Shown here one piece after another: positions 1-64,000 of a stretch of DNA of 64,000 bases. The notes below the pieces were generated by a model. The model searched no databases. It saw nothing but the letters and a program-made list of their open reading frames with translations, and had not been told where the DNA came from. The number at the start of each line of letters is the position of its first letter. Within the stretch, counting starts at the first letter, position 1. This DNA comes from a bacterium (GTDB lineage Bacteria > UBP4 > UBA4092 > JAOAEQ01). Where the stretch lies: the NCBI GenBank assembly GCA_026416715.1, contig JAOAEQ010000005.1, positions 1,190 to 65,189 of the forward strand, written 5' to 3'. The translations under genes were made by a program, and so were the position numbers.

Positions 1-382
1 ATTAAAACGATACCACAAGAAATCCCCTTATCGCGAATAGCTGCCGTTTGTTTTAACCCAAAACTGTATCTGCTAGAAAAAAATCAGATTGCGGCTACTA
101 TCAATGCTTCTAAGCTTTCTGTTAGATAGAAAAGGAAATATTATCCATCTTGTATAAAATATGGCGTTAGCACCTTGACAAAAACCTCCTGGTTACCAGT
201 CGAATTATCGCGATTTGAACGGAATACAAAAATAGTATTTCTCTATTCAGACAAAATTGCGTTCTACTAACCCGTTCTGATTCAATCTCAAAACGGTTTT
301 TTATTTTGCCTGTTTACTATTACCAAACTTTCCTGATTTCATTGTTTCATGGTATTATAATTACGTTAGAAAGGAATATCTT

Positions 383-781
383 ATGCGGAAACAAGCACAG
401 TTATGGTTCCGGCAAGCGGAAGCTGATTTAAAAGCTGCAAATGATAGTTTCGCTGATAGAAATTATGAATGGAGTTGTTTTCAAGCACAGCAGAGCGCTG
501 AAAAGGCTCTCAAAGCATACCTCTATAATTTAGGATATACCTCGTTAACCACTCATTCAATAAAACTGTTGATTAATGAAGCACAAAAAAAAGAAAAAAG
601 ATTTTTGAAATTAGATACTCCTGCTCGAATTCTCGACAGCTATTATATTCCGACTCGATATCCGAATGGATTAGATGCGGATACTGCACCAGTTGATTAT
701 TATGATAAAAAGGATGCAAAACAATGCCTAAACTATGCAACATTAATATTGACCACCGTGAAACAATTACTCAAGAAATGA
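383..781 (+). CDS. HEPN domain protein (putative toxin partner of a HEPN/MNT pair)
   Basis: 132 aa ORF with C-terminal IPTRYPNG motif typical of classical HEPN domains; its TGA stop overlaps the ATG of the next ORF (ATGA at 778-781); AAAGGA Shine-Dalgarno-like element upstream. Confidence 0.7.
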   Translation: MRKQAQLWFRQAEADLKAANDSFADRNYEWSCFQAQQSAEKALKAYLYNLGYTSLTTHSIKLLINEAQKKEKRFLKLDTPARILDSYYIPTRYPNGLDADTAPVDYYDKKDAKQCLNYATLILTTVKQLLKK

Positions 782-1089
782 AAAAATTTATCACCCGGTT
801 ACTTCGGAAATATTCAATTCACCGTATCTATCTTTTTGGTTCATTCGCTAGAAACCAACTCCATGAAGGTAGTGATATTGATTTGATTATTGTTGGTGAT
901 TTTCAAGGAAAGATGTTTGAACGAATTGCTACAGTACTCCAACTTACCGATTTACCTATAGAACCCTTAGTTTATACTCCAGATGAATTCAATAAAATGA
1001 GAAAACAGAATTGCTTTCTCAAGAAAGCAATCGCTGAAAGTAAACGACTATACCCTGAAAATAGTTACCAAAATATATTCAAAGTCTAA
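778..1089 (+). CDS. Minimal nucleotidyltransferase (MNT, Pol-beta superfamily)
   Basis: LFGSFARNQLHEGSDIDLII matches the GSxxxG...DxD nucleotidyltransferase signature; start chosen at the internal Met (778) that overlaps the HEPN stop, not the track start at 724. Confidence 0.75.
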   Translation: MKKFITRLLRKYSIHRIYLFGSFARNQLHEGSDIDLIIVGDFQGKMFERIATVLQLTDLPIEPLVYTPDEFNKMRKQNCFLKKAIAESKRLYPENSYQNIFKV

Positions 1090-1172
1090 CCAAGGTTAAA
1101 TAAACAAACATTAAGTCTAGTCATAGTTTCGATGGAGAGAACTATAGTAAAATCCAACCAATAATACATTCA

Positions 1173-3251
1173 ATGATCTCTTCTACACGGTTAATCGGAA
1201 TTATAGTTGCGTGCATTGCATGCTGTATATATCTTTATACTCTCTGTCCCACGGTATATGTTGGCGATAGCGGAGAATTAACCGCAGCTGCGTATACGCT
1301 CGGAATCGCGCATCCGCCAGGGTATCCCCTACTCTGTTTAACCGGTAAAATCTTCACGTGGATTCCCGTCGGCGATATTGCATATCGGATAAATCTTCTT
1401 TCAGCTTTTTTCGCTGCAGGAACAATCTTTTTCCTGTTCCTCCTATTAATCAAATTAACTAATAATCAATTCGCTGCTGCTAGCGGCAGCTTACTCTTCG
1501 CATTTTCGCAGACGTTCTGGAGCCAGGCGAATATCGGGAAAAGCAGTTATGCGATGAATAGTTTTTTTACCATCGTTATTTTACTTTGTCTCTATCTATG
1601 GAGTGAACGACAAATGAACGTTACTCCACATAAACCTACACCGCATAATGCTGGAATACAATATCTGTATGTATCAGGATTATGTTTCGGATTAGGATTA
1701 TCCAATCACCATACGCTCCTGCTATGGTTACCGCTCTATATTCTATTTATCATTTATATTCATATACGAACTGTACGAGTGAATAAACAAAAACAATCTA
1801 AAAAATCGAATTCGGGACAACCGAAAAAAGTCGGAGAAACTTATATAACCGTTTATCTCATGCTCATTTTTTTCTTCATCCTCGGACTAGCACTCTATGT
1901 ATATCTCCCACTTCGCGCAACATTAAATCCGCCAGTAAACTGGGGTATTCCAGATAATGTAGAACGGTTCGTTGCCCATTTAGTTCGAAAACAATATGGA
2001 AGTATGAGTTTTAATTTTACTCTGCCAAGAACGTTAGATTTGCTACTTCAGCAGGTTATCGTGTATGGAAAACTGCTCAGCGCTCAATTCAGTCCGTTCA
2101 TGCTCGGCTTTGCTATGGTAGGTATGCTATTTCTTTTTTGGAAGAATAAACCCAGTTCTACGTGCCAAATTCAGCCGTTTTCCTGGCTTTTACTCGGGAT
2201 ATTTATTTTGTATAGCTTCGGATTAATATATCTTATTAACTATCGGATTACTACCGAAGAAATTACACTCGCGCATGTCTTTTTTATCCCGTCATACTTG
2301 ATAGTAGCTATCTGGATATCATTCGGTATATCATTCATAATGCGATACTTACAGAAATACTATTTAACGATAAATAAATCAATCGCTTATATATTATTAC
2401 TCTTACCACTAATTCCATTGCTGAGTAACTATAAACTTAACAATCGGCTTGGTAATAGATTCGGTGAACTGTATGGGAAAAATATATTATCTGCATTACC
2501 ACAAAACGCTATTCTCTTCTCCATACGCGATAGTAATAATTTTACACTCGCTTATCAAAAAATTGTTAATAAACAACGACCAGATATTACTATCTATGAT
2601 ATGAGCGGAGGATTGTTTGAAGATGCGAGCGGGGGATACCGGAAACAAAAATGGCAATTATCCGAACCAGAAATGGCAGAACGGCGTACCCAATATTTCA
2701 ACCAACTCCTCGCACGAAATAACAATCAACACCAGATATTTTTCGAAATTCCTGTCGAAATGACTGCTTTCCCTGGATATACACTCAAACATGATAGCTA
2801 TTTTTATCGTGTCGTCTCTGTAACAGATACATCTCGAGTTTACTTTAACCCAGCAGAACTTGAAGATATTGATAGATATTACCATTCCTGGGAACAGAAT
2901 AATCTTATTACCCGTATCGTGAATTTCTATGTTCGAGAAGCGTTAATTGATTACCATTTCCATCTCGGGAAATATTATCTCGCAATTGGCGACCAGAAGA
3001 AAGCATTTGACCATTTTTCTCGTGCTGAAACGATCGGGGCAGATTTCTCCCAGGTGTATAATAATCTCGGAACTATTTATTATGAATTAGGTAAATTCGA
3101 TTTAGCGGTAGAAAAATATAAACAGGCAATCGCTATAGCTCCATCGAACCGAGAAGCATATTATAACCTTGCGCTCTATTATCAAAATATTGCAAAAAAT
3201 CCGGTTTTAGCTCAATTCTACTATCAACAATTCGAATCTCGAAATAGGTAA
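1173..3251 (+). CDS. DUF2723-like polytopic membrane protein (putative GT-C-type glycosyltransferase) with C-terminal TPR repeats
   Basis: 692 aa; N-terminal YVGDSGELTAAAYTLGIAHPPGYPL motif characteristic of DUF2723/TMEM260-like proteins; many hydrophobic segments; C-terminal YNNLGTIYYELGKFDLAVEKYKQAIAIAP TPR-like repeats. Confidence 0.65.
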   Translation: MISSTRLIGIIVACIACCIYLYTLCPTVYVGDSGELTAAAYTLGIAHPPGYPLLCLTGKIFTWIPVGDIAYRINLLSAFFAAGTIFFLFLLLIKLTNNQFAAASGSLLFAFSQTFWSQANIGKSSYAMNSFFTIVILLCLYLWSERQMNVTPHKPTPHNAGIQYLYVSGLCFGLGLSNHHTLLLWLPLYILFIIYIHIRTVRVNKQKQSKKSNSGQPKKVGETYITVYLMLIFFFILGLALYVYLPLRATLNPPVNWGIPDNVERFVAHLVRKQYGSMSFNFTLPRTLDLLLQQVIVYGKLLSAQFSPFMLGFAMVGMLFLFWKNKPSSTCQIQPFSWLLLGIFILYSFGLIYLINYRITTEEITLAHVFFIPSYLIVAIWISFGISFIMRYLQKYYLTINKSIAYILLLLPLIPLLSNYKLNNRLGNRFGELYGKNILSALPQNAILFSIRDSNNFTLAYQKIVNKQRPDITIYDMSGGLFEDASGGYRKQKWQLSEPEMAERRTQYFNQLLARNNNQHQIFFEIPVEMTAFPGYTLKHDSYFYRVVSVTDTSRVYFNPAELEDIDRYYHSWEQNNLITRIVNFYVREALIDYHFHLGKYYLAIGDQKKAFDHFSRAETIGADFSQVYNNLGTIYYELGKFDLAVEKYKQAIAIAPSNREAYYNLALYYQNIAKNPVLAQFYYQQFESRNR

Positions 3252-3288
3252 ATAACCCGCTCTACCTACCTTACATTTGTTTAACCTG

Positions 3289-3333
3289 TGGAGTTGAGTG
3301 GGAATTGCTTTGAGCAATTCCCACTCAACTCCA
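3289..3333 (+). terminator. Perfect 19-bp-stem hairpin downstream of the DUF2723-like gene
   Basis: GGAGTTGAGTGGGAATTGC (3290-3308), loop TTTGA, GCAATTCCCACTCAACTCC (3314-3332); exact reverse complements; only a weak T-rich tail follows. Confidence 0.4.
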
Positions 3334-3371
3334 GTAGTTCAGCTTTCTTACTTACTTCGATAATCAAATTT

Positions 3372-3400
3372 TAGACAAAAGAGGGATTTTTTGATATAAT
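3372..3400 (+). promoter_or_regulatory. Putative sigma70-type promoter for rpmE with extended -10
   Basis: TAGACA (3372-3377), 17-nt spacer, TGaTATAAT (3392-3400), about 48 nt upstream of the rpmE ATG; AAAGGAG ribosome-binding site before the start codon. Confidence 0.4.
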
Positions 3401-3447
3401 AGATAGTTCAATACATAAAGTTTTCTTAATAAAGGAGTAGAGAGCTG

Positions 3448-3693
3448 ATGAAAGAGAAAATCCATCCGCAGTATTATCAAGTAACCATAAAATGCGCTTG
3501 CGGTGCCGTATATGAAACCGGTAGTACCAGAAAAGACTACCATGTCGAAATCTGTTCCGCCTGTCATCCCTTTTTTACCGGGAAACAGAAATTAGTCGAT
3601 TCTGCTGGTCGAGTTGACCGATTCCAGAGAAGAGCGGAAAAAACTGCTGCGGTTACCGCTACAGCGAGCGCAGCGAAAAAAACCAGTAGTTAG
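3448..3693 (+). CDS. rpmE: 50S ribosomal protein L31
   Basis: 81 aa; [10 protein letters not shown]..., Cys-pair zinc ribbon (CACG...[13 protein letters not shown]) and GRVDRF motif match L31. Confidence 0.9.
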
Positions 3694-3709
3694 CTTCGTT
3701 TCCCTTATA

Positions 3710-3778
3710 ATGCAGGATAGTAGTTTACTATTTATACCCTTGGGTATAACCGCAATATAGACTACCCTGCATTTTTTA
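3710..3778 (+). terminator. Putative intrinsic terminator of rpmE (compound hairpin followed by T-run)
   Basis: ATGCAGG (3710-3716) pairs with CCTGCAT (3766-3772), enclosing the inner palindrome TATACCC-TT-GGGTATA; followed by TTTTTT (3772-3777). Confidence 0.45.
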
Positions 3779-3805
3779 TTTACCCATAATTCAAGCACGA
3801 GCAAT

Positions 3806-4801
3806 ATGTTCTCTATTTCTAAAGAAGATTTTGCGGTCGGCGGTCAAGCGGTAATTGAAGGAGTTTTGATTCGCGGGTCTAAAGGATATACGATTGCGGT
3901 TCGCCATCCGAACGGGAATATCATCACTCATCAGGAATCGCGCATACCGTTGCACCAAAAATATCGATGGCTAGGGATTCCATTTATTCGTGGGATCATT
4001 GTTCTCATTGAATCGCTAGCGATAGGGTTCCGAGCGCTAGAATTTTCTGCAAATATCGCCATAGCAGAAGAGCCGCAACCGGAAAAAGAAAAAAAAGCGT
4101 TTGGTCCGGTATCGCTCGTGGTATCAGTATTGGTAGCATTTTTCCTAGGAATTTTCCTATTTATCGTTATCCCGAACGTAGTTACGCAATGGCTCGGAAT
4201 TCAAGAGACCGCTATCCATAGCGGAACGCAAAACGGTTCGGATATCGGGTTGGCGAAACAAGCGTTTACTTCATTTTGGTTTCATATTGTTGCTGGGCTT
4301 TTGCGCATCCTGATTTTTCTTGGGTATATTATTGCGATATCATTTTTAAAGGATATACGGCGGGTATTTGAATATCACGGGGCGGAACATAAAAGTATTT
4401 TTGCGTACGAATCCGGTTTAGAACTGAATGTTGATAATGTTAAACAATTTTCGACTAAACATCCTCGCTGCGGGACTAGTTTTATTATTATGGTGCTATT
4501 AATCAGTATTTTCATATTTGCCATTATTCCAAGTATCTTAAGTTGGTTAACTCCTGCGTTCAACGGATTATCCGTATGGAAACAAAAATTGATTTTAATC
4601 CCACTGCATATCATACTCGTTCTCCCGATTGCTGGGGTCGCTTATGAAATCAATAAATTCGCTGCAAAAAGAAAAAACCGATGGTATATCCGCTGGTTAA
4701 TCGCTCCGGGATTATGGCTGCAACGCATTACTACCCGTGAACCGGACGATAAACAAATTGAAGTTGCATTAACTGCACTATATAAAACATTAGAGTTATA
4801 A
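3806..4801 (+). CDS. DUF1385-like membrane-associated protein
   Basis: 331 aa; N-terminal GGQAVIEGVLIRG and hydrophobic segments resembling the DUF1385 family; placed between rpmE and prfA, a context I recall for this family. Confidence 0.55.
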   Translation: MFSISKEDFAVGGQAVIEGVLIRGSKGYTIAVRHPNGNIITHQESRIPLHQKYRWLGIPFIRGIIVLIESLAIGFRALEFSANIAIAEEPQPEKEKKAFGPVSLVVSVLVAFFLGIFLFIVIPNVVTQWLGIQETAIHSGTQNGSDIGLAKQAFTSFWFHIVAGLLRILIFLGYIIAISFLKDIRRVFEYHGAEHKSIFAYESGLELNVDNVKQFSTKHPRCGTSFIIMVLLISIFIFAIIPSILSWLTPAFNGLSVWKQKLILIPLHIILVLPIAGVAYEINKFAAKRKNRWYIRWLIAPGLWLQRITTREPDDKQIEVALTALYKTLEL

Positions 4802-4849
4802 AGAAAAACTGACATCAAACATACCAAACTATTTCTTTGGGTATAGGTT

Positions 4850-5929
4850 ATGGACAATAATCTAATCGCTAAACTTGATGCAATTGTCAAACAGAAAACC
4901 GAACTTGAATCAATGTTAAGCAATCCTGCTATTGCAAGTAATCCATCGGAATTAACTCGAATTGGTAAAACGCTATCCGGATTGAATCCGATTGTAACAA
5001 AATATTTGGAATATAAAACGGTTGAAAAGGAAAAAGAAGATACGAAATTATTACTAGCCGATGCGGATAAAGCTGTGGTTGAATTAGCGAAAACCGAATT
5101 ACCGGTTCTGGAAGAGAAACTGATTAAACTCGAACGAGAATTGAAAGAAGCGTTGCTCCCGAAAGACCCAAATGATGAAAAGAATATTATTGTTGAAATC
5201 CGGGCGGGTACTGGCGGAGAGGAAGCTTCATTATTTGCTGGCGATTTATTTCGGATGTATGGCAAATATGCTGAAAAACAGGGATGGAAACTTGAAATTA
5301 TCGACGGGAATCAGAGCGATTTAGGCGGGTATAAAGAAATTATATTTAGTGTTGAAGGGAAACGTGTTTATAGCCGATTAAAATATGAACAGGGTGTGCA
5401 TCGAGTTCAACGCATACCGGTTACGGAAGCAAGTGGCCGAATCCATACTTCCACGGTAACGGTAGCGGTTCTCCCAGAAGCGGAAGAGATAGAATTAGAG
5501 ATTAAACCGGAAGATTTAAAAATTGATATCTGTTGTTCCGGTGGTCCTGGCGGTCAAGGAGTAAATACGACTTACTCAGCGGTTCAAATCACGCATTTAC
5601 CAACTGGTATGATTGTCCGCTGTCAAGATGAACGGTCTCAAATTAAAAATAAAGCGAAAGCTATGAAAGTGCTCCGTGCACGATTATTAGATAAACTACG
5701 GCAGGAACAACATCAGCAGATTTCTGAAACCCGTCGGGCGCAAATCGGTTCCGGTGAACGGAGTGAAAAAATTCGGACGTATAATTTCCCGCAAAATCGT
5801 ATTACTGACCATCGTATTGGACAAAGCTGGCATAACCTTGAAGTAATACTTTCCGGTGAACTGGACGAAATCATTGATGCATTAACCGCATACGATATCC
5901 AAAATCGGTTAGCTTCGTTTACGCTCTAA
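4850..5929 (+). CDS. prfA: Peptide chain release factor 1
   Basis: 359 aa; GGQ motif ([12 protein letters not shown]) and PVT tripeptide ([10 protein letters not shown]), which distinguishes RF1 from RF2. Confidence 0.95.
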
Positions 5930-6001
5930 CTATTTTAAAGTTTTTCTTGACAATTTTCACGTAACTCGTTATACTTGCATAGTCTAATTAAACAATTGAC
6001 T

Positions 6002-6337
6002 ATGGCAAAAATACCGTCGGAAAAACTTTATTATACGATACGGGAAGTAAGTAAACTCCTCGGAATAAAAGAATACGTGCTCCGATATTGGGAAACCGAA
6101 TTCCCGACATTACGACCTTTAAAAAGTAGTAGTGGCCAACGGAAATATAAACAGAAGGATATTGAAAAACTGCAGCGAATTAAACACCTACTCTATGAAG
6201 AACAATATACTATTGCAGGAGCAAAACGGAAATTAGCGGAAGAAGAATTACCGCCGGAGAAAAAACAGGAATTAGTCGAATTGCTCAATTATACCAAAAA
6301 AGAATTGAACGCTATCCTAACCAAACTGAATCGATAA
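6002..6337 (+). CDS. MerR-family helix-turn-helix transcriptional regulator
   Basis: YTIREVSKLLGIKEYVLRYWETEF resembles the MerR-type HTH followed by a coiled-coil-like tail; start taken at the internal Met (MAKIP). Confidence 0.55.
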   Translation: MAKIPSEKLYYTIREVSKLLGIKEYVLRYWETEFPTLRPLKSSSGQRKYKQKDIEKLQRIKHLLYEEQYTIAGAKRKLAEEELPPEKKQELVELLNYTKKELNAILTKLNR

Positions 6338-6372
6338 CCAAAAACGATACTCTCGGATATATCATACCAATG

Positions 6373-6451
6373 CGGGGCGTAGCGCAGTCCGGTTTAGCGC
6401 GCTTGCTTGGGGTGCAAGAGGTCACCGGTTCAAATCCGGTCGCCCCGACCA
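6373..6451 (+). tRNA. tRNA-Pro: tRNA-Pro (anticodon GGG)
   Basis: Hand-folded cloverleaf: acceptor CGGGGCG/CGCCCCG, D stem GCGC/GCGC, anticodon stem CTTGC/GCAAG with loop TTGGGGT (anticodon GGG at 6409-6411), T stem ACCGG/CCGGT with loop TTCAAAT, discriminator A and encoded CCA. Confidence 0.88.
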
Positions 6452-6466
6452 GAGTTAAAACCTTCC

Positions 6467-7633
6467 TTATAATTTCTTGATATAATCTACATAGTTGCAA
6501 TAGTTCTGCTTCATTTCAGGAAGCGAATCTCCACCGAATTTTTCGCACATAGCGTTCGCTAATTCTATTGCAACCATTGATTCACCCACAACCGCTGCTG
6601 AAGGAACAGCGCATACATCTGACCGTTCTGTTGCTGCAACTGTTTTCTCTTTTGAAACCAAATCAACGGAATCTAACGGTTGCATTAAGGTTGAAATCGG
6701 TTTCATTACCGCTCGAATAACCAATCGTTCTCCAGTAGTTACCCCGCCTTCAAGTCCACCGGCATTATTGGTTTTTCGGAAAAACTTTCCTTGTTCATAA
6801 TAGATAGCATCGTGAACCTGTGACCCAAATTTATTCGCAACTGCGAATCCGGCTCCGAATTCAACTCCTTTAATCGCGGGGATACTCATAATCGCTTGCG
6901 CTAATCTTCCGTCCAGCCGATTATCCCATTGGGTATAACTCCCCAACCCTATCGGGAGACCATCAACTAATATTTCAAAGATGCCGCCAACAGTATTCCC
7001 ATGTTCTTTTGCAGTATCAATTATTTCCTGCATTTTTAAACTAATTTCAGGTGATACACACCGAACTAATGATGCCTCTGTTAACTGCGCTATTTTATCA
7101 ATTGACCATTGCGAAACATCAACCGAACTTTGTACTCCGCCAATATTCGTGACCTGACTCGTAATGTTAATATTAAACTCTTTCAAAAACAGTTTCGTAA
7201 TAGCACCTATCGCCACAATTGCTACCGTCGTTCGCGCACTGCTGCGTTCCAGTACATTCCGAATATCTCTATGTCCAAATTTAATTGCACCGACTAAATC
7301 CGCATGACCTGGTCTCGGCTGGGTCAACGGAGAAAATGTTTTCCCTGCAGGTAAGGGTTCAACCGCCATTTTCTCCTGCCAATTTTCCCAATCTTTATTT
7401 CGAACGAATAGCGTTATCGGACTGCCGAGCGTTTTCCCGAAACGAACCCCCGAAATAATCTCAACAGTATCAGATTCAATTTGCATGCGCGTTCCGCGAC
7501 CATACCCCATTTGGCGTCGTTTCAACTCTAAATTGATCGCGTCAATCGAAATTTCTAACCCAGCTGGAATACCATCAAGTATAGCGGTTATTGCTTGGCC
7601 ATGCGATTCACCAGCGGTTAAATATCGAATCAT
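6467..7633 (-). CDS. aroC: Chorismate synthase
   Basis: 388 aa; N-terminal RYLTAGESHGQAITAILDGIPAGL and overall AroC-like sequence. Confidence 0.95.
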   Translation of the reverse strand: MIRYLTAGESHGQAITAILDGIPAGLEISIDAINLELKRRQMGYGRGTRMQIESDTVEIISGVRFGKTLGSPITLFVRNKDWENWQEKMAVEPLPAGKTFSPLTQPRPGHADLVGAIKFGHRDIRNVLERSSARTTVAIVAIGAITKLFLKEFNINITSQVTNIGGVQSSVDVSQWSIDKIAQLTEASLVRCVSPEISLKMQEIIDTAKEHGNTVGGIFEILVDGLPIGLGSYTQWDNRLDGRLAQAIMSIPAIKGVEFGAGFAVANKFGSQVHDAIYYEQGKFFRKTNNAGGLEGGVTTGERLVIRAVMKPISTLMQPLDSVDLVSKEKTVAATERSDVCAVPSAAVVGESMVAIELANAMCEKFGGDSLPEMKQNYCNYVDYIKKL

Positions 7634-7681
7634 AGGTACTCCTTTTTATGAATGGCAATAAGGATTGTTTTCTTCTTGTTA

Positions 7682-8557
7682 TCAACTACTTTGTTTAGAT
7701 CTTGCAAGATAATCTAAGATAGCTTGTTGCATTATTTCAACCGGTGGTTGAATTCCAGTCCAGATTTCAAATGCAGCGGCACCCTGCTCAATCAACATTC
7801 TTAAACCGTTAGTAGCGCTACATCCTCTCTCTTTTGCCGTACGAACCAATTTTGTTTCTAATGGATTATAGATTAAATCAAATACTTTCAACTCTTTGTT
7901 TAACCATTCCGGTTGAATCAGAAGCGGGTCTTCCGGTTGCATACCAATTGGAGTCGCATTAACAAGAATATCCGCTTTCGATAAAACTGATTGCAAATCC
8001 ACGAATTCGATTGATTCCGCTGCGACCTTCGGATTACTTCGTTTTATATCAGCAACTAATTTCTGCGCCCGTTCTTTAACTATATCCATAATATATATTG
8101 CTTTAAGGTTAGATAATGCTGATTGTATTCCTACCGCGCGAGCTCCACCACCGGCACCTAGTAATACCATGGTTTTGCCTTCTATGACCATATTTAATTC
8201 TGATAATAAAGCGGTAATAAACCCTACCCCATCGGTATTATATCCAATCAGCCGTTCCTGCGCATCAATTTTTATGGTATTCACCGCACCGATTAATTCC
8301 GCTGTTGGTGAAATTTCATCTAGTAATGGAATAACCGTTTCTTTATGTGGAATGGTTATATTCAATCCTTTAAATCCCAGCGGAACAATCGCTTTCATAG
8401 CTAAATTCAGTCTCTCCGGCGGAATACTAAACGGGATATAAACGAAATCGAGTCCGAGGAACGTAAACGCTGCGTTATGGATAATTGGCGAAAAAGTATG
8501 TTTCACCGGATATCCGAACAACCCGATGAGTTGCGTGGTTCCAGAAATATTCATCAT
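7682..8557 (-). CDS. aroE: Shikimate dehydrogenase
   Basis: AroE-like motifs (GYNTDGVGF, GAGGGARAV Rossmann loop); start placed at the internal MMNISG so that it abuts the pilD stop instead of the longer track ORF. Confidence 0.85.
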   Translation of the reverse strand: MMNISGTTQLIGLFGYPVKHTFSPIIHNAAFTFLGLDFVYIPFSIPPERLNLAMKAIVPLGFKGLNITIPHKETVIPLLDEISPTAELIGAVNTIKIDAQERLIGYNTDGVGFITALLSELNMVIEGKTMVLLGAGGGARAVGIQSALSNLKAIYIMDIVKERAQKLVADIKRSNPKVAAESIEFVDLQSVLSKADILVNATPIGMQPEDPLLIQPEWLNKELKVFDLIYNPLETKLVRTAKERGCSATNGLRMLIEQGAAAFEIWTGIQPPVEIMQQAILDYLARSKQSS

Positions 8558-9441
8558 CGTACTCCTGGAGGTAATTCTGTAAACCCTAATAAATGATTGA
8601 AATACCAATTAATGATATCATTCCCCCAAATTAACGCGATAAACGCTCCGAGCGCTAAATACGGACCGAACGGGATGTAATGCCCGAACGGTGTCGTTTC
8701 CTTTTCTTTTCGTTTAGCTTGTATTAACACGAATGCACCAATAATCGAACCAACAAACGATGCAAGTATTAAGGTTAATAAAACTAATTTATATCCGATA
8801 AACGTTCCCAGTGCAGCGAGTAGTTTTACATCACCACCGCCCATCGCTTCTTTTTTAATGAGCCATTTTGCGGTTATGCCAATCAACCATAATATTCCGC
8901 CACCTACCGCAAAACCAAATAACGAATTATAAACCGGATAGCATTTTCCTGTCGCTGCGGAAAATGGACCTGACATCTCCCCGCTAATAAGAAACGTTGG
9001 ATTCGGTATAAAAACCAGGATAATACTTACTACCACACCAAGTATCATAACTGGATAGGTTATAACATCCGGAATAATGAAATGGTCAAGGTCAATAAAA
9101 GTCAGGGCAATTAATGACCCGACAACAACTAAATAGGTGAATGATACAAAATTCACCCCATCGAATTTCCAAATGACAATAACAAAGAGAATACCGGTTA
9201 ATAATTCGACAATAAAATAACGGAAACTAATCGGAGTTTTACAATGCCGACATTTTCCTCGTAAGATTAAATAACTTAATAGTGGGATATTATCATACCA
9301 AGCGACCAGTGCATTACATTTCGGACAATGTGACCGAGGTTTAACAATCGATTGATTTAATGGGATACGATAAATACAAACGTTCAAAAAACTGCCAATA
9401 GCTAACCCGAATATAAATATGATAATATATGGAATAACCAT
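8554..9441 (-). CDS. Prepilin (type IV leader) peptidase, A24 family
   Basis: Cys-rich zinc-binding N-terminal region (CPKCNALVAWYDNIPLLSYLILRGKCRHCKT) and polytopic membrane core typical of PilD-type peptidases; second in-frame ATG has a GAGG Shine-Dalgarno element. Confidence 0.85.
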   Translation of the reverse strand: MVIPYIIIFIFGLAIGSFLNVCIYRIPLNQSIVKPRSHCPKCNALVAWYDNIPLLSYLILRGKCRHCKTPISFRYFIVELLTGILFVIVIWKFDGVNFVSFTYLVVVGSLIALTFIDLDHFIIPDVITYPVMILGVVVSIILVFIPNPTFLISGEMSGPFSAATGKCYPVYNSLFGFAVGGGILWLIGITAKWLIKKEAMGGGDVKLLAALGTFIGYKLVLLTLILASFVGSIIGAFVLIQAKRKEKETTPFGHYIPFGPYLALGAFIALIWGNDIINWYFNHLLGFTELPPGVR

Positions 9442-9470
9442 GGTAACCTCTGTCATTTTGGTATAATAAA

Positions 9471-9523
9471 GCAGAAGATTGAAAAACGCTCCGAGGAAAA
9501 ATCTTTTTCCTCATATCTTCTGC
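9471..9523 (-). promoter_or_regulatory. Nested palindromes in the leader upstream of the pilD-aroE-aroC transcription unit
   Basis: Outer arms GCAGAAGAT (9471-9479) and ATCTTCTGC (9515-9523); inner perfect palindrome GAGGAAAAA-TC-TTTTTCCTC (9493-9512); on the minus strand the structure is followed by TTTATTATACC just before the start codon. Confidence 0.3.
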
Positions 9524-9878
9524 TAGGTTATAACTATTTTATAATAATTAGTATAAAGGTTCTAGCAAAATTACGCAAATGTTTTTATATAATTAACAAA
9601 ATCATTACTATCAAGAACTAATTGTATCAGGTTTTAGGGTATATAATTTACCTCATTTGCCTTATTTGATTGTGAGGTCGTGCAAAGTGGTACTAGAATT
9701 GTACCTTATGGTTATATGAGAATCTTGCCATTCTGAATCCAGCTTATTCCTATATAGCAAATTTATGGCGTGATTTTTGCACAATGTTTGGATAGATAGC
9801 ACGATTACTGTGATTTAAATCTTCGTATCAAAATTAAATCACTGTAATCAAACAGTATAAGAAAGGAGGGTAAACTCT

Positions 9879-10646
9879 ATGAAACGGTTGATTCTATCCA
9901 GTTTGATAGCTGGATTTGTGTTTGGAATAATCAATTCTGTGAATGCTGTACCACCACCACCCGTGCCTCCTAGAGCTCCTTTACCGCCATATTGGCGATA
10001 TCCGCCACCACCGGTTTGGCGTCCATATTTACCGCCACCGTTGCCTCGACCGTGGGTTGTTGTTCCGCCACGACCATGGTATGGACCGCGACCGCCATTA
10101 CCGTGGTATTGGGCTCCACCACCTCCTGCAATTCGACATTGGTGGTTCTGGGTATGGTGGAAACCGATGCCTGTAAATATTGTTTTGTATCCAGCTCCGC
10201 ACACGGTATATTATTATCCTGCACCTTATCCGGAACCAGTTTATCCGTATCCTCCGACATATCGTGATGAAATGCAAAATGTATACCCAGAATATCTCCC
10301 TTCAATTGATTCTGTCGAAGAATATGAACAATGGTTAATCCAGAAACTGAATTTGACTCCTGAACAGCAGAAAGATTTTCTCCCGAAATTACATGCTTTG
10401 GTAGAATTGCGAGACCAATATGTTTCAACTCGAACCGCACTAAATGCTGAAATCAAAAAGCTTAAAAAATCTGGGGATATCTCAGCTGCAGAGGCTAAAT
10501 CAAAAGAATTAAAAACCGCTGAATCGAAATTCCGAAAACAAGAGCAGAAATTGATAGATGAATTACTCTCGCTTTTAACCGAAGAGCAGAAAACGAAATT
10601 TATCAACGAAATGAAACAATACGAGGAAAGAGACAGCGAAGAATAA
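9879..10646 (+). CDS. Secreted proline/tryptophan-rich protein with C-terminal LTXXQ (Spy/CpxP-like) motifs
   Basis: Strong AGGAGG ribosome-binding site; signal peptide (MKRLILSSLIAGFVFGIINSVNA); about 100 aa of PPxP and W-rich low complexity; C-terminal helical region with LTPEQQKDF and LTEEQKTKF motifs. Confidence 0.65.
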   Translation: MKRLILSSLIAGFVFGIINSVNAVPPPPVPPRAPLPPYWRYPPPPVWRPYLPPPLPRPWVVVPPRPWYGPRPPLPWYWAPPPPAIRHWWFWVWWKPMPVNIVLYPAPHTVYYYPAPYPEPVYPYPPTYRDEMQNVYPEYLPSIDSVEEYEQWLIQKLNLTPEQQKDFLPKLHALVELRDQYVSTRTALNAEIKKLKKSGDISAAEAKSKELKTAESKFRKQEQKLIDELLSLLTEEQKTKFINEMKQYEERDSEE

Positions 10647-10672
10647 ATACCAATAACATAGAGGCACTCGCG

Positions 10673-10718
10673 CAAAAAGTACTAGGAATAAAAATCTAGG
10701 TTTTCCTAGTACTTTTTG
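10673..10718. terminator. Bidirectional intrinsic terminator between convergent genes
   Basis: Perfect 16-bp inverted repeat CAAAAAGTACTAGGAA (10673-10688) and TTCCTAGTACTTTTTG (10703-10718), with A/T runs on both sides, between the stop codons at 10646 and 10737. Confidence 0.55.
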
Positions 10719-10736
10719 TATTTCTTACTAAGCGAG

Positions 10737-11606
10737 TTACGTTGTCAATCGGCGAACGTTGATTATTTTCCACGTTCCTCCAAGTAGCGCTAAAGTATAT
10801 ACTTCACGGAATTGCTGTTCTTTCCCAGAACGGATATCAGCTCTAATTACAGTTACTTTCGTCTCTTTTGGGTCTCCCGTTACGGAGATAATTTGACGTA
10901 GTTCCTGCCGTAAAGTGCCGCTTGCCATCGTTTCCTGATAATAACTTTTTCGCCGAGCTACATAATCCACTAGGTCAACATTTCCATGTAATCGGTCTGA
11001 TAAACACAGATATTCTTTATCAAACGATTGCGTATTCCACGATTCGATAAAGGTGCGAACAACATCTTCCGGCGTCACAGTCTTTGCTATACGTTTCGCT
11101 GACTCCGGTTGTGGTTGTGGTTTGCTCTCCTGACTTACGGCAGGTTTCGACATCGGTTCCGTTGCAAGCCCCATAGCTTGCGCTGCTAAAAAAGGTTGAC
11201 GGTCTTTATCCAACCAACCTTCCCGTTTTTTTCGCAGAAGATTTTCAATCCGTTTTAATAAATCCGATGGGTCAAATGGTTTAGTAATATAATCATCAAC
11301 GCCCATCCCCTGTTGCCAGAATTCATCCGGTTTATTTGACCCTTGACTAATGGCACTAACCATCATTATAGGAATCCCAGCTAATTCCGAATCCTTTTTG
11401 AGCTCTTTAACCAGTGTATACCCCGACATTTTCGGCATCATTACATCTAGAATCAACATATCCGGTTTCTGCCGCTTAATCTGATTTAATGCTTCTTCTC
11501 CATCAGCAGTGATGATCGGTTCATACCCTTTCGATTCAAGGACGATCCGAAATACTTCGGCAATATCAGATTCATCTTCAGCGACAAGAATCTTTATTTT
11601 CGACAT
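10737..11606 (-). CDS. Response regulator: receiver domain with a non-DNA-binding C-terminal domain of unknown function
   Basis: REC motifs (ILVAEDE, phospho-acceptor context MLILDVMMPKMSG, conserved downstream Lys); the roughly 150 aa C-terminal domain has no recognisable HTH. Confidence 0.8.
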   Translation of the reverse strand: MSKIKILVAEDESDIAEVFRIVLESKGYEPIITADGEEALNQIKRQKPDMLILDVMMPKMSGYTLVKELKKDSELAGIPIMMVSAISQGSNKPDEFWQQGMGVDDYITKPFDPSDLLKRIENLLRKKREGWLDKDRQPFLAAQAMGLATEPMSKPAVSQESKPQPQPESAKRIAKTVTPEDVVRTFIESWNTQSFDKEYLCLSDRLHGNVDLVDYVARRKSYYQETMASGTLRQELRQIISVTGDPKETKVTVIRADIRSGKEQQFREVYTLALLGGTWKIINVRRLTT

Positions 11607-11624
11607 GCTCGTTATACCTCCTAC

Positions 11625-12512
11625 TTATAATAGTATTTCTGTTCCAATACCTTTTTGGGTGTATATCTCTAATAATACCGCATGCGGAACCCGACCGTCA
11701 ATAATATGCGTTTTCGCTACTCCAGATTCTAATGCCCGGATGCACGCCTCAATTTTGGGTAACATACCTCCAGAAATAATCTTATCTTCAATCAAAAATT
11801 CGATTTCGTTCTTATGAATTGTCGGGATTAAACTCGATTCATCGTTTGGATTACGTAGAATCCCAGGGGCATCAGTTAATAACACTAGTTTTTCTGCGCG
11901 CAATGCACCCGCAATCGCTGCAGCAACTAAATCTGCATTGATATTATACCCTCGTCCGGTTTTGTCTGCTCCTAATGGTGAAATAACCGGAATAAAACCA
12001 TCTTGTGTTAACGCCTGAATAATTTGTGGATTAACCTGGTCAATATCGCCGACAAAACCTAAATCTGGGACATCTTCTTCAGGGATACCACGATGGTTAG
12101 TTGGAATAAACTTTTTAGCCTGAATTAAATTCGCATCTTTCCCGCTTATCCCAACCGCAGAACCGCCATGCTGGTTTAATAATGACACTATCTCTTTATT
12201 AATCTTTCCAGTTAAAACCATCTCGACTATTTCAATCGTTCGTTCATCGGTATATCGGTGTCCGTGAACGAACTTCGGCTCTAACCCAAGCTGGGTCATA
12301 AACTCAGTAATTTCTGGGCCGCCACCATGTACCACCACCGGATTCATTCCAACGTATTTCATCAGAACGATATCTTGCATCGTAGTTTCTTTCAAGTCTT
12401 CTTTAACCATCGCGGCTCCGCCATATTTCATAACAATAGTTTTCCCAGAAAATTCTTTGATATATGGCAAAGCTTCTATTAATATATTAGCTTTTTCTAT
12501 TAACTCTTGCAT
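11625..12512 (-). CDS. argB: Acetylglutamate kinase
   Basis: 295 aa; VMKYGGAAM and VVVHGGGPEI motifs of amino-acid kinase family ArgB. Confidence 0.9.
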   Translation of the reverse strand: MQELIEKANILIEALPYIKEFSGKTIVMKYGGAAMVKEDLKETTMQDIVLMKYVGMNPVVVHGGGPEITEFMTQLGLEPKFVHGHRYTDERTIEIVEMVLTGKINKEIVSLLNQHGGSAVGISGKDANLIQAKKFIPTNHRGIPEEDVPDLGFVGDIDQVNPQIIQALTQDGFIPVISPLGADKTGRGYNINADLVAAAIAGALRAEKLVLLTDAPGILRNPNDESSLIPTIHKNEIEFLIEDKIISGGMLPKIEACIRALESGVAKTHIIDGRVPHAVLLEIYTQKGIGTEILL

Positions 12513-12655
12513 AGGTCTTCTCTATCATACAATATATCACAATTGTTCAAAAAAAGCTATACAAAATAGTCATTACACAGATTACATTTCGAGTACACAG
12601 AGTGATAGTTTTAATCGGTGGAATCGGTTTTGGTTAAAATTGGATAATCGTTATT

Positions 12656-14080
12656 TCAAAAATCAGAAAACACTTTCAGTCCCGCATGAATTTTCTTTTT
12701 TAAATCTTTGACATTCCTAATTCGCATAATTTCTCTACCAAATTGTCTCGGACGGAAATAGAACTGCCGCATCGCTTTCTTCTGTGCTTGTATTAAATCT
12801 GATGCGGTAAGATGTTCAGTCCGCATTACTGCGGAACCCTCTTCTTCGAACTGACTCCAATCGTCGGTAATCAGCCAATGGTTATCTTTAGCGATTTGAT
12901 ATAATTCGGTACCAGGAAAAGGTGTGGCGATATGGAAATTAACATAATCCGGATCGAGCTTTTTTGCAAATGAAATTGATTGGTCGATGGTCTCCCAAGT
13001 TTCTCCAGGTAACCCTATTATAAAATAGGCAAACGCTAAAATCCCCGCTTCTTTCGTCCATCGAATCGCCTGTTCTGCTTGAGCTAACGTTATTCTTTTT
13101 TTCGCTCTATCAAGTATCTCCTGATTACCCGATTCAATGCCATAGGAAATCAATTCACAACCTGCAGCGTGCATTAATTTCAACATTTCAAAATCTACGG
13201 TATCAACCCGGCTATTCCCAATCCAACGAAAGTTGAGTTTGCGCATTTGGATCATATTACATAACTCAACTGTCCACGATTTTTTTAAGGTTAATGCATC
13301 AGTCATAAAAACAATATTGCGGATATTGTATTGATTAATAACCAATTCAATTTCATCGCAAACATTCTGTACTGACCGCAGTCGAATTTTTTCACCCCAA
13401 ACCGCGCCTGCTCGACAGAACGTGCATTGATAAGGACAACCACGAGAGGGAATGATCGTAACAAATGGTTCTCCATCGAAAAATGGCATTCGATATTTTT
13501 GGTTTGGCAATAAATGACGCGCCGGAAATGGAATGGTATCTAAATCTGAAATTAATGGACGCCGTGAATTGATTTGGATTTGCCCGCTTTTATCTCGAAA
13601 CGCTAATCCAGAGATTTTACTCCAATCAGCATTAAACTCGTTTGCTAATTCTAATAATGTGTATTCCGCTTCTCCAATAAGAATAAAATCAGCCACGGAT
13701 GCAGCTAATGATTCATAGGGAAGCACGGTTACATGGGTTCCAGTAAAACCAAGTTTGAGTTTCGAATCCTGAGGTTGAGATTTCGAGATGAATTCAATTA
13801 CTGCTGCGTCATTATTAAACGTTGGCGTGGTCGTATGAATAACAATCAATTCAGGCGCGAAACGGTTTATCTGGTGCTGTAGTTCAATTATCGTGATACC
13901 CTCTGCCATGGCGTCTAGAATTTTACAATCATGACCTGACTGTAGCAATACTGCAGCTAGATATGCTAGTCCCGTTTGTGGCCAGAGTTCACCAGCAATA
14001 CTCTTTCTTCCGCAACGACCGAGTTCTTTCATATAAATAGTTCCGCTTAAATGCGGTGGATTCAATAATAATATTTTCAT
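12656..14080 (-). CDS. B12-binding domain radical SAM protein
   Basis: 474 aa; N-terminal B12-binding-like domain and CxxxCxxC cluster (GCPYQCTFC). Confidence 0.8.
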   Translation of the reverse strand: MKILLLNPPHLSGTIYMKELGRCGRKSIAGELWPQTGLAYLAAVLLQSGHDCKILDAMAEGITIIELQHQINRFAPELIVIHTTTPTFNNDAAVIEFISKSQPQDSKLKLGFTGTHVTVLPYESLAASVADFILIGEAEYTLLELANEFNADWSKISGLAFRDKSGQIQINSRRPLISDLDTIPFPARHLLPNQKYRMPFFDGEPFVTIIPSRGCPYQCTFCRAGAVWGEKIRLRSVQNVCDEIELVINQYNIRNIVFMTDALTLKKSWTVELCNMIQMRKLNFRWIGNSRVDTVDFEMLKLMHAAGCELISYGIESGNQEILDRAKKRITLAQAEQAIRWTKEAGILAFAYFIIGLPGETWETIDQSISFAKKLDPDYVNFHIATPFPGTELYQIAKDNHWLITDDWSQFEEEGSAVMRTEHLTASDLIQAQKKAMRQFYFRPRQFGREIMRIRNVKDLKKKIHAGLKVFSDF

Positions 14081-14175
14081 AGGATACTCAAACCAGCGCT
14101 TCGCATATCCAGGTTGTTATATATCATACGGTATATGACGCGGGATTCATCGTGTCTATGGATTCTCCATTGAGA

Positions 14176-15015
14176 TTACTGAGCACGATGGATAAGAAGG
14201 TCGGCTAATAAACCGAGGATAGCGATTTCAACTCCTGTAACCACACAAGTGATCGTTGATACATCCATCAGTGTTCCTAGAATGAATTTGCTATATATCC
14301 CAATAAATAATCCAAGTAGGATTAACATGAGACTTACTGGTAAGAATATGCGGATTGGATTAAAATAAACAATAGTCCGCAGAATTAAAATAAAAAAATC
14401 AGCGGTATGTTTAATCGGCTTAATTTTTGATTGCCCAATTCGAGTCCGGTATTCTATTGGAACATATTTAACAAAATATCCATTGCAATGCAGCGCTAAG
14501 GTTAAAGTTGTGGTAAATGAAAATCCGTTTGGTAAGATGTGCCGGAATTGGTGAATTAAATCTTTTCGAAATACACGAAGTCCGGAGTTTAAATCTGGAA
14601 TTTGTGTCTCTGCAAGATAATTGGCTAGTTTCGATAGCGTCCATTTCGCTAATCTCCGTGAAGCGGGAATAGTTTTCCGTGCGCCAACAACCATGTCATA
14701 CTCGTTTCGTTCAGAAATTAACTGTGGGATAGCCTCTACAGGATATGTCCCATCAGCGTCAAGAATGAGTATCCAATCATATTTCGCTTGATTTACTCCG
14801 GTTTTAATTGCTGCGCCATATCCTCGATTTTCCGGATGAATGATAAGTTTAACCGGTTTATTTTTCACTATTTCAGCGGTTCCATCGGTTGACCCGTCAT
14901 CAATTACAATGAGTTCATATTCTTTTCCAGTTAATATGGAATTAATTTCATCAATAACTTTACCGATACTAGCCGATTCATTAAATGCTGGGATTATTAT
15001 GGTTAACGCTTCCAT
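14176..15015 (-). CDS. GT2 polyprenyl-phosphate sugar synthase (DPM1/ArnC/GtrB-like)
   Basis: IIIPAFNE...IVIDDGSTDGT...LDADGTYP motifs of GT2 family with C-terminal transmembrane helices. Confidence 0.8.
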   Translation of the reverse strand: MEALTIIIPAFNESASIGKVIDEINSILTGKEYELIVIDDGSTDGTAEIVKNKPVKLIIHPENRGYGAAIKTGVNQAKYDWILILDADGTYPVEAIPQLISERNEYDMVVGARKTIPASRRLAKWTLSKLANYLAETQIPDLNSGLRVFRKDLIHQFRHILPNGFSFTTTLTLALHCNGYFVKYVPIEYRTRIGQSKIKPIKHTADFFILILRTIVYFNPIRIFLPVSLMLILLGLFIGIYSKFILGTLMDVSTITCVVTGVEIAILGLLADLLIHRAQ

Positions 15016-15088
15016 TTGAACTTATGGTTATCCTTAATTAATATTGTAATCTATTATAAAATATTAAATGTTGTTTATATACACTAAT

Positions 15089-16561
15089 TTATGCTTGTAT
15101 GAGCTCACGGTTGTCTTCTAGAGAGACAACCCGAACTATATAATATCCTGTGAACAATAGAATCAGTACCGCTACTATCGGTAAACTTTTTATCCATATA
15201 GGTAAACTTGATTGCCAAAGTTGCAGGAAAAATAAATCGATTATCCCTTGCCGGACAATTTCCCAATATCCGATTAAACTCGAATGTGCTGGAATATATA
15301 ATGAATACCATAACGCAGGTACCTGGGTGAGTAACCAGTGATGATAATCCATAAAACTTACGAGAATAGCGGTTATCTGAACAAACATACCAACCGCAGT
15401 CAAGAGCACAATCCAAGCCCAGAACAAGGAATGAGGTTTTCTAATATACTTTTCAAATAACGCTAAAACTGGTATCAACAAAAATATATGGATTTGGAAT
15501 ATATGCCGGGGACCCCAACACCATCCACCTGCCCAGCTTTCCCATTTAGCGTAAAATAAAAGATATACTACCGCAATTGCACAGCAGAAGTAAGATTCGT
15601 ATCGTTTTTCCTGCCAGAATGTTTTCAGTGCGATAAAGAACAAAAGTATCGGTGGCGAAAAAAGAAAAATACTCCTTCCTGAACTGAACAACAATCCATA
15701 TAACCCATCCAATAACGGATAGCTAAAAGTTAATCCTTCGGATTCGTAGCCGGTTGAAGTTACCGAACCGAACCGCACGTAATTATATAAGGCAACTAAT
15801 CCGCAAAATAATCCTATCGGGATTAACCAGAAGATTATAGGTCGAACTGCGGATTTAAACCATCGGGATGGAGTAACTGTTGTTAACCCAAACAATAAAT
15901 ATCCTAGATAGAGCGGAACTGTGATGATACTATCGATTCGCGTAAAAATCGCATAGCCAAGTGCACTTCCCGACCAAAGCAACCACCGGAGTTTATTGGT
16001 AAGTTTATAGGAATATAAACTATAAAATGCAAATAAGAGTAATAAGGTAGCTAATGGTTCGGAAAAGAAAGTTTTTGCATGTGGCATTGCCATTGTTGCC
16101 AGTCCATAGATTAATGTTACCAACAATGCTGCGCGTTTTGTATACCCTAAAACAATCCCAAAATGAAATAATAATAAACAGGTTACAGCGGTCACCACCT
16201 GATTAAATCGCGATACCGCTAATCGGGTAACATTTTCATATAGAGTTCTGCCAGGGTACCGAAACACTTGATTCCAATCTGCAGGAATAACCTGCACCAA
16301 CCCTGTCCCGAAATAATACAATGGTACTGCTAACAACGGTTGACCTAATCCGTAATGACCATAATATCTACCGCTCGCATCCGCTTGCGTGAATCGATCT
16401 CCACCGGGGACTAATGGTTGAATTGCAAATCCCTGAAATTGCGCCATACTTTCTGCCGTCCGAAACATTATTTCTTCATCTGGCGAATATAAATGGCCGC
16501 CCATGATCAGGGTATAAAACGCAAAGAAGAACAAGAAAATAGCGAGATATAATAACTTCAA
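15089..16561 (-). CDS. GT-C-type polytopic membrane glycosyltransferase (PMT/ArnT-like)
   Basis: 490 aa, about 12 hydrophobic segments, DE motif in the first loop (YSPDEEIMFR); adjacent to a polyprenyl-P-sugar synthase. Confidence 0.6.
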   Translation of the reverse strand: MKLLYLAIFLFFFAFYTLIMGGHLYSPDEEIMFRTAESMAQFQGFAIQPLVPGGDRFTQADASGRYYGHYGLGQPLLAVPLYYFGTGLVQVIPADWNQVFRYPGRTLYENVTRLAVSRFNQVVTAVTCLLLFHFGIVLGYTKRAALLVTLIYGLATMAMPHAKTFFSEPLATLLLLFAFYSLYSYKLTNKLRWLLWSGSALGYAIFTRIDSIITVPLYLGYLLFGLTTVTPSRWFKSAVRPIIFWLIPIGLFCGLVALYNYVRFGSVTSTGYESEGLTFSYPLLDGLYGLLFSSGRSIFLFSPPILLFFIALKTFWQEKRYESYFCCAIAVVYLLFYAKWESWAGGWCWGPRHIFQIHIFLLIPVLALFEKYIRKPHSLFWAWIVLLTAVGMFVQITAILVSFMDYHHWLLTQVPALWYSLYIPAHSSLIGYWEIVRQGIIDLFFLQLWQSSLPIWIKSLPIVAVLILLFTGYYIVRVVSLEDNRELIQA

Positions 16562-16577
16562 AAGGTAAACTCCAAAT

Positions 16578-17747
16578 TTATGTAGTTCGGAAATATTCTC
16601 GAGTTACGATAAAGCCTGAGGAAATAAAGAAACCACTAAAAAATGCTATGATAGAAATGACTCCCTTTCTAGGCCATATATGTTGTTCTGGAACAACGGC
16701 TTTTGCAAAGATTTTTATATCTTCTACCTGTTCCGCTTTTGCAATTTTTGCTTGTTCTGCTTTTTCTGCTAACATAATATAGGTTTGTTTATATTTATCA
16801 ACTTCCCGTTGCGCTCGACTAATGAGTGTTTCGCCGGTAACAATTTCGTTCTGCAGTTTCTGTACCTCTTTTTCCAGCTGTTGAATCGTTTTATTGAGAT
16901 CATGTATCTGAATAGTAAGCATATCAATTCGCTTTTGTATCTGATTTCTTTCATCTGGAGAAAACTGAGGTCCAAGTTTATCTAAAAGATTTTGTGTAGT
17001 ACTTAGCTCATACAACATACTCGCTTGCAATCCACGATATCCCTGTTCTATCTTTTGTGTTTCAGTCGGTGTATAAACAGAAATAATGGTGGGTTGCTGC
17101 GCCCTGAATAGTGACGGAGCTGAATTTCCATCTAACTGCTGCAATTTACCAGCTAATTCGCTCCGTAAGTTTTCTAATTTATATTTCTCTTTGAGCTGTT
17201 TGACAATTTCTTCTGCCTGTTTCAGATTCTGTTCGGTGCTATCTAACTGGTTAGTTAATAATTGATATGCACGATCAATTTCCCGTGAACTTAAATGTTC
17301 GGTTCGAGCAACGAAAAGTTCTGCCCATTTATTTGCAATCGCTGCTGCGGTTTCTGGACTATCCGATTTCACAGTTAAATATATCACCGGAGTAAATATT
17401 GATTTCGGTTGTGATTCTATAACCACTTTTGTATTCATTTTCCGCTGTAATTCTTCGACGGTAATTTTTTTTAACTGTAATTGGTCAATGATTTCCTTAA
17501 CCAACTCCCGACTTTCTAACAGCGCTTGATAGGTTGGTGCACTAAATGCTGTCGGCTGAACATCAGTCTGAAATTTCGGCGGCATAACCAATAATGTCGC
17601 TTTGGCTTCATAAGTTTTCGGGATAAAAAAACTGATAATCAGCGCAATCATTCCACAGAATACACTACAGCCAATAATAAGATGTTTGTATTGCCAAAGA
17701 ATTTTCCCAACTTGTATGGTATATAAGTTTCCATTTTCACTGGTCAT
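16578..17747 (-). CDS. Wzz/GumC-like polysaccharide chain-length determinant protein
   Basis: N-terminal TM helix followed by PKTYEAKATLLVMPP, long coiled-coil periplasmic region, C-terminal TM helix. Confidence 0.65.
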   Translation of the reverse strand: MTSENGNLYTIQVGKILWQYKHLIIGCSVFCGMIALIISFFIPKTYEAKATLLVMPPKFQTDVQPTAFSAPTYQALLESRELVKEIIDQLQLKKITVEELQRKMNTKVVIESQPKSIFTPVIYLTVKSDSPETAAAIANKWAELFVARTEHLSSREIDRAYQLLTNQLDSTEQNLKQAEEIVKQLKEKYKLENLRSELAGKLQQLDGNSAPSLFRAQQPTIISVYTPTETQKIEQGYRGLQASMLYELSTTQNLLDKLGPQFSPDERNQIQKRIDMLTIQIHDLNKTIQQLEKEVQKLQNEIVTGETLISRAQREVDKYKQTYIMLAEKAEQAKIAKAEQVEDIKIFAKAVVPEQHIWPRKGVISIIAFFSGFFISSGFIVTREYFRTT

Positions 17748-17754
17748 AGATTGA

Positions 17755-19140
17755 TTATCTCGCTCCTTTACCGGTGAGCACTACCCGGATGGTTGAAAAT
17801 ATAATTTTTAAATCTAGCATTAATGAGATATTATAAACGTAAGCTAAATCGTATCGCAACTTGTTTTCTACCGAAGTATCATACCGGCCATGAATCTGGG
17901 CTAATCCCGTTAGTCCCGGACGCACTTTCAAACGCCGGGAATAAAAAGGTTCAAATTGATAAAATTTCTTGACAAATTCAGGCCGTTCTGGTCGCGGTCC
18001 AACCAAACTCATATCCCCTTTTAGAATATTCAATAATTGTGGGAATTCATCAATTCGTGTCTTTCGGAGAATAGCACCGAATCGAGTTATTCGGGGATCA
18101 TTTAAAGTCGCTAATACCGGTCCGGTTAAATCTTCTGCATTCTTGACCATGGTACGAAATTTATATAGCATAAATTGTTTCCCATCTTTACCGACACGTT
18201 GCTGCCGATAGAATACCGGACCAGATGAAGTTAATTTTATTAAAAGCGCTATGATACAAAACGGGATGAGCAAGACCACTAATGCGCCTAATGAAACTAC
18301 AATGTCCAGAAATCGTTTTATTACTGGATATACACCAGAAAATGCATGCGATTTGATTTCAATCAGTGGAATACCAGCAGTTTCCTGTAATGTTATCCGA
18401 CCGACGGTAACTTCATAGAGCGATGGTAGGACTTTCACTTTAACCCGAGCTCCGATATTCTCACATAAAGAAATTAAGCGTAATAAATCATTTGGCGCCA
18501 CTCCAGTTACCGCAATAATTAGTTCGGTAATTTTCAATTGGGAAACTAATTCATGTAATTTCGATATTTTCCCCAACATAGGCATGGATGGTTCTCCATT
18601 CGACGGAGTGATTTCTGCATCAATGATTCCTAATACTTGATGTCCATATTTAGCGTAATCTTTCATTTCGTCCATAATCTCCTGTCCTAACCGACCAGAA
18701 CTGATAATTGCTACTCGTGAAATAAAACTCCCTCGTGCCCGTTCGATTCGATAATATAAAATTCGCCAACTAGATAATAATACTATCGTCCATAACCAAT
18801 TGTATAGCAATAATCCCCGTGAAATATTAGCTGTCGGGAAAAAATACGTTCGACTAACTAACATAATGAGAAATGAAAATAACCAGCTTATTGTAACCGC
18901 CCAAAAGGTATTATAAATTATGTCGAATGGATATCGATCCTGGTCAAGTTTATATAATTGAAATAGAGCGAGTGTAATTAAATGAATTACAGTGATTAAA
19001 GGAGATAAATAGAAAAAAATATTTACGTGAACAGGTTGCGGTACGCCATGAAATTTAGTAAAAAAACCGAGACAGATTGCTGTATGAATTAAAATACAAT
19101 CTGCAAGGATTGCTGAACTAATGATAAGTTTTTGTTTCAT
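17755..19140 (-). CDS. Polyprenyl glycosylphosphotransferase (bacterial sugar transferase, WbaP/WcaJ-like)
   Basis: C-terminal catalytic domain motifs FYRQQRVGKDGKQFMLYKFRTM...DEFPQLLNILKGDMSLVGPRPERP; N-terminal TM helices. Confidence 0.85.
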   Translation of the reverse strand: MKQKLIISSAILADCILIHTAICLGFFTKFHGVPQPVHVNIFFYLSPLITVIHLITLALFQLYKLDQDRYPFDIIYNTFWAVTISWLFSFLIMLVSRTYFFPTANISRGLLLYNWLWTIVLLSSWRILYYRIERARGSFISRVAIISSGRLGQEIMDEMKDYAKYGHQVLGIIDAEITPSNGEPSMPMLGKISKLHELVSQLKITELIIAVTGVAPNDLLRLISLCENIGARVKVKVLPSLYEVTVGRITLQETAGIPLIEIKSHAFSGVYPVIKRFLDIVVSLGALVVLLIPFCIIALLIKLTSSGPVFYRQQRVGKDGKQFMLYKFRTMVKNAEDLTGPVLATLNDPRITRFGAILRKTRIDEFPQLLNILKGDMSLVGPRPERPEFVKKFYQFEPFYSRRLKVRPGLTGLAQIHGRYDTSVENKLRYDLAYVYNISLMLDLKIIFSTIRVVLTGKGAR

Positions 19141-19406
19141 TCGTATGTAGTAATTCTAAGTTACCTATTGGAAAATGTTTCGATATTATTTACACCCACA
19201 AGTAATTATACACGTTACATAATATTGAATAACTTTGACCAAACCACGATATGCTTATCTTAGAGTTTATATTGAACCTGATAAATTGGAGTAAATCCCG
19301 GTTAAATCGGGCGGAACATATCTAACGCTCGATATACCAATGTGTTACAACTTGAATTTAATTGGGTAACTGTGACTGAACCCATCAACAAAACTGAAGT
19401 CATATG

Positions 19407-20387
19407 CTATTGAATTCTGCCTGCCTTAACCAGTTCATTGTATATCCAGCGATAAGTTATTTCGAGTCCTTGTTCTAACGAAATCTGTGGCTCCCATTGT
19501 AACACTTGCCGAAGTCGAGTATTATCACTATTTCTCCCACGAACACCTTGTGGTTTCGTTAAATCGTATCGTTTAGTTATTTTCTTCCCAGCGATTTTTG
19601 CAACGATATCTACTAAATCATCTATACTGACTAATCGGTCAGTACCCAAATTCAATGGTTGATGATAATCGGACTGCATTAATCGATAGATACCTTCAAC
19701 ACAATCGTCAATGTAACAATATGACCGAGTCTGTTTTCCATCGCCCCAAACTTCTATTTCGTCAACTGGTTTTGCTAATGCTATTTTCCGGCATATAGCA
19801 GCAGGCGATTTTTCACGACCACCTTCATAAGCACCGAGTGGTCCATAAATATTATGGAATCGAACAACATAGGTTTTTAAACCGTAATCTTCATAGTAAT
19901 GACGGCACGCGCGTTCAGTATATAATTTTTCCCAACCATAACCATCTTCTGCATCTGCAGGATATGCATCTTCTTCTTTGAGTGGGATAACATTCGTATC
20001 TTTTTGACGATAGCCAGGATAGATACATGCAGATGAAGTGAAAAAGTATCGGGAAACACCCTGTAATCGCGCTGCTTCTAGCATATGCATATTAATCAGG
20101 ATATTGTCATAAACAATCTCTGCTTTATGCGTCTCAATGAACCCAATACCGCCCATATTTGCAGCTAGATTATATACCTGGTCGATTTTACGGACTGCCT
20201 GTAAACAATTATCCCAACGACGTAAATCTAGCAATTCAAATTCATCCGCTACCGTAGGTTCATATTCTGGCAATTTAATATCAACTCCACGAACCCAATA
20301 TCCTTTTTGTTTTAAAAATTTCACCAAGTGATGTCCGATAAATCCACCGGCGCCGGTAACCAAAATTTTTTCTAACCGATTTACCAT
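19407..20387 (-). CDS. GDP-mannose 3,5-epimerase homolog (SDR family)
   Basis: Extended similarity to GDP-mannose 3,5-epimerase as I recall it: GAGGFIGHH Rossmann loop, FFTSSACIYP, YGWEKL, RFHNIYGP..GGREK.PAA.CRK, GVRGRNSDN. Confidence 0.7.
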   Translation of the reverse strand: MVNRLEKILVTGAGGFIGHHLVKFLKQKGYWVRGVDIKLPEYEPTVADEFELLDLRRWDNCLQAVRKIDQVYNLAANMGGIGFIETHKAEIVYDNILINMHMLEAARLQGVSRYFFTSSACIYPGYRQKDTNVIPLKEEDAYPADAEDGYGWEKLYTERACRHYYEDYGLKTYVVRFHNIYGPLGAYEGGREKSPAAICRKIALAKPVDEIEVWGDGKQTRSYCYIDDCVEGIYRLMQSDYHQPLNLGTDRLVSIDDLVDIVAKIAGKKITKRYDLTKPQGVRGRNSDNTRLRQVLQWEPQISLEQGLEITYRWIYNELVKAGRIQ

Positions 20388-20400
20388 ACTGTTTTATCTC

Positions 20401-21678
20401 CTATTTTATGAATGTGCGTTTTGTTACATTACTAAGTAACGTATGATATGCTTGTACAGCGGTTATTAAATTGTATTTCTTTTCAATCGCATAACGCGCA
20501 TTATATCGCATTTCATTTAATCTTACCTGATTATTATACAGGGATAAAATCGCATTGAGCAACCCAACTTTATCTCCCGGTTCTACCACAACACCGCAAT
20601 TCTCCTCTTGGATAACCTTAGCAATTTCCGATTTCGCCGACATAATCGCGATGACGGGAACGCCAGCAGCTAAATAGCCAAAGGTTTTGGAAGGAACAGA
20701 CAACCCTTCTTGCCCACGAGCTAGTGAAACTAATCCCAAATGCGCACAGGATAATGAGAATCCGAGTTGTGCGCGTTCAACATAGGTATGAAACTGGCAA
20801 TTGGTTAAATGATTATCTTGCGCAAACTGCTGCATCCATTGTTTATAATGCCCTTCCCCAATAAACAGAAACTCTATATCTGGATACACCTGCAATTCTT
20901 TTACGACAGCCATAATTGTTTCCAGATCGTGGTATCGTCCCATATTGCCAGAATAACTAATTACGAATTTATCTTTTAACTTCCACTGGTCAATGTACGG
21001 ATTCGGTTTTCCGAACGCTTGCTGAATAAGACGGTCGTCACTCCAGATATGGATACGGTGGATTTTATCTCGGTCTTTTAAACCGTGCTGTTCGAACTTC
21101 TTAATAATTACTTCTTCCATACATCTACCGATAACTACGATAGCAGTCGCATGACGATATGTAAATTTATTAAACCATTCCCAGAGTTTTGCAACGAAAC
21201 TATCTTTTTTTAGTACACCAAGATTAATTGCACTATCCGGATACACATCGAAAATCAAATAGATATATGGTTTTCCGAGACCGATACTTTTTAAAATAGC
21301 ACAACTAACCGCAAGAAATGGCGGATTGGTTAAGACTAAAATCGGTCGTTTGCTGAAATCACACAATAGCTTGATAAAAGTTGAACTTGCATAGGTTATC
21401 TGGTTGATAATTCTTCCCCACAAATGCAACTTCGGAAATCGCGTTCCCCAAACCCGATGAATTCTTATTCCTTGATATTCAAGATATTTTGGAATTTTAT
21501 TTTGTTTTTTTAGAATGGTTACTGGACCACAGATAACTTCGATTTCAACTCCCAATTTTACTAATTCTTCACATAATTCGGTTAACGTCTGCCCAGTAGA
21601 AACGAGCTCTGGATAAAATAGTTGACAGAGAACCAATACTTTGATTCGATAATTATTGTTATTTTTATCCATTGACAA
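20401..21678 (-). CDS. GT4-family glycosyltransferase (WcaI-like)
   Basis: GT-B fold GT4-like sequence, N-terminal VLVLCQLFYPELVSTGQ typical of WcaI-type enzymes. Confidence 0.75.
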   Translation of the reverse strand: MSMDKNNNNYRIKVLVLCQLFYPELVSTGQTLTELCEELVKLGVEIEVICGPVTILKKQNKIPKYLEYQGIRIHRVWGTRFPKLHLWGRIINQITYASSTFIKLLCDFSKRPILVLTNPPFLAVSCAILKSIGLGKPYIYLIFDVYPDSAINLGVLKKDSFVAKLWEWFNKFTYRHATAIVVIGRCMEEVIIKKFEQHGLKDRDKIHRIHIWSDDRLIQQAFGKPNPYIDQWKLKDKFVISYSGNMGRYHDLETIMAVVKELQVYPDIEFLFIGEGHYKQWMQQFAQDNHLTNCQFHTYVERAQLGFSLSCAHLGLVSLARGQEGLSVPSKTFGYLAAGVPVIAIMSAKSEIAKVIQEENCGVVVEPGDKVGLLNAILSLYNNQVRLNEMRYNARYAIEKKYNLITAVQAYHTLLSNVTKRTFIK

Positions 21679-22792
21679 CCGCTATGTAAGCATCTAAAGT
21701 TGTTTTTGCCATTTTTTCCCAGACGAATAATTTTGCCCGTTGATATCCTTTTTCAATCAATTGTTTTCGTAAAACGGGTTGGGTTAGAATAGCATGGATT
21801 GCCTCAGCTATTGCTTGGGGGTTTTCCGGATCAATAAGCAGTCCTGCATCACCGATAATCTCGGGTAACGCAGTTCGGTTTGCCGCTATTACTGGACACC
21901 CGAATTTCATTGCTTCTACAACCGGGATGCCGAACCCTTCAAATAATGAAGGATGAACTACCAGCTCAGCTAATTGGTATAACCCAGCTAAATCAGGATC
22001 ACCTATATAACCAAGAATCAATACTCGATTGGGATTGATTTTATACTGTTTTATATGTTCTTGGATTGCTGATAATGATTGTAGTTTTAATCCAACCAAA
22101 ACCAAATCCACATTGCATTGGTCTGCGATTCGCGCATAAGCTTCCAGTAAACGTTTAAAGTTTTTATGGGGTAAGAGTGATGCAACTGATAAAATAAACG
22201 GAGCTTTAAGATTATACTTCGTTTGTATCTTTTCGTTAGACGGTATTGACAATTCAAAGATATCAAACTTCGATGCTGGATAGGTTACGATTATTTTATC
22301 TCTCGGTATATTCAATAACATCGCAATATCTTTTTTCGAATATTCTGATAATGTAATAATTCTATCTGCTTTTTTTGCACTTCTCGGAATAAAATACTGC
22401 CAATACCATAATCGAAATGTACTAAAGTTTTCCGGATAATATTTATATTGCATATCTGGAATAGTTACAATCGTATGGCTATCTATTGATAATGGTCCAA
22501 CATATCCTGGTGAATGGAGTAGGTCAATTCGTTCTTTTAGACCTAATTTCGGGAGAATAGCCTGTTCCCAGAAAACCCGAGTTGCTTTTATACGACTGGA
22601 GAAATTACATAGTATTCGCTTGAAATTCGGAAGTTTGAAATCAAACGAATCATGATTTTCGCGATTGGTAAAAAGTATATATTCATTTTGTGAATCAATT
22701 TTTGTTAAGCCATACAGTAATCCACGAACATAGGTCTCGGTTCCACCGACTTTCCCTGGAAGCAAGAATAAGGTATTAATTCCAATTCGCAT
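21665..22792 (-). CDS. GT4-family glycosyltransferase
   Basis: GT4 motifs (VGGTETYVRGL; C-terminal EGFGIPVVEAM); 14-bp overlap with the downstream GT4 gene. Confidence 0.8.
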   Translation of the reverse strand: MRIGINTLFLLPGKVGGTETYVRGLLYGLTKIDSQNEYILFTNRENHDSFDFKLPNFKRILCNFSSRIKATRVFWEQAILPKLGLKERIDLLHSPGYVGPLSIDSHTIVTIPDMQYKYYPENFSTFRLWYWQYFIPRSAKKADRIITLSEYSKKDIAMLLNIPRDKIIVTYPASKFDIFELSIPSNEKIQTKYNLKAPFILSVASLLPHKNFKRLLEAYARIADQCNVDLVLVGLKLQSLSAIQEHIKQYKINPNRVLILGYIGDPDLAGLYQLAELVVHPSLFEGFGIPVVEAMKFGCPVIAANRTALPEIIGDAGLLIDPENPQAIAEAIHAILTQPVLRKQLIEKGYQRAKLFVWEKMAKTTLDAYIAVVNG

Positions 22793-22800
22793 AAAAAATA

Positions 22801-24252
22801 TTATTTAAATACCGTTTGTTTAAGTTTAGCTAATTTGTGGATACAAACTAATAACCCAGCAAAAAACCAAAAATGGAGGTTATTTGGGAAACTTTCGAAA
22901 GTAACCCCGCCTAAAGCCGAAATGATTAGAATAATTATGCAGGCAAGCAGACCAAGAACGATTGTTTTTTCGAAAGATTCAGGGAGTATTCTGAATAGTC
23001 TAAACCCGAAACGCAATATACTTCCTAGTATCCAGATGAATAAAAATAAGCCGAACATTCCCATTTCAATTAGGAGTAATAAATAATAATTATGAGTTAA
23101 TGTTGCATCAGGTATTTCATAAAGGACTCCGACTGGACCAACCATACCTAACCCAATACCTAATAAATTCGAATCGAGCATCCGCTGGAATAATACCGTC
23201 CATTCATCTAATCGTTCCCGAATCGTGATATGGCTGGGGTCAAACGTTGTAATTCGACTGAATAATGCGGTCAACGCTAATGGTTGAATGAAATAAGCTA
23301 TAACGACTGCAATGCAAGCTATCAGCAGAAATCTAATAATAATTCTCGATTTCCCGGCGAGAAATCCGATAACCAGCGATGCGATAAATACTCCAAGCCA
23401 GGCACGTCGCGAGAAAGTAAACACTAAATTTATCCCACCAAAAAATAACGTTAATCCGAGCAAATACCGCCAACTTTTCACTAATTTATTGCGATAAACG
23501 AGCGCACCAAGACAGAATCCAACTAACATTGCCATAAATATCGCATACGCATTCGCACTATGTTCATCACCAAACACGGTTAATCGGCCAACAATATGTT
23601 CCGGCATGACCTCAAACCAAGTTCCTAATCCAATTTTAGTCGTAAAAATGCGGTATAGCCCCCACAGTGAAAAAAGCAACCCGCTCCACAGGAAAAGTTC
23701 AATCGCTTTTTGGATATCCTGCGCTCTGGTTAAAATTGCTATAGTTAAGAGAAAGACAAGAATAAATTCTACAGTAGACCGTAGCCCCCAAAAACCCGCT
23801 TTTACCTCTGGACTAACAAAAGTATAGATAAATGCTAATCCAATAAAACATAGTATCGGAATGTAAACTGGATAAAGTTCATTTTCCTTAATCGGTAAAC
23901 GATATCGTTTATGCACCAGATGTAAACCCCATACTCCTAGTAAACTTAATAACCAGATATCTTTCGGAACGCGAAGTAACGTTTTGGGTATTTCAACTCC
24001 GGTAAGTTGGGCAACGAGTTTAGTTTCACTTACTACGATTAAAAAAGGAGCTGATGCAATTAATAGTATTAACCCCGATTCTACATGGTAATACAGGAAT
24101 ATCAGCCAAATAAATGTAACTAGCACCCATACTACTATCCAAGGTTCCAAGTTGACACAAATTGCTGATATAAGTAGCAGTAGAAGTAACCAAAGATAAC
24201 CTTGCCGGAAATAGGACGATTTTGAAACCGCGATTTCTTTGACGTTGAGCAT
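22801..24252 (-). CDS. O-antigen ligase/polymerase family membrane protein (Wzy-like)
   Basis: 483 aa polytopic membrane protein placed between glycosyltransferases. Confidence 0.6.
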   Translation of the reverse strand: MLNVKEIAVSKSSYFRQGYLWLLLLLLISAICVNLEPWIVVWVLVTFIWLIFLYYHVESGLILLIASAPFLIVVSETKLVAQLTGVEIPKTLLRVPKDIWLLSLLGVWGLHLVHKRYRLPIKENELYPVYIPILCFIGLAFIYTFVSPEVKAGFWGLRSTVEFILVFLLTIAILTRAQDIQKAIELFLWSGLLFSLWGLYRIFTTKIGLGTWFEVMPEHIVGRLTVFGDEHSANAYAIFMAMLVGFCLGALVYRNKLVKSWRYLLGLTLFFGGINLVFTFSRRAWLGVFIASLVIGFLAGKSRIIIRFLLIACIAVVIAYFIQPLALTALFSRITTFDPSHITIRERLDEWTVLFQRMLDSNLLGIGLGMVGPVGVLYEIPDATLTHNYYLLLLIEMGMFGLFLFIWILGSILRFGFRLFRILPESFEKTIVLGLLACIIILIISALGGVTFESFPNNLHFWFFAGLLVCIHKLAKLKQTVFK

Positions 24253-24414
24253 TATATTTCATCACCAAAATTTTTCGATAATCATCATAAAATAATTATA
24301 ATACGGAATTTAACCTCTACGATAGGGAAAGAAAAAAATGGCAAATATCAAAATCTAAATTTCAAAATAATGCCGTGTTGAATTCGAATTTTTCAAAACA
24401 AAAGGTAACAAGGT

Positions 24415-25590
24415 TTATTTTGATGGGGATGATAAAAGTTGTCGGTAACAAGTTTCGATTGCAGCGACGTTCTGTTGAATATTAAAATGCTGCTCGAGTC
24501 GGTTACGACCTTGTTCTCCAAAGATTTTTCTTAATTCCGGACAATTTAGTAGTGTTTGAATTGCGGTCGCTAATGCTTCTACATCATTTGGAGGAACTAA
24601 AATACCAGTTTCATTATCAACAACAATTTCAGGAACGCCACCAACGTTACTTGCAACTACTGGTTTCCAATATAACATCGCTTCAAATAATACGGTAGGT
24701 AATGGGTCTGGCATAATTGAACTATGCACGATAATATCAGTCATCTGCATTAATATTGAAATATCGGTTCGATATCCGGTGAAAATCACTACCGATTGTA
24801 GATCTAATTGTTTCACTAATTGTTCAAGACACTGCTTATAGCCTCGTTCTCTCTCTTGAATAATATCACCGACAATAAGGAATTTTACTGGGATCTGCGT
24901 TCGTGAAATTAGTTTTTTTACTGCGGAGATAAAAATATGCTGACCTTTCCATTGCGCAATTTGACCAAACATACTTATAACAATTGCATCTGGCGGTATA
25001 TTGAGCTTACTTTTCGTTTTCTGAATTATCTCTTGGGATAGTTGTTTTGCTTGCAAGCAATCCATGCCATTATAGATAACCGTACATTTGTCTCGTGAAA
25101 CGCCTAATTCAATCAATCTGGTTTTAACAGCGTTTGAAACTGCGATAATCCGCGTTGCTAGACGTCCGGCAAATCCGATAAATTGCCGGTTAAACCAGCA
25201 GGGGGTAACGATATCATGCATATGCCAGATTATCGGCCGATGCATTAATTTAGCGGCAAAACCGCTGTATAACATTGCTGTAAACGAATTCGCATGCAGT
25301 AAATCTATTTTCTCTTTCTGAATCATGGTTTTCAATTGGGCAGTTGTTTTCCAGAAATTTGGAATATATAGTATTAATCGAATCGGATTATACGAACGTA
25401 CGAGCAACGGAATTTTAATTGGATAGGTTTTGATTCCAAGTTTAGTTATTTCAGATAACAATGTCCCGTCGGAGGGTGCAATTACGACCGGTTCAAATTT
25501 CGCTCGGTCAAGATGCGAAAGCAAATTCAATAGCACTCGTTCAGCTCCACTAATTTTTCCAACATGGTTTATATACAGTATACGTTTCAT
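24415..25590 (-). CDS. GT4-family glycosyltransferase
   Basis: GT4-like N-terminal domain (GKISGAERVLLNL) and C-terminal nucleotide-sugar binding region. Confidence 0.8.
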   Translation of the reverse strand: MKRILYINHVGKISGAERVLLNLLSHLDRAKFEPVVIAPSDGTLLSEITKLGIKTYPIKIPLLVRSYNPIRLILYIPNFWKTTAQLKTMIQKEKIDLLHANSFTAMLYSGFAAKLMHRPIIWHMHDIVTPCWFNRQFIGFAGRLATRIIAVSNAVKTRLIELGVSRDKCTVIYNGMDCLQAKQLSQEIIQKTKSKLNIPPDAIVISMFGQIAQWKGQHIFISAVKKLISRTQIPVKFLIVGDIIQERERGYKQCLEQLVKQLDLQSVVIFTGYRTDISILMQMTDIIVHSSIMPDPLPTVLFEAMLYWKPVVASNVGGVPEIVVDNETGILVPPNDVEALATAIQTLLNCPELRKIFGEQGRNRLEQHFNIQQNVAAIETCYRQLLSSPSK

Positions 25591-25708
25591 TTTTTTGTAG
25601 AGTTTAGAACCAAATATTTTTTGTTATTGTCGGGTTAGATCGAACGAACCTATCAAGCCTCGTACGATCTAACCATAGTATTTCTTGCCATGCTCCGTTC
25701 ACTCTAAC

Positions 25709-27022
25709 CTATTTCCTGTTAAATATAATGTTTTTCATATAATGAAAATCAATAAATAACGGGCGAATGTTGAATTGTTTGTTTAAAATAATCCAATAGA
25801 TCAATAAAACTGAAGCAGAAGTAATCAACGAAGTTATTGCTGCACCGAAAACGCCAAGTTTAGGAATTAATGCTAGATTAACCAGGATATTTATCACTGC
25901 GCCAAACCAGGTTAATTGCGCATTCCATTCTGGTTTTCCAATTCCATTAAATACACTTGCAGCAATCCGATAAAATGGATGCAGCAAACCCCAGAACGCA
26001 AACACTCGCACCAAACTTGCTGCCTCTTGATATTTTTCGCCATAAAAAACTCGGAGAATAAATTCAGGGAAAAAAAATAAAATTAATGTTACTGGGATAG
26101 CTAACAGAAATAAGAACCCTGATGCGGTTTCGTATATTTTCCGAATACGTTCCCGACTGATTTCTCCTAAAGACAAATCAATCTTCGCACTTTCTGGAAA
26201 TACAATTGCATTCATTGAATCATTTATCACGGTCGCAAAATTCGTGAATAAATGCGCGATATTATATACCGCGATGCTCATCGGACTAACCATAAAATAT
26301 GCCAGCATAAATAAATCTATTTTCGAATAGATTTGGACTCCGGCGCTATTGATAAACGAATAAGATGCAAACCGAGTAATACGTTTAAGCCATTCTATTT
26401 GTAGCTGATTTTTGAATTTTAGATACTCCCGTGCAAACCATAGTCCGGGAATTGAACTGATAAAATAACTTAATGCAACAATCCAGATAACTTCAATCCC
26501 GTTGGATAAATGCCCGGTAAGTTTGAAAAGAGTCAGAAAAAAAACAAAGTTACCTAAAACAAAACAATCAGTCCAAAAAACCTGTTTCAACTTTTGTTTT
26601 GCAATCAGAAGTTGGCGAATGAAATAATTGCATAATACTGCAAAAAGGATTAACGGTACCCAACGTAATAGAATCGCTAATCGTGGAACATGGAATATTG
26701 TCGCGATACCTTCGGAAAAGAAAAACAAGATACTTGATGAAAATATCGTCAGAATGAATTTAAGCAATAATGAATGGAAGTTTACGAGTGGAAGCTCAGA
26801 ATCATCTTTCTCTGCAGCGTATTTGATTAGCGCCTGCCCAATGGATAAATCACCAAACAAAATTAAAAAGACACGAATACTATCGCACAGAACCAGTACT
26901 CCATATTCTTCTTTTGGAATACTGCGTACTACCGTAATAACATAAACGAAAGAAAACAATGCTATGATGATACTATCTAAAATCGCATAAACACTACGAT
27001 GTATATATACATTAATTTTCAT
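25709..27022 (-). CDS. Wzx-like oligosaccharide flippase (MOP superfamily)
   Basis: 437 aa, about 12 TM segments, polysaccharide-biosynthesis-protein-like organisation. Confidence 0.65.
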   Translation of the reverse strand: MKINVYIHRSVYAILDSIIIALFSFVYVITVVRSIPKEEYGVLVLCDSIRVFLILFGDLSIGQALIKYAAEKDDSELPLVNFHSLLLKFILTIFSSSILFFFSEGIATIFHVPRLAILLRWVPLILFAVLCNYFIRQLLIAKQKLKQVFWTDCFVLGNFVFFLTLFKLTGHLSNGIEVIWIVALSYFISSIPGLWFAREYLKFKNQLQIEWLKRITRFASYSFINSAGVQIYSKIDLFMLAYFMVSPMSIAVYNIAHLFTNFATVINDSMNAIVFPESAKIDLSLGEISRERIRKIYETASGFLFLLAIPVTLILFFFPEFILRVFYGEKYQEAASLVRVFAFWGLLHPFYRIAASVFNGIGKPEWNAQLTWFGAVINILVNLALIPKLGVFGAAITSLITSASVLLIYWIILNKQFNIRPLFIDFHYMKNIIFNRK

Positions 27023-27140
27023 CGGATTATATCCAAATTAATTTAACGCTATGGATTCTTATAGGCATAAATAACCATTCGATTTTGTCTATGCAGAACT
27101 GCTGCGACCAAATTACATAATCCTAGAATGAAAAAATTTA

Positions 27141-27929
27141 CTATTTTTTAGGTAATGATTTTTTAAGGTTGTTTTTTGCCAATAAAATTCTAAATGGACT
27201 TTCGATTTGTTCAATGTGACGAATAGAAAAACCCATTTTTTCAAGAATCATACGGATATTCTTTTTATTAAAAACATACCAATGGCCGTATTTAGTTCCA
27301 TACATGGTATTGGCATAGGTTATTTTTCCCATAGATAGTTTATAGATGAACCGATGGAAACTATGAATTAAACTGTCTTCACTTGGTGTTTCAATAACTA
27401 ATAACCCATCTGGTTTAATCCAATCAGCGATCTGTTGCAGGGAATGAACCGGTTCCGAAAGATGTTCTAAAATATTAAACATGGTTACAACATCGAAAAA
27501 TTCTTTGGGAAACTCCGCTGAATGTACCGATGCCACTTGAATCTGAATGTCAAATTGCTTTTTAGCAAACTCCGCTGCATACCGACTTATATCAACACCA
27601 TAGCATACCCATCCATGCTGTTTCGCGACATTAAGAAAATATCCGAAACCACATTCAACATCAAGTACCGTTTTGCCGTTAGTTTTTTTCAAACGTTCAA
27701 TTTTTTTTAAGCGATTTATAAAAGTGCGGTCGAAAATTTCACGGTTTAATTCATAGATATCCTCATGCCCACCATAGTGTTCAATGATTTCTTCTTGGAA
27801 CGTACCGTTTACATAGACCAATCCACAGTGAGGACATTCAACAACTAGCTTACCGGGAATACTATACAAGGGATGTGGCGGATATTTCTCATTGTCTTGA
27901 CAAATACAACATGGTTTAATATACATCAT
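27141..27929 (-). CDS. Class I SAM-dependent methyltransferase with N-terminal Cys4 zinc ribbon
   Basis: CCIC...CPHC zinc ribbon followed by methyltransferase motif I (VLDVECGFGYF) and later motifs. Confidence 0.75.
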   Translation of the reverse strand: MMYIKPCCICQDNEKYPPHPLYSIPGKLVVECPHCGLVYVNGTFQEEIIEHYGGHEDIYELNREIFDRTFINRLKKIERLKKTNGKTVLDVECGFGYFLNVAKQHGWVCYGVDISRYAAEFAKKQFDIQIQVASVHSAEFPKEFFDVVTMFNILEHLSEPVHSLQQIADWIKPDGLLVIETPSEDSLIHSFHRFIYKLSMGKITYANTMYGTKYGHWYVFNKKNIRMILEKMGFSIRHIEQIESPFRILLAKNNLKKSLPKK

Positions 27930-27935
27930 ACTCGT

Positions 27936-29042
27936 TTACTCTATTTTAAGAATTACAGATAAAAATTTATAAATATCCACTGTTTTTTCAATCGGTAATA
28001 AATGTTGGGCGATGATATTATTATAAAATAATACTCCTTTTTGGCTTTCTAATTCCGGATGATATCCATGCATCGCTTTCGGAATCTTCTTACCATAAAA
28101 ACTTGGGGAAAATACTAACCCTTCATTCAATAAGAAAAGAATATTACCAAATTTAGATGAGGTAAGTTTATATTGTAGTCGTTCTTCTGGAGTAATTATT
28201 CTGCCATACACTTGCTGATTGAGAAATTTTTCTAGTTCGGAACGTAGATTATTATCAAAAGTCCAAATACGCAGCATAGTTGAATCCTGTATATAGAAAT
28301 AACGCTCTGGACTAGGATTCCCAAACTCCGTTTCCATAATTAATTTAACTGATCCGGTAACATTCGTCATGCCATGATCGCTTATGACAACTATCTTTCC
28401 ATCTGGATATAACTTCTGATATTTTCCTATTAACGTGGAAATATTCGTATTCAACTCTTCTATTGCCTTTACATAATCTGACGTCCCAACACCTACCCGA
28501 TGCGTTATTCCATCTAAATCTACTAACCCGATAAATAACCGCGGATGAGATTCCATTGCGGTTAGTCCTGCGAGTGTCATTTTAGCATCGCGGTTAGGAT
28601 GTTTAAAATCAGGATATTTAATAACATATAAATCCGGATTCTGAATAAATAACGATGGAATATGATAGTTAGGCGAAAATATATCCGGCTGGTTCTGTAA
28701 ATAAGGTAAATAGTGGAATGGAATATTCCAAATGGGACCGAAAATTTTGTTTCCCAGACGATGTAAAACTCGGTCGATTACATAACATTTGCCCATTGGT
28801 GAAATGACCTTGAACAAAAACCGATATTTCCAGAACGGCGAATTAGTTCCGACATAAGTCCATTCACTGAAATATCCGAGTTCGTCTGGCATTTTCCCGG
28901 TAAAAAGTTCTGCCTGAATATTGATGCTATATCCAAACCCGGGAGTTAATGGAAGCTGAGTCACAAATTGCTTCGCAACTGCCATTTGTAAAGCATATTG
29001 ATACGGGAGACTATCAATGAATATAATGAGAAAATTAGCCAT
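27936..29042 (-). CDS. Alkaline-phosphatase-superfamily protein (nucleotide pyrophosphatase/phosphodiesterase-like)
   Basis: N-terminal IIFIDSLPY and VVISDHGMT metal-ligand motifs typical of the AP/NPP superfamily; no TM segments. Confidence 0.55.
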   Translation of the reverse strand: MANFLIIFIDSLPYQYALQMAVAKQFVTQLPLTPGFGYSINIQAELFTGKMPDELGYFSEWTYVGTNSPFWKYRFLFKVISPMGKCYVIDRVLHRLGNKIFGPIWNIPFHYLPYLQNQPDIFSPNYHIPSLFIQNPDLYVIKYPDFKHPNRDAKMTLAGLTAMESHPRLFIGLVDLDGITHRVGVGTSDYVKAIEELNTNISTLIGKYQKLYPDGKIVVISDHGMTNVTGSVKLIMETEFGNPSPERYFYIQDSTMLRIWTFDNNLRSELEKFLNQQVYGRIITPEERLQYKLTSSKFGNILFLLNEGLVFSPSFYGKKIPKAMHGYHPELESQKGVLFYNNIIAQHLLPIEKTVDIYKFLSVILKIE

Positions 29043-29188
29043 TGATGATTATTTAATGTCAAATGTTATAGCTCAAACCTTCATTGCTCTATAACCAACA
29101 AAAACTGGGAATAGATGTCGTCTGACATTGAACATTAAGTTTTGAACGTTTATTGGTGATTGAAACTTTGACATTTAAATTTGGTATA

Positions 29189-30556
29189 TTATCTTTCTAT
29201 GTGACCTTCCAAAATATAAGATAAATAATCTTCCTTTTGCCCGATGCTCTGATATAAATCCATTAAGAACCGACCAAATATTTTTCGTAACCAAATCCAT
29301 CGTTCTCCAATTGGGATAGATAAATCCATAAACTCTACCGGTAATCGGCGTAATGTTAATTGTGATACAAGCTGAGATGCTTTTCTTAAGTGGAATTCAG
29401 CTTCAGGTAAATCATTGATTATTGCTATCGCTCGGAAAGCAAAATGTAAATGATATAGGCAACTGATCATTTTCCCGATTTTCCCTTGCCAATACCAATT
29501 CCACCATCTATAAATTGTCCTTTGGTTGAAATGTTTTGCTACTAATGTTAATTCGTATACTTTTCGTCTGAATTTGTATTCATTAAACAACCGCGTTTGG
29601 TATTTTTCAAGGATGTTCGGTAGTTCAGTATCTGGAACTTTAATATTATTAACAGCTAACAGATGTTTACCTGCCTGGATAAAATACGCTAACGTTTGCT
29701 GGTATAACTGTTCTGTTGACTCAGGAAAAATGAACTTGAACTTTCCATCCAAACATTGATTTAGAAAATCTGGAAATGAAGAATTAAAATAACGCCGAAG
29801 TTGTAAATCTGGATAATGCTCACGAATATAATCGACTCGTTCTCTAAATGAAGACAATAAAACTTTTTCCCATGGTAGGAGATAAGTGGTTAAATCCAAT
29901 GAATTCCGACATAAAACGAAATTGAATAATTCTTGGTTATTATTTCCTTCCGTTCTTCCGTTTTTAGGTTTTGTAATCAGCCAGGATCGTGGTACATATA
30001 ACGCTATTGCCCATAATCTCCATAAAATCACTTCCGCTAATTCCCGGTAATCCAGATTATCGCAATTAATTTCCGGAATTTCTGAACGTATATCGGTTCC
30101 GAAGATAGTTTTCCCGATCTTTTTTGCTTCATAATGACGGATTAATGGCGGTAGTTGCTGTACCTGGCGTAATGAAATATAACTGCAATCAATATGAAAT
30201 AACGGGGAATTTTTATTCCATTTTTTTTCTAATTGCGCGAGTTGAACAAATAATCGCTTCCGTTCAGTGTTGCTAGGTTTTCTTTTCGATACGGCTAATA
30301 ATTCAATATCACTCCATAATGAAATCTGCCCATCAGGTTCAATCCGATAACTAAATTCACCTCGAGCGGTACTACCCAGCAGTAAAATAGATAGAATATC
30401 AGATACACTTTTCTCTGTAATAACTTGAATTTCAGATAAGTAGTTGTGAATAAGGGTAGGATAACCAAATTCATTGCAGAGCGATAGCAAACTCGATTGT
30501 TCCATATGAATGAATAAAATTACCGCTGATTTCTGAATATCTTTTAGTGGATTCAA
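29189..30556 (-). CDS. Hypothetical protein with Pol-beta-like nucleotidyltransferase motif
   Basis: 455 aa; LLLGSTARGE...SDIELL resembles an hG[GS]...DhEh nucleotidyltransferase core but with atypical spacing; the rest is helical and unrecognised. Confidence 0.4.
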   Translation of the reverse strand: MNPLKDIQKSAVILFIHMEQSSLLSLCNEFGYPTLIHNYLSEIQVITEKSVSDILSILLLGSTARGEFSYRIEPDGQISLWSDIELLAVSKRKPSNTERKRLFVQLAQLEKKWNKNSPLFHIDCSYISLRQVQQLPPLIRHYEAKKIGKTIFGTDIRSEIPEINCDNLDYRELAEVILWRLWAIALYVPRSWLITKPKNGRTEGNNNQELFNFVLCRNSLDLTTYLLPWEKVLLSSFRERVDYIREHYPDLQLRRYFNSSFPDFLNQCLDGKFKFIFPESTEQLYQQTLAYFIQAGKHLLAVNNIKVPDTELPNILEKYQTRLFNEYKFRRKVYELTLVAKHFNQRTIYRWWNWYWQGKIGKMISCLYHLHFAFRAIAIINDLPEAEFHLRKASQLVSQLTLRRLPVEFMDLSIPIGERWIWLRKIFGRFLMDLYQSIGQKEDYLSYILEGHIER

Positions 30557-30711
30557 AATAAGTGATAGGAACCATAAGCGAATTAAAAATATTTTGGGTT
30601 ACATATTAAGAATTCACCGTTGTACGATAGGTTAACCCAATATTAGATTCTGATTTATCTTAACGTTATAGTTTATCCAAAACTGCATTTTAAGTAATCA
30701 TCCAACTTCTG

Positions 30712-31683
30712 TTAGCGTATAATGGCAAATCCACCAACTTTAAACAATTCTAACCATAATGGTTCTAATCCACCCACTTCAAATTCTAGGGTAACATAAT
30801 TGTTCCGGGTAACGACCTTACTTTTCCAGTCAATTTTCTGGGCGATAAACTTCCTCCGAAATGCTTCTCCAATAAACTCGGCATCATCAATAACATCCTT
30901 AATCCTATTTATTTTGGCAACGTCAAACAGCATCGTTCCACGCAATCTATCCGAATTAATAATATCCATCTCAATCACAATACTACGAATATCTTCTGCA
31001 GAAAGTAACAAACTCATTTTCCATTTTTTCTCACGCAAAAGCAGGAATTTAGCAAAATGTTGGTGATTATTATTGCAAAAAATTATTATATCTCGTCGAG
31101 GTATTGAGCTGGCTCCTCCAGCTACAATATCCGGTACCGTGATTATATGTTTGATTTTACGCAAATAAACCTGAATGGTCGTTTGTATTGCCGCTAGGTT
31201 ATTCCCGATAATTAATTGATGGTCTAAAATTGCGTATCCAATCTTTTTCGTCCATGAAGTATCCGTCCCGTAAATAATCTGAAAACCGGATTCCGTATAG
31301 GTAGTCCAATTCGATTTTGCACCTAATTCATTACTCAATTTATTTTTTATAAACTTTATAAACTCAGTATTATTGTTAACTGCTTGCCGATAAGTTAATA
31401 TTACTATATATTGGAGATTATTAGGATCAGAATCAGGATAAAGTGCTGCTATACCGGAAACCGGTGTGAGTTTGGCTACAATCTCGCGTATCGAACTTTT
31501 TCTCGGGATAGTAACCCAGTTGTCAAATAGCCAGGATATTCCTGGGTCATTTGATTTGACATCTACTTTTAAATAAACAATTGCATTTGATGCCACTAGT
31601 ACTTGTTCTTCTGCATTTATCAGTCCAAAATATGAAAATAATATCACCACACTTACTAAAATTAATGTGTAATTCGGTTGCAT
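30712..31683 (-). CDS. Hypothetical secreted or membrane-anchored protein
   Basis: Start taken at internal Met (MQPNYTLILVSVVILFSYFGLINA signal-like segment); no recognisable domain. Confidence 0.45.
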   Translation of the reverse strand: MQPNYTLILVSVVILFSYFGLINAEEQVLVASNAIVYLKVDVKSNDPGISWLFDNWVTIPRKSSIREIVAKLTPVSGIAALYPDSDPNNLQYIVILTYRQAVNNNTEFIKFIKNKLSNELGAKSNWTTYTESGFQIIYGTDTSWTKKIGYAILDHQLIIGNNLAAIQTTIQVYLRKIKHIITVPDIVAGGASSIPRRDIIIFCNNNHQHFAKFLLLREKKWKMSLLLSAEDIRSIVIEMDIINSDRLRGTMLFDVAKINRIKDVIDDAEFIGEAFRRKFIAQKIDWKSKVVTRNNYVTLEFEVGGLEPLWLELFKVGGFAIIR

Positions 31684-31873
31684 ATTTGTTTTTTTATAAT
31701 AACACTTTTTAAAACATAAATATTCTATCATATCAATATCATATCACTACATCATTCTCTATCTTAGCACTTTTCTTTTCAAACAGTATTAGATTCTGTC
31801 CTTAAAATACTTTTCCTTAAAAAATTAATGTAAGTAGATAACAAAATAAATTTATTATCAGTTATTCTTTCGG

Positions 31874-34639
31874 TCATTGAAAATCTATCCAACCCAAATC
31901 AATCGCTTCTCCAAACGTACCCTCCCCATCTCGATAGAAACCAAAAATTACTTTATAAGAAAGTGGTTCTGCAATAATATCGTTATGAATAATAACATAC
32001 TTCCCTACTGGCCAATGAGTGGTAACTGGATAAGGATAAAAATCCCAATTCTGCCCTTTCATCTGCCTATTAGATTCTGGCAATAATCCCACATCTTCTT
32101 CTTTTACTCTGCCGTGAATATAAACCAACCAATCCTTTTCTAACGGTTGATTTACTTTAAACAAGAAATACAGTCGATATTTTTTAGGTTCTAATTTTTT
32201 TAAATACACGTCAATAAAAGTTATTGCTGGATGGATAACTTTTTCTTTTCCACTCTGATGTTTAATACATAATGTTTCGAAGCTAGATGCTATTTCCCTG
32301 TATAGTTCGGGGATAATATTTTCGTAAAAAGCATAGGTCTGTAAAAATTCACCTATTTCAAAAATATTTTTACTGATTGATAACTGTTTCCACCTTTTAT
32401 ACAGTAAACCATCAAGATTATCCGTTGCAAAATCAATCCACCCTAATGGAATCGGTTTCCCGAAGGTTTTTCCTCCTTTATAAAAGCCGATAACTATATT
32501 ATATGGAATTGGTTCTGCTGAAATCACTCTCGATACAATGATGCTTTCATTTTTCCGCCAAGTTGATGTAGGTGGATCTGGCCAAAAATCCCAATTTTGT
32601 CCTTTCCACGATTGTACTTTTTCTGGTAACCTTGAAACATCTTCTTCTGCCACTTTACCGTGAACATATATTGCCCAATCGGTATCCATAAGTTCTTCCG
32701 TTTTAAATAATAAATATAGTTTATATTGTTTTGGATCAATCTTTTTATAATAATATCCCAAAAAGGATACCGCTGAATTCACTGCGAATCCCTGATGTTT
32801 AGTATATTCGGATATTATAGCCCTATATTTTTTATCTATTTCTTGAAATAGTTCCGGAAACGCTCTCTGATTAGATTGATATAATGAACGAAATTCATAG
32901 ATTTCAAATGGATTATTACTTGCTAAGATACGTTGCTGAGTTTTATCGACCTCATTTTTCGAAATCGAATACAGATACCAACTATACCCGTCTATTGGTT
33001 GTGCACCGGCATCGATACTCTGGTACGGCGTTTTTTTACCCTGCAATAATGCAGCAAGTTTACCACTCCAAGTTAAACATGGATATTCCTCGATTCTCGT
33101 AAACGTTGTTTCGAGGGTTAGTCCGAAAAGATTCGGTTCTCGAGAAACATAATAAATCTTTTTAACTCCAATATAATTACTAGGCCAATCTATTAAAACT
33201 GGATTATTGCGTTTATAGTAATACGGCAAAAATTCGTTAAAATAAAGCATGATTTTCTGTTCATATTCTTCTACTTGTTTAACTACCACTACTGCACCAG
33301 TAGAAAGTTTCTGGTCTAATTCAGTTAGCAATCGCTTTTCAATAGTTCTTGCATTATATTGCACAAGAAATTGATAAAGGAAATTGTGATAATTAACCAC
33401 GAGAAAGAAAAATAAAAACAAAACGACACCTCCAACTATGACCATGCCGAATCTTCTATTATTTTTAGCATGAGCCCAGATGGGTATAGTAGAAAAAGCT
33501 AATATTATTGCCAGCAATGGTACCACCGGATACCAATATCGTAATGCTTGCTCCCACGAGGTACAAAGAATGCAATATAATCCTATAAACTCAATAATAA
33601 GTATTAGGAAAAAAGTATTCGATTTCGCAATCGTTTGCGTTTTTCCATAAATTCGTCCCCAAATATATATTCCTTTTCGCAGATATCCCAGCCGCACCAA
33701 TCCTAATAATAGAAAGGCAATACTGAGAATAATCTGGGTATCAAGCAATAAGATACTTCGAACCAACCACCATCCGTTACTTACCAAAAGTTTTAAAGTT
33801 ATCGTTGGGACACCGTATCCACCTCCTTGAAAGGCTAGTTTGACTCGGAAAAAAGTGTATAGCAATACTAAAATCAACGGTAGCAGGCGGAATAAATATT
33901 TTTTCGAACTATGGTTTGATTCTAAGATGATGAAAATTAATAAAAATATAAACAGTAAAATGATATTTATCTCTTTCACAATTGATAAGCCAAAATAGCT
34001 AATGTAAATGAGAAAAAGATTCAACCGCGATGTAGAACTAAATTCGCCATTGGACTGGACAATGAGTATCGCTATTGCATAGTTAATGATGGCTAAAAAT
34101 AAACCGGTATGTAATTCCACCGGAGCTAGTCTTGCTTCGGGGTTATTGGGAAAGAAAAAGAATATGAAACTAAATGTTAGAACCGGAATATTGAATGATT
34201 TAATTAGCCTAATGAAACAGCGATTGACATTATCTTTTCCCTGGTGTAATGATTGTTGCTCGTGATTGGTTTGTATGAATAAAGAAAGACATTTAATCCA
34301 GAAATAAAACGAAATAAGTTTTACTACCCAACGAAATGCATGATGTAAAACCGGATTTGGTCCAAACAAAAACCAGACAAAAAAGTTATAAATATAGAGA
34401 AACGGACGATATCGACCGGAACCCAAATTGATAAATGTATTGTTAACCCAAGCAGCGAATTCACTGGCATTTTCGGCCAACTTAACCACTTGCCAGTCAA
34501 TATAATCGTCAATAAGTCCAAACGGCGTTTTCAGTGAATAATATATTGCAGGAAGAAGGAGAACAAAAATAATTAGGTAGATTAACCAATTTAAGAAGTG
34601 CGTTTTCATACTCTTTCGATAATTTGAACTTTTGACCAT
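31874..34639 (-). CDS. Large polytopic membrane protein with tandemly duplicated C-terminal extracytoplasmic domain
   Basis: 921 aa; N-terminal about 420 aa with many TM helices; two about 160 aa repeats (FEIYEF...GWIDFATD and FEIGEF...GWIDFQ) sharing KGQNWDF and GWIDF motifs. Confidence 0.6.
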   Translation of the reverse strand: MVKSSNYRKSMKTHFLNWLIYLIIFVLLLPAIYYSLKTPFGLIDDYIDWQVVKLAENASEFAAWVNNTFINLGSGRYRPFLYIYNFFVWFLFGPNPVLHHAFRWVVKLISFYFWIKCLSLFIQTNHEQQSLHQGKDNVNRCFIRLIKSFNIPVLTFSFIFFFFPNNPEARLAPVELHTGLFLAIINYAIAILIVQSNGEFSSTSRLNLFLIYISYFGLSIVKEINIILLFIFLLIFIILESNHSSKKYLFRLLPLILVLLYTFFRVKLAFQGGGYGVPTITLKLLVSNGWWLVRSILLLDTQIILSIAFLLLGLVRLGYLRKGIYIWGRIYGKTQTIAKSNTFFLILIIEFIGLYCILCTSWEQALRYWYPVVPLLAIILAFSTIPIWAHAKNNRRFGMVIVGGVVLFLFFFLVVNYHNFLYQFLVQYNARTIEKRLLTELDQKLSTGAVVVVKQVEEYEQKIMLYFNEFLPYYYKRNNPVLIDWPSNYIGVKKIYYVSREPNLFGLTLETTFTRIEEYPCLTWSGKLAALLQGKKTPYQSIDAGAQPIDGYSWYLYSISKNEVDKTQQRILASNNPFEIYEFRSLYQSNQRAFPELFQEIDKKYRAIISEYTKHQGFAVNSAVSFLGYYYKKIDPKQYKLYLLFKTEELMDTDWAIYVHGKVAEEDVSRLPEKVQSWKGQNWDFWPDPPTSTWRKNESIIVSRVISAEPIPYNIVIGFYKGGKTFGKPIPLGWIDFATDNLDGLLYKRWKQLSISKNIFEIGEFLQTYAFYENIIPELYREIASSFETLCIKHQSGKEKVIHPAITFIDVYLKKLEPKKYRLYFLFKVNQPLEKDWLVYIHGRVKEEDVGLLPESNRQMKGQNWDFYPYPVTTHWPVGKYVIIHNDIIAEPLSYKVIFGFYRDGEGTFGEAIDLGWIDFQ

Positions 34640-34668
34640 TTAAGTTTAATATATTCTGAACCTAAATT

Positions 34669-35364
34669 TTATTTTTTCCGCGCACAAACTGCAATGGTGA
34701 CCATCCATCGTGCTAATCTCTTATCTAACTTCTTATCCAACCATCTTAATATGCCATTCAACCAAGGAATAACAGATGGGAATACATGAATGCCTTTGTA
34801 TTCAAGTATTTCTAAATTAAGATTCTCTAGAAAAATCCGAAATGCTTTATAATAATGGAGCCAATTTTCGTATCCTTTATGCCTTCTTACTCCAATTACA
34901 TTGGCTAAAACAACCGCAAAATACCAGAATGATTTATTGGGAACAGTGATACAAATAATCCCATTTTTTTAAGACACGAACCAGTTCCCGAGTAGCTTGT
35001 AGCGGGTTGGAAGTATGTTCGATAACATCAGAAGAAATAACATATCCAAATGCATTTTCCTTAAAAGGCATCGCGAGAATTGAACCAACCACACCGTGAG
35101 CCATTGAATTTTTTTCTTTTGTTATCTTAACGAGTCGTTCACCAATATCAATTGCAATTACTTTTCCGGATCTATCTATTATCGCTTTCGTAAACCACCC
35201 GGTACCGCAACCGGCATCGAGAATAAGTTTATTCTCTAATATTTGCGTACCTAAAAATCAGTAAAAATAACCTCAATTCTTCTCTGGGTATCATATCGGT
35301 TGCTTAGTGAATCAAATTTAATAGCTATTTCATTATAAAATTTCTCTTTATCATTACTTTTCAC
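34669..35364 (-). pseudogene. Class I SAM-dependent methyltransferase interrupted by two frameshifts in homopolymer runs
   Basis: No ORF of 60 aa or more in the track; manual minus-strand translation gives three consecutive frames with methyltransferase motifs (LILDAGCGTGWF, VIAIDI, RVLKK then GIICITVPN); frame breaks coincide with T7 (34964-34970) and A5 (35252-35256) on the plus strand; no in-frame ATG. Confidence 0.5.
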
Positions 35365-36277
35365 AATTTTTTTCTTTAATAATATATTGTGGTCTGCGTT
35401 TCGATTCAATAAATAGTTTCCCTAAATACTCACCAATTATTCCTAAGATGAGAAGTTGTATACTCCCGATAAACAAGACACTAACAATAAGTGACGCCCA
35501 ACCAGGAACAGTTTTATCAGTAAATATTGTTATACCTACCGCATATCCTCCATAAAGAATGCATAAAAATGCTAATATTAATCCTAAAAAGGTTGCTAAA
35601 TGCAATGGCCTAGTACTAAATGAAGTAATTCCGGTTATCGCAAGAAGAATCATATTTTTAAAGGAATATTTGGTCTTCCCGGAATATCTTTTTTGAGGAG
35701 TATATTCTAATGCATATTGGCGGAAACCAACCCAAGAAACTAACCCTCGAAGGAAAATAAAGGTCTCATTCAGTTCTCGTAATATATCAATCACCTTTCT
35801 ATCTAATAATCGGAAATCTGCTGTTCCCGGAGTTATTTCAATTTCAGATATTTTATTCAGTAGTTTATAGAATAACCACGACGTTTTTCTCTTTAAAAAT
35901 GAAGCATCAGGGTATTCTTTCCGGACAGTATACACGATATCGTATCCTTCTTGCCATTTTTGAATCATCGCATCAACTAATTCTGGAGGATGTTGTAAAT
36001 CTGCATCAAGAGTGATTAAACAGTCTCCTGTCGAATAATCTAGCCCGGCTTTTAATGCTTTTTGTTGGCCAAAATTTCGCGAAAACGCAAGATATTTTAT
36101 CTTAGCTCCGTTTTCTACAAGTTCTTTAATTCGTTCTAACGTTGCATCCGTACTGCCGTCATCAACAAAAATAATTTCGTAATCCGAATACTTGTTTAAG
36201 ACCTCGGTTAGTTTCTTTACAAGAATCGGAATATTTTGTTCTTCATTATAACAGGGGATTACTACAGATATTTTCAT
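35354..36277 (-). CDS. GT2 polyprenyl-phosphate sugar synthase (GtrB/ArnC-like)
   Basis: VVIPCYNEE...IFVDDGSTD...LDADLQHPP GT2 motifs and C-terminal TM helices. Confidence 0.8.
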   Translation of the reverse strand: MKISVVIPCYNEEQNIPILVKKLTEVLNKYSDYEIIFVDDGSTDATLERIKELVENGAKIKYLAFSRNFGQQKALKAGLDYSTGDCLITLDADLQHPPELVDAMIQKWQEGYDIVYTVRKEYPDASFLKRKTSWLFYKLLNKISEIEITPGTADFRLLDRKVIDILRELNETFIFLRGLVSWVGFRQYALEYTPQKRYSGKTKYSFKNMILLAITGITSFSTRPLHLATFLGLILAFLCILYGGYAVGITIFTDKTVPGWASLIVSVLFIGSIQLLILGIIGEYLGKLFIESKRRPQYIIKEKNCEK

Positions 36278-36292
36278 GGTATCGTTTGGGTA

Positions 36293-37366
36293 TTAGTATA
36301 ATTGAATATCATCAATAAATATTTCGCAATTAACTCCGAGTGTATTGATTCCGATAACTTCCATAACCATATTTTTAGTACTCCATTGGTTTACTGGATT
36401 TAATGCGGTCGCAACTGCCTGTTGATAAAGATCATTTGCTTCAATTTTCGTCCATACTTTTGGTTGCAAACGGATAACAGCAGAAATTCCACCAGCTTCG
36501 GGTCCATATTTTGCTTGTGGTTCGGTTTTTTCATATCGAAAACTAACAACCAATTGCACCACTGATTCTTTGTTTGCATAAACGAACATTCTAACTCCAA
36601 CAGGATGGGTAAACGGCAGAAATACGACCTTCCCCCATAAATCTGGATTTTGTTCGTTATACTCAATCGAGAACAATTCGGATTTTTGACCCCGATATGA
36701 AAGAGTTGAACTTAATGTATGTGTTTTTATTACAGCAGTATTATTTTTTACCCAACGGTCAAAAACTGGTACACTTGTTCGCTCAAAATTTTCTACAGTT
36801 ACAAAAACATCGTGACCATTCCACAGGATATTTTTCCATGGTTTTAAAAAACTTTGATTAGCCATTTGTTTTAGTGTTGCCAAAGAAGCGATCGGATCGC
36901 ATGAGAGCATAGCTCCTAAACTATATGCATCTTCCGCTTCAACCCATTTCTTTTCAACAACATATACAGAAGCGATTGACCAACAGATAGTCTGCATTTC
37001 TTCACGGAAGCTTACCCAGTCAACATGAGTCGGTCGAATCTGCTGAAATCTATAAAACATATCGAGTGTTCGGGTATATTTTTTCTGCAAATAGTATAAT
37101 TTTCCTAAATAAAAATAAGCTTCTCGATCCTCTGGATTTATCTGAATAGCTTTTTCAAAGCTATAAATCGCAGGCAATATTTGTCCATTCTTAAATAACT
37201 CTTTTCCTCGAATAACCGCTACTTTGGGATCGGATAAAGCTATTTGTCGCATATATATTGAGCCCCAAAAAACTATTATGAGAAATCCAATAAGCAAAAA
37301 TAGCCAAATGATCAAAATTCCATTAAGGTTTAGTTTCTTCATATTGTTATTATTCGAAATAATCAT
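36293..37366 (-). CDS. Signal-anchored TPR protein with C-terminal domain shared with the C25-like peptidase at 39770-43228
   Basis: N-terminal hydrophobic segment, TPR-like repeats (REAYFYLGKLYYLQKKY), C-terminal about 170 aa (SYRGQKSEL...GINTLGVNCEIFIDDIQLY) homologous to the C-terminus of the 1152 aa protein; 4-bp overlap with the upstream gene. Confidence 0.55.
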   Translation of the reverse strand: MIISNNNNMKKLNLNGILIIWLFLLIGFLIIVFWGSIYMRQIALSDPKVAVIRGKELFKNGQILPAIYSFEKAIQINPEDREAYFYLGKLYYLQKKYTRTLDMFYRFQQIRPTHVDWVSFREEMQTICWSIASVYVVEKKWVEAEDAYSLGAMLSCDPIASLATLKQMANQSFLKPWKNILWNGHDVFVTVENFERTSVPVFDRWVKNNTAVIKTHTLSSTLSYRGQKSELFSIEYNEQNPDLWGKVVFLPFTHPVGVRMFVYANKESVVQLVVSFRYEKTEPQAKYGPEAGGISAVIRLQPKVWTKIEANDLYQQAVATALNPVNQWSTKNMVMEVIGINTLGVNCEIFIDDIQLY

Positions 37367-39519
37367 TCAGGTCGAAAATCTTCATTTCGAGTTAAAATAA
37401 CCGCATCAAATGTATGCCATACTCTCATATCTTTTGCAGAAACAGCTAAAATATTCTCGCCTTTATTCAATAATAAACTTCCACCAGTGAACCACCCAAT
37501 CTCTTCAGGAACCCAGTCAGGTTTAATAACAGTTTCTTCCCCATGATTGGTAGAAATAAAATATTCTCCGGCTTTGCGTATTCTTAGCCAAACATAATAT
37601 TTTCCTGTAATCGGTATATTAATGACAAATTGATGTTTTTTGTGCGAATATTCATTACATAATTCATCTTTCGGATTCCATTTAACCGCTTCAGCAGGAA
37701 AATAACTCCCTGAACTATCTACCAACCATCCCGAACCACTCGTTGCGCGCAGAACAATTGAATCGTTACTATAGATTTCCTGAACAGGTTGCAGTGGTTT
37801 TAACCATATTTGGATATCAAGCTCATTCATTAATTTCTTTGCATGAATATACGTTTCTCTTTTCGTCAGCGAGATATCGTCTATCGATTCGACAAACCGT
37901 TGAATTTTGCTCGAGGCAAAAACAATACTGGTAACCAATGAATAATATCCTTGACTCGTGACTTGAATTTTTCTGCCCGGATTAGTCTCAAAAGAAAATT
38001 TCCCGGAATTATCACTGGTGATCGTATCATAGATTATACCGGTATTGAGCAAACCTGTTCCTGGAGAAACTAATTTAACCACTGCTGGAATCGGGTTCCC
38101 GTGGACGTCGGTTACAACCCCAGTGACTTTGACTGAAGTAATAATATCAACCGTTTTTTCTTGTTTTGGCAAAAAATAAATTGGATTTGCTATCGCTACT
38201 CCAGAAGAAGAATCCAGTTGTACTAAATACCAAGCTTTTTCAGTTTCGTTAATTAAATATTCATACTGAAATTCTTTTTTTCGTTCCGGTATATACACCG
38301 TATTAATAACCATCCCATTTCGAATAATTTTTAGTTTTTTCAATTCATCTCCATACCCGGCAGTATAACATAGAATACGCATAGAATGTTGTTGTGCATC
38401 AGGTTCCAGAATGGTACCGGGTAAAAAGGTATCAATTGAAAATAGAAGCAGTGGTCCTGTAGTAGCAAAATTTTTCCCCTGTTTCAAATTCTGCATAATC
38501 TGATTATAATCAAACTTCTCGCTATAGGTATAGGTTCTACCCCATCCAATGTCTCCTCCTGTTTCTGTATCTAATCCTGTATCGCTATTCATCACTCCCG
38601 CAACTCGATATCCAGCGTTCAAAATGGCAAACCAGGTCTGAAGGTCTCTTTCATTCTCGAGAATCTCAATTGCATCAACTGCACCGCATACTACTGCTAA
38701 TGGTAATTCTCGCGCTAAATTGCTTAACACTGCATTTTTTCTATTATCTAACCACCAACGAGTAGGATGTGCAGCAATAAATACCGGATTATGCTTATTT
38801 GTTCGTTCCTCCTCACTTTGCTCAATCAAATGCCATCCTTCTTGTCCTATAAGATTTGGGAGATTTAACCGAAGATAATGGATTTTGGGAATTTTATCGT
38901 TATATCCTTTCATTTCGACGCCGGGTCGGCATATAAAATCTGTATCACTATTTTCATTACAGATAGTAAATATTTGGTCGTTGGTTAAATTTTTCACGGA
39001 ATCATAGAGTTGAACAAATGTGACATAATCTAATCCAACCGCTCGAGCTAACATAGCACCATACTGTATATTAGTAGCAATCCTTGCATTTTCTCGTCTA
39101 GCAACATGAATATGCGAATCACCACAATACCATTTGATTTGCGGTAAATTAACCAGGCGTTTTAATCTAACCAGAACATTCCTTCTCTGTGGTGATAATC
39201 TAACGATAACCTGTTGCGGCTGATATTCAAAGCCACGGCTAACGAAAATTTTCACTGTTCCTAATGGAAGAATGAAGTCGCCCTGCCCGTCGATAAAAAC
39301 CGCGTGATTTTGATAGGGACTTTTCGCGTAGGTTTTATTTTCACACTCAATGACTAATTTTGCGGGCATTAATTGGCCAGTTTCATGGTCAACAACTCGA
39401 ATTCGTAACTCCGCAGTTTTTACTTGGGATAATTGATGAACTGATGTACATCCTATCGTAACTACCCATATAAATATCAACCCTACATAAAAGAATTGCT
39501 TATAGGAATATTTCTCCAT
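37363..39519 (-). CDS. Putative lipoprotein: PHP/CehA-McbA-like metallohydrolase with Ig-like beta-sandwich domain
   Basis: Signal peptide with possible lipobox (VVTIGCTS); CGDSHIHV resembles the N-terminal H-x-H metal motif of PHP-type hydrolases; mid-protein CarboxypepD_reg-like segment (VTGVVTDVHGNPIPAVVKL). Confidence 0.45.
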   Translation of the reverse strand: MEKYSYKQFFYVGLIFIWVVTIGCTSVHQLSQVKTAELRIRVVDHETGQLMPAKLVIECENKTYAKSPYQNHAVFIDGQGDFILPLGTVKIFVSRGFEYQPQQVIVRLSPQRRNVLVRLKRLVNLPQIKWYCGDSHIHVARRENARIATNIQYGAMLARAVGLDYVTFVQLYDSVKNLTNDQIFTICNENSDTDFICRPGVEMKGYNDKIPKIHYLRLNLPNLIGQEGWHLIEQSEEERTNKHNPVFIAAHPTRWWLDNRKNAVLSNLARELPLAVVCGAVDAIEILENERDLQTWFAILNAGYRVAGVMNSDTGLDTETGGDIGWGRTYTYSEKFDYNQIMQNLKQGKNFATTGPLLLFSIDTFLPGTILEPDAQQHSMRILCYTAGYGDELKKLKIIRNGMVINTVYIPERKKEFQYEYLINETEKAWYLVQLDSSSGVAIANPIYFLPKQEKTVDIITSVKVTGVVTDVHGNPIPAVVKLVSPGTGLLNTGIIYDTITSDNSGKFSFETNPGRKIQVTSQGYYSLVTSIVFASSKIQRFVESIDDISLTKRETYIHAKKLMNELDIQIWLKPLQPVQEIYSNDSIVLRATSGSGWLVDSSGSYFPAEAVKWNPKDELCNEYSHKKHQFVINIPITGKYYVWLRIRKAGEYFISTNHGEETVIKPDWVPEEIGWFTGGSLLLNKGENILAVSAKDMRVWHTFDAVILTRNEDFRPE

Positions 39520-39769
39520 AACTATTATTCCTAAATTAAACGCCGTACCCTCGAATGTAAAGTCAATTTGCTTTGATATAATGTGTTACATTAGCCATTC
39601 CACGTTTTTTCGGATTTCACTCCATTGAACAATCTTGGCTGCGCGAAACAAAAAAAAGACACTCGATACTTTACTATTTTTATTAAACCAAATCTCTTCA
39701 AAATTTGAGAATTCTGTAGTACCAAATGTCCTTTATAATGACGCAAATTTTGGATAGAATGCATACATT

Positions 39770-42700
39770 CTATTGGTTATTCTTTAAATATACTTTTAAT
39801 TTATTTGGTGGAAAAAACAATTCAATATCATCTACATATAATTGAACATTTCTCCCTCGAGTATTAATACCAAGATATACAATATGCATATTATCAATAT
39901 CCCAGCAATGAACATCATCAACTGATCTATAGGAAACAAATAAATCTGGATACACTCGAATATCACCACTAATATCCTTTTGTGATAATGCACGTTTTTT
40001 AGCAATTTGATAGAGGTCATTTATTTTTAATTCAATCCAATTGGAACTGATTGAATATGCTTGAGAACAAAACGCTTCGTTATGTTTTCCATTATAGGTA
40101 ACCGTAGCATTTAATTCTACCTTACTTTCGGTTGTTCCTCGTACAAAAAGACGAACTCCTATCGGACCGCGTAACGGTATGACAACCTCCTTACCCCAAT
40201 AATCTACCCAGCCTGGTATAGGATAGACTAAGTCAATCAGTTCACTTTTTTTACCCCGATGAGCATAGGTGGTTGAAAGGTAATGACCTATTATTTTTGA
40301 TTTATCACTCCAATGCCAATTTTTTAACTGCACCGCAGTAGCTGTTTCAAAAGTTTCGATTGGAACAGAGAGTTTCGCCAGGCGTTGAATCATTTTTAAA
40401 TCTCGGCATCCGTATTGAAATGCCTCGCTATATTTTAAGAGTGCATTTAGCATATCTTTTTGTTGATAAAATCTATCGCCGTCTTCCATGATTTGTTTTG
40501 CTTTTCTATCATTATCTATAGAAACTGATACAATAATATCCCGAATATCCTTATTGTTCATTGGCGTTACAGACCAAAGTAATCTTGGCAATAACGCTGG
40601 TAAACCAACAGTTTGCCCAACATTTATGGTATCTACAGTGGAAACTATTGTATATCCTATTGCATCCCACTTTGTTTTCTCATTCCATAAATAGCAATAA
40701 GCGATGAGTGTATCTTGTACGAAATGAGGTGGAATGGTCACTTTTGTGGTGAACTTTGCCTGATGATTTATGGTAATATTTTTTTGGATAACTAATTTCC
40801 CTTTTTCAGTCTTGATGATAACACTCCCTTTTGCAGGTCGTTTTCTATCCAGTGTTCCTGTAATTCGAATTTGAGGTTTAGATTTTATGGTCCGCGTTCC
40901 CTCTAATTGAACTATATCGTGAGGGAATGAAAGTTGTGTACCCGGATCACCTAACAAGACATAGGTAGCAGAAATATCAGGTAGTTTAATTTCTTGTTTC
41001 GCATTAATAAAAATATCACCAAGACGTCGAACATTCTTTTTAAACATCTGCGTGAACATTGCCCGGTCAAATGCATCGTTGGAAGAAACATAGCTTCGCC
41101 AAGTAGCGCTAATCACCGCTATCGCACCAGCGTTCGGTGTTTTTAGTAACACTTCACCAAGGCTATCATTATCAATATTATCAAAAACGCCGGTATAACA
41201 AGTTAAAGCGATTACTAATGGATATTTTCCATAGTTTTTCAATTGCAATATATTTTTTACTCCAAAAAAATCACGGTTATCTGGAACGACTTCTACTCCA
41301 TGTCGCTCTAAATCCATGCGACCGCTTTCCCAAACATATCCGCCGCCATGCCCAGTAAAATGAAGTATGATTCGTCCTTCGTTAATATTTTCAACAATAT
41401 CTTCCGTTCGATATTTATAATCCGGTGAACCACTTGATGGATATCTGCGATATACTTCATAATATGATGGCACATACGATTTCGCTAATTCTTCACTAAT
41501 CCCTTCAAACATCGGTTCTGGACTCGCTAAAAAGAATATCTTTTGACGCCATTGACCAAAGTTCGGCTTCTGTTCGTATTGAATAATTTTATTTACTACA
41601 TTAGTTACTTCTTCAATCGAATGCGCAGAAATCCTACCAATTGCCATTTCCGGTTTTGTTTCATCTTCGCCAACCGCGACAAACCAGTTATCTGACGCTG
41701 CTGCACCCATATATGTTGCCCAATAATACGTAGGAATATATAACCGAGCATGCGCTAGATTCATATTTCCGCGTAAATCAACACTAACATCACCGACGAG
41801 TAAAACATATCGCGGTCGTGGTTGCCAGTTGTAATAGGCATACTTGAGAAAAGACTTAATTGCTTTCGCATCAACTAATCCATAGTTGAAAGTATCATAA
41901 ACTTCTGATGTTTTGACACATTTTACCGTTAATCCGGTCTTCTTACGCCATGCTAACAACGGTTGAATTGCAGGATAAAAATCATCGTGCGTTATAACCA
42001 GATATTCCGCACCACTTGTATCTTGTGTTAAATCGTAATACATTATTTTTTCGATTTTAACCGGAGATTTTTTCTGCCTATCAGTTAGAGCAATGTAATG
42101 AACCGAACTCGATTCGTTATATAGTGTAAATTGTGCTTTAAAAGAACTTGAAGAATCAAGTGAACTTATTGTAATTGCAGGTATTATTACTTTCTTGTGA
42201 GTAATATCATATACATTAATATGTGGATTCGTAAACCCTCGAATTTCATGTTGGCTGGTAACTATATCATAGTTCATATTTATTGCGCTAAATACTAATT
42301 CATCGTTGGTTGCAATAAATGATTTCCAATAACTTAATTGAAATTGAACCATATAGATAACATCAATATCAGATGCTTGCCCAGTTGGATCACCAGATTT
42401 TCCAGGTAACGATATTTGCAATACATTATTCCCTGCCTTAAAAAAATTCATCGGAACCGTATTACATTGATAAGTATGTTTTGCCCGACCATACCACCGA
42501 GTTTCACCAACTCGATTTCCGTTTAATCCAATAACAACATAATGGTTTCCATACGAGACTCCTTGAAATACTATAGATAGTGAACAGAATAATGTTGGAG
42601 CTAAAATGGGATGGGTGATAGTAAACTGAAATGGATAATCATTCACCGGCGCAGCTATTTCCCGCCAATACCATAGATTTTGCTGCTCTTCTGTTTGTCC

Positions 42701-43228
42701 AGCAGCGGTTCGTGAATAAATAAAGGTTTCCTTACGAAATTGAGTATCTCTAAACATTGTTTTAGTCGAGAAAGAGATACTGGTTGCAAGCAAATGAGTT
42801 TGTTCTATATTCCAGCGTAATCCGGTTGATTTTCCCCAGGTTAAATAATAGACATTGGTATCAGAATATTCATCAGGTTCACCATCCGAATTACGATTTT
42901 TCTCGCCATAAAATTCAATATAATCATTGGTTCCATCTAAGGTATAGCGGGTTGTAAACTCAGCGCTACACAATATTGGGATTTCTCTCCCTCGATTCCA
43001 GAGCTGAATACTGTGAGGAGTAACCTGACTTAAATTACAACCGGCATCTGCTAAATCTCGATATCCGATTCGATAGATTCCATCTTCATCAATATAAATT
43101 TTACATAATTCGGTCGGACCCGACCCTACTCCATACAAACCCCAAGCTACTGAACACAGTAATAGCATTATTCCTATACCTACTAGTATTATTTTATTAG
43201 TTAAGCGCTCTCTTCTATATTGTTTCAT
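39770..43228 (-). CDS. Secreted C25-family (gingipain-like) cysteine peptidase homolog with C-terminal accessory domains
   Basis: 1152 aa; signal peptide; central region with candidate catalytic His (ILHFTGHGGG) and Cys (PLVIALTCYTG) in C25-like spacing; conserved YVLLVGD block; C-terminal about 180 aa shared with the TPR protein. Confidence 0.6.
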   Translation of the reverse strand: MKQYRRERLTNKIILVGIGIMLLLCSVAWGLYGVGSGPTELCKIYIDEDGIYRIGYRDLADAGCNLSQVTPHSIQLWNRGREIPILCSAEFTTRYTLDGTNDYIEFYGEKNRNSDGEPDEYSDTNVYYLTWGKSTGLRWNIEQTHLLATSISFSTKTMFRDTQFRKETFIYSRTAAGQTEEQQNLWYWREIAAPVNDYPFQFTITHPILAPTLFCSLSIVFQGVSYGNHYVVIGLNGNRVGETRWYGRAKHTYQCNTVPMNFFKAGNNVLQISLPGKSGDPTGQASDIDVIYMVQFQLSYWKSFIATNDELVFSAINMNYDIVTSQHEIRGFTNPHINVYDITHKKVIIPAITISSLDSSSSFKAQFTLYNESSSVHYIALTDRQKKSPVKIEKIMYYDLTQDTSGAEYLVITHDDFYPAIQPLLAWRKKTGLTVKCVKTSEVYDTFNYGLVDAKAIKSFLKYAYYNWQPRPRYVLLVGDVSVDLRGNMNLAHARLYIPTYYWATYMGAAASDNWFVAVGEDETKPEMAIGRISAHSIEEVTNVVNKIIQYEQKPNFGQWRQKIFFLASPEPMFEGISEELAKSYVPSYYEVYRRYPSSGSPDYKYRTEDIVENINEGRIILHFTGHGGGYVWESGRMDLERHGVEVVPDNRDFFGVKNILQLKNYGKYPLVIALTCYTGVFDNIDNDSLGEVLLKTPNAGAIAVISATWRSYVSSNDAFDRAMFTQMFKKNVRRLGDIFINAKQEIKLPDISATYVLLGDPGTQLSFPHDIVQLEGTRTIKSKPQIRITGTLDRKRPAKGSVIIKTEKGKLVIQKNITINHQAKFTTKVTIPPHFVQDTLIAYCYLWNEKTKWDAIGYTIVSTVDTINVGQTVGLPALLPRLLWSVTPMNNKDIRDIIVSVSIDNDRKAKQIMEDGDRFYQQKDMLNALLKYSEAFQYGCRDLKMIQRLAKLSVPIETFETATAVQLKNWHWSDKSKIIGHYLSTTYAHRGKKSELIDLVYPIPGWVDYWGKEVVIPLRGPIGVRLFVRGTTESKVELNATVTYNGKHNEAFCSQAYSISSNWIELKINDLYQIAKKRALSQKDISGDIRVYPDLFVSYRSVDDVHCWDIDNMHIVYLGINTRGRNVQLYVDDIELFFPPNKLKVYLKNNQ

Positions 43229-43240
43229 AAAATCGTCTTT

Positions 43241-45886
43241 CTACTCCTCTGTTTTTGGATCTGCCTCATTATAATGTGGTGTTACTGGAGCTACCAGTTC
43301 CCGAGCCGCAGCAAATCGTTTGCTATATTCATTCCATAAATTTATTGTTATGACTAACGGAATTGTTCGGTAAGCACCCGAGATAGCAAATTGTGCATTC
43401 CATTTCATTTGATTATTCGGTACCAAAAAGGAAGATATTAAATCACCTGATTGTGTCCGAAGCTGAATGATTCCTCGTGTAAACTCATTTGCCCACATTC
43501 CACTCCCATCGGTTACCGAAATTATTCCTAGGTCCGATGTGGTTGTTTCGATTCGTTCGATTTTACATGGTATCGGCTCTGGAATTGAGATTAGTAATCC
43601 AGGGTCACCTAATAAAGTATATAAATTATTTATCTCTTCGTTATTAACTTCTCGTTTAGCATCTAAAAATGCATCTCCGAGTCTTATTGGAGTAGTTGAT
43701 TGAAATATTCGACGTAAAAATGCTTTATCAAACATTTCAAAACTAGCTTGTGAAACTCGATAGGTACCTCCAACACAGGCAATTGCACCAGCTTTATCGA
43801 CTTTTAATAATGCTTCCCCTATTCCATCTGACCACATGGAATCAAATTCGTTTGCATAACAAGTCATCAAAATAACTAACGGATATTTCTTTTTATTTTG
43901 TAACTTGGTTATATGTCTTACACCGAAAAATCCGCGATCTTTATATCCGACAGTTTCGGGTTGTCCTTCTTCACCCGGTCGGCCAACATCCAAATGAAAC
44001 GGACTCGCATGACCAGTAAAATGAACCAACCAAGCTCCTTCATTAAACCATTCTATCACATTTTGCGGTGTAATAACTACCGATTCAATGGTTTCCGGCG
44101 TTGCATAGCGCGGTAAAGAATTCATCTGATTGGGTACAACATGTTTCATCAACTCAAGATTGATTTGGTCAGTCCATTCCCGTGGAGTTGCTAGAAATAA
44201 TACTGATTGACGCCAGGGACCAAATTCTGCTTGCAATTCATATTCCAAAATTTTATTGATTACCGCTTCTGTTTCTGATACCGAATGCGATGGGATTCGA
44301 CCTATTGCGAGTTCCGGTATCGAATCTTCTCCTTCTAAACAAACATACCAGTTATCACTAGCAGCATATCCCGCTGACGATGCAAAATAATGCATCGGGA
44401 TATATGTTCGCCCCTCAGCTAAATTTAAGCTTCCTTTCATATCCCAACTCGCATCCCCAACTAAGAGAACATATTTCAATCGGGGGGATTTCCAGTGGTG
44501 ATAAGCATAGAATAAAAAATCACGAATCGCTTGCGGATTGATTATTCCGAAATTAAATTCATTATAGATATCTTCAATATTAACGAGTTCAGCCAATAAC
44601 CCTTGTTGTTTTCGCAATTCGACTAAAGGCTTCAAAATTTCATTAAATTCTGATGGAGAAATAATGATATACTCTGCTGATATTTCAGGATTCCGCCATT
44701 TACCAATCCATTGTTTCTCTATTCGAAACGGGGTTTTAATCCGATTTTCAGTGCACGCGAAATAAGATTGCGGTAAATCGGCTTTTTCAGGTTCAAAATA
44801 GGCAAAATAAGTCGTTTGTTTTAACAAACCCAATTTGGGTATTACTATCGGTTCGTATTTAGTAGTATTAGAGAGATTATATATACAAATATTCGGGTAG
44901 GTAAAATTTTTTATTCGTAATCCGGAAGGAAAAGTATGCTGCAAATCTTTATCTGAGAGTTGAAATTGAATATCATTATTGGTTGCGACTAGCTGTTGCC
45001 AACAATCTATTTCAAACCAAGAAAGAAAAACTACATCGATTTCCGACGCTAAATGTTTCGGGTCGCCCTCTTTACCTGGCAACGATATTTCTAACGAATT
45101 ACTTCCGACCTTAAAATATCCTATTGGGACAGAATCATTGGTATAAAGGAACTCGGTTGCTCCATCCCATCGTATTTCACCGAGAGGATATCCATTTAAA
45201 GAAATCACGACATAGTGGTCTGGATTTTGCGGTAACCGCGATACACCAAAAAATTTTATACGAACGCTACACTGCTTTGTAGTATCGCTACTTAACGATG
45301 GAACCGTGAACAGTAATTTTTTCTTCGTTGGTGCAGCAAGTTCCATCCAAAACCATCGTTCAGCAGCATCAATATTTACCCAACGGGAATGGATGAATTT
45401 TTCTTCCCGATGAATCTTATTGAGATAATCTATTTCAGATTGTGCTTTGATAATGCCATTCCATTTTGACTGCGGTTTTCCAATTACCCTATACCACTGC
45501 GGAGATAAATTGGGATTTGTCCAATGTAAAAAGTAAACGTTCGTATCCGTATATTCATCATAGTAAGCTGTTGAACCACGATTGAATGTTCCATAGAATT
45601 CGAGATAATCATTTTTATTCCATTGACTTGATTTTGTGGTTCCCGCGGAAAAATATACTGGAATACATTTTCCTCTGTTAGTTAATCGAATTTTGGTTGG
45701 ATTGATTTCTAACGGATTAATTCCTGCATCAAGTAGATCGAAATAGGTTATTCGATACAGTCCATCTTCATCAACGAAAATTTTTACTACGTTTTCTAAA
45801 TTTGGCTGTTTCGCTGGTAGTCCTAAAATGAGACTAACTATAGATAAAAAAAACGACACAACAATTATACTGCGGTTTAATTTCAT
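43241..45886 (-). CDS. Secreted C25-family (gingipain-like) cysteine peptidase homolog, paralog of the upstream gene
   Basis: 881 aa; signal peptide; colinear with the 1152 aa paralog through the N-terminal domain and catalytic region (YVLLVGD, LVHFTGHASP, PLVILMTCYAN) but with a different, shorter C-terminus. Confidence 0.6.
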   Translation of the reverse strand: MKLNRSIIVVSFFLSIVSLILGLPAKQPNLENVVKIFVDEDGLYRITYFDLLDAGINPLEINPTKIRLTNRGKCIPVYFSAGTTKSSQWNKNDYLEFYGTFNRGSTAYYDEYTDTNVYFLHWTNPNLSPQWYRVIGKPQSKWNGIIKAQSEIDYLNKIHREEKFIHSRWVNIDAAERWFWMELAAPTKKKLLFTVPSLSSDTTKQCSVRIKFFGVSRLPQNPDHYVVISLNGYPLGEIRWDGATEFLYTNDSVPIGYFKVGSNSLEISLPGKEGDPKHLASEIDVVFLSWFEIDCWQQLVATNNDIQFQLSDKDLQHTFPSGLRIKNFTYPNICIYNLSNTTKYEPIVIPKLGLLKQTTYFAYFEPEKADLPQSYFACTENRIKTPFRIEKQWIGKWRNPEISAEYIIISPSEFNEILKPLVELRKQQGLLAELVNIEDIYNEFNFGIINPQAIRDFLFYAYHHWKSPRLKYVLLVGDASWDMKGSLNLAEGRTYIPMHYFASSAGYAASDNWYVCLEGEDSIPELAIGRIPSHSVSETEAVINKILEYELQAEFGPWRQSVLFLATPREWTDQINLELMKHVVPNQMNSLPRYATPETIESVVITPQNVIEWFNEGAWLVHFTGHASPFHLDVGRPGEEGQPETVGYKDRGFFGVRHITKLQNKKKYPLVILMTCYANEFDSMWSDGIGEALLKVDKAGAIACVGGTYRVSQASFEMFDKAFLRRIFQSTTPIRLGDAFLDAKREVNNEEINNLYTLLGDPGLLISIPEPIPCKIERIETTTSDLGIISVTDGSGMWANEFTRGIIQLRTQSGDLISSFLVPNNQMKWNAQFAISGAYRTIPLVITINLWNEYSKRFAAARELVAPVTPHYNEADPKTEE

Positions 45887-45964
45887 TTTTAAAAACTAAA
45901 AGTCAGAAGTAAGATGGTATTAGTCATAATAATCTGTTCTTTAAACTCTGCCATCTTATATCTT

Positions 45965-47062
45965 TTAGTGCCGTTCGATATCTAGTAAGTGTGGATTATT
46001 CATAAAATACTCAACGTTATCCTGCATAGATTTATTCAATGGAATCCGTGGTTTAAATCCTAACTCATTTTTTGCTTTTTCGAAATCGCATAGTAAAATA
46101 TCTACTTCAGCGGGACGATACCGACTCTTATCGATTGCAATTTCAACTTCCACGTCACAAGCTTTTGCTGCCAGTTTAACCAGATTCTCAATCGTTATCC
46201 CAAACCCATGACCAAGATTATACGGTTCGCCTCGTTTCGCTTTTTCTACCGCCAGGAGATATCCTTGGATAATATCACGGACATCCGAAAAATCTCGAAT
46301 CGGATTCGGATTACCAATGGTAACGGTTTTAGTTTTTCGTAATTTAGCGCGAGCGATCTGTCGGGCAACGACTGAAGTCACAAATTGGAGTCCGCGTCGC
46401 GGACCTTCGTGGTTAAATGTTCTCGTCAATACTACCGGAGTTCCAAACGCTTTATAATGACACTGGGCTATTAATTCTCCGGCTACCTTTGAAACCGCAT
46501 ATGGCGATTGTGGTCGTAACGGATTCGTTTCTTTAATCGGCACCTCGTTCGGATAAACCAATCCATATTCTTCTGAGGAGCAAGCGATATGAATTGCTTG
46601 AATATTTGCCCGGGTTTGACGACTTGCTTCTAACACGTTTGCGGTGCCAATAATATTAGTTTCATAGGTTTCTATCGGTGCACGAAACGAGGTCGGAACA
46701 AAACTCTGTGCCCCTAAATGAAACACCACCTCTGGTTGGGTTAAGTTAAACGCAGCGATGATTGAATTGATATCCGTTAGATTTCCTTCAACCAGCTGGA
46801 TTTGGTTTAAAGTTTTTGCAAGATTTGGATAATCCGGGACGCTATGCCGCCGAATTAGGCCATAGACATTACATTCTAATTCAAGGAGTTTTTCGACTAA
46901 ATGACCGCCAACAAATCCGGTTATTCCAGTGATAAAAACTCTTTTCCCTTTCCAGAATGTTTTATCAACTAAATCTTTCTGCATCTCCTGTTCATAATTC
47001 GGAAAATGTTTAAGGTATTCATCTAAATGTTCTGGATCAATCAAATATTTTTTATCAATCAT
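45965..47062 (-). CDS. gmd: GDP-mannose 4,6-dehydratase
   Basis: ITGITGFVGGHL Rossmann loop, SPYAVSK, FNHEGPRRG..FVT and GNPNPIRDF blocks match the GMD family. Confidence 0.7.
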   Translation of the reverse strand: MIDKKYLIDPEHLDEYLKHFPNYEQEMQKDLVDKTFWKGKRVFITGITGFVGGHLVEKLLELECNVYGLIRRHSVPDYPNLAKTLNQIQLVEGNLTDINSIIAAFNLTQPEVVFHLGAQSFVPTSFRAPIETYETNIIGTANVLEASRQTRANIQAIHIACSSEEYGLVYPNEVPIKETNPLRPQSPYAVSKVAGELIAQCHYKAFGTPVVLTRTFNHEGPRRGLQFVTSVVARQIARAKLRKTKTVTIGNPNPIRDFSDVRDIIQGYLLAVEKAKRGEPYNLGHGFGITIENLVKLAAKACDVEVEIAIDKSRYRPAEVDILLCDFEKAKNELGFKPRIPLNKSMQDNVEYFMNNPHLLDIERH

Positions 47063-47146
47063 ACGTTCTCCTTTTTAAAACCAAATTCGAATCATTAGAT
47101 TTAAATTATTTTCTAATAGTTTATTATGTTAAATATGGTTTTGGAC

Positions 47147-48088
47147 TTACGCTTTGGTTCTATAATACTCCAATAAATCAGATAATGTTTGGTGAAATGG
47201 AATTTGCGGGCTCCAGCCAGTCTGGTGCTTAAATTTTGAATTATCGCCAACTAAGATAGGTACATCTACCGGTCGAGTTCGATTCTGGTCTTGTACGATA
47301 TCGATTTTCTCTGTAGTCATAGAAAGTAATAAATTGAGAATTTCACGAACTGAATAACCCTGACCAGAACAGACATTATAAACCTCCCCTGCTTCACCTC
47401 TTTCCATTGCTAACCAATACGCTCTAACTATATCGCGAACATCAGTGAAATCTCGGCATGTATCTAGGTTACCTACCATAATCTGCCGATTTTGCTTATT
47501 TTTTTCAATATCTGCAATTTGTTTTGCAAAAGCTGGACAAACGAAATCCGGTTTCTGTCCGGGACCAGTATGATTAAATGCCCGAATTCGAATAATGGGC
47601 AACTGATAATTTAGATAATATTGATAAGCGACCATTTCCTGCCCGATTTTACTTACCGCATATGGAGTTAAAGGCCGAAACGGTTGACTTTCTTTAATTG
47701 GTAATTCTTCGGGAAACACTTTCCCATACTGGTCAGCGGAACAAGCGATGATAATTCGGCATTTGGGTAAGTTCGCTTGGCGTACCGCATCGAGAAGATT
47801 TACCGTCCCAACGATGTTGGTCATCAACGTTGCCGTTTGCTGCTGATATGATTCTGGTACATTGGTTCGCGCAGCGAGATGAAATATACCATCCGGCTGA
47901 ATTGTTGCAATAGTCTGCGCAACTTGGTCAGTATTCATCAAATCAACGGTATGTAAAATAATTCCAGGTAAATCACAAGAAACGGTCTGAATATCTAAAC
48001 CAAATAAAGATTCTTTTGTTTCAGAAATAATATATTGTGCTAGATGTTGGCCAACGAAACCATTTATTCCGGTAATTATTAGTTTCAT
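47147..48088 (-). CDS. GDP-4-keto-6-deoxy-D-mannose reductase-like SDR (Rmd-like)
   Basis: TGINGFVGQHL, TPYAVSK, FNHTGPGQ and VGNLDTCRDFTDVRD blocks resemble Rmd-type reductases; adjacent to gmd. Confidence 0.55.
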   Translation of the reverse strand: MKLIITGINGFVGQHLAQYIISETKESLFGLDIQTVSCDLPGIILHTVDLMNTDQVAQTIATIQPDGIFHLAARTNVPESYQQQTATLMTNIVGTVNLLDAVRQANLPKCRIIIACSADQYGKVFPEELPIKESQPFRPLTPYAVSKIGQEMVAYQYYLNYQLPIIRIRAFNHTGPGQKPDFVCPAFAKQIADIEKNKQNRQIMVGNLDTCRDFTDVRDIVRAYWLAMERGEAGEVYNVCSGQGYSVREILNLLLSMTTEKIDIVQDQNRTRPVDVPILVGDNSKFKHQTGWSPQIPFHQTLSDLLEYYRTKA

Positions 48089-48323
48089 ATATATTCATGT
48101 AGATTATAGCACGAAACATTAAGACAGCTAAATAGCACTAATAGTTCATTCACCAGAACCAAACGCGATATCTCCCGAGAAGAGAATACGTTAACAATAT
48201 TTGAAGCTGGGTTTTAGCAACATAAGCCCTTATATTTTCCATTAATATAAATTTTTAAATTGTATTATCTTCATGCTATTATAGTTAATTGAAGTAAACA
48301 TATATTTTTTATAGATTTTTTAC

Positions 48324-49448
48324 ATGAAACTCCTCATTCGTAGTATTTTGCGCGAATTTATTTCTATAACTTTTCTCGTATTATTTCTTTTCACTGCGGT
48401 TTTTATAATCTTTGCTACCAAACGAATTTTCGATGTAATTGATTTAATTTTCAATCGCGACGTCGGTCTTTTAACGATACTCAAAATTTTCGGGTTACTT
48501 CTTCCGTATGTTACAAGTTTAACCCTACCGATATCATTATTAGTTGCTGGATTAGTGGTGTTCGGGAGACTAGTTCTAGATCGGGAATGGTTAGCATTTC
48601 AAACTAGTGGAATTAGTCCTGGTTCAGTGATTGTGCCGCTACTCATTTTGGGGATAATCCTCAGCGGGGGACTAATGTATTCGGCAGAGTACGTCGTCCC
48701 AAAATGTTATCGACAGGCACGGCATCTAATATATAACGCAGTAAATAATATTACGGTTACGCTTAAAGAGAACACCTTTAATCCAATAGGAAATAATGTC
48801 GTCCTGTACTATCGAACGAAAACCGAAGCTGACGGAATAATGCACAATATTATTGTTCTTTATTCAGAAGAGAAAAAGTTACGCCGCTTATTCCTAGCGC
48901 CCCGCGGCAAAGTATCAGTTGATCCAAAGCTAGGATTGATTCGATTAACGTTAGAACATGGTATGTATCATGAAACCGTACCAACTGATTCCACAGTCTA
49001 TTATATCGGTCAGTTTACAAAATATGAGCAAAACATCGCTTTTACCGAGTTACTTGCTCAGACGGAAAAACTACAGCTTGGTCCGAAAGAAATGCAACGG
49101 GTTGAATTAATAACCGAGATTAATAACCGAAAAGCAAAGAATCTCCCTACAGAACGACTGGAATACGAACTCGCACAACGGCCAGCAAAATCGTTCGGCG
49201 CGTTTATCTTCGTTCTACTTGGAATCCCGCTTGGGATATTCTGGCCACGTTTTGGTAAATCGTTAGGAATGGCAATTGAACTTGGCTTTGCATTATGTAT
49301 ACCTTATTTCTATTATGCAATAATGACATTGGGGGAAGATTTGGCTCGCGGGAAGATTATCCCATTTTGGTTCGGAGCATGGCTACCGAATATGACAATG
49401 GGTATAATTGGGTTAATTCTTTTATTCCAGAGCTGTCGACAGAAATGA
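48324..49448 (+). CDS. LptF/LptG-family (YjgP/YjgQ) lipopolysaccharide export permease
   Basis: 374 aa; N-terminal MKLLIRSILREFISITFLVLFLFTAVF typical of the LptF/G family; TM helices flank a periplasmic domain; stop overlaps lptD start. Confidence 0.75.
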   Translation: MKLLIRSILREFISITFLVLFLFTAVFIIFATKRIFDVIDLIFNRDVGLLTILKIFGLLLPYVTSLTLPISLLVAGLVVFGRLVLDREWLAFQTSGISPGSVIVPLLILGIILSGGLMYSAEYVVPKCYRQARHLIYNAVNNITVTLKENTFNPIGNNVVLYYRTKTEADGIMHNIIVLYSEEKKLRRLFLAPRGKVSVDPKLGLIRLTLEHGMYHETVPTDSTVYYIGQFTKYEQNIAFTELLAQTEKLQLGPKEMQRVELITEINNRKAKNLPTERLEYELAQRPAKSFGAFIFVLLGIPLGIFWPRFGKSLGMAIELGFALCIPYFYYAIMTLGEDLARGKIIPFWFGAWLPNMTMGIIGLILLFQSCRQK

Positions 49449-51565
49449 TATATTACAAAATAAAATTTTGGTATTTAATTATTATCTACCTGAATATTAT
49501 CATAGTATTTTCTCCCGTGCATGCGGAAGAAATATTTCGTAGCGTAGATACTGCGATTCCGATAGTTATCAAAGCGGAATATGTTAAATATACCGAAGAT
49601 AACGAAACGGTTTATGCACGAGGTAAAGTTCGAGTTACCTATAGTTCAGATACACTTCGTGCGGATGAACTTTGGTTTTCCTTCCCAACCAAACTCTTGC
49701 ATGCAAAAGGTAACGTTAAACTTATCCGTGGTACCTATGGAAAAATCACTGCAATCCGATTAGAATGTGAAGAACTAACCTATGAACTTGATTCGTATCG
49801 CGGGATAGCAAAAAAAACCTATACCAATCTACCGCCATGGTTCATCTATTCTCCGGAAATTGAGCAGTTGAATCGGTTTGAACAACATGTTCGGGAAGCA
49901 AGTTTTACAACCTGTGATCGACCGGAACCGCATTATCATTTAACCGCTAAAGAAATTATTATTTATCCCGATAAATATATCATGGCAAAAAATGTTTGGT
50001 TCTATGTAAAGAATGTGCCGATTCTCTATTATCCGAGCTATCGCAAATCGCTAACCAAACATACAGCTAATTTTAGCATCACGCCTGGACATAACAGTCG
50101 GCATGGTATCTTTATTAAGACCGCATATAATCTTTCATTAAGCGACCGTTTTCTAACCCGATGGCATCTCGATTATTTTTCAAGACAAGGATTAGGTTAT
50201 GGGCTTGATGCAGAATATACGGATACCACCAATCATAACGTGAGACTAGCATCGTACTATGTTGATGAACGCGAAACAGACGAAGACCGGACTCGGTTTT
50301 ATCTGCGGCATCGAAGCAAGTTAACTGATTCCATTTCAGTTCTCTCGTATGCAGATTACGCTAGCGACCCGGAGTTCGATGAAGATTATATCTGGAAATA
50401 TATTCGCGGAAAACTTGACTCTCGCGAAATATATACTTCATTCCAAAACCTACAGGATACCTATGTCCTTCGCCTTACTGTTCGGCGATATGATGAAGCG
50501 ATTGCGGATGAATCCGGCATCAAACATTTCGAGTTATCCGAACAGCAAACGCCGCAATTGGAGTTACATACCAAATATCAAAAACTTGGTCGATTCAATT
50601 ATTACTGGTTATGGAAATCAAGCGTTGACCAAAACGAGTATCCCGGTACGGATTTAGTCAATAACAGCGATAACTATTCCGCTATGAATATCAGCGCTGG
50701 ACCGGAAATAATCCATAGTCGGCAGCTATTCAAGAATCTGATTTACACCTCAACATATGGACTCGAAAACAGTTGGAGTTCGAAAACCTCAAATAATGCA
50801 ATTTATGACGAATATCAGGTTCGACTCTACCACGACAAAAACTTACGATATCGGATTAGCGATAATCTGAAAACTGATATCTATTGGCGGACAACGAAAC
50901 GGTTAGATGACCCTGAAGACCCAGAATATGATAGAACCGAATCGAGTATTCTCGGCTCGCGAGTCACCTATCGGGTTCCGAAAACTAAACTGCGATTGAA
51001 CTGGTTAACCGCTTATAGTCTAAAAGATAAAACGGATTCAAACCCGAACGACATCCGGTATTCAACTCGGGTAGATGCTTCGTGGCAACCCAGAAATAAT
51101 TTAATTCTCTATGCAAGTGGTGAATTATTAAATCAATATCTCGATGATTCCGTTGGCAACCGAGATACCATTACCGGTCAAACTTGGTTCGCTTCTGCAA
51201 CTTACTATCCAAAAGATTGGTTTTGGGTTTCGCTCGGAGCCAAGTATCAGAATAATAGTTATCCGAACGAAAATTTTGGGCAGTCAACAGAGTCTTTTGC
51301 ATTTTATCCTGGGTTAGGAACTAATCTTGGCTCAAAATGGAAACTGCAACTCGGCGCAGGGTATGAAATCGGAAAATCTGAAGGGCATGACCAGACCTTT
51401 GATACCCTCTATAAACAAGTTATTTTAATTCGCGATTTACATTGCTGGGAAGCGTATCTCCGATACCAAGAATGGGAAGACGGAAGTTCGTGGTGGTTTG
51501 CGCTTAACCTGAAAGCTTATCCTATAAAATCCATCTCATTCGACCAAAAAGCCGTGCTATTTTAG
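49445..51565 (+). CDS. lptD: LPS-assembly outer-membrane protein LptD-like (OstA family)
   Basis: Start at ATG overlapping the upstream stop (ATGA at 49445-49448); signal peptide; OstA-like N-domain (ASFTTCD, HYHLTAKEI) followed by long beta-rich region ending in an aromatic residue. Confidence 0.7.
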   Translation: MIYYKIKFWYLIIIYLNIIIVFSPVHAEEIFRSVDTAIPIVIKAEYVKYTEDNETVYARGKVRVTYSSDTLRADELWFSFPTKLLHAKGNVKLIRGTYGKITAIRLECEELTYELDSYRGIAKKTYTNLPPWFIYSPEIEQLNRFEQHVREASFTTCDRPEPHYHLTAKEIIIYPDKYIMAKNVWFYVKNVPILYYPSYRKSLTKHTANFSITPGHNSRHGIFIKTAYNLSLSDRFLTRWHLDYFSRQGLGYGLDAEYTDTTNHNVRLASYYVDERETDEDRTRFYLRHRSKLTDSISVLSYADYASDPEFDEDYIWKYIRGKLDSREIYTSFQNLQDTYVLRLTVRRYDEAIADESGIKHFELSEQQTPQLELHTKYQKLGRFNYYWLWKSSVDQNEYPGTDLVNNSDNYSAMNISAGPEIIHSRQLFKNLIYTSTYGLENSWSSKTSNNAIYDEYQVRLYHDKNLRYRISDNLKTDIYWRTTKRLDDPEDPEYDRTESSILGSRVTYRVPKTKLRLNWLTAYSLKDKTDSNPNDIRYSTRVDASWQPRNNLILYASGELLNQYLDDSVGNRDTITGQTWFASATYYPKDWFWVSLGAKYQNNSYPNENFGQSTESFAFYPGLGTNLGSKWKLQLGAGYEIGKSEGHDQTFDTLYKQVILIRDLHCWEAYLRYQEWEDGSSWWFALNLKAYPIKSISFDQKAVLF

Positions 51566-51605
51566 CTCAACTTCTATCCAGTAAGAGTCATAATTATATT
51601 CGGGA

Positions 51606-51642
51606 GAATAACAAGAGCGGCTTTAACCCGCTCTTGTTATTC
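51606..51642 (+). terminator. Hairpin downstream of lptD (putative terminator)
   Basis: AATAACAAGAGCGG (51607-51620), loop CTTTAAC, CCGCTCTTGTTATT (51628-51641); perfect 14-bp stem but no clear U-tract. Confidence 0.4.
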
Positions 51643-52001
51643 CCAAAAACAATTTGCTTCATCGAGTGATTCAGGCTAAATAATATGACTGATGGATTAT
51701 TAATACTACTAGTTTGAGTATTTTAATTTTTTGGAGATTATTTCTCTTCGCGATTATCGAGAAACTATGGGATTAAACTGACTACGAATCGAAGTTCGCC
51801 ATTTAAAATCAAAACATGTTATCTGGTATATGCTCTGTATTTCTTGCGCGACTTAGTGAACGGTAGCTCTACTTTAGATTGAGGGCAAGTTGACTAACCA
51901 GCTAAATAATGGTAAATTGTATAGTCAAATTTGTTTGATTGGATGATGAATGTATGCGACCCTATCGGTAATTCGAAACTGTCTGCTGCAAGGCAAATAT
52001 T

Positions 52002-52853
52002 ATGATGGATAAGAAAACTATTGTTTATCTCGTTTTTACACTAATTTTAGTTACATTAAGTTCCGCTGAACTCGTTTGGACTACCGATTATGAGAATTCA
52101 GTTTTAGAAGCGCGACGTCGAGAAAAATTCCTTTTGCTTTTCTTCTATTCAGCGACGGATAAATCGAGTCAAACGAATTCGATGGAACAGAAAACATTGA
52201 TGCATAAAGATACGGTACCGTATTTAACCCCATTTATCCTAGTAAAAATAGAAATAAATCATAAAAAAGACCTTGCATTAAAATATCAGGTTACTAAAAC
52301 ACCTACCATTATCTTTACCAAGCCGAACGGAAACGAACTTGACCGAGTAACTGGATATATTCCGGTGAAAAAATTTCTGAAATTGCTTATTCCGATTGCT
52401 GAACAGAACTTAACTTATGGAACACCCGATAATTTAATTAAACAATTAAAATTACGTCCAAAAGATATTTCAGTATTATATGCGTTTGGTGTTGAACAGG
52501 TTAACATTAAAGATTATAAATATGCAGAACGGATATTTCGTCAGATACTAGAGCTCGATGCAATTGATGAATTTGGGTATGGCGAGGTTACACGGTTGAA
52601 TCTGGGTTATTGTTTGCTTGCTACTGAACAGAAACAAGAACAGTTAGAATCGGCAATTACAATATTTGAAGAACTCCTCAAAAAATATCCGCAAACAAAA
52701 TATCGGCCAGAAATAGAATATCAACTTGGGGTATGTTATCTAACGTTGGGCGATAAGGAACGAGCGAAAACTATATTTCAATCTTCATTACCAAATGCAC
52801 CGGAACCATGGTTTACTAAAATCAAGTTACAACTAGAAAATATTAATCATTGA
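52002..52853 (+). CDS. Secreted thioredoxin-fold-like / TPR domain protein (no CxxC motif)
   Basis: Signal peptide; N-terminal region resembles a thioredoxin-like fold but has SATDKSS where CxxC would be expected; C-terminal TPR-like repeats. Confidence 0.45.
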   Translation: MMDKKTIVYLVFTLILVTLSSAELVWTTDYENSVLEARRREKFLLLFFYSATDKSSQTNSMEQKTLMHKDTVPYLTPFILVKIEINHKKDLALKYQVTKTPTIIFTKPNGNELDRVTGYIPVKKFLKLLIPIAEQNLTYGTPDNLIKQLKLRPKDISVLYAFGVEQVNIKDYKYAERIFRQILELDAIDEFGYGEVTRLNLGYCLLATEQKQEQLESAITIFEELLKKYPQTKYRPEIEYQLGVCYLTLGDKERAKTIFQSSLPNAPEPWFTKIKLQLENINH

Positions 52854-52945
52854 TCGGTGTTATTTTTTATATTTTGAGGTGAGTATTCCTCTTTAAGTAT
52901 CGACCACAATCTGCGAATTCTATGTTCGGGAGGTTTATCTAATCT

Positions 52946-53371
52946 ATGGTTGAGCAAACAGTAGTCCTCATTAAACCGGACGGAATCCAACGAAATCTAG
53001 TTGGGGAAATTATTTCTCGATTCGAACGGAAAGGATTTAAAATTCGCGCTCTTAAACTTATGCGCTGGTCGAAAAAAACTGCAGAACAGTTTTATTCGGT
53101 TCATAAAGGAAAACCATTTTTTAAACCATTAATAGCGTTTATGACCTCTGGACCGGTAGTTGCAATGGTATTAGAAGCAGAAAATGCCATTGATATTGTA
53201 CGAAAATTAATTGGGGAACTTGACCCCAAAAAAGGTATCCCTGGCACTATCCGAGGTGATTATGCACTGGATATTCGATGTAATATTGTTCATGGTTCAG
53301 ATTCACCTGCTAGCGCTAATCGGGAAATGAAGGTGTTATTCAAACCACAAGAACTTATTAAATATGATTAG
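52946..53371 (+). CDS. ndk: Nucleoside diphosphate kinase
   Basis: 141 aa; TVVLIKPDG and NIVHGSD active-site His context. Confidence 0.95.
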   Translation: MVEQTVVLIKPDGIQRNLVGEIISRFERKGFKIRALKLMRWSKKTAEQFYSVHKGKPFFKPLIAFMTSGPVVAMVLEAENAIDIVRKLIGELDPKKGIPGTIRGDYALDIRCNIVHGSDSPASANREMKVLFKPQELIKYD

Positions 53372-53397
53372 TCACATCTAACATTTAGCATGGTACA

Positions 53398-54768
53398 ATG
53401 AGCTTTTTTATTGATTCTCACGTCCATTTGGATGACCCAAAATATACCTCTGATCGGGAGGCAGTGATTCATCGAGCGTTCGATACCGGCGTTAACTGGT
53501 TAATCCAAATCGGAACGGATATTCCGAGCGATGAATTTGCAATTCAATTAGCTGAACAATATCCTACCATTTACGCTACCGTGAGTATACACCCTCATGA
53601 TGCTAACGCATTTGATGAATCGAGTTATATAAAACTTCGCACGTTAGCTCAGCATCCGAAAGTGGTTGCTATCGGTGAAACCGGTTTAGATTATCATTAC
53701 GACTTTTCGCCACGTGAAATACAGCGAACGGTTTTTCGTCGGTTAATGGAACTCGCTGCGGAACTGAACAAACCGGTAGTCATTCATAGTCGGGCAGCAA
53801 ATCGTGATACATTACACATTCTAACCGAATATCAAGGAAAAGTTACGGGGGTTATGCATTGTTTTTCGGGAGATGAATTGATGATGAAAGAATGTATTCA
53901 ACTCGGGTATTATATTTCTATTGCTGGTCCGGTAACCTACCCAAACTCAGCTCGATTACAGGAACTGGTTAAAAAAATCCCAATCCCGCGTCTTTCCATT
54001 GAAACCGATTCGCCTTATCTCGCTCCACAATCGTATCGGGGTAAACGAAATGAACCAGCGTACGTAATTGACATTGCAAAAAAAATCGCTGAATTGCGTG
54101 GACTAACCGCAAGCGATATAGGCAGGATTGCAGCAATTAACGCAAAACTCTTATTCGGAATATCGGTTCCTGATGAACCGAAAATTGCTTATCCGATTCG
54201 TAATTCGTTATATCTGAATATAACCAACCGGTGTACTAACCAATGTTATTTTTGTGTTCGGTTTTATACTGATTATGTTATGGGACATAATCTCCGCTTA
54301 AAAATCGAACCGACAACGGAGGAAATTATCGCTGCAATCGGTGATCCGAAACAATACGAAGAGGTTGTTTTCTGTGGATATGGTGAACCTACCCTGCGAT
54401 TAGATGTCATGAAAACAGTTGCTCGATGGTTAAAAGAACAAGGGGTTAAAGTTCGATTGGATACTAATGGGCACGGTAATCTGATCCATCAACGGAATAT
54501 CGTTCCGGAACTGGTTGGGTTAATTGATTCGGTGAGTATTAGTCTCGATGCAGAAAATCAGGAACAGTATATGAAAATATGTAAGCCACAATTCGGTGAA
54601 CCTACATTTCAAGCAGTCATTGATTTTATTAAAGAATGCAAAAAATTGTTGCCGGAAGTAAGCGTTACTGTTGTCGGCGTACCTGAGGTTAGTGAAATAA
54701 ACTGCAGAAAATTAGCGGATACTCTAGGGGTTAAATTCCGGTTCCGGGTTTACAATGAAGTAGGATAG
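53398..54768 (+). CDS. TatD-family hydrolase fused to a TatD-associated radical SAM domain
   Basis: N-terminal TatD motifs (FIDSHVHLDD, GETGLDYH, HCFSG); C-terminal about 180 aa with CxxxCxxC (NRCTNQCYFC) and GYGEPTL radical-SAM-like motifs. Confidence 0.8.
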   Translation: MSFFIDSHVHLDDPKYTSDREAVIHRAFDTGVNWLIQIGTDIPSDEFAIQLAEQYPTIYATVSIHPHDANAFDESSYIKLRTLAQHPKVVAIGETGLDYHYDFSPREIQRTVFRRLMELAAELNKPVVIHSRAANRDTLHILTEYQGKVTGVMHCFSGDELMMKECIQLGYYISIAGPVTYPNSARLQELVKKIPIPRLSIETDSPYLAPQSYRGKRNEPAYVIDIAKKIAELRGLTASDIGRIAAINAKLLFGISVPDEPKIAYPIRNSLYLNITNRCTNQCYFCVRFYTDYVMGHNLRLKIEPTTEEIIAAIGDPKQYEEVVFCGYGEPTLRLDVMKTVARWLKEQGVKVRLDTNGHGNLIHQRNIVPELVGLIDSVSISLDAENQEQYMKICKPQFGEPTFQAVIDFIKECKKLLPEVSVTVVGVPEVSEINCRKLADTLGVKFRFRVYNEVG

Positions 54769-54828
54769 TATTGTATTATATAATAAATAAACATTTATCA
54801 TCGGCTAACTTATTTCAAGGAATATTGT

Positions 54829-56289
54829 ATGGAACTTGCTCAATTAACCGCCCATGAATTACATCAGCTGCTTACGAAGAAAGAAGTGACTGCAAAAGAG
54901 ATTACGGAATCTGTTTATGATCGAATTGAACGTTTAGAACCGAAACTAAAGGCATATACAACCTTAACCCGTGAGTTTGCGATGCAGCAAGCGAAAGAAG
55001 TTGACCAGCGGATCGCAAAAGGAGATTCAATATCACCATTAACCGGTATTCCGATTGCGATTAAAGATGTCATCTGCACAAAAGGAATTCGGACTACCTG
55101 CTCATCAAAAATCCTGTATAATTTCGTCCCGCCATATAACGCAACAGTTACCGAACGATTATTAGCCCAGAATGTCGTCGTGCTCGGGAAAACAAACATG
55201 GACGAATTTGCTATGGGTTCGTCAACGGAAAATTCCGGATTTCACATCACCCGAAATCCTTGGAATTTAGAAACGGTTCCTGGCGGTTCAAGTGGCGGTT
55301 CTGCTGCGGTTATCGCTTCTGACACTGCAATTGTTGCGCTTGGTTCTGATACTGGCGGTTCTATTCGACAACCGGCAGCGTGCTGTGGAATAGTTGGTTT
55401 AAAACCCACCTACGGTCGAGTATCCCGATATGGCTTAATTGCATATGCATCCTCGTTAGATTGTATCGGCCCGATGACGAAAGATGTTACCGATGCAGCA
55501 CTGATGATGAATGTTATTGCGGGTCATGACCGATTCGATTCTACGTCGGTAGATTTACCTGTCCCGGATTACACGCGATCACTTGTACCTGATGTTAAAG
55601 GACTCAAAATCGGTATGCCAAAGGAATATTTTATTGGCGGAATCCATCCGCAGGTTGAACAAGCAGTAAAATCAGCAATCCGATTATTAGAATCATTAGG
55701 TGCCGAAATTATTGAAATATCTCTACCCCATACTGACTATGCGGTTGCGGTATATTATCTCATCGCAACAGCGGAAGCTAGTTCGAATCTCGCACGATTT
55801 GATGGCGTTAAATATGGATATCGGTCAGCGAAATTTGATGATATGATTGATATGTATATGACTACCCGCGTGGAAGGGTTTGGGAAAGAAGTAAAACGGC
55901 GGATTATGCTCGGAACCCATGTTCTCAGCGCAGGATATTATGATGCATATTATTTAAAAGCACAGAAAGTGCGAACTCTGATTAAACAAGATTTCGACAA
56001 TGCGTTTAACCGCTGCGATGTAATCATTACTCCCACGGCACCGACTCCAGCATTTAAAATTGGTGAAAAAACTACTGACCCGTTGCAAATGTATCTCTCG
56101 GATATTTATACCATATCTGTTAATTTAGCTGGGATACCCGGTATGAGTATCAATTGCGGATTTACTGATGGATTACCTATCGGTTTGCAGATACTCGCAA
56201 AACATTTTGATGAACCGACAATTTTCCGAACCGCATATACGTTTGAATGCTATACCGATTTTCACAAACAGAAACCAAACCTAAATTAA
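54829..56289 (+). CDS. gatA: Glutamyl/aspartyl-tRNA amidotransferase subunit A
   Basis: 486 aa; amidase signature region ([24 protein letters not shown]). Confidence 0.95.
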
Positions 56290-56381
56290 GATTCAAAAGG
56301 ATTATTGCGGATTCAAACAGCTTCTCCCAACAACTGGCGTGAATCTGCATAAATCAATTTTGTATCGGTTATATTTTTTAT

Positions 56382-57809
56382 ATGAACTACGAAGCAGTAA
56401 TAGGACTTGAAGTCCATGCAGAACTATTAACCAAATCAAAATGTTTTTGTTCCTGTAGTACAGAGTTTGGGAACGAACCAAACTCGCAAATCTGTCCGAT
56501 ATGTAGTGGATTTCCTGGGGTTCTACCGGTTTTAAATAAAGAAGCGGTAGCGATGACGATTAAAACTGGATTAGCGCTCCATTGCGAAATTGCAACGTAT
56601 AGTCGGTTTGCCCGGAAGAACTATTATTATCCGGATTTACCGAAAAATTATCAGATATCCCAATATGCAGAACCATTATCCCGAAATGGATACATTGAAA
56701 TACCAACAAAAACTGGGTTAAAAACTATCGGAATAACTCGCGTACATCTAGAAGAAGATGCAGGAAAATTATTGCATTCACCTGACGGATACAGTCTCGT
56801 TGACTTGAACCGAACTGGGGTACCGTTAATGGAAATTGTTAGCGAACCTGATATTCGTTCACCAGAAGAAGCTAAAGATTATCTCATGATGTTGCGGGCG
56901 ATTTTGCAATATTTAGAAGTTTGTAATGGAAATATGGAAGAAGGAACGTTCCGCTGTGATGCGAACGTATCGATTCGTCCGGTCGGAACAAAAGGATTGG
57001 GTACAAAAGCTGAAATTAAGAATATGAATTCATTTAAAAATGTACAAAAAGCGTTAGAATATGAAGTCGAACGGCAGATTGAAATGATAGAAAGTGGAGA
57101 ACGGATTATTCAAGAGACACGATTATGGAATCCTGATAAAGGAATCACTGAACCGATGCGGTCAAAAGAATACGCTCATGATTATCGCTATTTTCCAGAG
57201 CCGGATTTGGTACCAATGGAAATAGCTAAAGAATGGATTGAAGAAATTCGAGCGACGATGCCAGAATTACCTATGGCACGGAAATCCCGATTTATAACCC
57301 AATATCAACTTCCGGAATATGATGCCGAATTATTAACGGTTAGCAAACCGGTAGCGGATTTCTATGAAGCAGCGGTTAAACTTCATCCGAACGCAAAATC
57401 TATCAGTAATTGGATAATGACCGAACTCATGCGAGAGTTGAGCGGAAAAGAATTCCGATATACCGAATTTCCTATCACTCCTATGCAGTTAGCGAATCTA
57501 GTTAAATTGATTGATACCAATATGATTAGCGGGAAAACTGCTAAACAAGTTTTCAACGCAATGCTGCGAACGGATATATCACCAGAAAACTATGTGAAAG
57601 AAAAAGGACTTATCCAAATAACTGATACATCCGCAATCGAAAAGTTAGTCGATGAAGTTATTGCCCAGAATGAAGCAGCAGTTGCTGAATATAAAAAAGG
57701 AAAGGAAGGAGCAATTAACGCGCTTGTCGGTCAGGTGATGAAAGCATCTAAAGGGAAAGCGAACCCGCAGGTCGTTAACCAACTGCTGAAACAGAAATTA
57801 AGTTCTTAA
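56382..57809 (+). CDS. gatB: Glutamyl/aspartyl-tRNA amidotransferase subunit B
   Basis: 475 aa; N-terminal GLEVHAEL and overall GatB-like sequence. Confidence 0.95.
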   Translation: MNYEAVIGLEVHAELLTKSKCFCSCSTEFGNEPNSQICPICSGFPGVLPVLNKEAVAMTIKTGLALHCEIATYSRFARKNYYYPDLPKNYQISQYAEPLSRNGYIEIPTKTGLKTIGITRVHLEEDAGKLLHSPDGYSLVDLNRTGVPLMEIVSEPDIRSPEEAKDYLMMLRAILQYLEVCNGNMEEGTFRCDANVSIRPVGTKGLGTKAEIKNMNSFKNVQKALEYEVERQIEMIESGERIIQETRLWNPDKGITEPMRSKEYAHDYRYFPEPDLVPMEIAKEWIEEIRATMPELPMARKSRFITQYQLPEYDAELLTVSKPVADFYEAAVKLHPNAKSISNWIMTELMRELSGKEFRYTEFPITPMQLANLVKLIDTNMISGKTAKQVFNAMLRTDISPENYVKEKGLIQITDTSAIEKLVDEVIAQNEAAVAEYKKGKEGAINALVGQVMKASKGKANPQVVNQLLKQKLSS

Positions 57810-58087
57810 ATCAAACTGAACAGTGTACAGTTTGTTCCATAACTATAGTAATATCAAAAAACAACGTTTTACCCCTGTTTTCTTGTGATTAAATTGACTT
57901 GATTTACAAATTCTACCCGCTTCATTTTCAATCTTAATCCCATTTTTACCTATCAATCATTACACCTATGAACAATGAAAGATTTTATGGTTTGATATTA
58001 TTTGAATTAACTTCAACTTCTTCAGAACCAATTGATTGGAATCTAAAAAATCTAGCAAAAGGTCAGGTTTCGAGGTAAGATGATAGT

Positions 58088-58879
58088 ATGAAATCTAAAA
58101 TAATCACACTAACCACCGATTTCGGAACCACTGATACGTATGTTTCGGTGATGAAAGGGGTTATACTATCAATCAATCCACAGGTAACTATTGTCGATAT
58201 AACTCATGCTATTTCACCGCAAAATATTCAGGAAGCAGCATTCATATTCCATACCGCATACCGCTATTTCCCAAAAGGAACGATACATATTTTCGTTGTC
58301 GACCCCGGTGTTGGTAGCGAACGGAAAGCGTTATTAGTTCAAACTGAATCCTATTATTTCCTCGCGCCGGATAATGGAGTGCTCAGTTATGTTTTCCAAC
58401 ATGAGAAAATCAAATATGTTATTCACCTCGAAACTCGCAAATATTTCCGACATCCTATAAGTTCAACATTTCATGGTCGGGATATTTTTGCACCGGTTGC
58501 TGCACATCTATCTTTAGGTATTCCACCGACGAAATTTGGGCCAGAAGCAGAAACCCTAATAAAATTTTCCATCCCTGAACCGGGAATGATTGATAACCGC
58601 ATTTATGCACATATCCTGCATATTGACCATTTCGGGAATATCATTTCCGATATCTCAAAAGAATTCTGGAATAAAACGATTGCGAAGAAGAAGTTCGTTA
58701 TCCTGATTGGGAAAAAGAAAATAATGCAGATTAAACAAACCTATGCTGAAGGTAAATCAGGAGAATTAATCGCTTACTTTGGCAGTTCAGGATATTTAGA
58801 AATCGCACTAGTTAATGGAAATGCTAAATCGCAACTAAACTTAAGAAAAGAAACTCCTATACTTATTGATTTCAAATAA
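58088..58879 (+). CDS. SAM hydrolase / SAM hydroxide adenosyltransferase family protein (DUF62)
   Basis: N-terminal ITLTTDFGTTDTYVSVMKGVI and VDPGVGSER motifs characteristic of the fluorinase/chlorinase-related SAM hydrolase family. Confidence 0.8.
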   Translation: MKSKIITLTTDFGTTDTYVSVMKGVILSINPQVTIVDITHAISPQNIQEAAFIFHTAYRYFPKGTIHIFVVDPGVGSERKALLVQTESYYFLAPDNGVLSYVFQHEKIKYVIHLETRKYFRHPISSTFHGRDIFAPVAAHLSLGIPPTKFGPEAETLIKFSIPEPGMIDNRIYAHILHIDHFGNIISDISKEFWNKTIAKKKFVILIGKKKIMQIKQTYAEGKSGELIAYFGSSGYLEIALVNGNAKSQLNLRKETPILIDFK

Positions 58880-58880
58880 C

Positions 58881-60239
58881 CTATTGAACCGGAGTTGATA
58901 AATATTTATTGATATACCGTTTCACATCAAACTTCGATTTGCAGCCGTTGTAACTCATATATCGGATTTTACCGAATATCGGTCGTTCATTCCAAGGACG
59001 ATCGTGTACCCCGCCGATACTCCATGCGATACCAGTATATCCGTTCGGGTCTCGTCCATCGAGCGAATATTTATCGTTCAGATATATTGCGATTTCCATC
59101 GCCTGTTCCGGTGATTCCGTCCATTCAAGAATCTTTTTCGCCCAATACATTCTGAGATATCCATGGAGTTTACCGGTTCTGACCATTTCCAGTTGTGCAG
59201 CGTTCCAGAGCGGGTCGTGCGTTAGTGCATACTCAAATTGTTCTAAAGAATAAAGATATACTCGCAGGTCAGCTCGATGGTTATCGAGCGTTTTCTTTGC
59301 CCATTGAGGGAATCCTTTAACCGAATCATAGTTTGGATTATAATAACAGTAATTATCTGATAGTTCCCTACGGATTATGAGTTCTTCGAGAAACGCATCT
59401 TTAACCTTTTTAGGGTGCTTGCTTTTAATAACTTCTAATGCAACTCGCTGCGCTGATATCTGACCAAAATGGAGATATGGTGATAGGTTCGATTGTGCGT
59501 CCTGATTCGGGTTATTTCGGTTTTCGGCATAACTACTTAACTTCTGGTTAATAAAATATTTCAGAACTGTTCCAGCTGTTTTTTCTCCAGAAACGAATTG
59601 TGAGACTTCTGGAACCGAACGGTCAACGATAAGCGATGCGAGTATCCTATTCCAAGTTATATTATGTGGTTTCTTTAGATTATAAGAAATAGGCTGTTTC
59701 TTAACTTTCGGAAACTCTTCTAAATATTCTGGAAGTAACCGATGTAGTTTCGGTCGTATCGTATACGCGCCAAACTCCTGTTTCGAAGATGTTAACCAAC
59801 ACGGAACGATATTATGCGCATCAACTTCATAGAATGGGATGTTAATGTTCTCGCCAACCTGTTGTTTCCAATTCCGTTTAATTGTTAACGGGTCAAAATC
59901 AGTTATCAATACACTACTTTTCGACTGGAGAATAAATTTCGGGATAACATGTTCTGGTTCGCCGGTCAATAGAATAAAAGGAATATGGTGTTTCGCAAGG
60001 ATCTGCTCAACCTCTTGTAATCCCTTCACCATAAACGTATACTGCCGAATGGTTGCTCCCAAGAATTTCGGGACTAAACAGAATATTACTATCATCGGCA
60101 CTTCCCGTTCTATTGCTAATTCTTGCGCATGGAGTAATGCCCAATTATCATTAACGCGCTGGTCTCGACTCATCCAGTAGATAACCGGACCTGACCTAAT
60201 CTCACCTTCTTTTAACAATCTAACCCTATTTTTATTCAT
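58881..60239 (-). CDS. Class II CPD deoxyribodipyrimidine photolyase
   Basis: 452 aa; N-terminal YWMSRDQRVNDNWAL and C-terminal FAD-binding region resemble class II photolyases. Confidence 0.8.
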   Translation of the reverse strand: MNKNRVRLLKEGEIRSGPVIYWMSRDQRVNDNWALLHAQELAIEREVPMIVIFCLVPKFLGATIRQYTFMVKGLQEVEQILAKHHIPFILLTGEPEHVIPKFILQSKSSVLITDFDPLTIKRNWKQQVGENINIPFYEVDAHNIVPCWLTSSKQEFGAYTIRPKLHRLLPEYLEEFPKVKKQPISYNLKKPHNITWNRILASLIVDRSVPEVSQFVSGEKTAGTVLKYFINQKLSSYAENRNNPNQDAQSNLSPYLHFGQISAQRVALEVIKSKHPKKVKDAFLEELIIRRELSDNYCYYNPNYDSVKGFPQWAKKTLDNHRADLRVYLYSLEQFEYALTHDPLWNAAQLEMVRTGKLHGYLRMYWAKKILEWTESPEQAMEIAIYLNDKYSLDGRDPNGYTGIAWSIGGVHDRPWNERPIFGKIRYMSYNGCKSKFDVKRYINKYLSTPVQ

Positions 60240-60249
60240 AATCTTGCTT

Positions 60250-61053
60250 TCATTCCGGTAAATCCGTGGCTAAGAATCCTTCTTGTTTCAGTCGAATTAA
60301 GTTGTATTTTATTTTCTCTTTCTCCAACTGCAATTTACGGACTAATTCCGATTCAGTTAGGTTCGGGTTTTTTAACAATGTTTGAAGAATCAGTCCTCGT
60401 ATCTGCCGATTTGACCCTTCAAACCGACTCTGTTTCGTATAATGTGCACTTCTTCGATTTGGGTTCGGCACCTGTTTTCTAAGCATAGCCCCATAATCCA
60501 TTAACGCATAATACCATTCTCGCGGATTCGTTCTATCAACGGTTAATTCTACTAGTGGCAAGATATCTTTATCTTTAACTCGCCGTTTCTTCTGAAAAAA
60601 GAAATGAATATATACTCGGCGAATATTCGTTTCAATAAATATAGTTGGCTGATTATATGCAAACGCACAGACCGCTGCCGCTGTATACTGCCCTACCCCA
60701 GGGAGTTCGATAAGTTCACCCACGGTTTCTGGTAAGTTTCCTTGATACTTCTCTACAAGAATCTTTGCCGAGCGATGTAATGCAATCGCTCGACGATTAT
60801 ACCCTAATCCTTGCCAAAGTTTAAGCACTTTGTTGAGCGAGGATTTCGCGAGAGATTGCACGGTGGGAAAAGTTTTTAGGAATAACCTATATTTATCCAC
60901 TACTCGCTCAGATTGTGTTTGTTGTAGCATGATTTCAGAGATGAAAATATGATATGGATTTTGGGTATCCCGCCAAGGGAAAAAACGTTTATTCTTGTGA
61001 TAGTATTGGTAGATAATTTTATGAAATTCTTTAATTTTCGGTTTGGACAACAC
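60250..61053 (-). CDS. HhH-GPD superfamily DNA glycosylase (MutY/endonuclease III-like), no Fe-S cysteine cluster seen
   Basis: ISEIMLQQTQ and helix-hairpin-helix LPGVGQYTAAAV motifs; C-terminal winged-helix-like tail instead of the Cys4 cluster. Confidence 0.7.
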   Translation of the reverse strand: MLSKPKIKEFHKIIYQYYHKNKRFFPWRDTQNPYHIFISEIMLQQTQSERVVDKYRLFLKTFPTVQSLAKSSLNKVLKLWQGLGYNRRAIALHRSAKILVEKYQGNLPETVGELIELPGVGQYTAAAVCAFAYNQPTIFIETNIRRVYIHFFFQKKRRVKDKDILPLVELTVDRTNPREWYYALMDYGAMLRKQVPNPNRRSAHYTKQSRFEGSNRQIRGLILQTLLKNPNLTESELVRKLQLEKEKIKYNLIRLKQEGFLATDLPE

Positions 61054-61190
61054 AATTTGATTCTACGGCTCGAATTATAGAATGCGTTACTATGTTTTGT
61101 TTTAGCTAGGTGACCAAACTGAACTTGCCACCGATAGGACATAGATTGTAAAAGATAATATTGGGTAGTCTGACACCTAAATAACTGGTC

Positions 61191-61811
61191 CTATCTACTC
61201 GGTCGGGTAAGAATACTATCTAGATCGCGGAGCGCTTGTTCCATGATACTTTCTAATGAAGCACCGAGCATTTTTGCGGTCCAGACACGCTGATTCATTG
61301 TACGTAATAAATCTTTATTTGCTTCTCCAGAATAGGTGGTCGTATTAATTTTTACGCCATCCGGTTTGCTGATAGTTATCCGGAGTTCAGTTTTTCCGAC
61401 AATCATTTGCGGAATCGCCCATTGGGTGATTTTTTTCCCAGGTTTCGGTTGGGTTATTCCAGAAAATAATAAGATTTCGATATCTATTCGATATAAGTTT
61501 AAACTCGAAATTGCAGTAGGCGGTTTTGCTATTCCGCTTAACTGTAATTCTTTCTCGAAGATAGATTTCATCATCTCTGCGACTGGCCGCATCCAGAGGA
61601 TGGTATCCGCAGCAATATCAGCTTCGGGACGTGTATCAGTTACTTGCAATTCGAGATAAATCGGTTTGTTAAATTTCGAACTATATTTTGTATAGGTATA
61701 AAACTTGGGATTATCTAAATCAAATCGTTCCTGTTTCTTATCTTTTGCTACCGCAACTGAAAATAAAAATAAAATACCTATCGATAAGATACTGGATAAT
61801 ACTTTTTTCAT
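61191..61811 (-). CDS. Hypothetical secreted protein / lipoprotein
   Basis: Start at internal Met (MKKVLSSILSIGILFLFSVAVA signal peptide); no recognisable domain. Confidence 0.45.
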   Translation of the reverse strand: MKKVLSSILSIGILFLFSVAVAKDKKQERFDLDNPKFYTYTKYSSKFNKPIYLELQVTDTRPEADIAADTILWMRPVAEMMKSIFEKELQLSGIAKPPTAISSLNLYRIDIEILLFSGITQPKPGKKITQWAIPQMIVGKTELRITISKPDGVKINTTTYSGEANKDLLRTMNQRVWTAKMLGASLESIMEQALRDLDSILTRPSR

Positions 61812-61977
61812 ATCAACCTCCAAAGCAATAGCTATTGGTAAATCATTGTAGCATAAAAACTAAATAATAAAAAATATGTGAGTTACTTCAAGGACGATTA
61901 ACCATCTCAATGTTAATTCTTTCAATAGGAAAAGCTATAGCCACCGTTTGCAGGAGCATTCATAAACAGGTATAATA

Positions 61978-63381
61978 TTGCCGAAAAACGAATTATCCAT
62001 GAGTAAATCGAGTACTAGAAAACCATCCGCGCGATTGATAGCGTATCAGGTGTTACTTCGTGTTGAGCAAGATAAAGCATATGCGGGATTAGCGCTGGAT
62101 AGTGCCTTAGCTAAATCAACATTATCTAACCGAGATAAGCGACTGGTTACCGAGCTGGTGTATGGAACGATTCGACATCAGGGAACAATTGATTGGCTGA
62201 TTGGCCAGTATGCGAACAAATCGGATAAATGGATTTCTCTAAAGTTAAAACTAATCCTGCGATTGGGCGCTTATCAACTGTTATATTTAAATAAAATCCC
62301 GGAATTCGCAGCTGTCCACGAAACGGTTAAACTCGCAAAACAATCGGGATTAACGAAATTTGCTGGAGTGGTTAATGCGGTATTACGTCGTCTTGCGGAA
62401 CATCGTGACCGGATAGAATATCCGGATAAAACGGTAGATATGGTTCGATATCTATCCGTGAAGTATTCGCATCCGGAATGGATTATTCGAATTTTTTTAT
62501 CGCAGTTCGGTGTTTCAGAAACAGAACATTTATTAGCGGTGAATAATCAACCTGCGCCGATAACTCTTCGGGTGAACCAATTAAAATGCACTGTTAACCA
62601 GGTAGAACAACTATTGACTCAGGCGAACTTGGATGTTGTGAAACATCAATACGTATCGAACGCATTACAAATTAGCCGATTACCGAGGTCAATTCAGGAT
62701 TTACCTGGATATCAAGAAGGGTATTTTACGGTACAGGATCCCGCTTCAATATTAGTTGCCGATTTAGTGCATCCAAAACCAGGGCAGACGATAGTCGATT
62801 TATGTGCGGCACCAGGTGGAAAAGCAACTCGACTTGCAGAACTAATGCAAAATCAGGGAAAATTATTTGCTATTGATTTACATCCGAAAAAAGCGAAATT
62901 AATCGAACAGACCGCTGTTCGGCTTGGACTAACGAATATCAAAGTTATTGTTGCTGATGCTACACGATTAAACGAAATAATCTCAGAACCAGTTGATGCC
63001 GTTTTAGTTGATGCACCATGTTCCGGGTTGGGAGTCCTGCGTCGCAAAGTTGATAGCCGATGGAGAAAACAACCGACGACAATTCCTGAACTTGTTCGTT
63101 TACAGGAACGGTTGCTAGAATCTGCATATCAGATTTTAAAACCTGGCGGTGTTCTCGTATATTCAACCTGTACGTTAACTAAGGAAGAAAACGAACTCCA
63201 GGTTAGTCGATTCCTGCAATTACATCCGGATATGCACCTTGGTTTAGCAAAAGGCTATCTTCCTTCTTCAGCAGTGGAATTGATTACTAAAGAAGGATAT
63301 TATTTAGCTTTACCGCATAAACATGGAACCGACGGCATCTTTGCAGCACGTATGATTAAAAAAACTTCATCAGGGCTTTAA
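61978..63381 (+). CDS. rsmB: 16S rRNA (cytosine967-C5)-methyltransferase RsmB/Sun
   Basis: N-terminal NusB-like domain and C-terminal methyltransferase with DLCAAPGGK motif and catalytic Cys region (STCTLTKEENE). Confidence 0.9.
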   Translation: MPKNELSMSKSSTRKPSARLIAYQVLLRVEQDKAYAGLALDSALAKSTLSNRDKRLVTELVYGTIRHQGTIDWLIGQYANKSDKWISLKLKLILRLGAYQLLYLNKIPEFAAVHETVKLAKQSGLTKFAGVVNAVLRRLAEHRDRIEYPDKTVDMVRYLSVKYSHPEWIIRIFLSQFGVSETEHLLAVNNQPAPITLRVNQLKCTVNQVEQLLTQANLDVVKHQYVSNALQISRLPRSIQDLPGYQEGYFTVQDPASILVADLVHPKPGQTIVDLCAAPGGKATRLAELMQNQGKLFAIDLHPKKAKLIEQTAVRLGLTNIKVIVADATRLNEIISEPVDAVLVDAPCSGLGVLRRKVDSRWRKQPTTIPELVRLQERLLESAYQILKPGGVLVYSTCTLTKEENELQVSRFLQLHPDMHLGLAKGYLPSSAVELITKEGYYLALPHKHGTDGIFAARMIKKTSSGL

Positions 63382-63836
63382 CTTATGGTTCATAACCCTA
63401 TACTTTTGACTGATCTCCGATATGCATCGAGGTAAACTTTAGCTCAGGGTTAATAACCTTTAGAGCTAAAAGATTATTGGTAGGCTAAAGCTAAGTCCAA
63501 GTTGGTCGTCCCGTATATAAGAGAGGGCGAATACCCCGTAGTAATTGCTCAGGCGAAGATTCAGTTTATCCTGGCGGGATTAGCGGTACGTGGTTATCCA
63601 TAACAACCCAGTTATGAATAATTGGGCTAATATCAATCATCCGCTTTCAGCGGATTTACAAGAAGCAGGTTTGCAAGAGGAATCTTTGACGGCGATTTAG
63701 CGCACGATGAACAACCTTATAAGGTTGACTGTTTATTTCGGCTTAAACCTATTGAATCCTCGGCTGAAGGTGGGTTGAAGGGTTTTCAGGTTAACGGCTC
63801 ATCAACCTCGACTCAAGGCAGGTAGAAAGCAAAATT

Positions 63837-64000
63837 ATGAAAATGAAACCGAAAATCGTTCCATCAATTTTATCTGCTGATTTCGGCAATCTTAATACTG
63901 CCGTTAAATCCGTCCAACGGGCAGGATGTGATTGGGTACATCTGGATATTATGGACGGTCATTTCGTTCCCAATATATCTATGGGGATTCCGGTAGTCGC
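63837..64000 (+). CDS. rpe: Ribulose-phosphate 3-epimerase (5' partial, runs off the window)
   Basis: [54 protein letters not shown] matches the Rpe N-terminus. Confidence 0.85.

Follow-up and report, generated by a model that had tools for sequence, protein, structure and literature searches.

A probable recent methyltransferase pseudogene between GtrB-type GT2 and GT-C glycosyltransferase genes in an uncultured UBP4 bacterium

Introduction

When a recognizable enzyme is encoded in pieces across shifted reading frames, has the gene been lost, has it been switched off, or has it been misread? This question is raised by the region between a large membrane-protein gene and a GT2 glycosyltransferase gene in a bacterium of the GTDB lineage UBP4 (assembly GCA_026416715.1, contig JAOAEQ010000005.1), from which a stretch of 64,000 nucleotides, referred to here as the window, was analyzed. 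The original prediction held that no open reading frame (ORF) of at least 60 aa separates these two genes, as is borne out by the largest ORFs in 34640-35353 (56 and 52 aa), and that the minus strand nevertheless carries a complete class I methyltransferase interrupted by single-base frameshifts at two homopolymers. A genuine pseudogene, slipped-strand phase variation of a glycan-modifying enzyme, and sequencing error were put forward as explanations. The evidence presented herein favors a recent, genuine pseudogene of the ordinary kind, derived from a soluble, cytoplasmic class I SAM-dependent methyltransferase, to which we assign a probability of about 0.65.

Gene Layout and Public Annotation

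The disrupted gene occupies positions 34669-35364 of the minus strand, from a GTG start (35364-35362) to a TAA stop (34671-34669), and its reconstructed product is approximately 231-232 aa in length. Segment A (35254-35364, minus strand) provides codons 1-37, corresponding to the N-terminal helices, and is followed by a premature TAG (35253-35251). Segment B (34967-35257, minus strand), which lies in the -1 frame relative to A, carries SAM-binding motif I (LDAGCGTG), the acidic residue D73, and the SSDVIEH motif, and reaches as far as RVLK; its open frame (35257-34937) runs on as the non-homologous sequence KWDYLYHCSQ to a TAA at 34936-34934. Segment C (34672-34965, minus strand) extends from NGIICITVPN to the C-terminus, contains strands β5-β7 of the fold model, and ends at the stop codon at 34671-34669. 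As A and C share a frame and B alone is shifted, the gene is split across two frames, not across the three originally proposed, and internal stops are absent from each segment. The expectation that no in-frame ATG would be found, and that translation would begin at a GTG overlapping the end of the GT2 gene (stop 35356-35354), is upheld by the alignment of this start with the initiator Met of the homologues and by an identical TGTGAA context in the nearest relative (L092). A scan for promoters and terminators around the locus yielded nothing informative.

In the public annotation, the locus is represented by MCX7918590.1 (34934-35242, minus strand; inferred locus tag N3A72_03060), a 102-aa "class I SAM-dependent methyltransferase" that exact-sequence look-up identified as segment B only, read from a non-canonical ATA start. 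This identity indicates that the annotation pipeline called the central fragment as a protein, not as a pseudogene. Fragments of 56, 52, 37, and 30 aa were also considered as candidates for MCX7918590 and rejected, being absent from the collection in which the 102-aa ATA version is present; the homologue search with the repaired protein did not list MCX7918590.1, though the same collection contains it. Spanning only β1-β4 of the seven-stranded fold in the structure model, the 102-aa product, so modeled, cannot be a functional methyltransferase. A pseudogene flag is warranted for MCX7918590.1, which covers only the middle third of the broken 231-aa gene.

Homology and Fold of the Repaired Methyltransferase

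Each segment can be recognized independently of the others. When compared singly with P0001, the closest intact homologue, segment A matches residues 2-34 (E 1.6e-13), segment B residues 35-131 (E 3e-41), and segment C residues 133-229 (E 2e-44), such that the three map end to end onto consecutive, non-overlapping parts of one protein and are collinear with it; on these alignments, a chance origin of the three-segment homology is excluded. The repaired 231-aa protein scores 69.2 bits against Pfam Methyltransf_11 (cut-off 21.2; E 4.9e-19), with the match falling mainly in segment B, and the claim of a complete class I methyltransferase in pieces is thereby substantiated. P0001 is also the best homologue of the repaired protein (E 7e-89, 62% identity, 99% coverage). 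Altogether, 29 intact homologues with 48-62% identity were collected, which range from 227 to 245 aa (227-235 aa in 27 of the 29) and are covered to 97-100% in 26 cases. The LDAGCGTG motif (motif I, GxGxG) and D73 (the acidic residue at the end of β2) are invariant columns in a 16-sequence alignment.

A structure model of the repaired protein (pLDDT 84.3) displays a complete class I methyltransferase fold, with strands at residues 47-50, 68-73, 90-93, 106-111, 132-143, 184-192, and 223-230. The full seven-stranded fold is obtained only after in silico repair, no single remaining ORF being sufficient to encode it. With Foldseek, the repaired model matches 3l8d, 2avn, the sugar O-methyltransferases AtmM/RebM, and UbiG at a probability of 1.0. 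The repaired protein thus shares LDAGCGTG, D73, SSDVIEH, and the seven-stranded fold with the class I SAM methyltransferases (Methyltransf_11/25; UbiG/UbiE-, BioC-, and RebM/AtmM-like), but differs from them in that the window gene is not an intact ORF and has no NCBIfam equivalog, all NCBIfam matches lying far below their cut-offs. Sequence and fold searches of the PDB returned generic small-molecule methyltransferases only, with no hint of a substrate.

Close relatives are scarce. The best identities to the methyltransferase were 58% in the genome scan, 55% in the metagenome scan, and 62% among proteins; each of the window proteins that were looked up stands alone in its 90% cluster, and an exact look-up of three flanking proteins among indexed contigs gave no match. 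As no sequence from the same species or genus was present in the collections searched, the ancestral state of the two tracts has to be deduced from relatives at no more than 63% identity.

Two Lesions of Different Kinds

On the coding strand, lesion 1 coincides with a T5 run (plus-strand A5) at 35253-35257, one position away from the 35252-35256 first reported. In the homologous loci L001, L003, L021, and L092, the corresponding site reads GAT TTT TTA/TTG GG, in which an in-frame T6 encodes D-F-L-G, and the addition of one T to the window sequence restores TDFLGTQ. Lesion 1 is therefore best read as a 1-nt deletion, wherein the loss of one T from a T6 run at codon 38/39 would have broken the frame.

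Lesion 2 falls in an A7 run on the coding strand at 34964-34970, the plus-strand T7 having been placed correctly from the outset. Contrary to the original proposal that one additional base at each site would restore some 230 aa, a +1 change at both sites leads to a stop after ...RVLKKMGLFVSLFPINHSGILRLF*; site 1 requires +1, whereas site 2 requires either -1 or +2. The homologues help to choose between these, as all 15 that were aligned possess one more residue at site 2 (RVLKPxG) and none has a gap in that loop. In L092, for instance, the site reads CTT AAA CCG AAT GGA (L-K-P-N-G), as opposed to TTA AAA A AAT GGG in the window, and removal of CC from AAA CCA AAT yields exactly the window's AAAAAAAT, an operation that itself creates the A7 run; an example of the in-frame form is ...AAACCAAAT... 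Among the 15 locus sequences read at this site, a Pro codon interrupts the run in 14, the remaining one (L083) having an in-frame A6, and the loop reads LKKGG in both L083 and P0027.

From these comparisons, lesion 2 would most parsimoniously be a deletion of 2 nt and not slippage by one base in a homopolymer. Two bases were most probably lost from the Pro codon (the CC of CCA) of the conserved LKPNG loop, giving rise to the present A7 run; shortening of A9 to A7, from an ancestral LKKNG, is an alternative form of the same 2-nt deletion, and a 1-nt insertion into A6 would be less parsimonious. The notion of two single-base homopolymer lesions accordingly survives at site 1 but probably not at site 2.

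The Surrounding Cassette

The methyltransferase gene is flanked by two intact, full-length genes that keep the invariant residues of their families and bear out the glycan-modifying context suggested by the original prediction. Upstream lies a GtrB/ArnC/PgfS-type polyprenyl-phosphate glycosyltransferase gene (MCX7918591.1; 35354-36277, minus strand), the product of which carries two C-terminal transmembrane (TM) helices, matches Pfam Glycos_transf_2 (E 1.6e-39), and aligns over its full length with the NCBIfam models PgfS (E 8e-89) and ArnC (E 1e-49), without reaching either equivalog cut-off. Downstream lies the gene for a 911-aa membrane protein (MCX7918589.1, N3A72_03055; 31874-34609, minus strand) comprising an N-terminal domain of approximately 10 TM helices with the fold of a GT-C transferase and a duplicated C-terminal soluble domain; this family is without a Pfam model. 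The soluble part constitutes an internal duplication (31874-32854, minus strand; residues 596-738 and 771-920 of the 921-aa ORF), and L092 encodes, at positions 19-492 upstream of its GT2 gene, a separate 157-aa protein that is homologous (45% identical) to one of the repeats. The locus adjoins a Wzx/Wzy-type polysaccharide cluster (16578-27022).

The association of these genes is not confined to the window. A GT2 gene directly adjoins the methyltransferase gene in 28 of the 47 family loci with enough flanking sequence (upstream and on the same strand in 21), and in nine of the 14 loci inspected the next gene after the methyltransferase encodes a polytopic membrane protein. The closest cassette, that of L092, has the same gene order, with identities of 68% (GT2), 63% (methyltransferase), and 57% (GT-C). 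The order of GT2, a methyltransferase of approximately 230 aa, and a 9-12-TM protein recurs in L002-L005, L013, L043, L047, L081, L082, and L092, in metagenome-assembled genomes (MAGs) labeled Bacteroidota, Ignavibacteria, Planctomycetota (Pirellulales), or unclassified bacteria. In these loci, the GT2 and methyltransferase genes frequently share 4-17 nt. MAGs of Verrucomicrobia and the candidate phyla radiation (Pacebacteria) provide further cases of GT2 paired with the methyltransferase alone.

Within this family, the methyltransferase is not always present or intact. In L090 and L091, homologues of the GT-C protein are accompanied by a GT2 but by no methyltransferase, and L091 (GT2, EamA-like, GT-C) has an EamA-like 107-aa gene in the methyltransferase position. 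In L021 (6001-6474), the methyltransferase is truncated directly after RVLKP and followed by unrelated sequence, and in L047 (6001-6680) it is frameshifted at an A6 run, GGCAAAAAATGCG. Taken together, these loci indicate that the methyltransferase is an optional accessory of the GT2/GT-C pair, the loss of which is tolerable.

Weighing the Explanations

Of the three alternatives originally offered, the pseudogene is thus favored by the confinement of both lesions to one gene, by the 2-nt deletion, and by the dispensability of the methyltransferase, and both sequencing error and phase variation are disfavored. Several lines of evidence bear first on the possibility that the gene is intact in the cells and that the indels are assembly, polishing, or consensus artefacts, arising from sequencing errors or from the consensus of a mixed population. 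Both breaks do fall in A/T homopolymers of a metagenome-assembled consensus, and the sequence around them looks fully constrained, with 49 of 51 strictly invariant columns kept, no extra stops, and normal divergence from the nearest relative. Against this stands the quality of the remaining sequence: the window's remaining 46 ORFs (56.6 kb) are all intact, and their 370 homopolymer runs of at least five bases (244, 87, 29, and 10 runs of length 5, 6, 7, and 8, respectively, including ten A8/T8) contain no frame disruption. In this regard, accessions MCX7918561-605 and locus tags 03050-03105 follow the ORF order at every gene looked up, so there is no sign of another pseudogene feature in the window. 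Both lesions, by comparison, lie inside a single 696-bp gene, and the chance that two random run errors would both strike its six runs is approximately 15/70500, or 2e-4. Real mutations, on the other hand, naturally cluster in one gene, as a second hit is neutral once the first has occurred. Moreover, if site 2 were corrected by -1, the protein would come out a residue too short in a loop that is ungapped in the 15 aligned homologues, and the length-preserving correction, +2, is atypical of a homopolymer miscall. To our knowledge, a 5-nt run such as that at site 1 is rarely miscalled on any current platform. An artefact is, on balance, unlikely.

If the inactivation is real, it must be recent, given that there is no clear sign of decay in the methyltransferase as judged from its sequence. 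The repaired protein misses seven of the 80 columns conserved at 93% or above, compared with a mean of 2.9 and a maximum of 9 among the intact homologues. Divergence was also assessed by regression of the methyltransferase on GT2, in which the residual is +0.005 for the nearest relative, but the mean residual over 25 distant taxa is -0.065, the lowest of 26; because these values conflict, the divergence-excess test was dropped as evidence of decay. The lesions themselves are absent from the orthologues: the 29 database homologues are uninterrupted, as are most of the loci.

Surface-glycan modification genes are classic phase-variable loci, and the two runs could be regarded as contingency tracts of a glycan-methylating enzyme that the assembly happened to catch in its OFF state. 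The recurrence of in-frame T6 at site 1 in several homologues, the A6-run frameshift carried by a family member from another MAG (L047), and the instability of comparable tracts in Listeria monocytogenes inlA all lend this idea some support. In inlA, the mutation rate of A6/A7 tracts exceeds that of point mutations 100-1000-fold, at 5.5e-7 for A6 to A7 and 3.9e-8 for A7 to A6, and frameshifting at a short A/T run leads to a truncated product, as in the window (PMC2831843). The resemblance ends there: inlA has one 5' tract at which a single event restores the frame (PMC2831843), whereas the window has two mid-gene lesions, one of which is probably a 2-nt deletion that created its run. In a contingency locus with simple sequence repeats, one change in a hypermutable tract toggles the frame; here, with lesions at both T5 and A7, the ON state needs two independent changes, the joint frequency of which would fall below about 1e-13 at inlA-like rates. 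In addition, T5 is far shorter than the tracts of known contingency loci, the tract at site 2 is not conserved (14 of 15 loci having the Pro codon and L083 having A6), restoration of the homologous length at site 2 needs +2, and neither lesion is at the 5' end. Phase variation of this kind is consequently judged highly improbable. The related proposal that the two tracts form a population-level ON/OFF polymorphism, in which strain variants or slippage control sugar methylation, has a similarly small probability; if true, it would represent a seroconversion-like switch in an uncultured lineage, governing the methylation of a sugar from a widespread, uncharacterized cassette.

Recoding, in which the full-length protein would be produced because ribosomes shift frame or the polymerase slips at each of the two sites, is barely credible. 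On sequence inference, U UUU UAG at site 1 permits a -1 P-site slip of tRNA-Phe beside the stop to give D-F-L-G, and the A7 run permits some transcriptional slippage. Nearly all of the homologues examined, which come from many phyla, are nevertheless encoded by one unbroken ORF, such that no recoding is conserved; site 2 has no recognized +1 or -2 shift motif, and two low-efficiency events in series would leave negligible product.

Functional Context of the Pseudogene

A recent pseudogene at this position would have consequences for the glycosylation pathway that its neighbors are predicted to form. In three-component periplasmic glycosylation (GtrA/GtrB/Gtr*, ArnC/ArnT, PgfS/PgfM; Mann and Whitfield, 2016; Kelly et al., 2024, PMC11127046), the gene for a GtrB-type GT2 anchored by two TM helices lies beside that for a GT-C transferase, and the window likewise pairs such a GT2 with a GT-C protein near a Wzx/Wzy cluster, as in the three-component scheme. 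In contrast to these systems, the window has a SAM methyltransferase gene between GT2 and GT-C and its cassette is without a GtrA-like flippase gene; a search for a small multi-TM ORF (GtrA or SMR/EamA-like flippase) within 31874-36277 found none. A search of the full-text literature found no description of a methyltransferase-containing three-component system.

By analogy with this scheme, the GtrB-like GT2 would load a sugar onto polyprenyl phosphate, and the GT-C glycosyltransferase would transfer the lipid-linked sugar outside the cytoplasmic membrane. Given that the methyltransferase is soluble and its cofactor SAM is found in the cytoplasm, whereas GT-C enzymes work beyond the membrane, we infer that the intact enzyme methylated the sugar on the cytoplasmic side, on either the nucleotide sugar or the polyprenyl-phosphate-sugar donor. 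A precedent for a cytoplasmic SAM methyltransferase in a lipid-carrier glycan pathway, by analogy only, may be seen in AglP of Haloferax volcanii, described in PMC3871713 (citing Magidovich et al., 2010) as a SAM-dependent methyltransferase acting in N-glycosylation, the glycan of which is built on dolichol phosphate; AglP differs in being archaeal and in belonging to an oligosaccharyltransferase pathway. With the methyltransferase lost, the GT2/GT-C pair may now add an unmethylated sugar, or the modification may have changed. The pseudogene hence suggests that the organism has lost, or varies, methylation of the sugar added by a GtrB/GT-C-type extracytoplasmic pathway, which would amount to ordinary surface-glycan diversification. 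Of more interest is a by-product of the analysis, namely the cassette of GT2, methyltransferase, and Pfam-less GT-C that recurs across many phyla.

Other Features of the Window

A second, intact class I SAM methyltransferase (MCX7918585.1; 27141-27929, minus strand), approximately 26% identical to the pseudogene family, is encoded in the same polysaccharide cluster and is adjoined by an alkaline-phosphatase-family protein (27936-29042). Three other ORF pairs in the window that might have been taken for split genes were rejected as such, each consisting of separate intact genes: the pair at 383/724 encodes a HEPN-domain protein and a nucleotidyltransferase, that at 7682/8554 encodes AroE and a prepilin peptidase, and that at 48324/49295 encodes an LptF/G protein and a signal-peptide protein. 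The first of these pairs (383-1089, plus strand), in which the HEPN gene overlaps that of an MNT-type nucleotidyltransferase, looks like a toxin-antitoxin module. The gaps at 3252-3805 and 9457-10736 were similarly dismissed as broken genes, as they contain L31 and a proline-rich secreted protein, respectively. The latter (9879-10646, plus strand) is extremely proline-rich in its N-terminal half and coiled in its C-terminal half, and its composition gives rise to three long spurious ORFs on the opposite strand.

Between 51566 and 52001, a stretch of 436 nt has no ORF of at least 30 aa on either strand and no Rfam match at the gathering score; it includes a perfect 14-bp hairpin at approximately 51608-51643 (AATAACAAGAGCGG / CCGCTCTTGTTATT). 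For the ArgB protein (11625-12512, minus strand), relatives at 80-83% identity, none of them named, are encoded on short contigs from metagenomes, and its nearest lineage-named matches, at approximately 59-62%, are mainly from Candidatus Poribacteria, with Thermodesulfovibrio and Nitrospirae close behind. Lastly, the minus strand at 39770-45886 encodes, in tandem, two large proteins of the Peptidase C25 (gingipain) type, 1152 and 881 aa in length, directly upstream of genes for a TPR protein and for a CehA/McbA metallohydrolase that carries a CarboxypepD_reg domain.

Follow-up and report, generated by a model that had tools for sequence, protein, structure and literature searches.

Two proteins encoded within the 64-kb stretch of DNA analyzed here (the window), a TPR protein and a C25 peptidase, share at their C-termini an autonomous domain of ~175 residues. 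With modest confidence, we consider this domain an extracytoplasmic glycan-binding module of jelly-roll fold, representing a rare unnamed family carried by anchored host proteins of polysaccharide clusters. The TPR protein (357 aa) is encoded on the minus strand at 36293–37366 and the C25 protein (1152 aa) on the same strand at 39770–43228. TPR protein aa 189–357 and C25 protein aa 955–1138 were 32% identical over 192 alignment columns (BLASTP, E = 2e-23), which bears out the proposal of the initial annotation that the two C-termini are colinear with about one-third identity; every peptide string it had quoted was found in the ORF translations. With composition adjustment off, the alignment of the two segments scored 89.7 bits, well above chance as judged from 200 shuffles of the C25 segment (mean best score 13.7 bits, SD 4.1, maximum 24.6). 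Both window copies were also matched by an independent family profile made from 33 other members, with the window copies and their close orthologues left out (E = 2.7e-34 for the TPR copy and 5.2e-31 for the C25 copy, scaled to 1.84e9 sequences). These results refute the explanation that the similarity arose from chance or composition without a real common domain, to which we assign virtually no probability.

Copy 1 occupies 36296–36826 (minus strand; aa ~181–357 of the TPR protein, ending ...FIDDIQLY). Copy 2 with its tail spans 39773–40366 (minus strand) at the C-terminus of the C25 protein; the domain proper corresponds to aa 955–1138 (nt 39815–40366), and a 14-aa tail beyond it reaches nt 39773. 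The domain proposed earlier was thus real, and its limits had been drawn slightly too narrow. Copy 2 contains a lineage-specific insertion of 22–24 aa (22 alignment columns; aa 1082–1105, nt 39914–39985). Insertion and tail are both kept in the orthologues P0052, P0003, and the C25 protein of locus L006, and the C25-type copies are 47–72% identical to one another. Exactly two copies were found in the window, both by tblastn with either copy and by a six-frame family-HMM search. A third, cryptic copy (for example, in the 718-aa or 921-aa protein) was rejected, as the next-best six-frame HMM match had E = 0.6. Outside the domain the two hosts were essentially unrelated, as had been claimed: a helical hairpin upstream of the domain, considered as a possible feature common to both hosts, was colinear in P0003 but scored 1.6 bits and was not significant.

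Word-indexed homologue searches found almost nothing beyond the query (a two-sequence alignment returned the query protein alone, a 37-sequence alignment the query plus one protein), and an exhaustive HMMER search was needed for the family. Among 1.84 billion representatives this search gave 51 matches, with ~45 clusters judged real; P0024 and P0043, long repetitive proteins with many sub-threshold matches, were counted as false. Genome and metagenome scans with a narrower alignment yielded two loci each. Where the taxonomy is known, members belong to Candidatus Omnitrophota and related uncultured bacteria. The earlier statement that the domain belongs to no named family held: Pfam, NCBIfam and PDB sequence searches provided no name for it, Pfam matching only the TPR and Peptidase_C25 regions of the two window hosts, both outside the domain. 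A literature search on Omnitrophota, polysaccharide and TPR found no description of the family.

The domain is C-terminal in nearly all members, most of which consist of a membrane anchor, TPR helices and the domain, in this order. Its hosts (TPR protein, C25 peptidase, multi-TM proteins) are mutually unrelated; it also occurs in stand-alone short ORFs of 123–174 aa, some of which may be gene fragments. The unrelated hosts and a confident single-domain model (see below) identify it as a discrete, independently folding module in the CAZy sense. As for being part of carbohydrate-active enzymes, the window hosts are not such enzymes according to Pfam, and a few members, as candidate fusions to membrane enzymes of glycan assembly, adjoin a Wzy_C-like end (as in P0019, where the domain follows it) or a domain of ~8 or more hydrophobic segments (as in P0050, where these precede it), on the strength of weak matches. 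Of the 36 member sequences checked, nearly all have an N-terminal hydrophobic helix or a multi-TM domain, and at least two of the four with neither (P0007, P0009, P0002, and P0047) are shortened gene calls. The N-terminal part of the window TPR protein (36827–37366, minus strand) has an anchor helix at aa 16–34 (nt ~37265–37321; hydropathy peak 2.95) followed by TPR helices (Pfam, aa 53–115), with matches above the curated cut-offs for TPR_1 (37.6 bits, cut-off 27.8), TPR_11 (34.3, 26.8), and TPR_2 (30.6, 27.0). The domain would be displayed outside the cytoplasm, mostly at the end of a single-pass anchor and TPR scaffold.

The predicted model, of high confidence, is a CBM-type beta-jelly-roll of ~175 residues with 12 or more strands and one helix; a prediction from the two window copies alone was poor (pLDDT 55) and was discarded. 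The top structural matches of the model were all glycan binders, with protein-binding folds 3–5 Z units lower. The closest folds were the type B beta-jelly-roll CBMs CBM11 (Clostridium thermocellum Lic26A-Cel5E, 1v0a/6r31), CBM22, CBM4, and CBM44/30. By this model, the domain is a beta-jelly-roll of the type B CBM, galactose-binding-like kind. By sequence, membership in any CBM family failed in Pfam, the PDB profile search and hhalign. CBM11 came first in the PDB profile search at E = 0.39 with 132 of 178 positions covered (1v0a/2lro, E = 0.39–0.44), and hhalign against CBM11 gave a probability of 30%. Pfam CBM_11 (PF03425) matched three of 37 members, none of them a window copy (best E = 0.011), and CBM_4_9 matched one member (E = 6e-4). 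The domain has the jelly-roll sandwich fold of CBM11 and lacks a significant sequence-profile match to it. Hhalign paired the family Y..DYW with Y..GYW of CBM11 and FYIDDIEL with FVVDNIKL, aligning the family D-Y-W to CBM11 G-Y53-W54, of which Tyr53 presumably contacts ligand. These weak signals are colinear and in line with a CBM-like domain.

The conserved residues of the family, numbered along a 179-aa segment of its alignment, are F16, E17, H38, G48, E52, Y58, W66, R81, W127, and D174, among which His38 is conserved in 92% of members, Glu52 in 95%, Tyr58 in 92%, and Arg81 in 97%. Near-invariance of these four residues is above what is usual for CBM ligand sites, which counts against the glycan-binding reading. 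In the D-Y-W motif, the Tyr is conserved in 73% and the Trp in 95% of members; the window TPR copy has Leu in place of this Tyr, which also speaks against glycan binding.

All inspected loci (12/12) were polysaccharide-synthesis clusters. A Wzz-like co-polymerase gene was found directly upstream of the domain gene in 7/7 main-type loci with the upstream side visible (L001, L002, L004, L008, L009, L012, and the P0010 locus); in L008 the end of one gene directly meets the start of the other. In contrast, the Wzz/GNVR polysaccharide co-polymerase gene of the window (16578–17747, minus strand; Pfam Wzz + GNVR), although in the same minus-strand cluster, lies 19 kb from the TPR-domain gene, which counts against the reading favored here. 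Located 16 bp downstream of the TPR-domain gene is a gene for a GtrB/ArnC-type GT2, a polyprenyl-phosphate glycosyltransferase (35354–36277, minus strand), which matched PDB 5ekp (GtrB, sll0501) over its full length (E = 2e-85) and ArnC with E = 5e-47. A GtrB-type GT2 gene is directly downstream of the domain gene in three loci, the window, L006 and L008, the window protein being 67% identical to its L006 and 33% to its L008 counterpart; in L011, a PMT_2 gene directly follows the domain gene. Between the two domain-bearing genes of the window is one for a 718-aa CehA/McbA-family metallohydrolase with a CarboxypepD_reg-like domain (37363–39519, minus strand; NCBIfam NF038032, 106 bits, above the cut-off of 80). 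This enzyme is not an obligatory partner, since its place in the P0052 locus is taken by a gene of 695 aa with no Pfam match on record and is empty in L006. No RNA families were found within 30–48.5 kb of the window. For the 921-aa protein of the window, a PDB relative was searched for and none was found.

The body of the C25 protein carrying copy 2 (40367–43228, minus strand; Pfam Peptidase_C25, E = 4.8e-89) consists of a signal/anchor sequence, an N-terminal PorU-like region, the catalytic domain (aa 409–765), and beta-rich and helical linkers. Its catalytic dyad is intact, with His627 (GHGG) and Cys677 (TC) aligned with PorU 6za2. A second PorU-like C25 peptidase, an 881-aa paralogue lacking the shared domain, is encoded in tandem at 43241–45886 (minus strand; Pfam E = 2.1e-76; His626, Cys676). 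The NCBIfam model for the T9SS sortase PorU (NF033707) scored 294.8 bits with the 1152-aa and 251.6 bits with the 881-aa protein, both below the cut-off of 420. The tandem C25 pair is also present in the P0052 locus and in L006, and L005 has the first C25 gene with a downstream ORF that is cut off. No T9SS genes were seen within the window. Most loci have no C25 gene, and therefore the domain does not depend on a C25 enzyme.

From fold and context, we infer that the domain binds glycan. The initial annotation had left sorting, anchoring and glycan binding side by side, and only the last gained support, from the CBM-type model and the all-polysaccharide loci. However, the jelly-roll fold is also found in protein-binding and catalytic roles, which counts against this reading. 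A protein–protein interaction or adhesin module, binding for example the Wzz-like co-polymerase, Wzy, or a C25 substrate, is unlikely, although we give it some weight: non-glycan jelly-rolls such as the MAM, ephrin-receptor and CIA30 domains, and the gingipain adhesin domains, are comparable. Against it stand the lower ranking of protein-binding folds behind the glycan binders noted above, the protein-binding surface that the TPR part already offers, and the presence of the domain on a peptidase at loci without an adjacent Wzz gene. We regard it as quite unlikely that the domain is a small enzyme of jelly-roll fold that cleaves polysaccharide as a lyase or hydrolase, or trims chains, in the manner of the periplasmic EPS lyases and hydrolases. 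Many EPS systems carry such a periplasmic lyase or hydrolase, and PL7-type lyases use Arg/His/Tyr; an enzyme would fit with the unusual conservation of polar residues of the jelly-roll-lyase type (His38, Glu52, Tyr58, and Arg81) and with a gene placed within polysaccharide clusters beside a chain-length regulator.

The domain might instead be a C-terminal sorting or attachment tag that is recognized, cleaved or used by the neighboring PorU-like C25 sortase-type peptidases, one of which would bear the tag itself, as PorU bears the T9SS C-terminal domain. The C25 proteins are indeed PorU-like with His and Cys intact, and one of them shares its C-terminal domain with a neighbor. According to two reports, cargo is attached to A-LPS by PorU, the T9SS sortase (PMC5445135; bioRxiv 10.1101/2024.12.20.629629). 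However, the T9SS C-terminal signal, as described in PMC11285876, is a compact Ig-like beta-sandwich of seven strands (3+4) that sits at the very C-terminus, in contrast to the ~175 residues and 12 or more strands found here, for which the best matches are CBM-type. Neither Pfam nor NCBIfam reported a sorting-signal family for the domain: no Por_Secre_tail or equivalent model matched at E ≤ 1 among the 37 members (Pfam), and none was found in the window proteins (NCBIfam). Furthermore, the members already carry an N-terminal anchor, and most have no C25 gene nearby. The sorting option is thus very unlikely.

Returning to glycan binding, the domain probably holds both window proteins on the cluster's own polysaccharide. 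Main-type hosts are encoded in Wzx/Wzy-type clusters, typically paired with a Wzz-like co-polymerase gene. Most likely, the domain binds whatever glycan its cluster produces, whether as a chain still being extended or as the completed polymer at the surface. The TPR protein would thereby keep this polymer beside the machinery that assembles or modifies it in the periplasm (Wzz/Wzy, or GtrB and GT-C enzymes), and the C25 peptidase of the window lineage would be tethered by its own copy to that polymer on the envelope. A wider interpretation, to which we give little credence, is that the two C25 enzymes, the CBM-like domain and the TPR-domain protein form a T9SS-independent sortase system coupling proteins to polysaccharide. 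In such a system, the acceptor would be the cluster's own polymer, offered by the jelly-roll, and surface proteins would be joined to it by the C25 transpeptidase; this would be an Omnitrophota-type counterpart of Bacteroidota A-LPS anchoring. In a weaker form, Wzz-type co-polymerases may have the TM-TPR-domain protein as an unrecognized obligatory partner, one that would read the chain as it grows.

The result is a useful annotation of an unnamed domain and not a new kind of biology. It provides an unannotated domain family with a name and a function that can be tested, and draws attention to a strictly conserved gene pair, the Wzz-like co-polymerase and the anchor-TPR-jelly-roll protein, that appears in standard annotation merely as ‘TPR protein’ or ‘hypothetical’. 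Should glycan binding be confirmed, the family would be a new CBM family acting in polysaccharide assembly rather than degradation, and a handle for identifying the polymer made by these clusters. The fusion to a PorU-like peptidase within a polysaccharide cluster hints, speculatively, at attachment of the enzyme to surface glycans.

Compared with the type B CBMs, the domain has one extra helix (aa 135–143 of the model) and its own conserved set, H38/E52/Y58/R81. Nor are its hosts glycoside hydrolases; the domain is carried by membrane-anchored TPR proteins and by a C25 peptidase. The haemagglutinin/adhesin (cleaved-adhesin) domains of the gingipains Kgp and RgpA had a lower structural score than the CBMs, and Pfam reported no cleaved-adhesin match for any of 37 members tested; these adhesin domains are arrayed, whereas the present domain occurs in single copy. 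The catalytic domain of the window C25 protein is nearer PorU (6za2, its best PDB sequence match, E = 8.7e-15) than the gingipains (E = 1e-6). In both PDB and NCBIfam, the two C25 proteins matched PorU best, and the likeness extends to the region N-terminal to the catalytic domain, with the catalytic His/Cys aligned, and to a similar length (1156–1158 aa for PorU and 1152 aa for the copy 2 host). Unlike PorU, the window C25 proteins have no detected T9SS C-terminal signal domain, and their genes are inside a polysaccharide cluster. AlgK, PelB, BcsC, and PgaA are periplasmic TPR scaffolds of exopolysaccharide systems and TMTC/PMT-like proteins are TPR-bearing GT-C enzymes; such scaffolds are components of synthase-dependent systems, or else form fusions with a porin or a GT-C enzyme. 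Features in common with the TPR proteins of the present family would be TPRs on the periplasmic side of polysaccharide assembly, encoded within the biosynthetic cluster. In contrast to AlgK, PelB, BcsC, and PgaA, the proteins described here are short, single-pass anchored TPR proteins with a CBM-like C-terminus, paired with a Wzz-type co-polymerase of the Wzx/Wzy pathway.

The TPR protein and the longer C25 protein share a homologous C-terminal domain of ~175 residues. Both ORFs lie where the initial annotation had placed them (36293-37366, minus strand, 357 aa, and 39770-43228, minus strand, 1152 aa), and every peptide quoted there was found in the translations. The domain spans 36296-36826 at the C-terminus of the TPR protein (copy 1) and 39815-40366 in the C25 protein (copy 2), both on the minus strand; copy 2 is followed by a 14-residue tail that runs to 39773. 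BLASTP aligned TPR aa 189-357 with C25 aa 955-1138 (E = 2e-23) with 32% identity over 192 columns, in agreement with the one-third identity estimated by eye. When the C25 segment was shuffled (n = 200), the best scores averaged 13.7 bits (SD 4.1, maximum 24.6), versus 89.7 bits for the real pair. An independent profile of 33 other family members, from which the window copies and close orthologues of them had been left out, recovered both proteins of the window (E = 2.7e-34 and 5.2e-31 on a scale of 1.84 billion sequences). Alignment, shuffles and profile together exclude chance similarity of the two copies. A third copy was absent from the window by tblastn with either copy and by six-frame family-HMM search.

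The view that the domain belongs to no named family also held. Pfam recognized only TPR repeats in the TPR protein (aa 53-115) and only Peptidase_C25 in the C25 protein (aa 409-765), and NCBIfam had no match to the shared domain. A profile of the two copies matched no PDB sequence at E ≤ 10, and a word-indexed homologue search returned the query itself as its sole hit. When 1.84 billion cluster representatives were searched exhaustively with HMMER, 51 proteins reached E ≤ 1e-3 (28 of them E ≤ 1e-10); two of the 51 are long repetitive proteins and were taken as false hits. The family is thus real but rare.

A structural model from the two window copies alone was poor (pLDDT 55). The model from A2, a 37-sequence alignment of the domain, reached pLDDT 96 and pTM 0.89 and shows at least twelve strands plus a single helix. 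Foldseek ranked CBM11 (6r31) first (E = 4.8e-6, TM 0.59/0.61), and next came CBM22, a porphyran-binding CBM, CBM61, CBM16, CBM27 and CBM30. Jelly-rolls that do not bind glycans had lower structural Z scores (10.1 for CIA30, 9.8 for the Kgp gingipain adhesin and 9.6 for MAM). Sub-threshold sequence signals point the same way: CBM11 was the best PDB match of the A2 profile (E = 0.39, sub-threshold, colinear over 132 positions), and Pfam CBM_11 matched three members (best E = 0.011, sub-threshold). Pfam CBM_4_9 matched one member (E = 6e-4). In hhalign against a CBM11 fragment (30% probability), Y..DYW pairs with Y..GYW and FYIDDIEL with FVVDNIKL. On these structural matches and the sub-threshold sequence evidence, we file the domain under the CBM-type fold without a CBM sequence family. 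The model makes a CBM-type beta-jelly-roll highly probable, and by its profile matches the domain would not fall under any existing CBM sequence family.

A typical member has 330-410 aa: an N-terminal hydrophobic helix (preceded by Lys residues in the window TPR protein) leads into ~200 helical or TPR-like residues, and the domain closes the protein at its extreme C-terminus. Of 36 member sequences checked, nearly all begin with a hydrophobic segment or a multi-TM domain; member P0007 lacks one only because its gene was called too short, and the longer cluster-mate P0171 has the segment. Four members (P0029, P0030, P0044 and P0051) have 5-9 predicted TM segments, and P0050 has ~8 or more hydrophobic segments N-terminal to the domain. 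P0019, at a contig edge and behind an in-frame TAG, runs on from the final 25 positions of the Wzy_C (O-antigen ligase/polymerase) profile, and a PMT_2 gene comes next. The Wzy_C-like frame leading into it (locus L011, 1-132) extends upstream across this single TAG (L011 55-57), which may reflect a sequencing error, a pseudogene or stop-codon recoding. A ~300-residue insertion splits the domain in P0014, and P0047 has a signal peptide and carries the domain in its N-terminal half. In A2 (numbering of the 179-aa segment), W127 and D174 are invariant and F16, E17, H38, G48, E52, Y58, W66 and R81 are at least 90% conserved; the consensus reads IWG..IYVTLEDFE ... H.I ... G..SE..D..Y ... DYW.K.V.IPL ... 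G.R.F.K ... GW.E..I.DL ... IDT.G ... FYIDDIELF.

In the window, both domain-bearing genes belong to a long polysaccharide cluster that occupies the minus strand from ~6.4 to 48 kb. This cluster starts with two GDP-mannose-dehydratase/epimerase-type enzymes, with another epimerase further down, and encodes two C25 proteins, a CehA/McbA metallohydrolase, the TPR-domain protein, a GT2, a 921-aa multi-TM protein, a phosphodiesterase-like protein, a methyltransferase, a Wzx-type flippase, three GT4 enzymes, Wzy, an initiating sugar transferase, a Wzz/GNVR protein and a PMT_2 protein. The GT2 gene, 16 bp downstream of the TPR-domain gene, encodes a full-length polyprenyl-phosphate glycosyltransferase of GtrB/ArnC type, matching GtrB (5ekp) at E = 2e-85 and ArnC at E = 5e-47. 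The metallohydrolase (37363-39519, minus strand, 718 aa, PHP-type, with a CarboxypepD_reg-like domain) lies between the two domain-bearing genes. The 921-aa protein (31874-34639, minus strand) ends in two tandem ~175-aa repeats (aa ~566-745 and 746-921; 41% identical, E = 5e-51) unrelated to the shared domain; Pfam, NCBIfam and PDB sequences gave no match to these repeats or to the membrane part. The 715-bp gap between its gene and the GtrB-like GT2 gene (34640-35353) holds class-I SAM methyltransferase pieces spread over two or more frames (56- and 52-aa ORFs), either a pseudogene or an assembly frameshift. On the plus strand, a 756-aa protein (49295-51565) encoded just past the LptF/G permease gene matched no Pfam family. 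Its sole NCBIfam signal was faint and LptA/OstA-like (E = 0.0075), and it may be a divergent LptD/OstA-type protein; its ORF and the LptF/G ORF, as listed, overlap by ~150 bp. A single 456-aa ORF (53398-54768, plus strand) contains a complete TatD_DNase domain (aa 5-254) and a Radical_SAM domain (aa 273-440), either an unusual fusion or two genes joined by error.

Polysaccharide clusters surrounded the domain genes in all 12 loci examined (the window, L001, L002, L004, L006, L008, L009, L010, L011, L012 and the P0010 and P0029 loci). In the main family, a Wzz-like co-polymerase gene stood directly upstream of the TPR-domain gene in 7/7 loci with a visible upstream side (L001, L002, L004, L008, L009, L012 and the P0010 locus). 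This pairing is conserved. The Wzz-like proteins of L001 and L002 are 28% identical (E = 1e-36), and in L008 the Wzz stop and TPR-domain start touch. Beyond the pair lie sugar-nucleotide enzymes, GT2/GT4, Wzy, Wzx, a Poly_export protein, or NeuB/CMP-sugar genes. Two main-family loci come from Candidatus Omnitrophota MAGs. A papain-type (Peptidase_C1) gene adjoins the Wzz-like gene on its upstream side in L004 (1959-2780) and lies one gene farther upstream in the P0010 locus, these two being unrelated metagenomic loci; in L002 a 2197-aa S8 subtilase with Ig and LamG domains is directly upstream of the Wzz/TPR pair. Peptidases beside this pair may be a recurring theme.

The window lineage also has the C25-fused copy. 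Its orthologous loci run epimerases, C25 (~860 aa), C25 plus domain (1153 aa), TPR-domain gene, GtrB; L006 has the full order, with zero genes between the C25-plus-domain and TPR-domain genes. The P0052 locus has a 695-aa gene at the place of the window's metallohydrolase, after which the contig ends, and in L005 the visible order stops after the first C25 gene. The C25 pair is kept in at least two related metagenomic loci, and the pairing of GtrB with the TPR-domain gene is conserved in three. C25-type domain copies form their own orthologous group (47-72% identical, with a conserved ~22-aa insertion and tail) and are 26-35% identical to TPR-type copies, which indicates that the domain was duplicated onto the peptidase before these genomes arose.

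The tandem C25 genes (39770-43228 and 43241-45886, minus strand) lie inside the polysaccharide cluster. NCBIfam T9SS_sortase PorU was the best model for both proteins over residues ~41-784; the scores (295 and 252 bits) are below the cut-off of 420, and neither was assigned as PorU itself. Among PDB sequences, the 1152-aa protein matched PorU (6za2) best (E = 8.7e-15; Kgp, 1e-6; RgpB, 6.5e-4), and its catalytic GHGG (His627) and TC (Cys677) aligned with PorU; both C25 proteins keep His and Cys. These best matches and aligned residues suggest that both are probably active clan-CD cysteine peptidases of PorU type. No T9SS genes were visible within the window.

We lean towards glycan binding as the function of the domain. 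The N-terminal anchor would place the TPR region and jelly-roll outside the cytoplasm, where the jelly-roll would bind the glycan made by its cluster; the TPR protein would thereby keep the glycan next to periplasmic assembly or modification machinery, and the C25-borne copy would tether the peptidase to that polymer too, comparable to the jelly-roll adhesin domains borne by gingipains. A protein-binding module is unlikely: a protein partner is suggested by the tight pairing with Wzz, but such a contact can come from the TPR part, and the closest structural neighbours bind glycans. His, Glu, Tyr and Arg are 92-97% conserved, above what is usual for CBM sites, as might be expected of a small lyase or hydrolase; catalytic jelly-roll families are, however, absent from the top structural matches, and we consider an enzyme quite improbable.

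Less probable still is a sorting tag for the PorU-like enzymes. What makes it attractive is that PorU itself bears the signal domain of its substrates; however, the fold and size found here are unlike the T9SS C-terminal domain, 7-stranded and Ig-like as described in PMC11285876, the domain proteins are already N-terminally anchored, and most family loci are without any C25 gene. We likewise give little credence to a sortase system that joins proteins to glycan independently of a T9SS, or to a role as an obligatory partner of Wzz that reads the growing chain. By sequence the domain is a new family, while its fold is very common and its functional kind is common too. Less ordinary is that the family is set in polysaccharide assembly, not degradation, and in a strict gene pair with Wzz. 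Less ordinary, too, is that in the window lineage the domain is fused to a PorU-like peptidase encoded within such a cluster.

What the first reader, a model, noticed from the sequence alone, without database searches (positions are those of the whole stretch)
39770..45886. Tandem paralogous secreted C25 (gingipain-like) cysteine peptidase homologs inside a glycan-biosynthesis locus
Two very large adjacent genes (1152 and 881 aa, 12 bp apart, same strand) each have a signal peptide, a shared N-terminal domain and a central block with candidate catalytic His (HFTGHGGG / HFTGHASP) and Cys (LTCYTG / MTCYAN) in the caspase-like His-Cys arrangement of C25 peptidases. They sit between glycosyltransferase genes and gmd/rmd, suggesting surface-protein processing coupled to glycan assembly. 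Their C-termini diverge: only the first carries the domain shared with the TPR protein at 36293-37366. No T9SS-type C-terminal domain was recognised, so the secretion or anchoring route is open.
Basis: partly seen in the sequence, partly recalled or inferred. Interest (0 to 1): 0.62.

Follow-up and report, generated by a model that had tools for sequence, protein, structure and literature searches.

The report
Paired C25 cysteine peptidases, one glycan-tethered
Two neighbouring genes in a cell-surface sugar-polymer operon of an unclassified bacterium encode intact gingipain/PorU-family (C25) cysteine peptidases, and the longer one ends in a previously undescribed sugar-binding-like module that probably holds it on the polymer the operon makes; this is an interesting variant of a known enzyme family, not a new kind of system.

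The parts
39770..43228 (-). C25-A gene, 1152 aa (NCBI calls a 1132-aa version that starts 20 codons downstream)
   Evidence: ORF; PF01364 E=4.8e-89; identical NCBI protein P0001 'C25 family cysteine peptidase'
43136..43228 (-). A residues 1-31: K/R-rich n-region plus a 22-residue hydrophobic helix (Sec signal peptide or signal anchor)
   Evidence: It is the only hydrophobic window in the protein. AF2 models it as helix 2-31.
42029..43114 (-). A residues 39-400: conserved N-terminal beta-rich module (motif KIYIDEDGIYRI...) shared with B, PorU and the whole superfamily
   Evidence: pLDDT is mostly above 90. The NCBIfam PorU model is matched from position 7. The motif aligns to PorU residues 38-62. 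Conserved columns G50, Y52, F106, H229, N236, N268.
40934..42004 (-). A residues 409-765: Peptidase_C25 catalytic domain
   Evidence: Pfam match 1-373/374; aligned to PorU 407-796, Kgp and RgpB
41348..41350 (-). A His627 codon (catalytic His, motif G-H-G)
   Evidence: Invariant in 52/52 family members; aligns with the His of PorU GHGG and with Kgp His444; codon verified
41198..41200 (-). A Cys677 codon (catalytic Cys)
   Evidence: Present in 51/52 family members; aligns with the PorU catalytic Cys and with Kgp Cys477; codon verified
41096..41098 (-). A Arg711 codon: clade-invariant Arg 34 residues after the Cys, a possible counterpart of PorU Arg722
   Evidence: Present in 7/7 clade members but a minority of the superfamily. 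It is off by one position from the PorU Arg in HMM alignments. The PorU Arg is described in PMC4560394.
40643..40918 (-). A residues 771-862: Ig-like beta-sandwich after the catalytic domain
   Evidence: AF2 strands 771-862 with pLDDT above 90. Foldseek alignments to RgpB and Kgp (~500 columns) run beyond the C25 core into their Ig-like domains.
40373..40519 (-). A residues 904-952: three TPR-like helices that link to domain X
   Evidence: AF2 domain model helices with pLDDT above 90. Family partners carry TPR repeats in the same place.
39809..40366 (-). A residues 955-1140: 'domain X', a CBM-like beta-sandwich shared with the TPR protein
43241..45886 (-). C25-B gene, 881 aa: signal peptide, N-module, C25 domain (residues 406-764) and Ig-like domain, with no TPR/domain X tail
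   Evidence: B-type orthologs P0003-P0006 are 47-75% identical to one another.
44009..44011 (-). B His626 codon (catalytic His)
43859..43861 (-). B Cys676 codon (catalytic Cys)
36293..37366 (-). Membrane-anchored TPR + domain X protein (357 aa). Its gene overlaps the PHP gene by 4 bp and lies 15 bp from the GT2 gene.
   Evidence: TPR Pfam hits; N-terminal hydrophobic segment 11-44; domain X
37363..39519 (-). Conserved neighbour: CehA/McbA-type PHP metallohydrolase with a CarboxypepD_reg-like domain (718 aa) and a lipoprotein-like N-terminus
   Evidence: NCBIfam NF038032 scores 106 bits against an 80-bit cutoff. A 695-aa gene sits in the same position in the syntenic JGI contig.
35354..36277 (-). 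GT2 polyprenyl-phosphate glycosyltransferase (PgfS/ArnC-like)
45965..48088 (-). Two SDR 4,6-dehydratase/epimerase genes heading the block. They are conserved upstream of the C25 pair in both related loci.

Best explanation
A and B are two catalytically competent clan-CD, family-C25 cysteine peptidases that leave the cytoplasm through Sec. They arose by an old tandem duplication. They belong to a very broad superfamily built as N-terminal beta module, C25 core, then Ig-like domain. The T9SS sortase PorU is one specialised branch of that superfamily. A and B are orthologs of neither PorU nor the gingipains. Paralog A additionally carries three TPR-like helices and a carbohydrate-binding-module-like beta-sandwich (domain X). 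The same module ends the neighbouring membrane-anchored TPR protein, and in another genome it is fused to a Wzy-type polymerase/ligase. The most likely mechanism is that domain X binds the polysaccharide made by this Wzx/Wzy operon, or its lipid-linked intermediate. That docking places A, probably working alongside B, at the envelope site where the glycan is assembled or displayed. There the His/Cys dyad cleaves envelope or surface proteins through a thioester intermediate. Shown: family membership, dyad conservation, fold, paralogy, synteny, the CBM-like fold of domain X and its recurrence in glycan loci. Inferred: glycan binding, the substrates, hydrolysis versus transpeptidation, and periplasmic versus surface location.
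Against: There is no experimental or direct computational evidence for substrate, activity or glycan binding. The three syntenic loci come from closely related organisms, so the conserved gene order could reflect shared ancestry and not selection. Across ~90 distant C25 loci, glycan genes are rarely nearby and neither domain X nor the PHP gene recurs, so the glycan link is not a family-wide rule. A 250-bp gap separates A from the PHP/TPR-X/GT2 genes, and the promoter/terminator scans are uninformative. The C-terminal module was poorly modelled in the full-length prediction and only became confident with its own alignment.
Confidence: 0.55

Rival explanations
1. They are ordinary extracellular degradative proteases used for nutrition, like the environmental gingipain-like peptidases proposed for sediments. 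On this reading the CBM-like tail of A binds particulate or foreign polysaccharide, and the position in a glycan operon is incidental.
For: Most relatives are large multidomain C25 proteins in diverse contexts, and glycan genes are near only ~8 of ~90 distant loci. The Poribacteria locus L002 has no glycan genes. The literature discusses environmental gingipain-like peptidases as extracellular degraders (PMC6752024, listed). CBM-type folds are typical of secreted hydrolases.
Against: No outer-membrane secretion signal was found. Domain X otherwise occurs on inner-membrane-anchored TPR proteins and on a Wzy fusion inside an EPS locus, which points to the cell's own glycan and not to foreign polymer. 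The pair keeps its place between sugar-nucleotide and glycan genes in all three known loci of the clade.
Confidence: 0.22
2. They are T9SS-independent, PorU-like transpeptidases ('glycan sortases'). The acyl-enzyme formed on the catalytic Cys would be resolved by an amine on the operon's glycan, covalently attaching envelope proteins to it. Domain X would play the acceptor-presenting role that PorZ plays for PorU.
For: PorU is the closest solved structure and the best NCBIfam model, matching over the N-module and core. A clade-invariant Arg lies 34 residues after the Cys, close to the PorU-specific Arg722 proposed to favour aminolysis. The glycan-binding-like module and the LPS/EPS context parallel the PorU-PorZ-A-LPS arrangement (PMC8545088; PMC10202324).
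Against: The PorU-model match is equally strong in homologs from Chloroflexi, Omnitrophica, Acidobacteriota and a gammaproteobacterium, so it carries no sortase-specific information. The Arg is offset by one position in both HMM alignments. The clade profile scores RgpB almost as high as PorU (80.6 versus 91.8 bits). No candidate substrates with a shared C-terminal signal were found, and the PKD protein in L001 has no recognisable sorting domain. No aminotransferase for an amino-sugar acceptor was found among the annotated genes, though not all were scanned.
Confidence: 0.13
3. They are genuine PorU orthologs working in a type IX secretion system encoded elsewhere in the genome.
For: The top NCBIfam hit is the PorU model, and A (1152 aa) has nearly the same length and catalytic-domain position as P. 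gingivalis PorU.
Against: Scores of 294.8 and 251.6 bits fall below the 420-bit cutoff. There is no T9SS CTD, which PorU retains in order to bind PorV (PMC11285876). No porV/porZ/porQ/sprA-type gene was found among the window genes scanned (all ORFs of at least 150 aa from 15089 to 63381 and most of those upstream). The nearest named GatB relatives are not FCB-group phyla.
Confidence: 0.04
4. One or both paralogs are non-catalytic pseudoenzymes kept as binding or scaffold proteins.
For: Paired paralogs often include a degenerate copy. There is a clade-specific, low-confidence insertion of ~17 residues between the His and the Cys.
Against: The Gly-His, Cys and surrounding motifs are invariant in all seven A- and B-type sequences.
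Confidence: 0.03

Closest known systems
[quoted passage not shown]
   Same: C25 catalytic domain at the same position (about residues 407-796 in PorU versus 409-765 in A). The His/Cys dyad aligns. The N-terminal beta module is homologous, including the VKIxVDxxGxYRxT motif. Overall length is similar (1158 versus 1152 aa). PorU is the best structural match (E=3e-35 over ~985 columns). Both are functionally associated with an LPS-type glycan.
   Different: A and B are below the curated cutoff (294.8 and 251.6 versus 420 bits). They lack the retained T9SS CTD. No PorV/PorZ/PorQ or other T9SS genes are nearby. The C-terminal third is unrelated: TPR plus a CBM-like domain in A, and nothing in B. 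They carry an extra ~17-residue loop between the His and the Cys. The PorU-specific Arg is only approximately matched. The same level of PorU similarity is seen in homologs from phyla without a known T9SS.
Gingipains RgpB and Kgp (MEROPS C25; PDB 1cvr, 4rbm)
   Different: There is no Propeptide_C25 (PF08126) match. The ~360-residue N-module differs from the ~200-residue gingipain prodomain. There is no T9SS CTD. Single-sequence similarity is weaker than to PorU (29.6 and 20.7 versus 56.7 bits). S1 specificity cannot be inferred.
Large uncharacterised C25 proteins of Poribacteria, Latescibacteria, KSB1, Ignavibacteria, Chloroflexi, Acidobacteriota and others (e.g. P0008, P0024, P0032, P0055)
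   Same: Same N-module, C25 core and Ig-like core at 25-32% identity. These are the nearest sequence relatives outside the clade, and like A and B they are labelled 'C25 family cysteine peptidase' by NCBI.
   Different: They are usually 1500-1750 aa with Propeptide_C25, FlgD_ig or CARDB domains, and often a T9SS type A sorting domain. None carries domain X. They are rarely next to glycan genes; L009 is an exception.
Beta-sandwich carbohydrate-binding modules (CBM11, CBM22, CBM4, CBM30; e.g. PDB 1v0a, 2w5f, 1gui)
   Different: Sequence identity is only 9-15%. There is no Pfam or CAZy-type family match. Domain X is attached to TPR repeats, membrane anchors, a Wzy polymerase or a peptidase, not to glycoside hydrolases. 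Ligand binding is untested.

Membership tests
Peptidase family C25 (Pfam PF01364, MEROPS clan CD) | Significant full-length match to the family model above the gathering score | tested here: met
   299.6 and 258 bits against a 23-bit cutoff, model coverage 1-373/374
Peptidase family C25 (Pfam PF01364, MEROPS clan CD) | Catalytic His then Cys, in that order, aligned with the catalytic residues of characterised members | tested here: met
   A H627/C677 and B H626/C676 align to the PorU GHGG...TC motif and to Kgp His444/Cys477. The His is invariant and the Cys is present in 51/52.
Peptidase family C25 (Pfam PF01364, MEROPS clan CD) | Caspase-like alpha/beta fold | tested here: met
   Foldseek probability 1.0 to PorU, RgpB and Kgp, with pLDDT above 90 across the catalytic domain.
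Peptidase family C25 (Pfam PF01364, MEROPS clan CD) | Thiol-dependent peptidase activity | not testable with these tools
   Requires biochemistry
Gingipains (RgpA/RgpB/Kgp type) | N-terminal gingipain prodomain (Propeptide_C25, PF08126) | tested here: not met
   No PF08126 hit at E<=0.01 for A or B, although many distant homologs carry it
Gingipains (RgpA/RgpB/Kgp type) | Cleavable T9SS C-terminal domain | tested here: not met
   No PF18962 or TIGR04183 hit. Positive control: P0024 and P0032 hit TIGR04183.
Gingipains (RgpA/RgpB/Kgp type) | Acidic S1 pocket residue that confers Arg or Lys specificity | tested here: inconclusive
   By counting along the alignment, the Kgp Asp516 position appears to fall opposite Asn717 in A and a non-conserved residue in B. 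It lies in a variable loop just past the end of the HMM alignment, so no conclusion can be drawn.
PorU, T9SS sortase (NCBIfam NF033707) | Score at or above the curated equivalog cutoff | tested here: not met
   294.8 bits (A) and 251.6 bits (B) against a cutoff of 420
PorU, T9SS sortase (NCBIfam NF033707) | PorU-type N-terminal module joined to the C25 core | tested here: met
   Model positions 7-759 are matched by A residues 41-784, and the N-terminal motif aligns with PorU 38-62. The feature is not specific, because it is equally present in Chloroflexi, Acidobacteriota, Omnitrophica and gammaproteobacterial homologs.
PorU, T9SS sortase (NCBIfam NF033707) | Retained C-terminal T9SS CTD that docks on PorV | tested here: not met
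   No CTD hit. The C-terminus of A is TPR plus a CBM-like domain, and B ends 16 residues after the Ig-like domain.
PorU, T9SS sortase (NCBIfam NF033707) | Genome encodes a T9SS (SprA/Sov, PorV, PorZ, PorQ, GldKLMN), typically with porV adjacent | tested here: inconclusive
   No such gene was found among the window genes scanned (all ORFs of at least 150 aa from 15089 to 63381 and most of those upstream).
PorU, T9SS sortase (NCBIfam NF033707) | Conserved Arg 32 residues after the catalytic Cys (Arg722), absent in gingipains (PMC4560394) | tested here: inconclusive
   A clade-invariant Arg lies at +34 (A R711, B R710). It is offset by one column from the PorU Arg in both HMM alignments, so a structural superposition is needed.
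Carbohydrate-binding module (beta-sandwich CBM superfamily), for domain X | Jelly-roll beta-sandwich fold | tested here: met
Carbohydrate-binding module (beta-sandwich CBM superfamily), for domain X | Sequence membership in a described CBM family | tested here: not met
   No Pfam family at E<=0.1 for the beta-domain in any of 29 members
Carbohydrate-binding module (beta-sandwich CBM superfamily), for domain X | Demonstrated glycan binding | not testable with these tools
   Only contextual support: the Wzy_C fusion in an EPS locus and the GT2-adjacent gene in this window

The most novel reading that the evidence does not exclude
The pair is a T9SS-independent protein-to-glycan ligation system. 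A PorU-like C25 transpeptidase would carry its own glycan-capturing module (TPR plus CBM-like domain X, in effect fusing the PorU and PorZ roles). It would covalently anchor envelope proteins to the Wzx/Wzy polysaccharide or LPS in a lineage outside the Bacteroidota/FCB group. That would imply that PorU-type 'glycan sortases' predate, or exist independently of, type IX secretion.
Probability: 0.12. Interest if true: 0.8.

Novelty: new variant of a known kind. Interest (0 to 1): 0.4.

Why it matters
Only two kinds of C25 enzyme are understood: the gingipain virulence proteases and the T9SS sortase PorU, both from Bacteroidota. This locus, and the control done here, show that the PorU-type body plan (N-module plus C25 core) is spread across many phyla, including ones without a known T9SS, and none of those proteins has an assigned role. 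A conserved pair of such enzymes inside an O-antigen/EPS operon is a concrete, testable case for a link between C25 peptidases and cell-surface glycans outside type IX secretion, especially since one copy carries a new CBM-fold module that is also fused to a Wzy polymerase elsewhere. The work also defines a small undescribed domain family (domain X) associated with polysaccharide assembly. If the enzymes are simply proteases docked on the cell's own glycan, the result is a useful annotation refinement and not a discovery.

Tried and rejected
1. Finding the source genome to check for T9SS, sortase or exosortase genes. The MAG is not among the GTDB representatives scanned, and its genes are not in the gene-position index, so a genome-wide check was impossible.

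2. Taxonomic placement with GatB. The nearest named hits (~62% identity) are spread over Nitrospinota, Binatia, Nitrospirota, Desulfobacterota-type and Schekmanbacteria labels, and the closer hits (71-88%) are unnamed. No phylum could be assigned.

3. Treating the PorU NCBIfam hit as evidence of sortase function. This was rejected after the control, which showed equal or higher scores for homologs from several phyla without a known T9SS.

4. Using the PorU-specific Arg722 as a discriminator. A clade-invariant Arg exists but is one column off in the alignments, so the test is inconclusive.

5. Testing family-wide association with glycan genes. tblastn of 18 window proteins against ~90 distant C25 loci found glycan genes in only ~8 loci, and never the PHP gene, domain X or the 921-aa protein. 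The metagenome scan found no additional members of the A/B clade (best 32% identity).

6. Promoter and terminator scans. Counts did not exceed the shuffled expectation, so they say nothing about operon boundaries.

7. Looking for a substrate sorting signal in the syntenic SBBP/PKD protein of L001. No recognisable C-terminal domain was found.

8. The PorU structure paper (PNAS 2021, PMC8501833) is not held in the library, so PorU domain boundaries were taken from the alignments only.

9. The profile search for more domain X proteins was swamped by TPR words and returned only five hits, though one of them (P0274) was informative.

Full report
**Observation.** The two ORFs are exactly as described. 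A lies at 39770-43228 on the minus strand (1152 aa) and B at 43241-45886 on the minus strand (881 aa). They are separated by 12 bp. The motifs HFTGHGGG/LTCYTG and HFTGHASP/MTCYAN are present. Each protein has one N-terminal hydrophobic segment and no other. Orthologs show ordinary Sec signal-peptide features, for example P0005 ...VQVFA|ETS. NCBI's gene call for A starts 20 codons downstream and loses the positively charged n-region. A and B are 36% identical over residues 8-865, E=1e-176. GC content (0.36-0.38) matches the neighbouring sequence.

**Identity.** Both proteins match Pfam Peptidase_C25 end to end: E=4.8e-89 for A residues 409-765 and E=2.1e-76 for B residues 406-764, against a 23-bit cutoff. 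The best solved relative by sequence is P. gingivalis PorU (6za2, E=9e-15), followed by Kgp and RgpB. In those alignments the His of A's GHGG motif pairs with the His of PorU's GHGG and with Kgp His444, and Cys677 pairs with the PorU catalytic Cys and Kgp Cys477. In a 52-sequence family alignment His627 is invariant, and Gly626 and Cys677 are each present in 51/52. In the seven-member clade alignment the Gly-His, the Cys and an Arg at +34 are invariant. An AlphaFold2 model of A (pLDDT 79 overall, mostly above 90 across residues 39-865 including the active-site blocks) has an N-terminal helix (2-31), a beta-rich N-module (39-400), the alpha/beta catalytic domain and an Ig-like sandwich (771-862). 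Foldseek against the PDB ranks PorU first (E=3e-35, ~985 aligned columns). The gingipains follow (E about 1e-23, ~500 columns covering the catalytic and Ig-like domains only). I could not measure the His-Cys distance because model coordinates are not exposed.

**PorU-like, but not PorU.** NCBIfam's PorU model (NF033707) matches A residues 41-784 to model positions 7-759 (294.8 bits) and matches B (251.6 bits), both below the 420-bit cutoff. The N-terminal motif KIxIDEDGxYRIT aligns with PorU 38-62, VKIRVDASGVYRLT. The C-terminal third of the PorU model, which includes the retained T9SS CTD that docks PorU on PorV (PMC11285876; PMC10202324), is not matched. Neither Pfam nor NCBIfam finds a Por_Secre_tail in A or B. 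No T9SS gene was found among the window genes scanned, which were all ORFs of at least 150 aa from 15089 to 63381 and most of those upstream. The decisive control is. Seven distant homologs match the same span of the PorU model at 195-392 bits. They include proteins from Chloroflexi (290.6), Omnitrophica (301), Acidobacteriota (212.7) and the gammaproteobacterium Wenzhouxiangella (194.8). The N-module plus C25 body plan is therefore a property of a very broad superfamily, in which PorU is one specialised branch. The resemblance does not argue for sortase chemistry here. The clade profile also scores RgpB almost as well as PorU (80.6 versus 91.8 bits). Gorasia et al. (PMC4560394) noted an Arg 32 residues after the catalytic Cys that is conserved in PorU orthologs and absent from gingipains. 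The A/B clade has an invariant Arg at +34 in a T-[W/Y]-R motif (PorU has T-T-R), whereas most of the superfamily has T-G-[L/F/V]. However, both HMM alignments put the two Arg residues one column apart, so this test is inconclusive.

**Paralogy and synteny.** The nearest relatives fall into an A-type group (A and P0002, 58% identity, both ~1150 aa with the same C-terminal tail) and a B-type group (B and P0003-P0006, 47-75% identity, 838-882 aa). A-type versus B-type identity is 35-37%. The duplication therefore predates the divergence of these organisms. Two other contigs share the gene order LptF/G, (SBBP/PKD protein), SDR, SDR, C25-B, C25-A, with a further ~695-aa gene after C25-A in the JGI contig; L001 ends within its C25-A gene. 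The clade is rare. The GTDB-representative scan and the metagenome scan found nothing closer than ~30-32% identity. GatB gives no phylum: the nearest named hits are at ~62% identity and come from several non-FCB phyla.

**Mechanism.** I commit to the following, at about 0.55 confidence. A and B are Sec-exported, active C25 cysteine peptidases. A is docked through its TPR plus CBM-like tail on the glycan assembled by this operon. The pair cleaves envelope or surface proteins at that site through the usual Cys thioester intermediate. The shown steps are family membership, dyad, fold, paralogy, synteny and the CBM-like fold with its recurrence in glycan loci. The inferred steps are glycan binding, the substrates, hydrolysis versus aminolysis, and the compartment. 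With no outer-membrane targeting signal found, the periplasm is the parsimonious location. The rivals are as follows:
- Plain nutritional exoproteases whose operon position is incidental (0.22). This is supported by the lack of glycan neighbours at most distant C25 loci. It is opposed by domain X's partners and by the conserved placement of the pair.
- A T9SS-independent PorU-like 'glycan sortase' (0.13). It is attractive by analogy with PorU, PorZ and A-LPS (PMC8545088), but nothing specific supports it.
- True PorU orthologs (0.04).
- Pseudoenzymes (0.03).

**Limits on the glycan link.** Across ~90 distant C25 loci, tblastn found glycan-pathway homologs in only ~8, and never the PHP gene, domain X or the 921-aa membrane protein. 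An Ignavibacteriales homolog does sit at the end of a GT2-WecG-GT2 operon, but a Poribacteria homolog does not. The three syntenic loci of the A/B clade are closely related, so conservation of gene order is weak evidence of selection. The promoter/terminator scans were uninformative.

**Novelty and verdict.** NCBI already annotates A as a 'C25 family cysteine peptidase', so the family assignment is not new. Four things go beyond the annotation:
- The PorU-type architecture occurs without T9SS hallmarks.
- The A/B pair is conserved.
- A C25 enzyme is fused to an undescribed CBM-fold domain family that is otherwise tied to polysaccharide assembly.
- The PorU-like body plan is shown to be superfamily-wide.

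I class this as a new variant of a known kind, with interest 0.4. The most novel reading not excluded is a T9SS-independent protein-to-glycan transpeptidase, with probability about 0.12. It would be of high interest if true.

Noticed in passing
window 34640-35353 (-): The 714-bp 'intergenic' gap between the GT2 gene and the 921-aa membrane protein gene holds a twice-frameshifted class-I SAM methyltransferase remnant (blastx E=3e-7 to the intact methyltransferase at 27141-27929). It is either a pseudogene or a MAG assembly error.
   Followed up: partly
window 31874-34639 (-): A 921-aa protein has about 11 hydrophobic segments (residues 11-422) and a tandemly duplicated ~150-residue C-terminal domain (each copy ending ...NWDF[W/Y]P...GWIDF). 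It has no Pfam or NCBIfam match. It may be a novel GT-C-like enzyme partnered with the adjacent polyprenyl-phosphate GT2.
   Followed up: partly
window 49295-51565 (+): A 756-aa protein with no family match follows LptF/G and is conserved beside LptF/G in L001 (tblastn hit). It may be a divergent LptD-like outer-membrane protein. The listed ORF start overlaps the LptF/G gene by 154 bp, and the real start is probably the internal Met before 'IYYKIKFWYLIII...'.
   Followed up: partly
window 41285-41347 (-), A residues 636-656: A clade-specific insertion of ~17 residues lies between the catalytic His and Cys (invariant G636, R637, E641, V647, F654, F655, G656). It is absent from PorU and Kgp and is modelled with pLDDT below 50. 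It could be a lid or regulatory loop.
   Followed up: no
L093/L094 10001-12466 (GCA_964497315.1, CAZCCH010000007.1): An 821-aa fusion of Wzy_C, TPR and domain X (P0274) sits between Wzc and a PMT_2-like gene in a Wza-Wzc-Wzy-GT4-Wzx exopolysaccharide locus. It ties the undescribed domain X family to polysaccharide polymerisation or ligation.
   Followed up: yes
L009 7297-14617 (Ignavibacteriales MAG JAGUYK010000037.1): A 1590-aa C25 homolog starts 8 bp before the end of the last gene of a GT2-WecG-GT2 operon. This is a second, independent case of a C25 gene in an operon with glycosyltransferases.
   Followed up: partly
L001 3386-6964 and the JGI 16963-bp contig: Both syntenic loci carry a ~1190-aa SBBP beta-propeller plus 8x PKD protein between LptF/G and the SDR genes. 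It is absent from the window. It has no T9SS CTD or other recognised C-terminal sorting domain.
   Followed up: partly
window 53398-54768 (+): A single ORF fuses a TatD-type hydrolase domain to a radical SAM domain.
   Followed up: no
window 1173-3251 (+) and 15089-16561 (-): A TMEM260-like protein O-mannosyltransferase with TPR repeats and a weak PMT_2-like GT-C enzyme lie in the same window. They hint at protein or glycan O-glycosylation capacity beyond the Wzx/Wzy pathway.
   Followed up: no
window 37363-39519 (-): The conserved neighbour of C25-A is a CehA/McbA-type PHP metallohydrolase with a CarboxypepD_reg-like domain and a lipoprotein-like N-terminus (...VVTIGC). Its role in a glycan operon is unexplained.
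   Followed up: partly
Their best hits are LegB-like NAD-dependent 4,6-dehydratases, so the sugar nucleotide they make is not established.
   Followed up: partly

Follow-up and report, generated by a model that had tools for sequence, protein, structure and literature searches.

The rsmB-rpe spacer of a UBP4 bacterium carries one intact Acido-Lenti-1 repeat unit and is probably a relic of mobile repeat DNA

RESULTS

A long spacer with only short open reading frames separates rsmB from rpe

The DNA analyzed here, referred to as the window, is a 64,000-nt stretch of one contig from a bacterium of the UBP4 lineage. Toward its right end, rsmB occupies 61978-63381 on the plus strand, with its stop at 63381, and is followed by rpe, which most likely starts at 63843, based on identity with the rpe start of relatives (ATGAAACCGAAAATCGTTCC); an alternative ATG is present at 63837. 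Thus, the rsmB-rpe spacer (63382-63842) is 455-461 nt long, depending on which start is used for rpe.

An initial annotation of this spacer had drawn attention to a lack of ORFs longer than about 29 codons, to a GC content above that of the surroundings, and to several local hairpins. We found that no ORF exceeds 36 aa, but the longest start-codon ORFs are 33 aa (63502-63603, plus strand) and 36 aa (63590-63700, plus strand) rather than 29, and a 64-codon stop-free stretch at 63631-63822 has no usable start. The GC content of the spacer is about 42.3-42.6%, compared to a window mean of 37.6% (SD 3.4 for 455-nt windows, 95th percentile 43.1%), and all of its sub-blocks fall between 35 and 47%. 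These values are high relative to nearly all other intergenic gaps in the window (mostly 16-37% GC, with three exceptions, one of them the tRNA gap) and relative to the orthologous spacers described below, but not relative to the adjacent coding DNA of rsmB (39-44% GC). Other long gaps in the window are found at 51566-52001 (436 bp, 35% GC, with no ORF of 45 aa or more and only a chance-level Rfam match), 9457-9878, 34640-35353, and 3252-3805 (40% GC, with small ORFs of 48-81 aa).

Folding of the entire region is unremarkable (z = -1.6 for the plus strand and -1.9 for the minus strand). With respect to individual hairpins, ATCCGCT-TTC-AGCGGAT is real and lies at 63639-63655, but a second one from the initial annotation (GGGCGAATACCCC, 63527-63539) has merely 3-4 pairs, and a stronger 14-bp hairpin is present at 63438-63470. 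The two hexamers that had been likened to the P4 strands of RNase P RNA are where they were said to be (AAGTCC at 63493-63498, GGCTTA at 63740-63745), with 247 nt between them.

One part of the spacer, 63561-63658, belongs to the Acido-Lenti-1 family

At gathering scores, a tRNA is the only Rfam match in the entire 64-kb window. An Rfam scan of the spacer, suggested in the initial annotation, returned a single match when filters were permissive (E ≤ 10), to RF01687 at 63607-63656 on the plus strand; its score of 28.2 bits is below the gathering score of 37. The E-value of this match is 2.1e-4 in a 601-nt search and 0.022 in a search of all 64 kb, in which no other sub-threshold match ranks higher. 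RF01687 is the Acido-Lenti-1 RNA motif, published by Weinberg et al. 2010 (PMC2864571), who rated it a likely RNA on the basis of covariation, and Rfam lists it as an sRNA.

Compared to the 89-sequence published RF01687 alignment, the unit in the window has the common CCCAG stem, the TGAA loop, GGGCTAATATCA, and GCTTTCAGC. It also retains the conserved features of the seed, an 8-bp hairpin that starts CCYAG, GGCTA after this hairpin, a 12-nt linker, and a hairpin 2 with a YTYCRG loop region. In the published flanking sequences (PMC2864571 supplementary files), a third hairpin that resembles the 3' hairpin is found about 25-30 nt upstream.

We built a covariance model of the extended unit, R1, from 61 metagenome members, leaving out the window. 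R1 matched 63561-63658 on the plus strand over its full length (1-94) with 46.4 bits and an E-value of 1.6e-9 window-wide, a score that is partly circular because the members from metagenomes were retrieved with a pattern derived from the window's own central hairpin (hp1). Features outside this pattern, which are independent of it, are also present: TTCAG plus a 5-bp hairpin is expected 20-30 nt upstream of a given position with a chance of about 1.7e-4 per position, and TTCAG plus the upstream hairpin hp2' at the family distance occurs once in the window, both strands considered. The unit folds into three hairpins in both DNA (z -2.7) and RNA (z -2.2) predictions, and hp1 contains a G.U pair that corresponds to a C.A mismatch on the opposite strand. 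We assign 63561-63658 to the Acido-Lenti-1 repeat family on these sequence features, which are as follows:

63561..63658, plus strand: intact three-hairpin unit (an "arm") of the Acido-Lenti-1/REP-like family (R1, 46.4 bits)
63560..63564, plus strand: TTCAG motif, 3 nt ahead of the first hairpin; the consensus in the family alignment is TTCAGYC
63568..63580, plus strand: hp2' (ATCCT GGC GGGAT), which aligns with the family hairpin GTCCC-TCC-GGGAC
63581-63606, plus strand: variable spacer of 26 nt after hp2' (family range 22-26 nt)
63607..63626, plus strand: hp1 (CCCAGTTA TGAA TAATTGGG), part of the RF01687 match and of the seed comparison
63627-63638, plus strand: conserved linker CTAATATCAATC, after hp1
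63639..63655, plus strand: hp2 (ATCCGCT TTC AGCGGAT), helix 3 of R1, with a GCTTTCAGC core identical to that of most RF01687 seed members

In the 64-kb window, R1 detected one clear copy of the unit and a doubtful second match on the plus strand at 17844-17930 (15.2 bits, E 0.05), which lies in the 3' part of an ORF on the minus strand (17755-19140). The central hairpin of this second match is imperfect, and the match is probably due to chance.

Members of the family share three covarying hairpins and occur mainly as inverted doublets

A metagenome scan with CCCAGNNNTGAANNNNTGGGCTAAT yielded at least 120 loci. Among the matches listed, hp1 retains at least 7 of its 8 pairs in 124 of 127 pattern matches, and nearly all have a common layout, consisting of TTCAGYC, a 5-bp hairpin, a 22-26-nt spacer, the conserved hairpin, CTAAT with another 5-7 nt, and a further small hairpin. 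Positions 63560-63655 of the window have exactly this layout. R1 found about 195 units in the fetched loci; in the three helices, 95.9% of cells are paired and 430 are compensatory, levels that none of 500 shuffles reached, and slid controls collapsed. Thus, covariation across the family strongly supports the three predicted hairpins, although covariation as such cannot tell RNA hairpins from hairpins in single-stranded DNA. Unlike in typical structured RNAs, G.T and A.C are about equally rare in these stems: non-Watson-Crick cells comprise 47 G.T and 35 A.C among 2608, with no bias toward wobble pairs.

Among the matches listed, 35 of 47 adjacent pairs are arranged head-to-head (-,+). The gaps between adjacent pairs are mostly 4-56 nt, with five of 332-484 nt; by their coordinates, the loci in which a transposase gene lies between the arms (L067, L073, L100, L137, and L176) fall into this long class.

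Other arrangements were also seen. Doublets in L069 (about 1000-1270), L158, L079, and L108 form a subfamily with extra outer inverted ends (approximately CTTTGCACAAAAAG), located about 15-20 nt beyond the distal hairpins and resulting in a palindromic, MITE-like element of about 290 bp. Direct tandem arrays are present in L071 (305-487, with a period of 69 nt) and, based on published coordinates, in Lentisphaera araneosa (periods of 74, about 110, and 192 nt); in such arrays, the distal hairpin of each unit is the proximal hairpin of the next. Five related viral contigs (L054-L058) have ORFs separated by about 180 bp, and in this gap lies a palindrome like the hairpin-1 consensus (CCTAGC.CT.ACG.GCTAGGCTA); we dropped them as members of the family since they match only this consensus and score below the Rfam gathering score.

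Arms of the family flank genes for IS200-type Y1 transposases

Clustering of ORFs over the set of at least 120 loci revealed one recurrent protein, present in nine of the loci listed. This protein of about 150 aa matches Y1_Tnp (PF01797) with 73-95 bits, and all nine copies pass the cut-off of the IS200/IS605 TnpA model NF033573 (63-69 bits, cut-off 55) and fail that of the RAYT model NF047646 (27-31 bits, cut-off 80). In these nine listed loci, arms are found no more than about 100 bp from the ends of the Y1 gene, and on both sides of it in six. In five of the six, the order is a minus-strand arm, the gene, and a plus-strand arm, irrespective of the orientation of the gene itself; in the remaining locus, L165, tnpA lies between direct arms. 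The Y1 genes (PF01797) between inverted units are:

L067, 5075-5720
L073, 8659-9336
L100, 528-1178
L137, 939-1615
L176, 2591-3243

The published model calls some of these arms as well: RF01687 at its gathering score detects flanking units in L067 (on both sides), L100, and L137, and the flanking and doublet arms that it calls score 38-61 bits. We noticed no tnpB beside the arms, and we did not find a transposase link for Acido-Lenti-1 in the literature that mentions the family. Since the units form inverted doublets, flank transposase genes, and have unbiased stem mismatches, the family behaves as a DNA repeat of the REP/REPIN type and not as an sRNA.

The extra sequence at the rsmB-rpe junction is lineage specific

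We sought relatives of RsmB among 5.8 billion clustered proteins and found that the closest are 76%, 67%, and 63% identical, after which identity drops to 47% or less. L052, the 76% relative, has rpe 56 bp downstream from rsmB, with a spacer of 19.6% GC; likewise, L001, the 63% relative, has a spacer of 40 bp with 22.5% GC between rsmB and rpe. The contig of the 67% relative (L053) stops 100 bp beyond rsmB. Neither the repeat unit nor a transposase was found on the contigs of these relatives. Thus, given spacers of 56 and 40 bp in relatives, the rsmB-rpe spacer in the window holds an insertion or replacement of about 400 nt that comparison of these genomes marks as lineage specific, with presence and absence seen solely between species at 63-76% RsmB identity. 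Conservation of the spacer in related genomes, raised in the initial annotation as a way to check for a structured RNA, is therefore not what we observed: the region is missing at the same junction in the two nearest relatives.

The left boundary of the insertion may lie within rsmB. The last six codons of RsmB in the window (63364-63381) encode KTSSGL, and the relatives differ at this point (LEDRS; K). Because this C-terminal tail is unlike that of both relatives, the boundary may be at about 63364, a few codons ahead of the rsmB stop, and the native stop region of rsmB may have been replaced by the insertion.

L053 has a different repeat at the same rsmB junction, a long near-perfect inverted repeat directly after the rsmB stop (2455-2556; GTCATTGCGAAGAGCGAAGCGACGAAGCAATC ... 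GATTGCTTCGCTTCCGCTCGCAATGAC), where the contig ends.

The remainder of the spacer probably consists of decayed arms or accompanying DNA

The intact arm and its family account with confidence for about 100 of the 461 nt. In the remaining sequence, we noted the following features:

63450..63514, minus strand: putative decayed partner arm, weak (R1 7.6 bits, E 0.034 in the 601-nt region)
63438..63470, no strand assigned: strong 14-bp hairpin (TTTAGCTC AGGGTT AAT AACCTT TA GAGCTAAA)
63636..63733, minus strand: putative second decayed arm, very weak (R1 4.9 bits, E 0.14 in the region)
63712..63727, plus strand: palindromic hairpin CAACCTTATAAGGTTG followed by T-rich ACTGTTTATTT, terminator-like in a consensus scan
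63728..63842, no strand assigned: right end of the insertion, in which CGGCTGAA (63761-63768) and TTCAGG (63786-63791) resemble the center of a family doublet

The putative partner arm at 63450-63514 keeps an hp2'-like hairpin (GACCAACTTGGAC) and lacks hp1; it is positioned head-to-head with the intact arm at a distance of 46 nt, compared to head-to-head gaps of 4-56 nt in the family. The hairpin at 63438-63470 could be the distal hairpin of this decayed arm; a 23-mer from it had no exact match in the metagenome collection. The second putative arm at 63636-63733 would be tail-to-tail with the intact arm, sharing hp2 with it and using ACAGTC and the hairpin at 63712-63727 as its hp2'; two tail-to-tail (+,-) pairs with a gap of -6 nt occur in the family, by coordinates in L074 and L109. 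The orientations and positions of both putative arms fit the head-to-head and tail-to-tail layouts of the family, and four alternating arms, only one of them intact, would give approximately the observed length, which we offer as a weak inference. The remaining 360 nt or so probably represent arms that decayed earlier or DNA that arrived with the element.

Searches with the unexplained parts were negative within their scope. Neither 63382-63560 nor 63659-63842 matched any of the 181 fetched loci with nhmmer, there are no second copies or terminal inverted repeats of the spacer in the window, blastn against plasmids and phages revealed no similar DNA, and exact patterns from these parts had no match in viral contigs. 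When the left segment, the unit, and the right segment were compared with each other, we found one marginal match of 17/23 (p ~0.03). A 15-mer common to the left end of L158 was set aside as chance, with about three such matches expected and an orientation relative to the hairpin that does not fit.

Alternative explanations for the spacer

The initial annotation had presented the whole spacer as a candidate structured RNA. It is very improbable that the region of about 455 nt is one structured non-coding RNA gene, be it a diverged RNase P RNA or a large RNA of a new kind. Such a gene would fit a region that is ORF-free, GC-rich for a spacer, and endowed with several hairpins, and the distance of 247 nt between AAGTCC and GGCTTA is close to the spacing of the RNase P P4 strands, but the likeness to bacterial RNase P RNA is confined to the size range and these two hexamers. 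The RNase P models RF00010 and RF00011 and related models had no match in the region at E ≤ 10, nor did tmRNA, SRP, 6S, or any other large RNA in Rfam at the same E-value with permissive filters, and ARAGORN detected no tRNA-like or tmRNA gene in 63000-64000. Moreover, AAGTCC sits in the degenerate hairpin that reads GACCAACTTGGAC on the minus strand, and we rejected it as a P4 strand; the remaining conserved regions of the bacterial type A consensus of RNase P RNA are absent on reading. The weak folding of the region as a whole and its absence from the same junction in relatives also argue against one large RNA, as does the lack of homologs outside the 98-nt unit among the 181 loci, plasmids, phages, and viral contigs and, for a single 23-mer, the metagenome collection. 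What stands is that about 98 nt (63561-63658) are from a family with a candidate-sRNA entry in Rfam; a single structured RNA of 455 nt is not supported, and we exclude RNase P. We also consider it quite unlikely that the sequence on either side of the unit is what remains of a former protein-coding gene between rsmB and rpe, such as the tnpA of the element itself. The coding-like GC content and the 64-codon stop-free stretch would be expected from a decayed gene of this kind, and two TnpA proteins of the family align weakly at 63697-63795 over a length of 38 aa (34-37%; E-values of 0.06-0.11 against a 600-nt database), but these tblastn matches are at chance level given nine queries, a profile of the nine TnpA proteins found nothing with filters off, and a six-frame Pfam scan of the region was empty at E ≤ 10. 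Furthermore, tnpA in the family lies between head-to-head arms, a gap that here measures just 46 nt, and the 64-kb window contains no Y1 transposase gene or remnant.

A more limited possibility, which we regard as unlikely, is that the 98-nt unit acts as RNA, either as a small RNA or as a cis element in the rsmB-rpe transcript (an mRNA-stabilizing hairpin, an attenuator, or an rpe leader). The Rfam listing as an sRNA and the rating as a likely RNA by Weinberg et al. 2010 favor this possibility, as do the G.U pair of hp1, which would be mismatched on the other strand, and the terminator-like hairpin 55 nt downstream from the unit. In the family as a whole, however, G.T is not favored over A.C, and the units occur in both orientations, in inverted doublets, and beside transposase genes; in the window, the spacer has no promoter-like site, and relatives lack the element. 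REP elements in E. coli reportedly influence mRNA stability and translation (Liang et al. 2015, cited in PMC5581495), which speaks for an effect on the transcript; incidental RNA effects would be compatible with a mobile repeat.

DISCUSSION

We think it probable that the rsmB-rpe spacer is a relic of mobile repeat DNA, foreign and non-coding, that carries one intact Acido-Lenti-1 arm and is confined to this lineage. This interpretation is that of mobile DNA rather than an RNA gene because the one recognizable part of the spacer is a repeat that flanks IS200-type genes elsewhere. With somewhat more reserve, we also lean toward the view that Acido-Lenti-1, listed as an sRNA since 2010, is the arm of a REPIN-RAYT-like system that is seemingly undescribed in the literature we searched. 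The arms of this system would be 94-nt three-hairpin modules with a variable spacer of near-constant length, usually placed head-to-head and mobilized by an IS200-like Y1 enzyme, in Acidobacteria, Lentisphaerae, Planctomycetes, Geobacter, and the lineage examined here. As a bolder extension, the variable spacer, given its constant length, might take part in the choice of the target or the cleavage site.

In IS608, transposition proceeds by "peel and paste," in which subterminal hairpins are recognized as single-stranded DNA. By analogy with IS200/IS605 and RAYT enzymes, the Y1 transposase of the family would bind the hairpins in single-stranded DNA and would also move doublets that lack a gene. 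The lone arm between rsmB and rpe would then be a decaying remnant that is no longer mobile. Any RNA effect would be incidental: with three stable hairpins, the rsmB-rpe transcript could be degraded more slowly by 3' exonucleases, or read-through could be attenuated.

The unit in the window resembles the published RF01687 motif in its two hairpins with a 12-nt linker, its CCCAG...CTGGG stem, the GGGCTAAT.TCA linker sequence after hairpin 1, and a hairpin 2 with a GCTTTCAGC core, and the published flanks likewise have a third upstream hairpin, set off by about 25 nt of spacer. It differs in that its stems are AT-rich and its hairpin 2 is formed by 7 pairs where the published one has 5, with a score of 28.2 bits, and its host is not from the Acidobacteria or Lentisphaerae (identity of the host's RsmB to that of named taxa does not exceed 47%). 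The published motif, for its part, leaves out the upstream hairpin, and a transposase link was not described for it.

Compared to known mobile systems, the family is most like REPINs and RAYTs. A REPIN is an inverted doublet of REP sequences with a variable spacer, RAYT genes are flanked by these sequences, and singlets are decaying remnants (PMC3337134, PMC5581495). Likewise, Acido-Lenti-1 units are hairpin repeats that form inverted doublets with a variable spacer, flank a Y1/HUH gene of about 150 aa, and include decayed-looking singlets (compare Bertels & Rainey 2011, PMC3337134, PMC3116915; Bertels et al. 2017, PMC5581495). In contrast to REPs, each arm is a 94-nt module of three hairpins and not one palindrome of 20-30 nt, and the transposases score as IS200/IS605 TnpA and not with the NCBIfam RAYT model; the window, moreover, has a single intact arm and no transposase within 64 kb. 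The family also resembles IS200/IS605 elements and their gene-less derivatives (PATEs), with which it shares the PF01797 Y1 transposase and, in L165, direct arms as in an insertion sequence, but the two arms are inverted relative to each other in five of the six loci where they enclose the gene, which is the RAYT pattern and not that of an insertion sequence.

For this genome, the spacer carries little weight: the two housekeeping genes at its ends are neighbors in relatives, and it would mark a recent insertion between them. The finding is ordinary in itself and eliminates a false lead to a new large RNA. We consider the link between the family and the transposase to be of moderate interest. 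An sRNA family listed in Rfam appears to be a transposase-associated DNA repeat, and RF01687 hits, among them reported ones close to protease genes of Tannerella, call for further evidence before they are taken as regulatory RNA. The literature on REPINs and RAYTs (PMC3337134, PMC5581495) deals mainly with Pseudomonas and Enterobacteria; if our interpretation is true, REPIN-like systems would extend to soil bacteria and uncultivated phyla.
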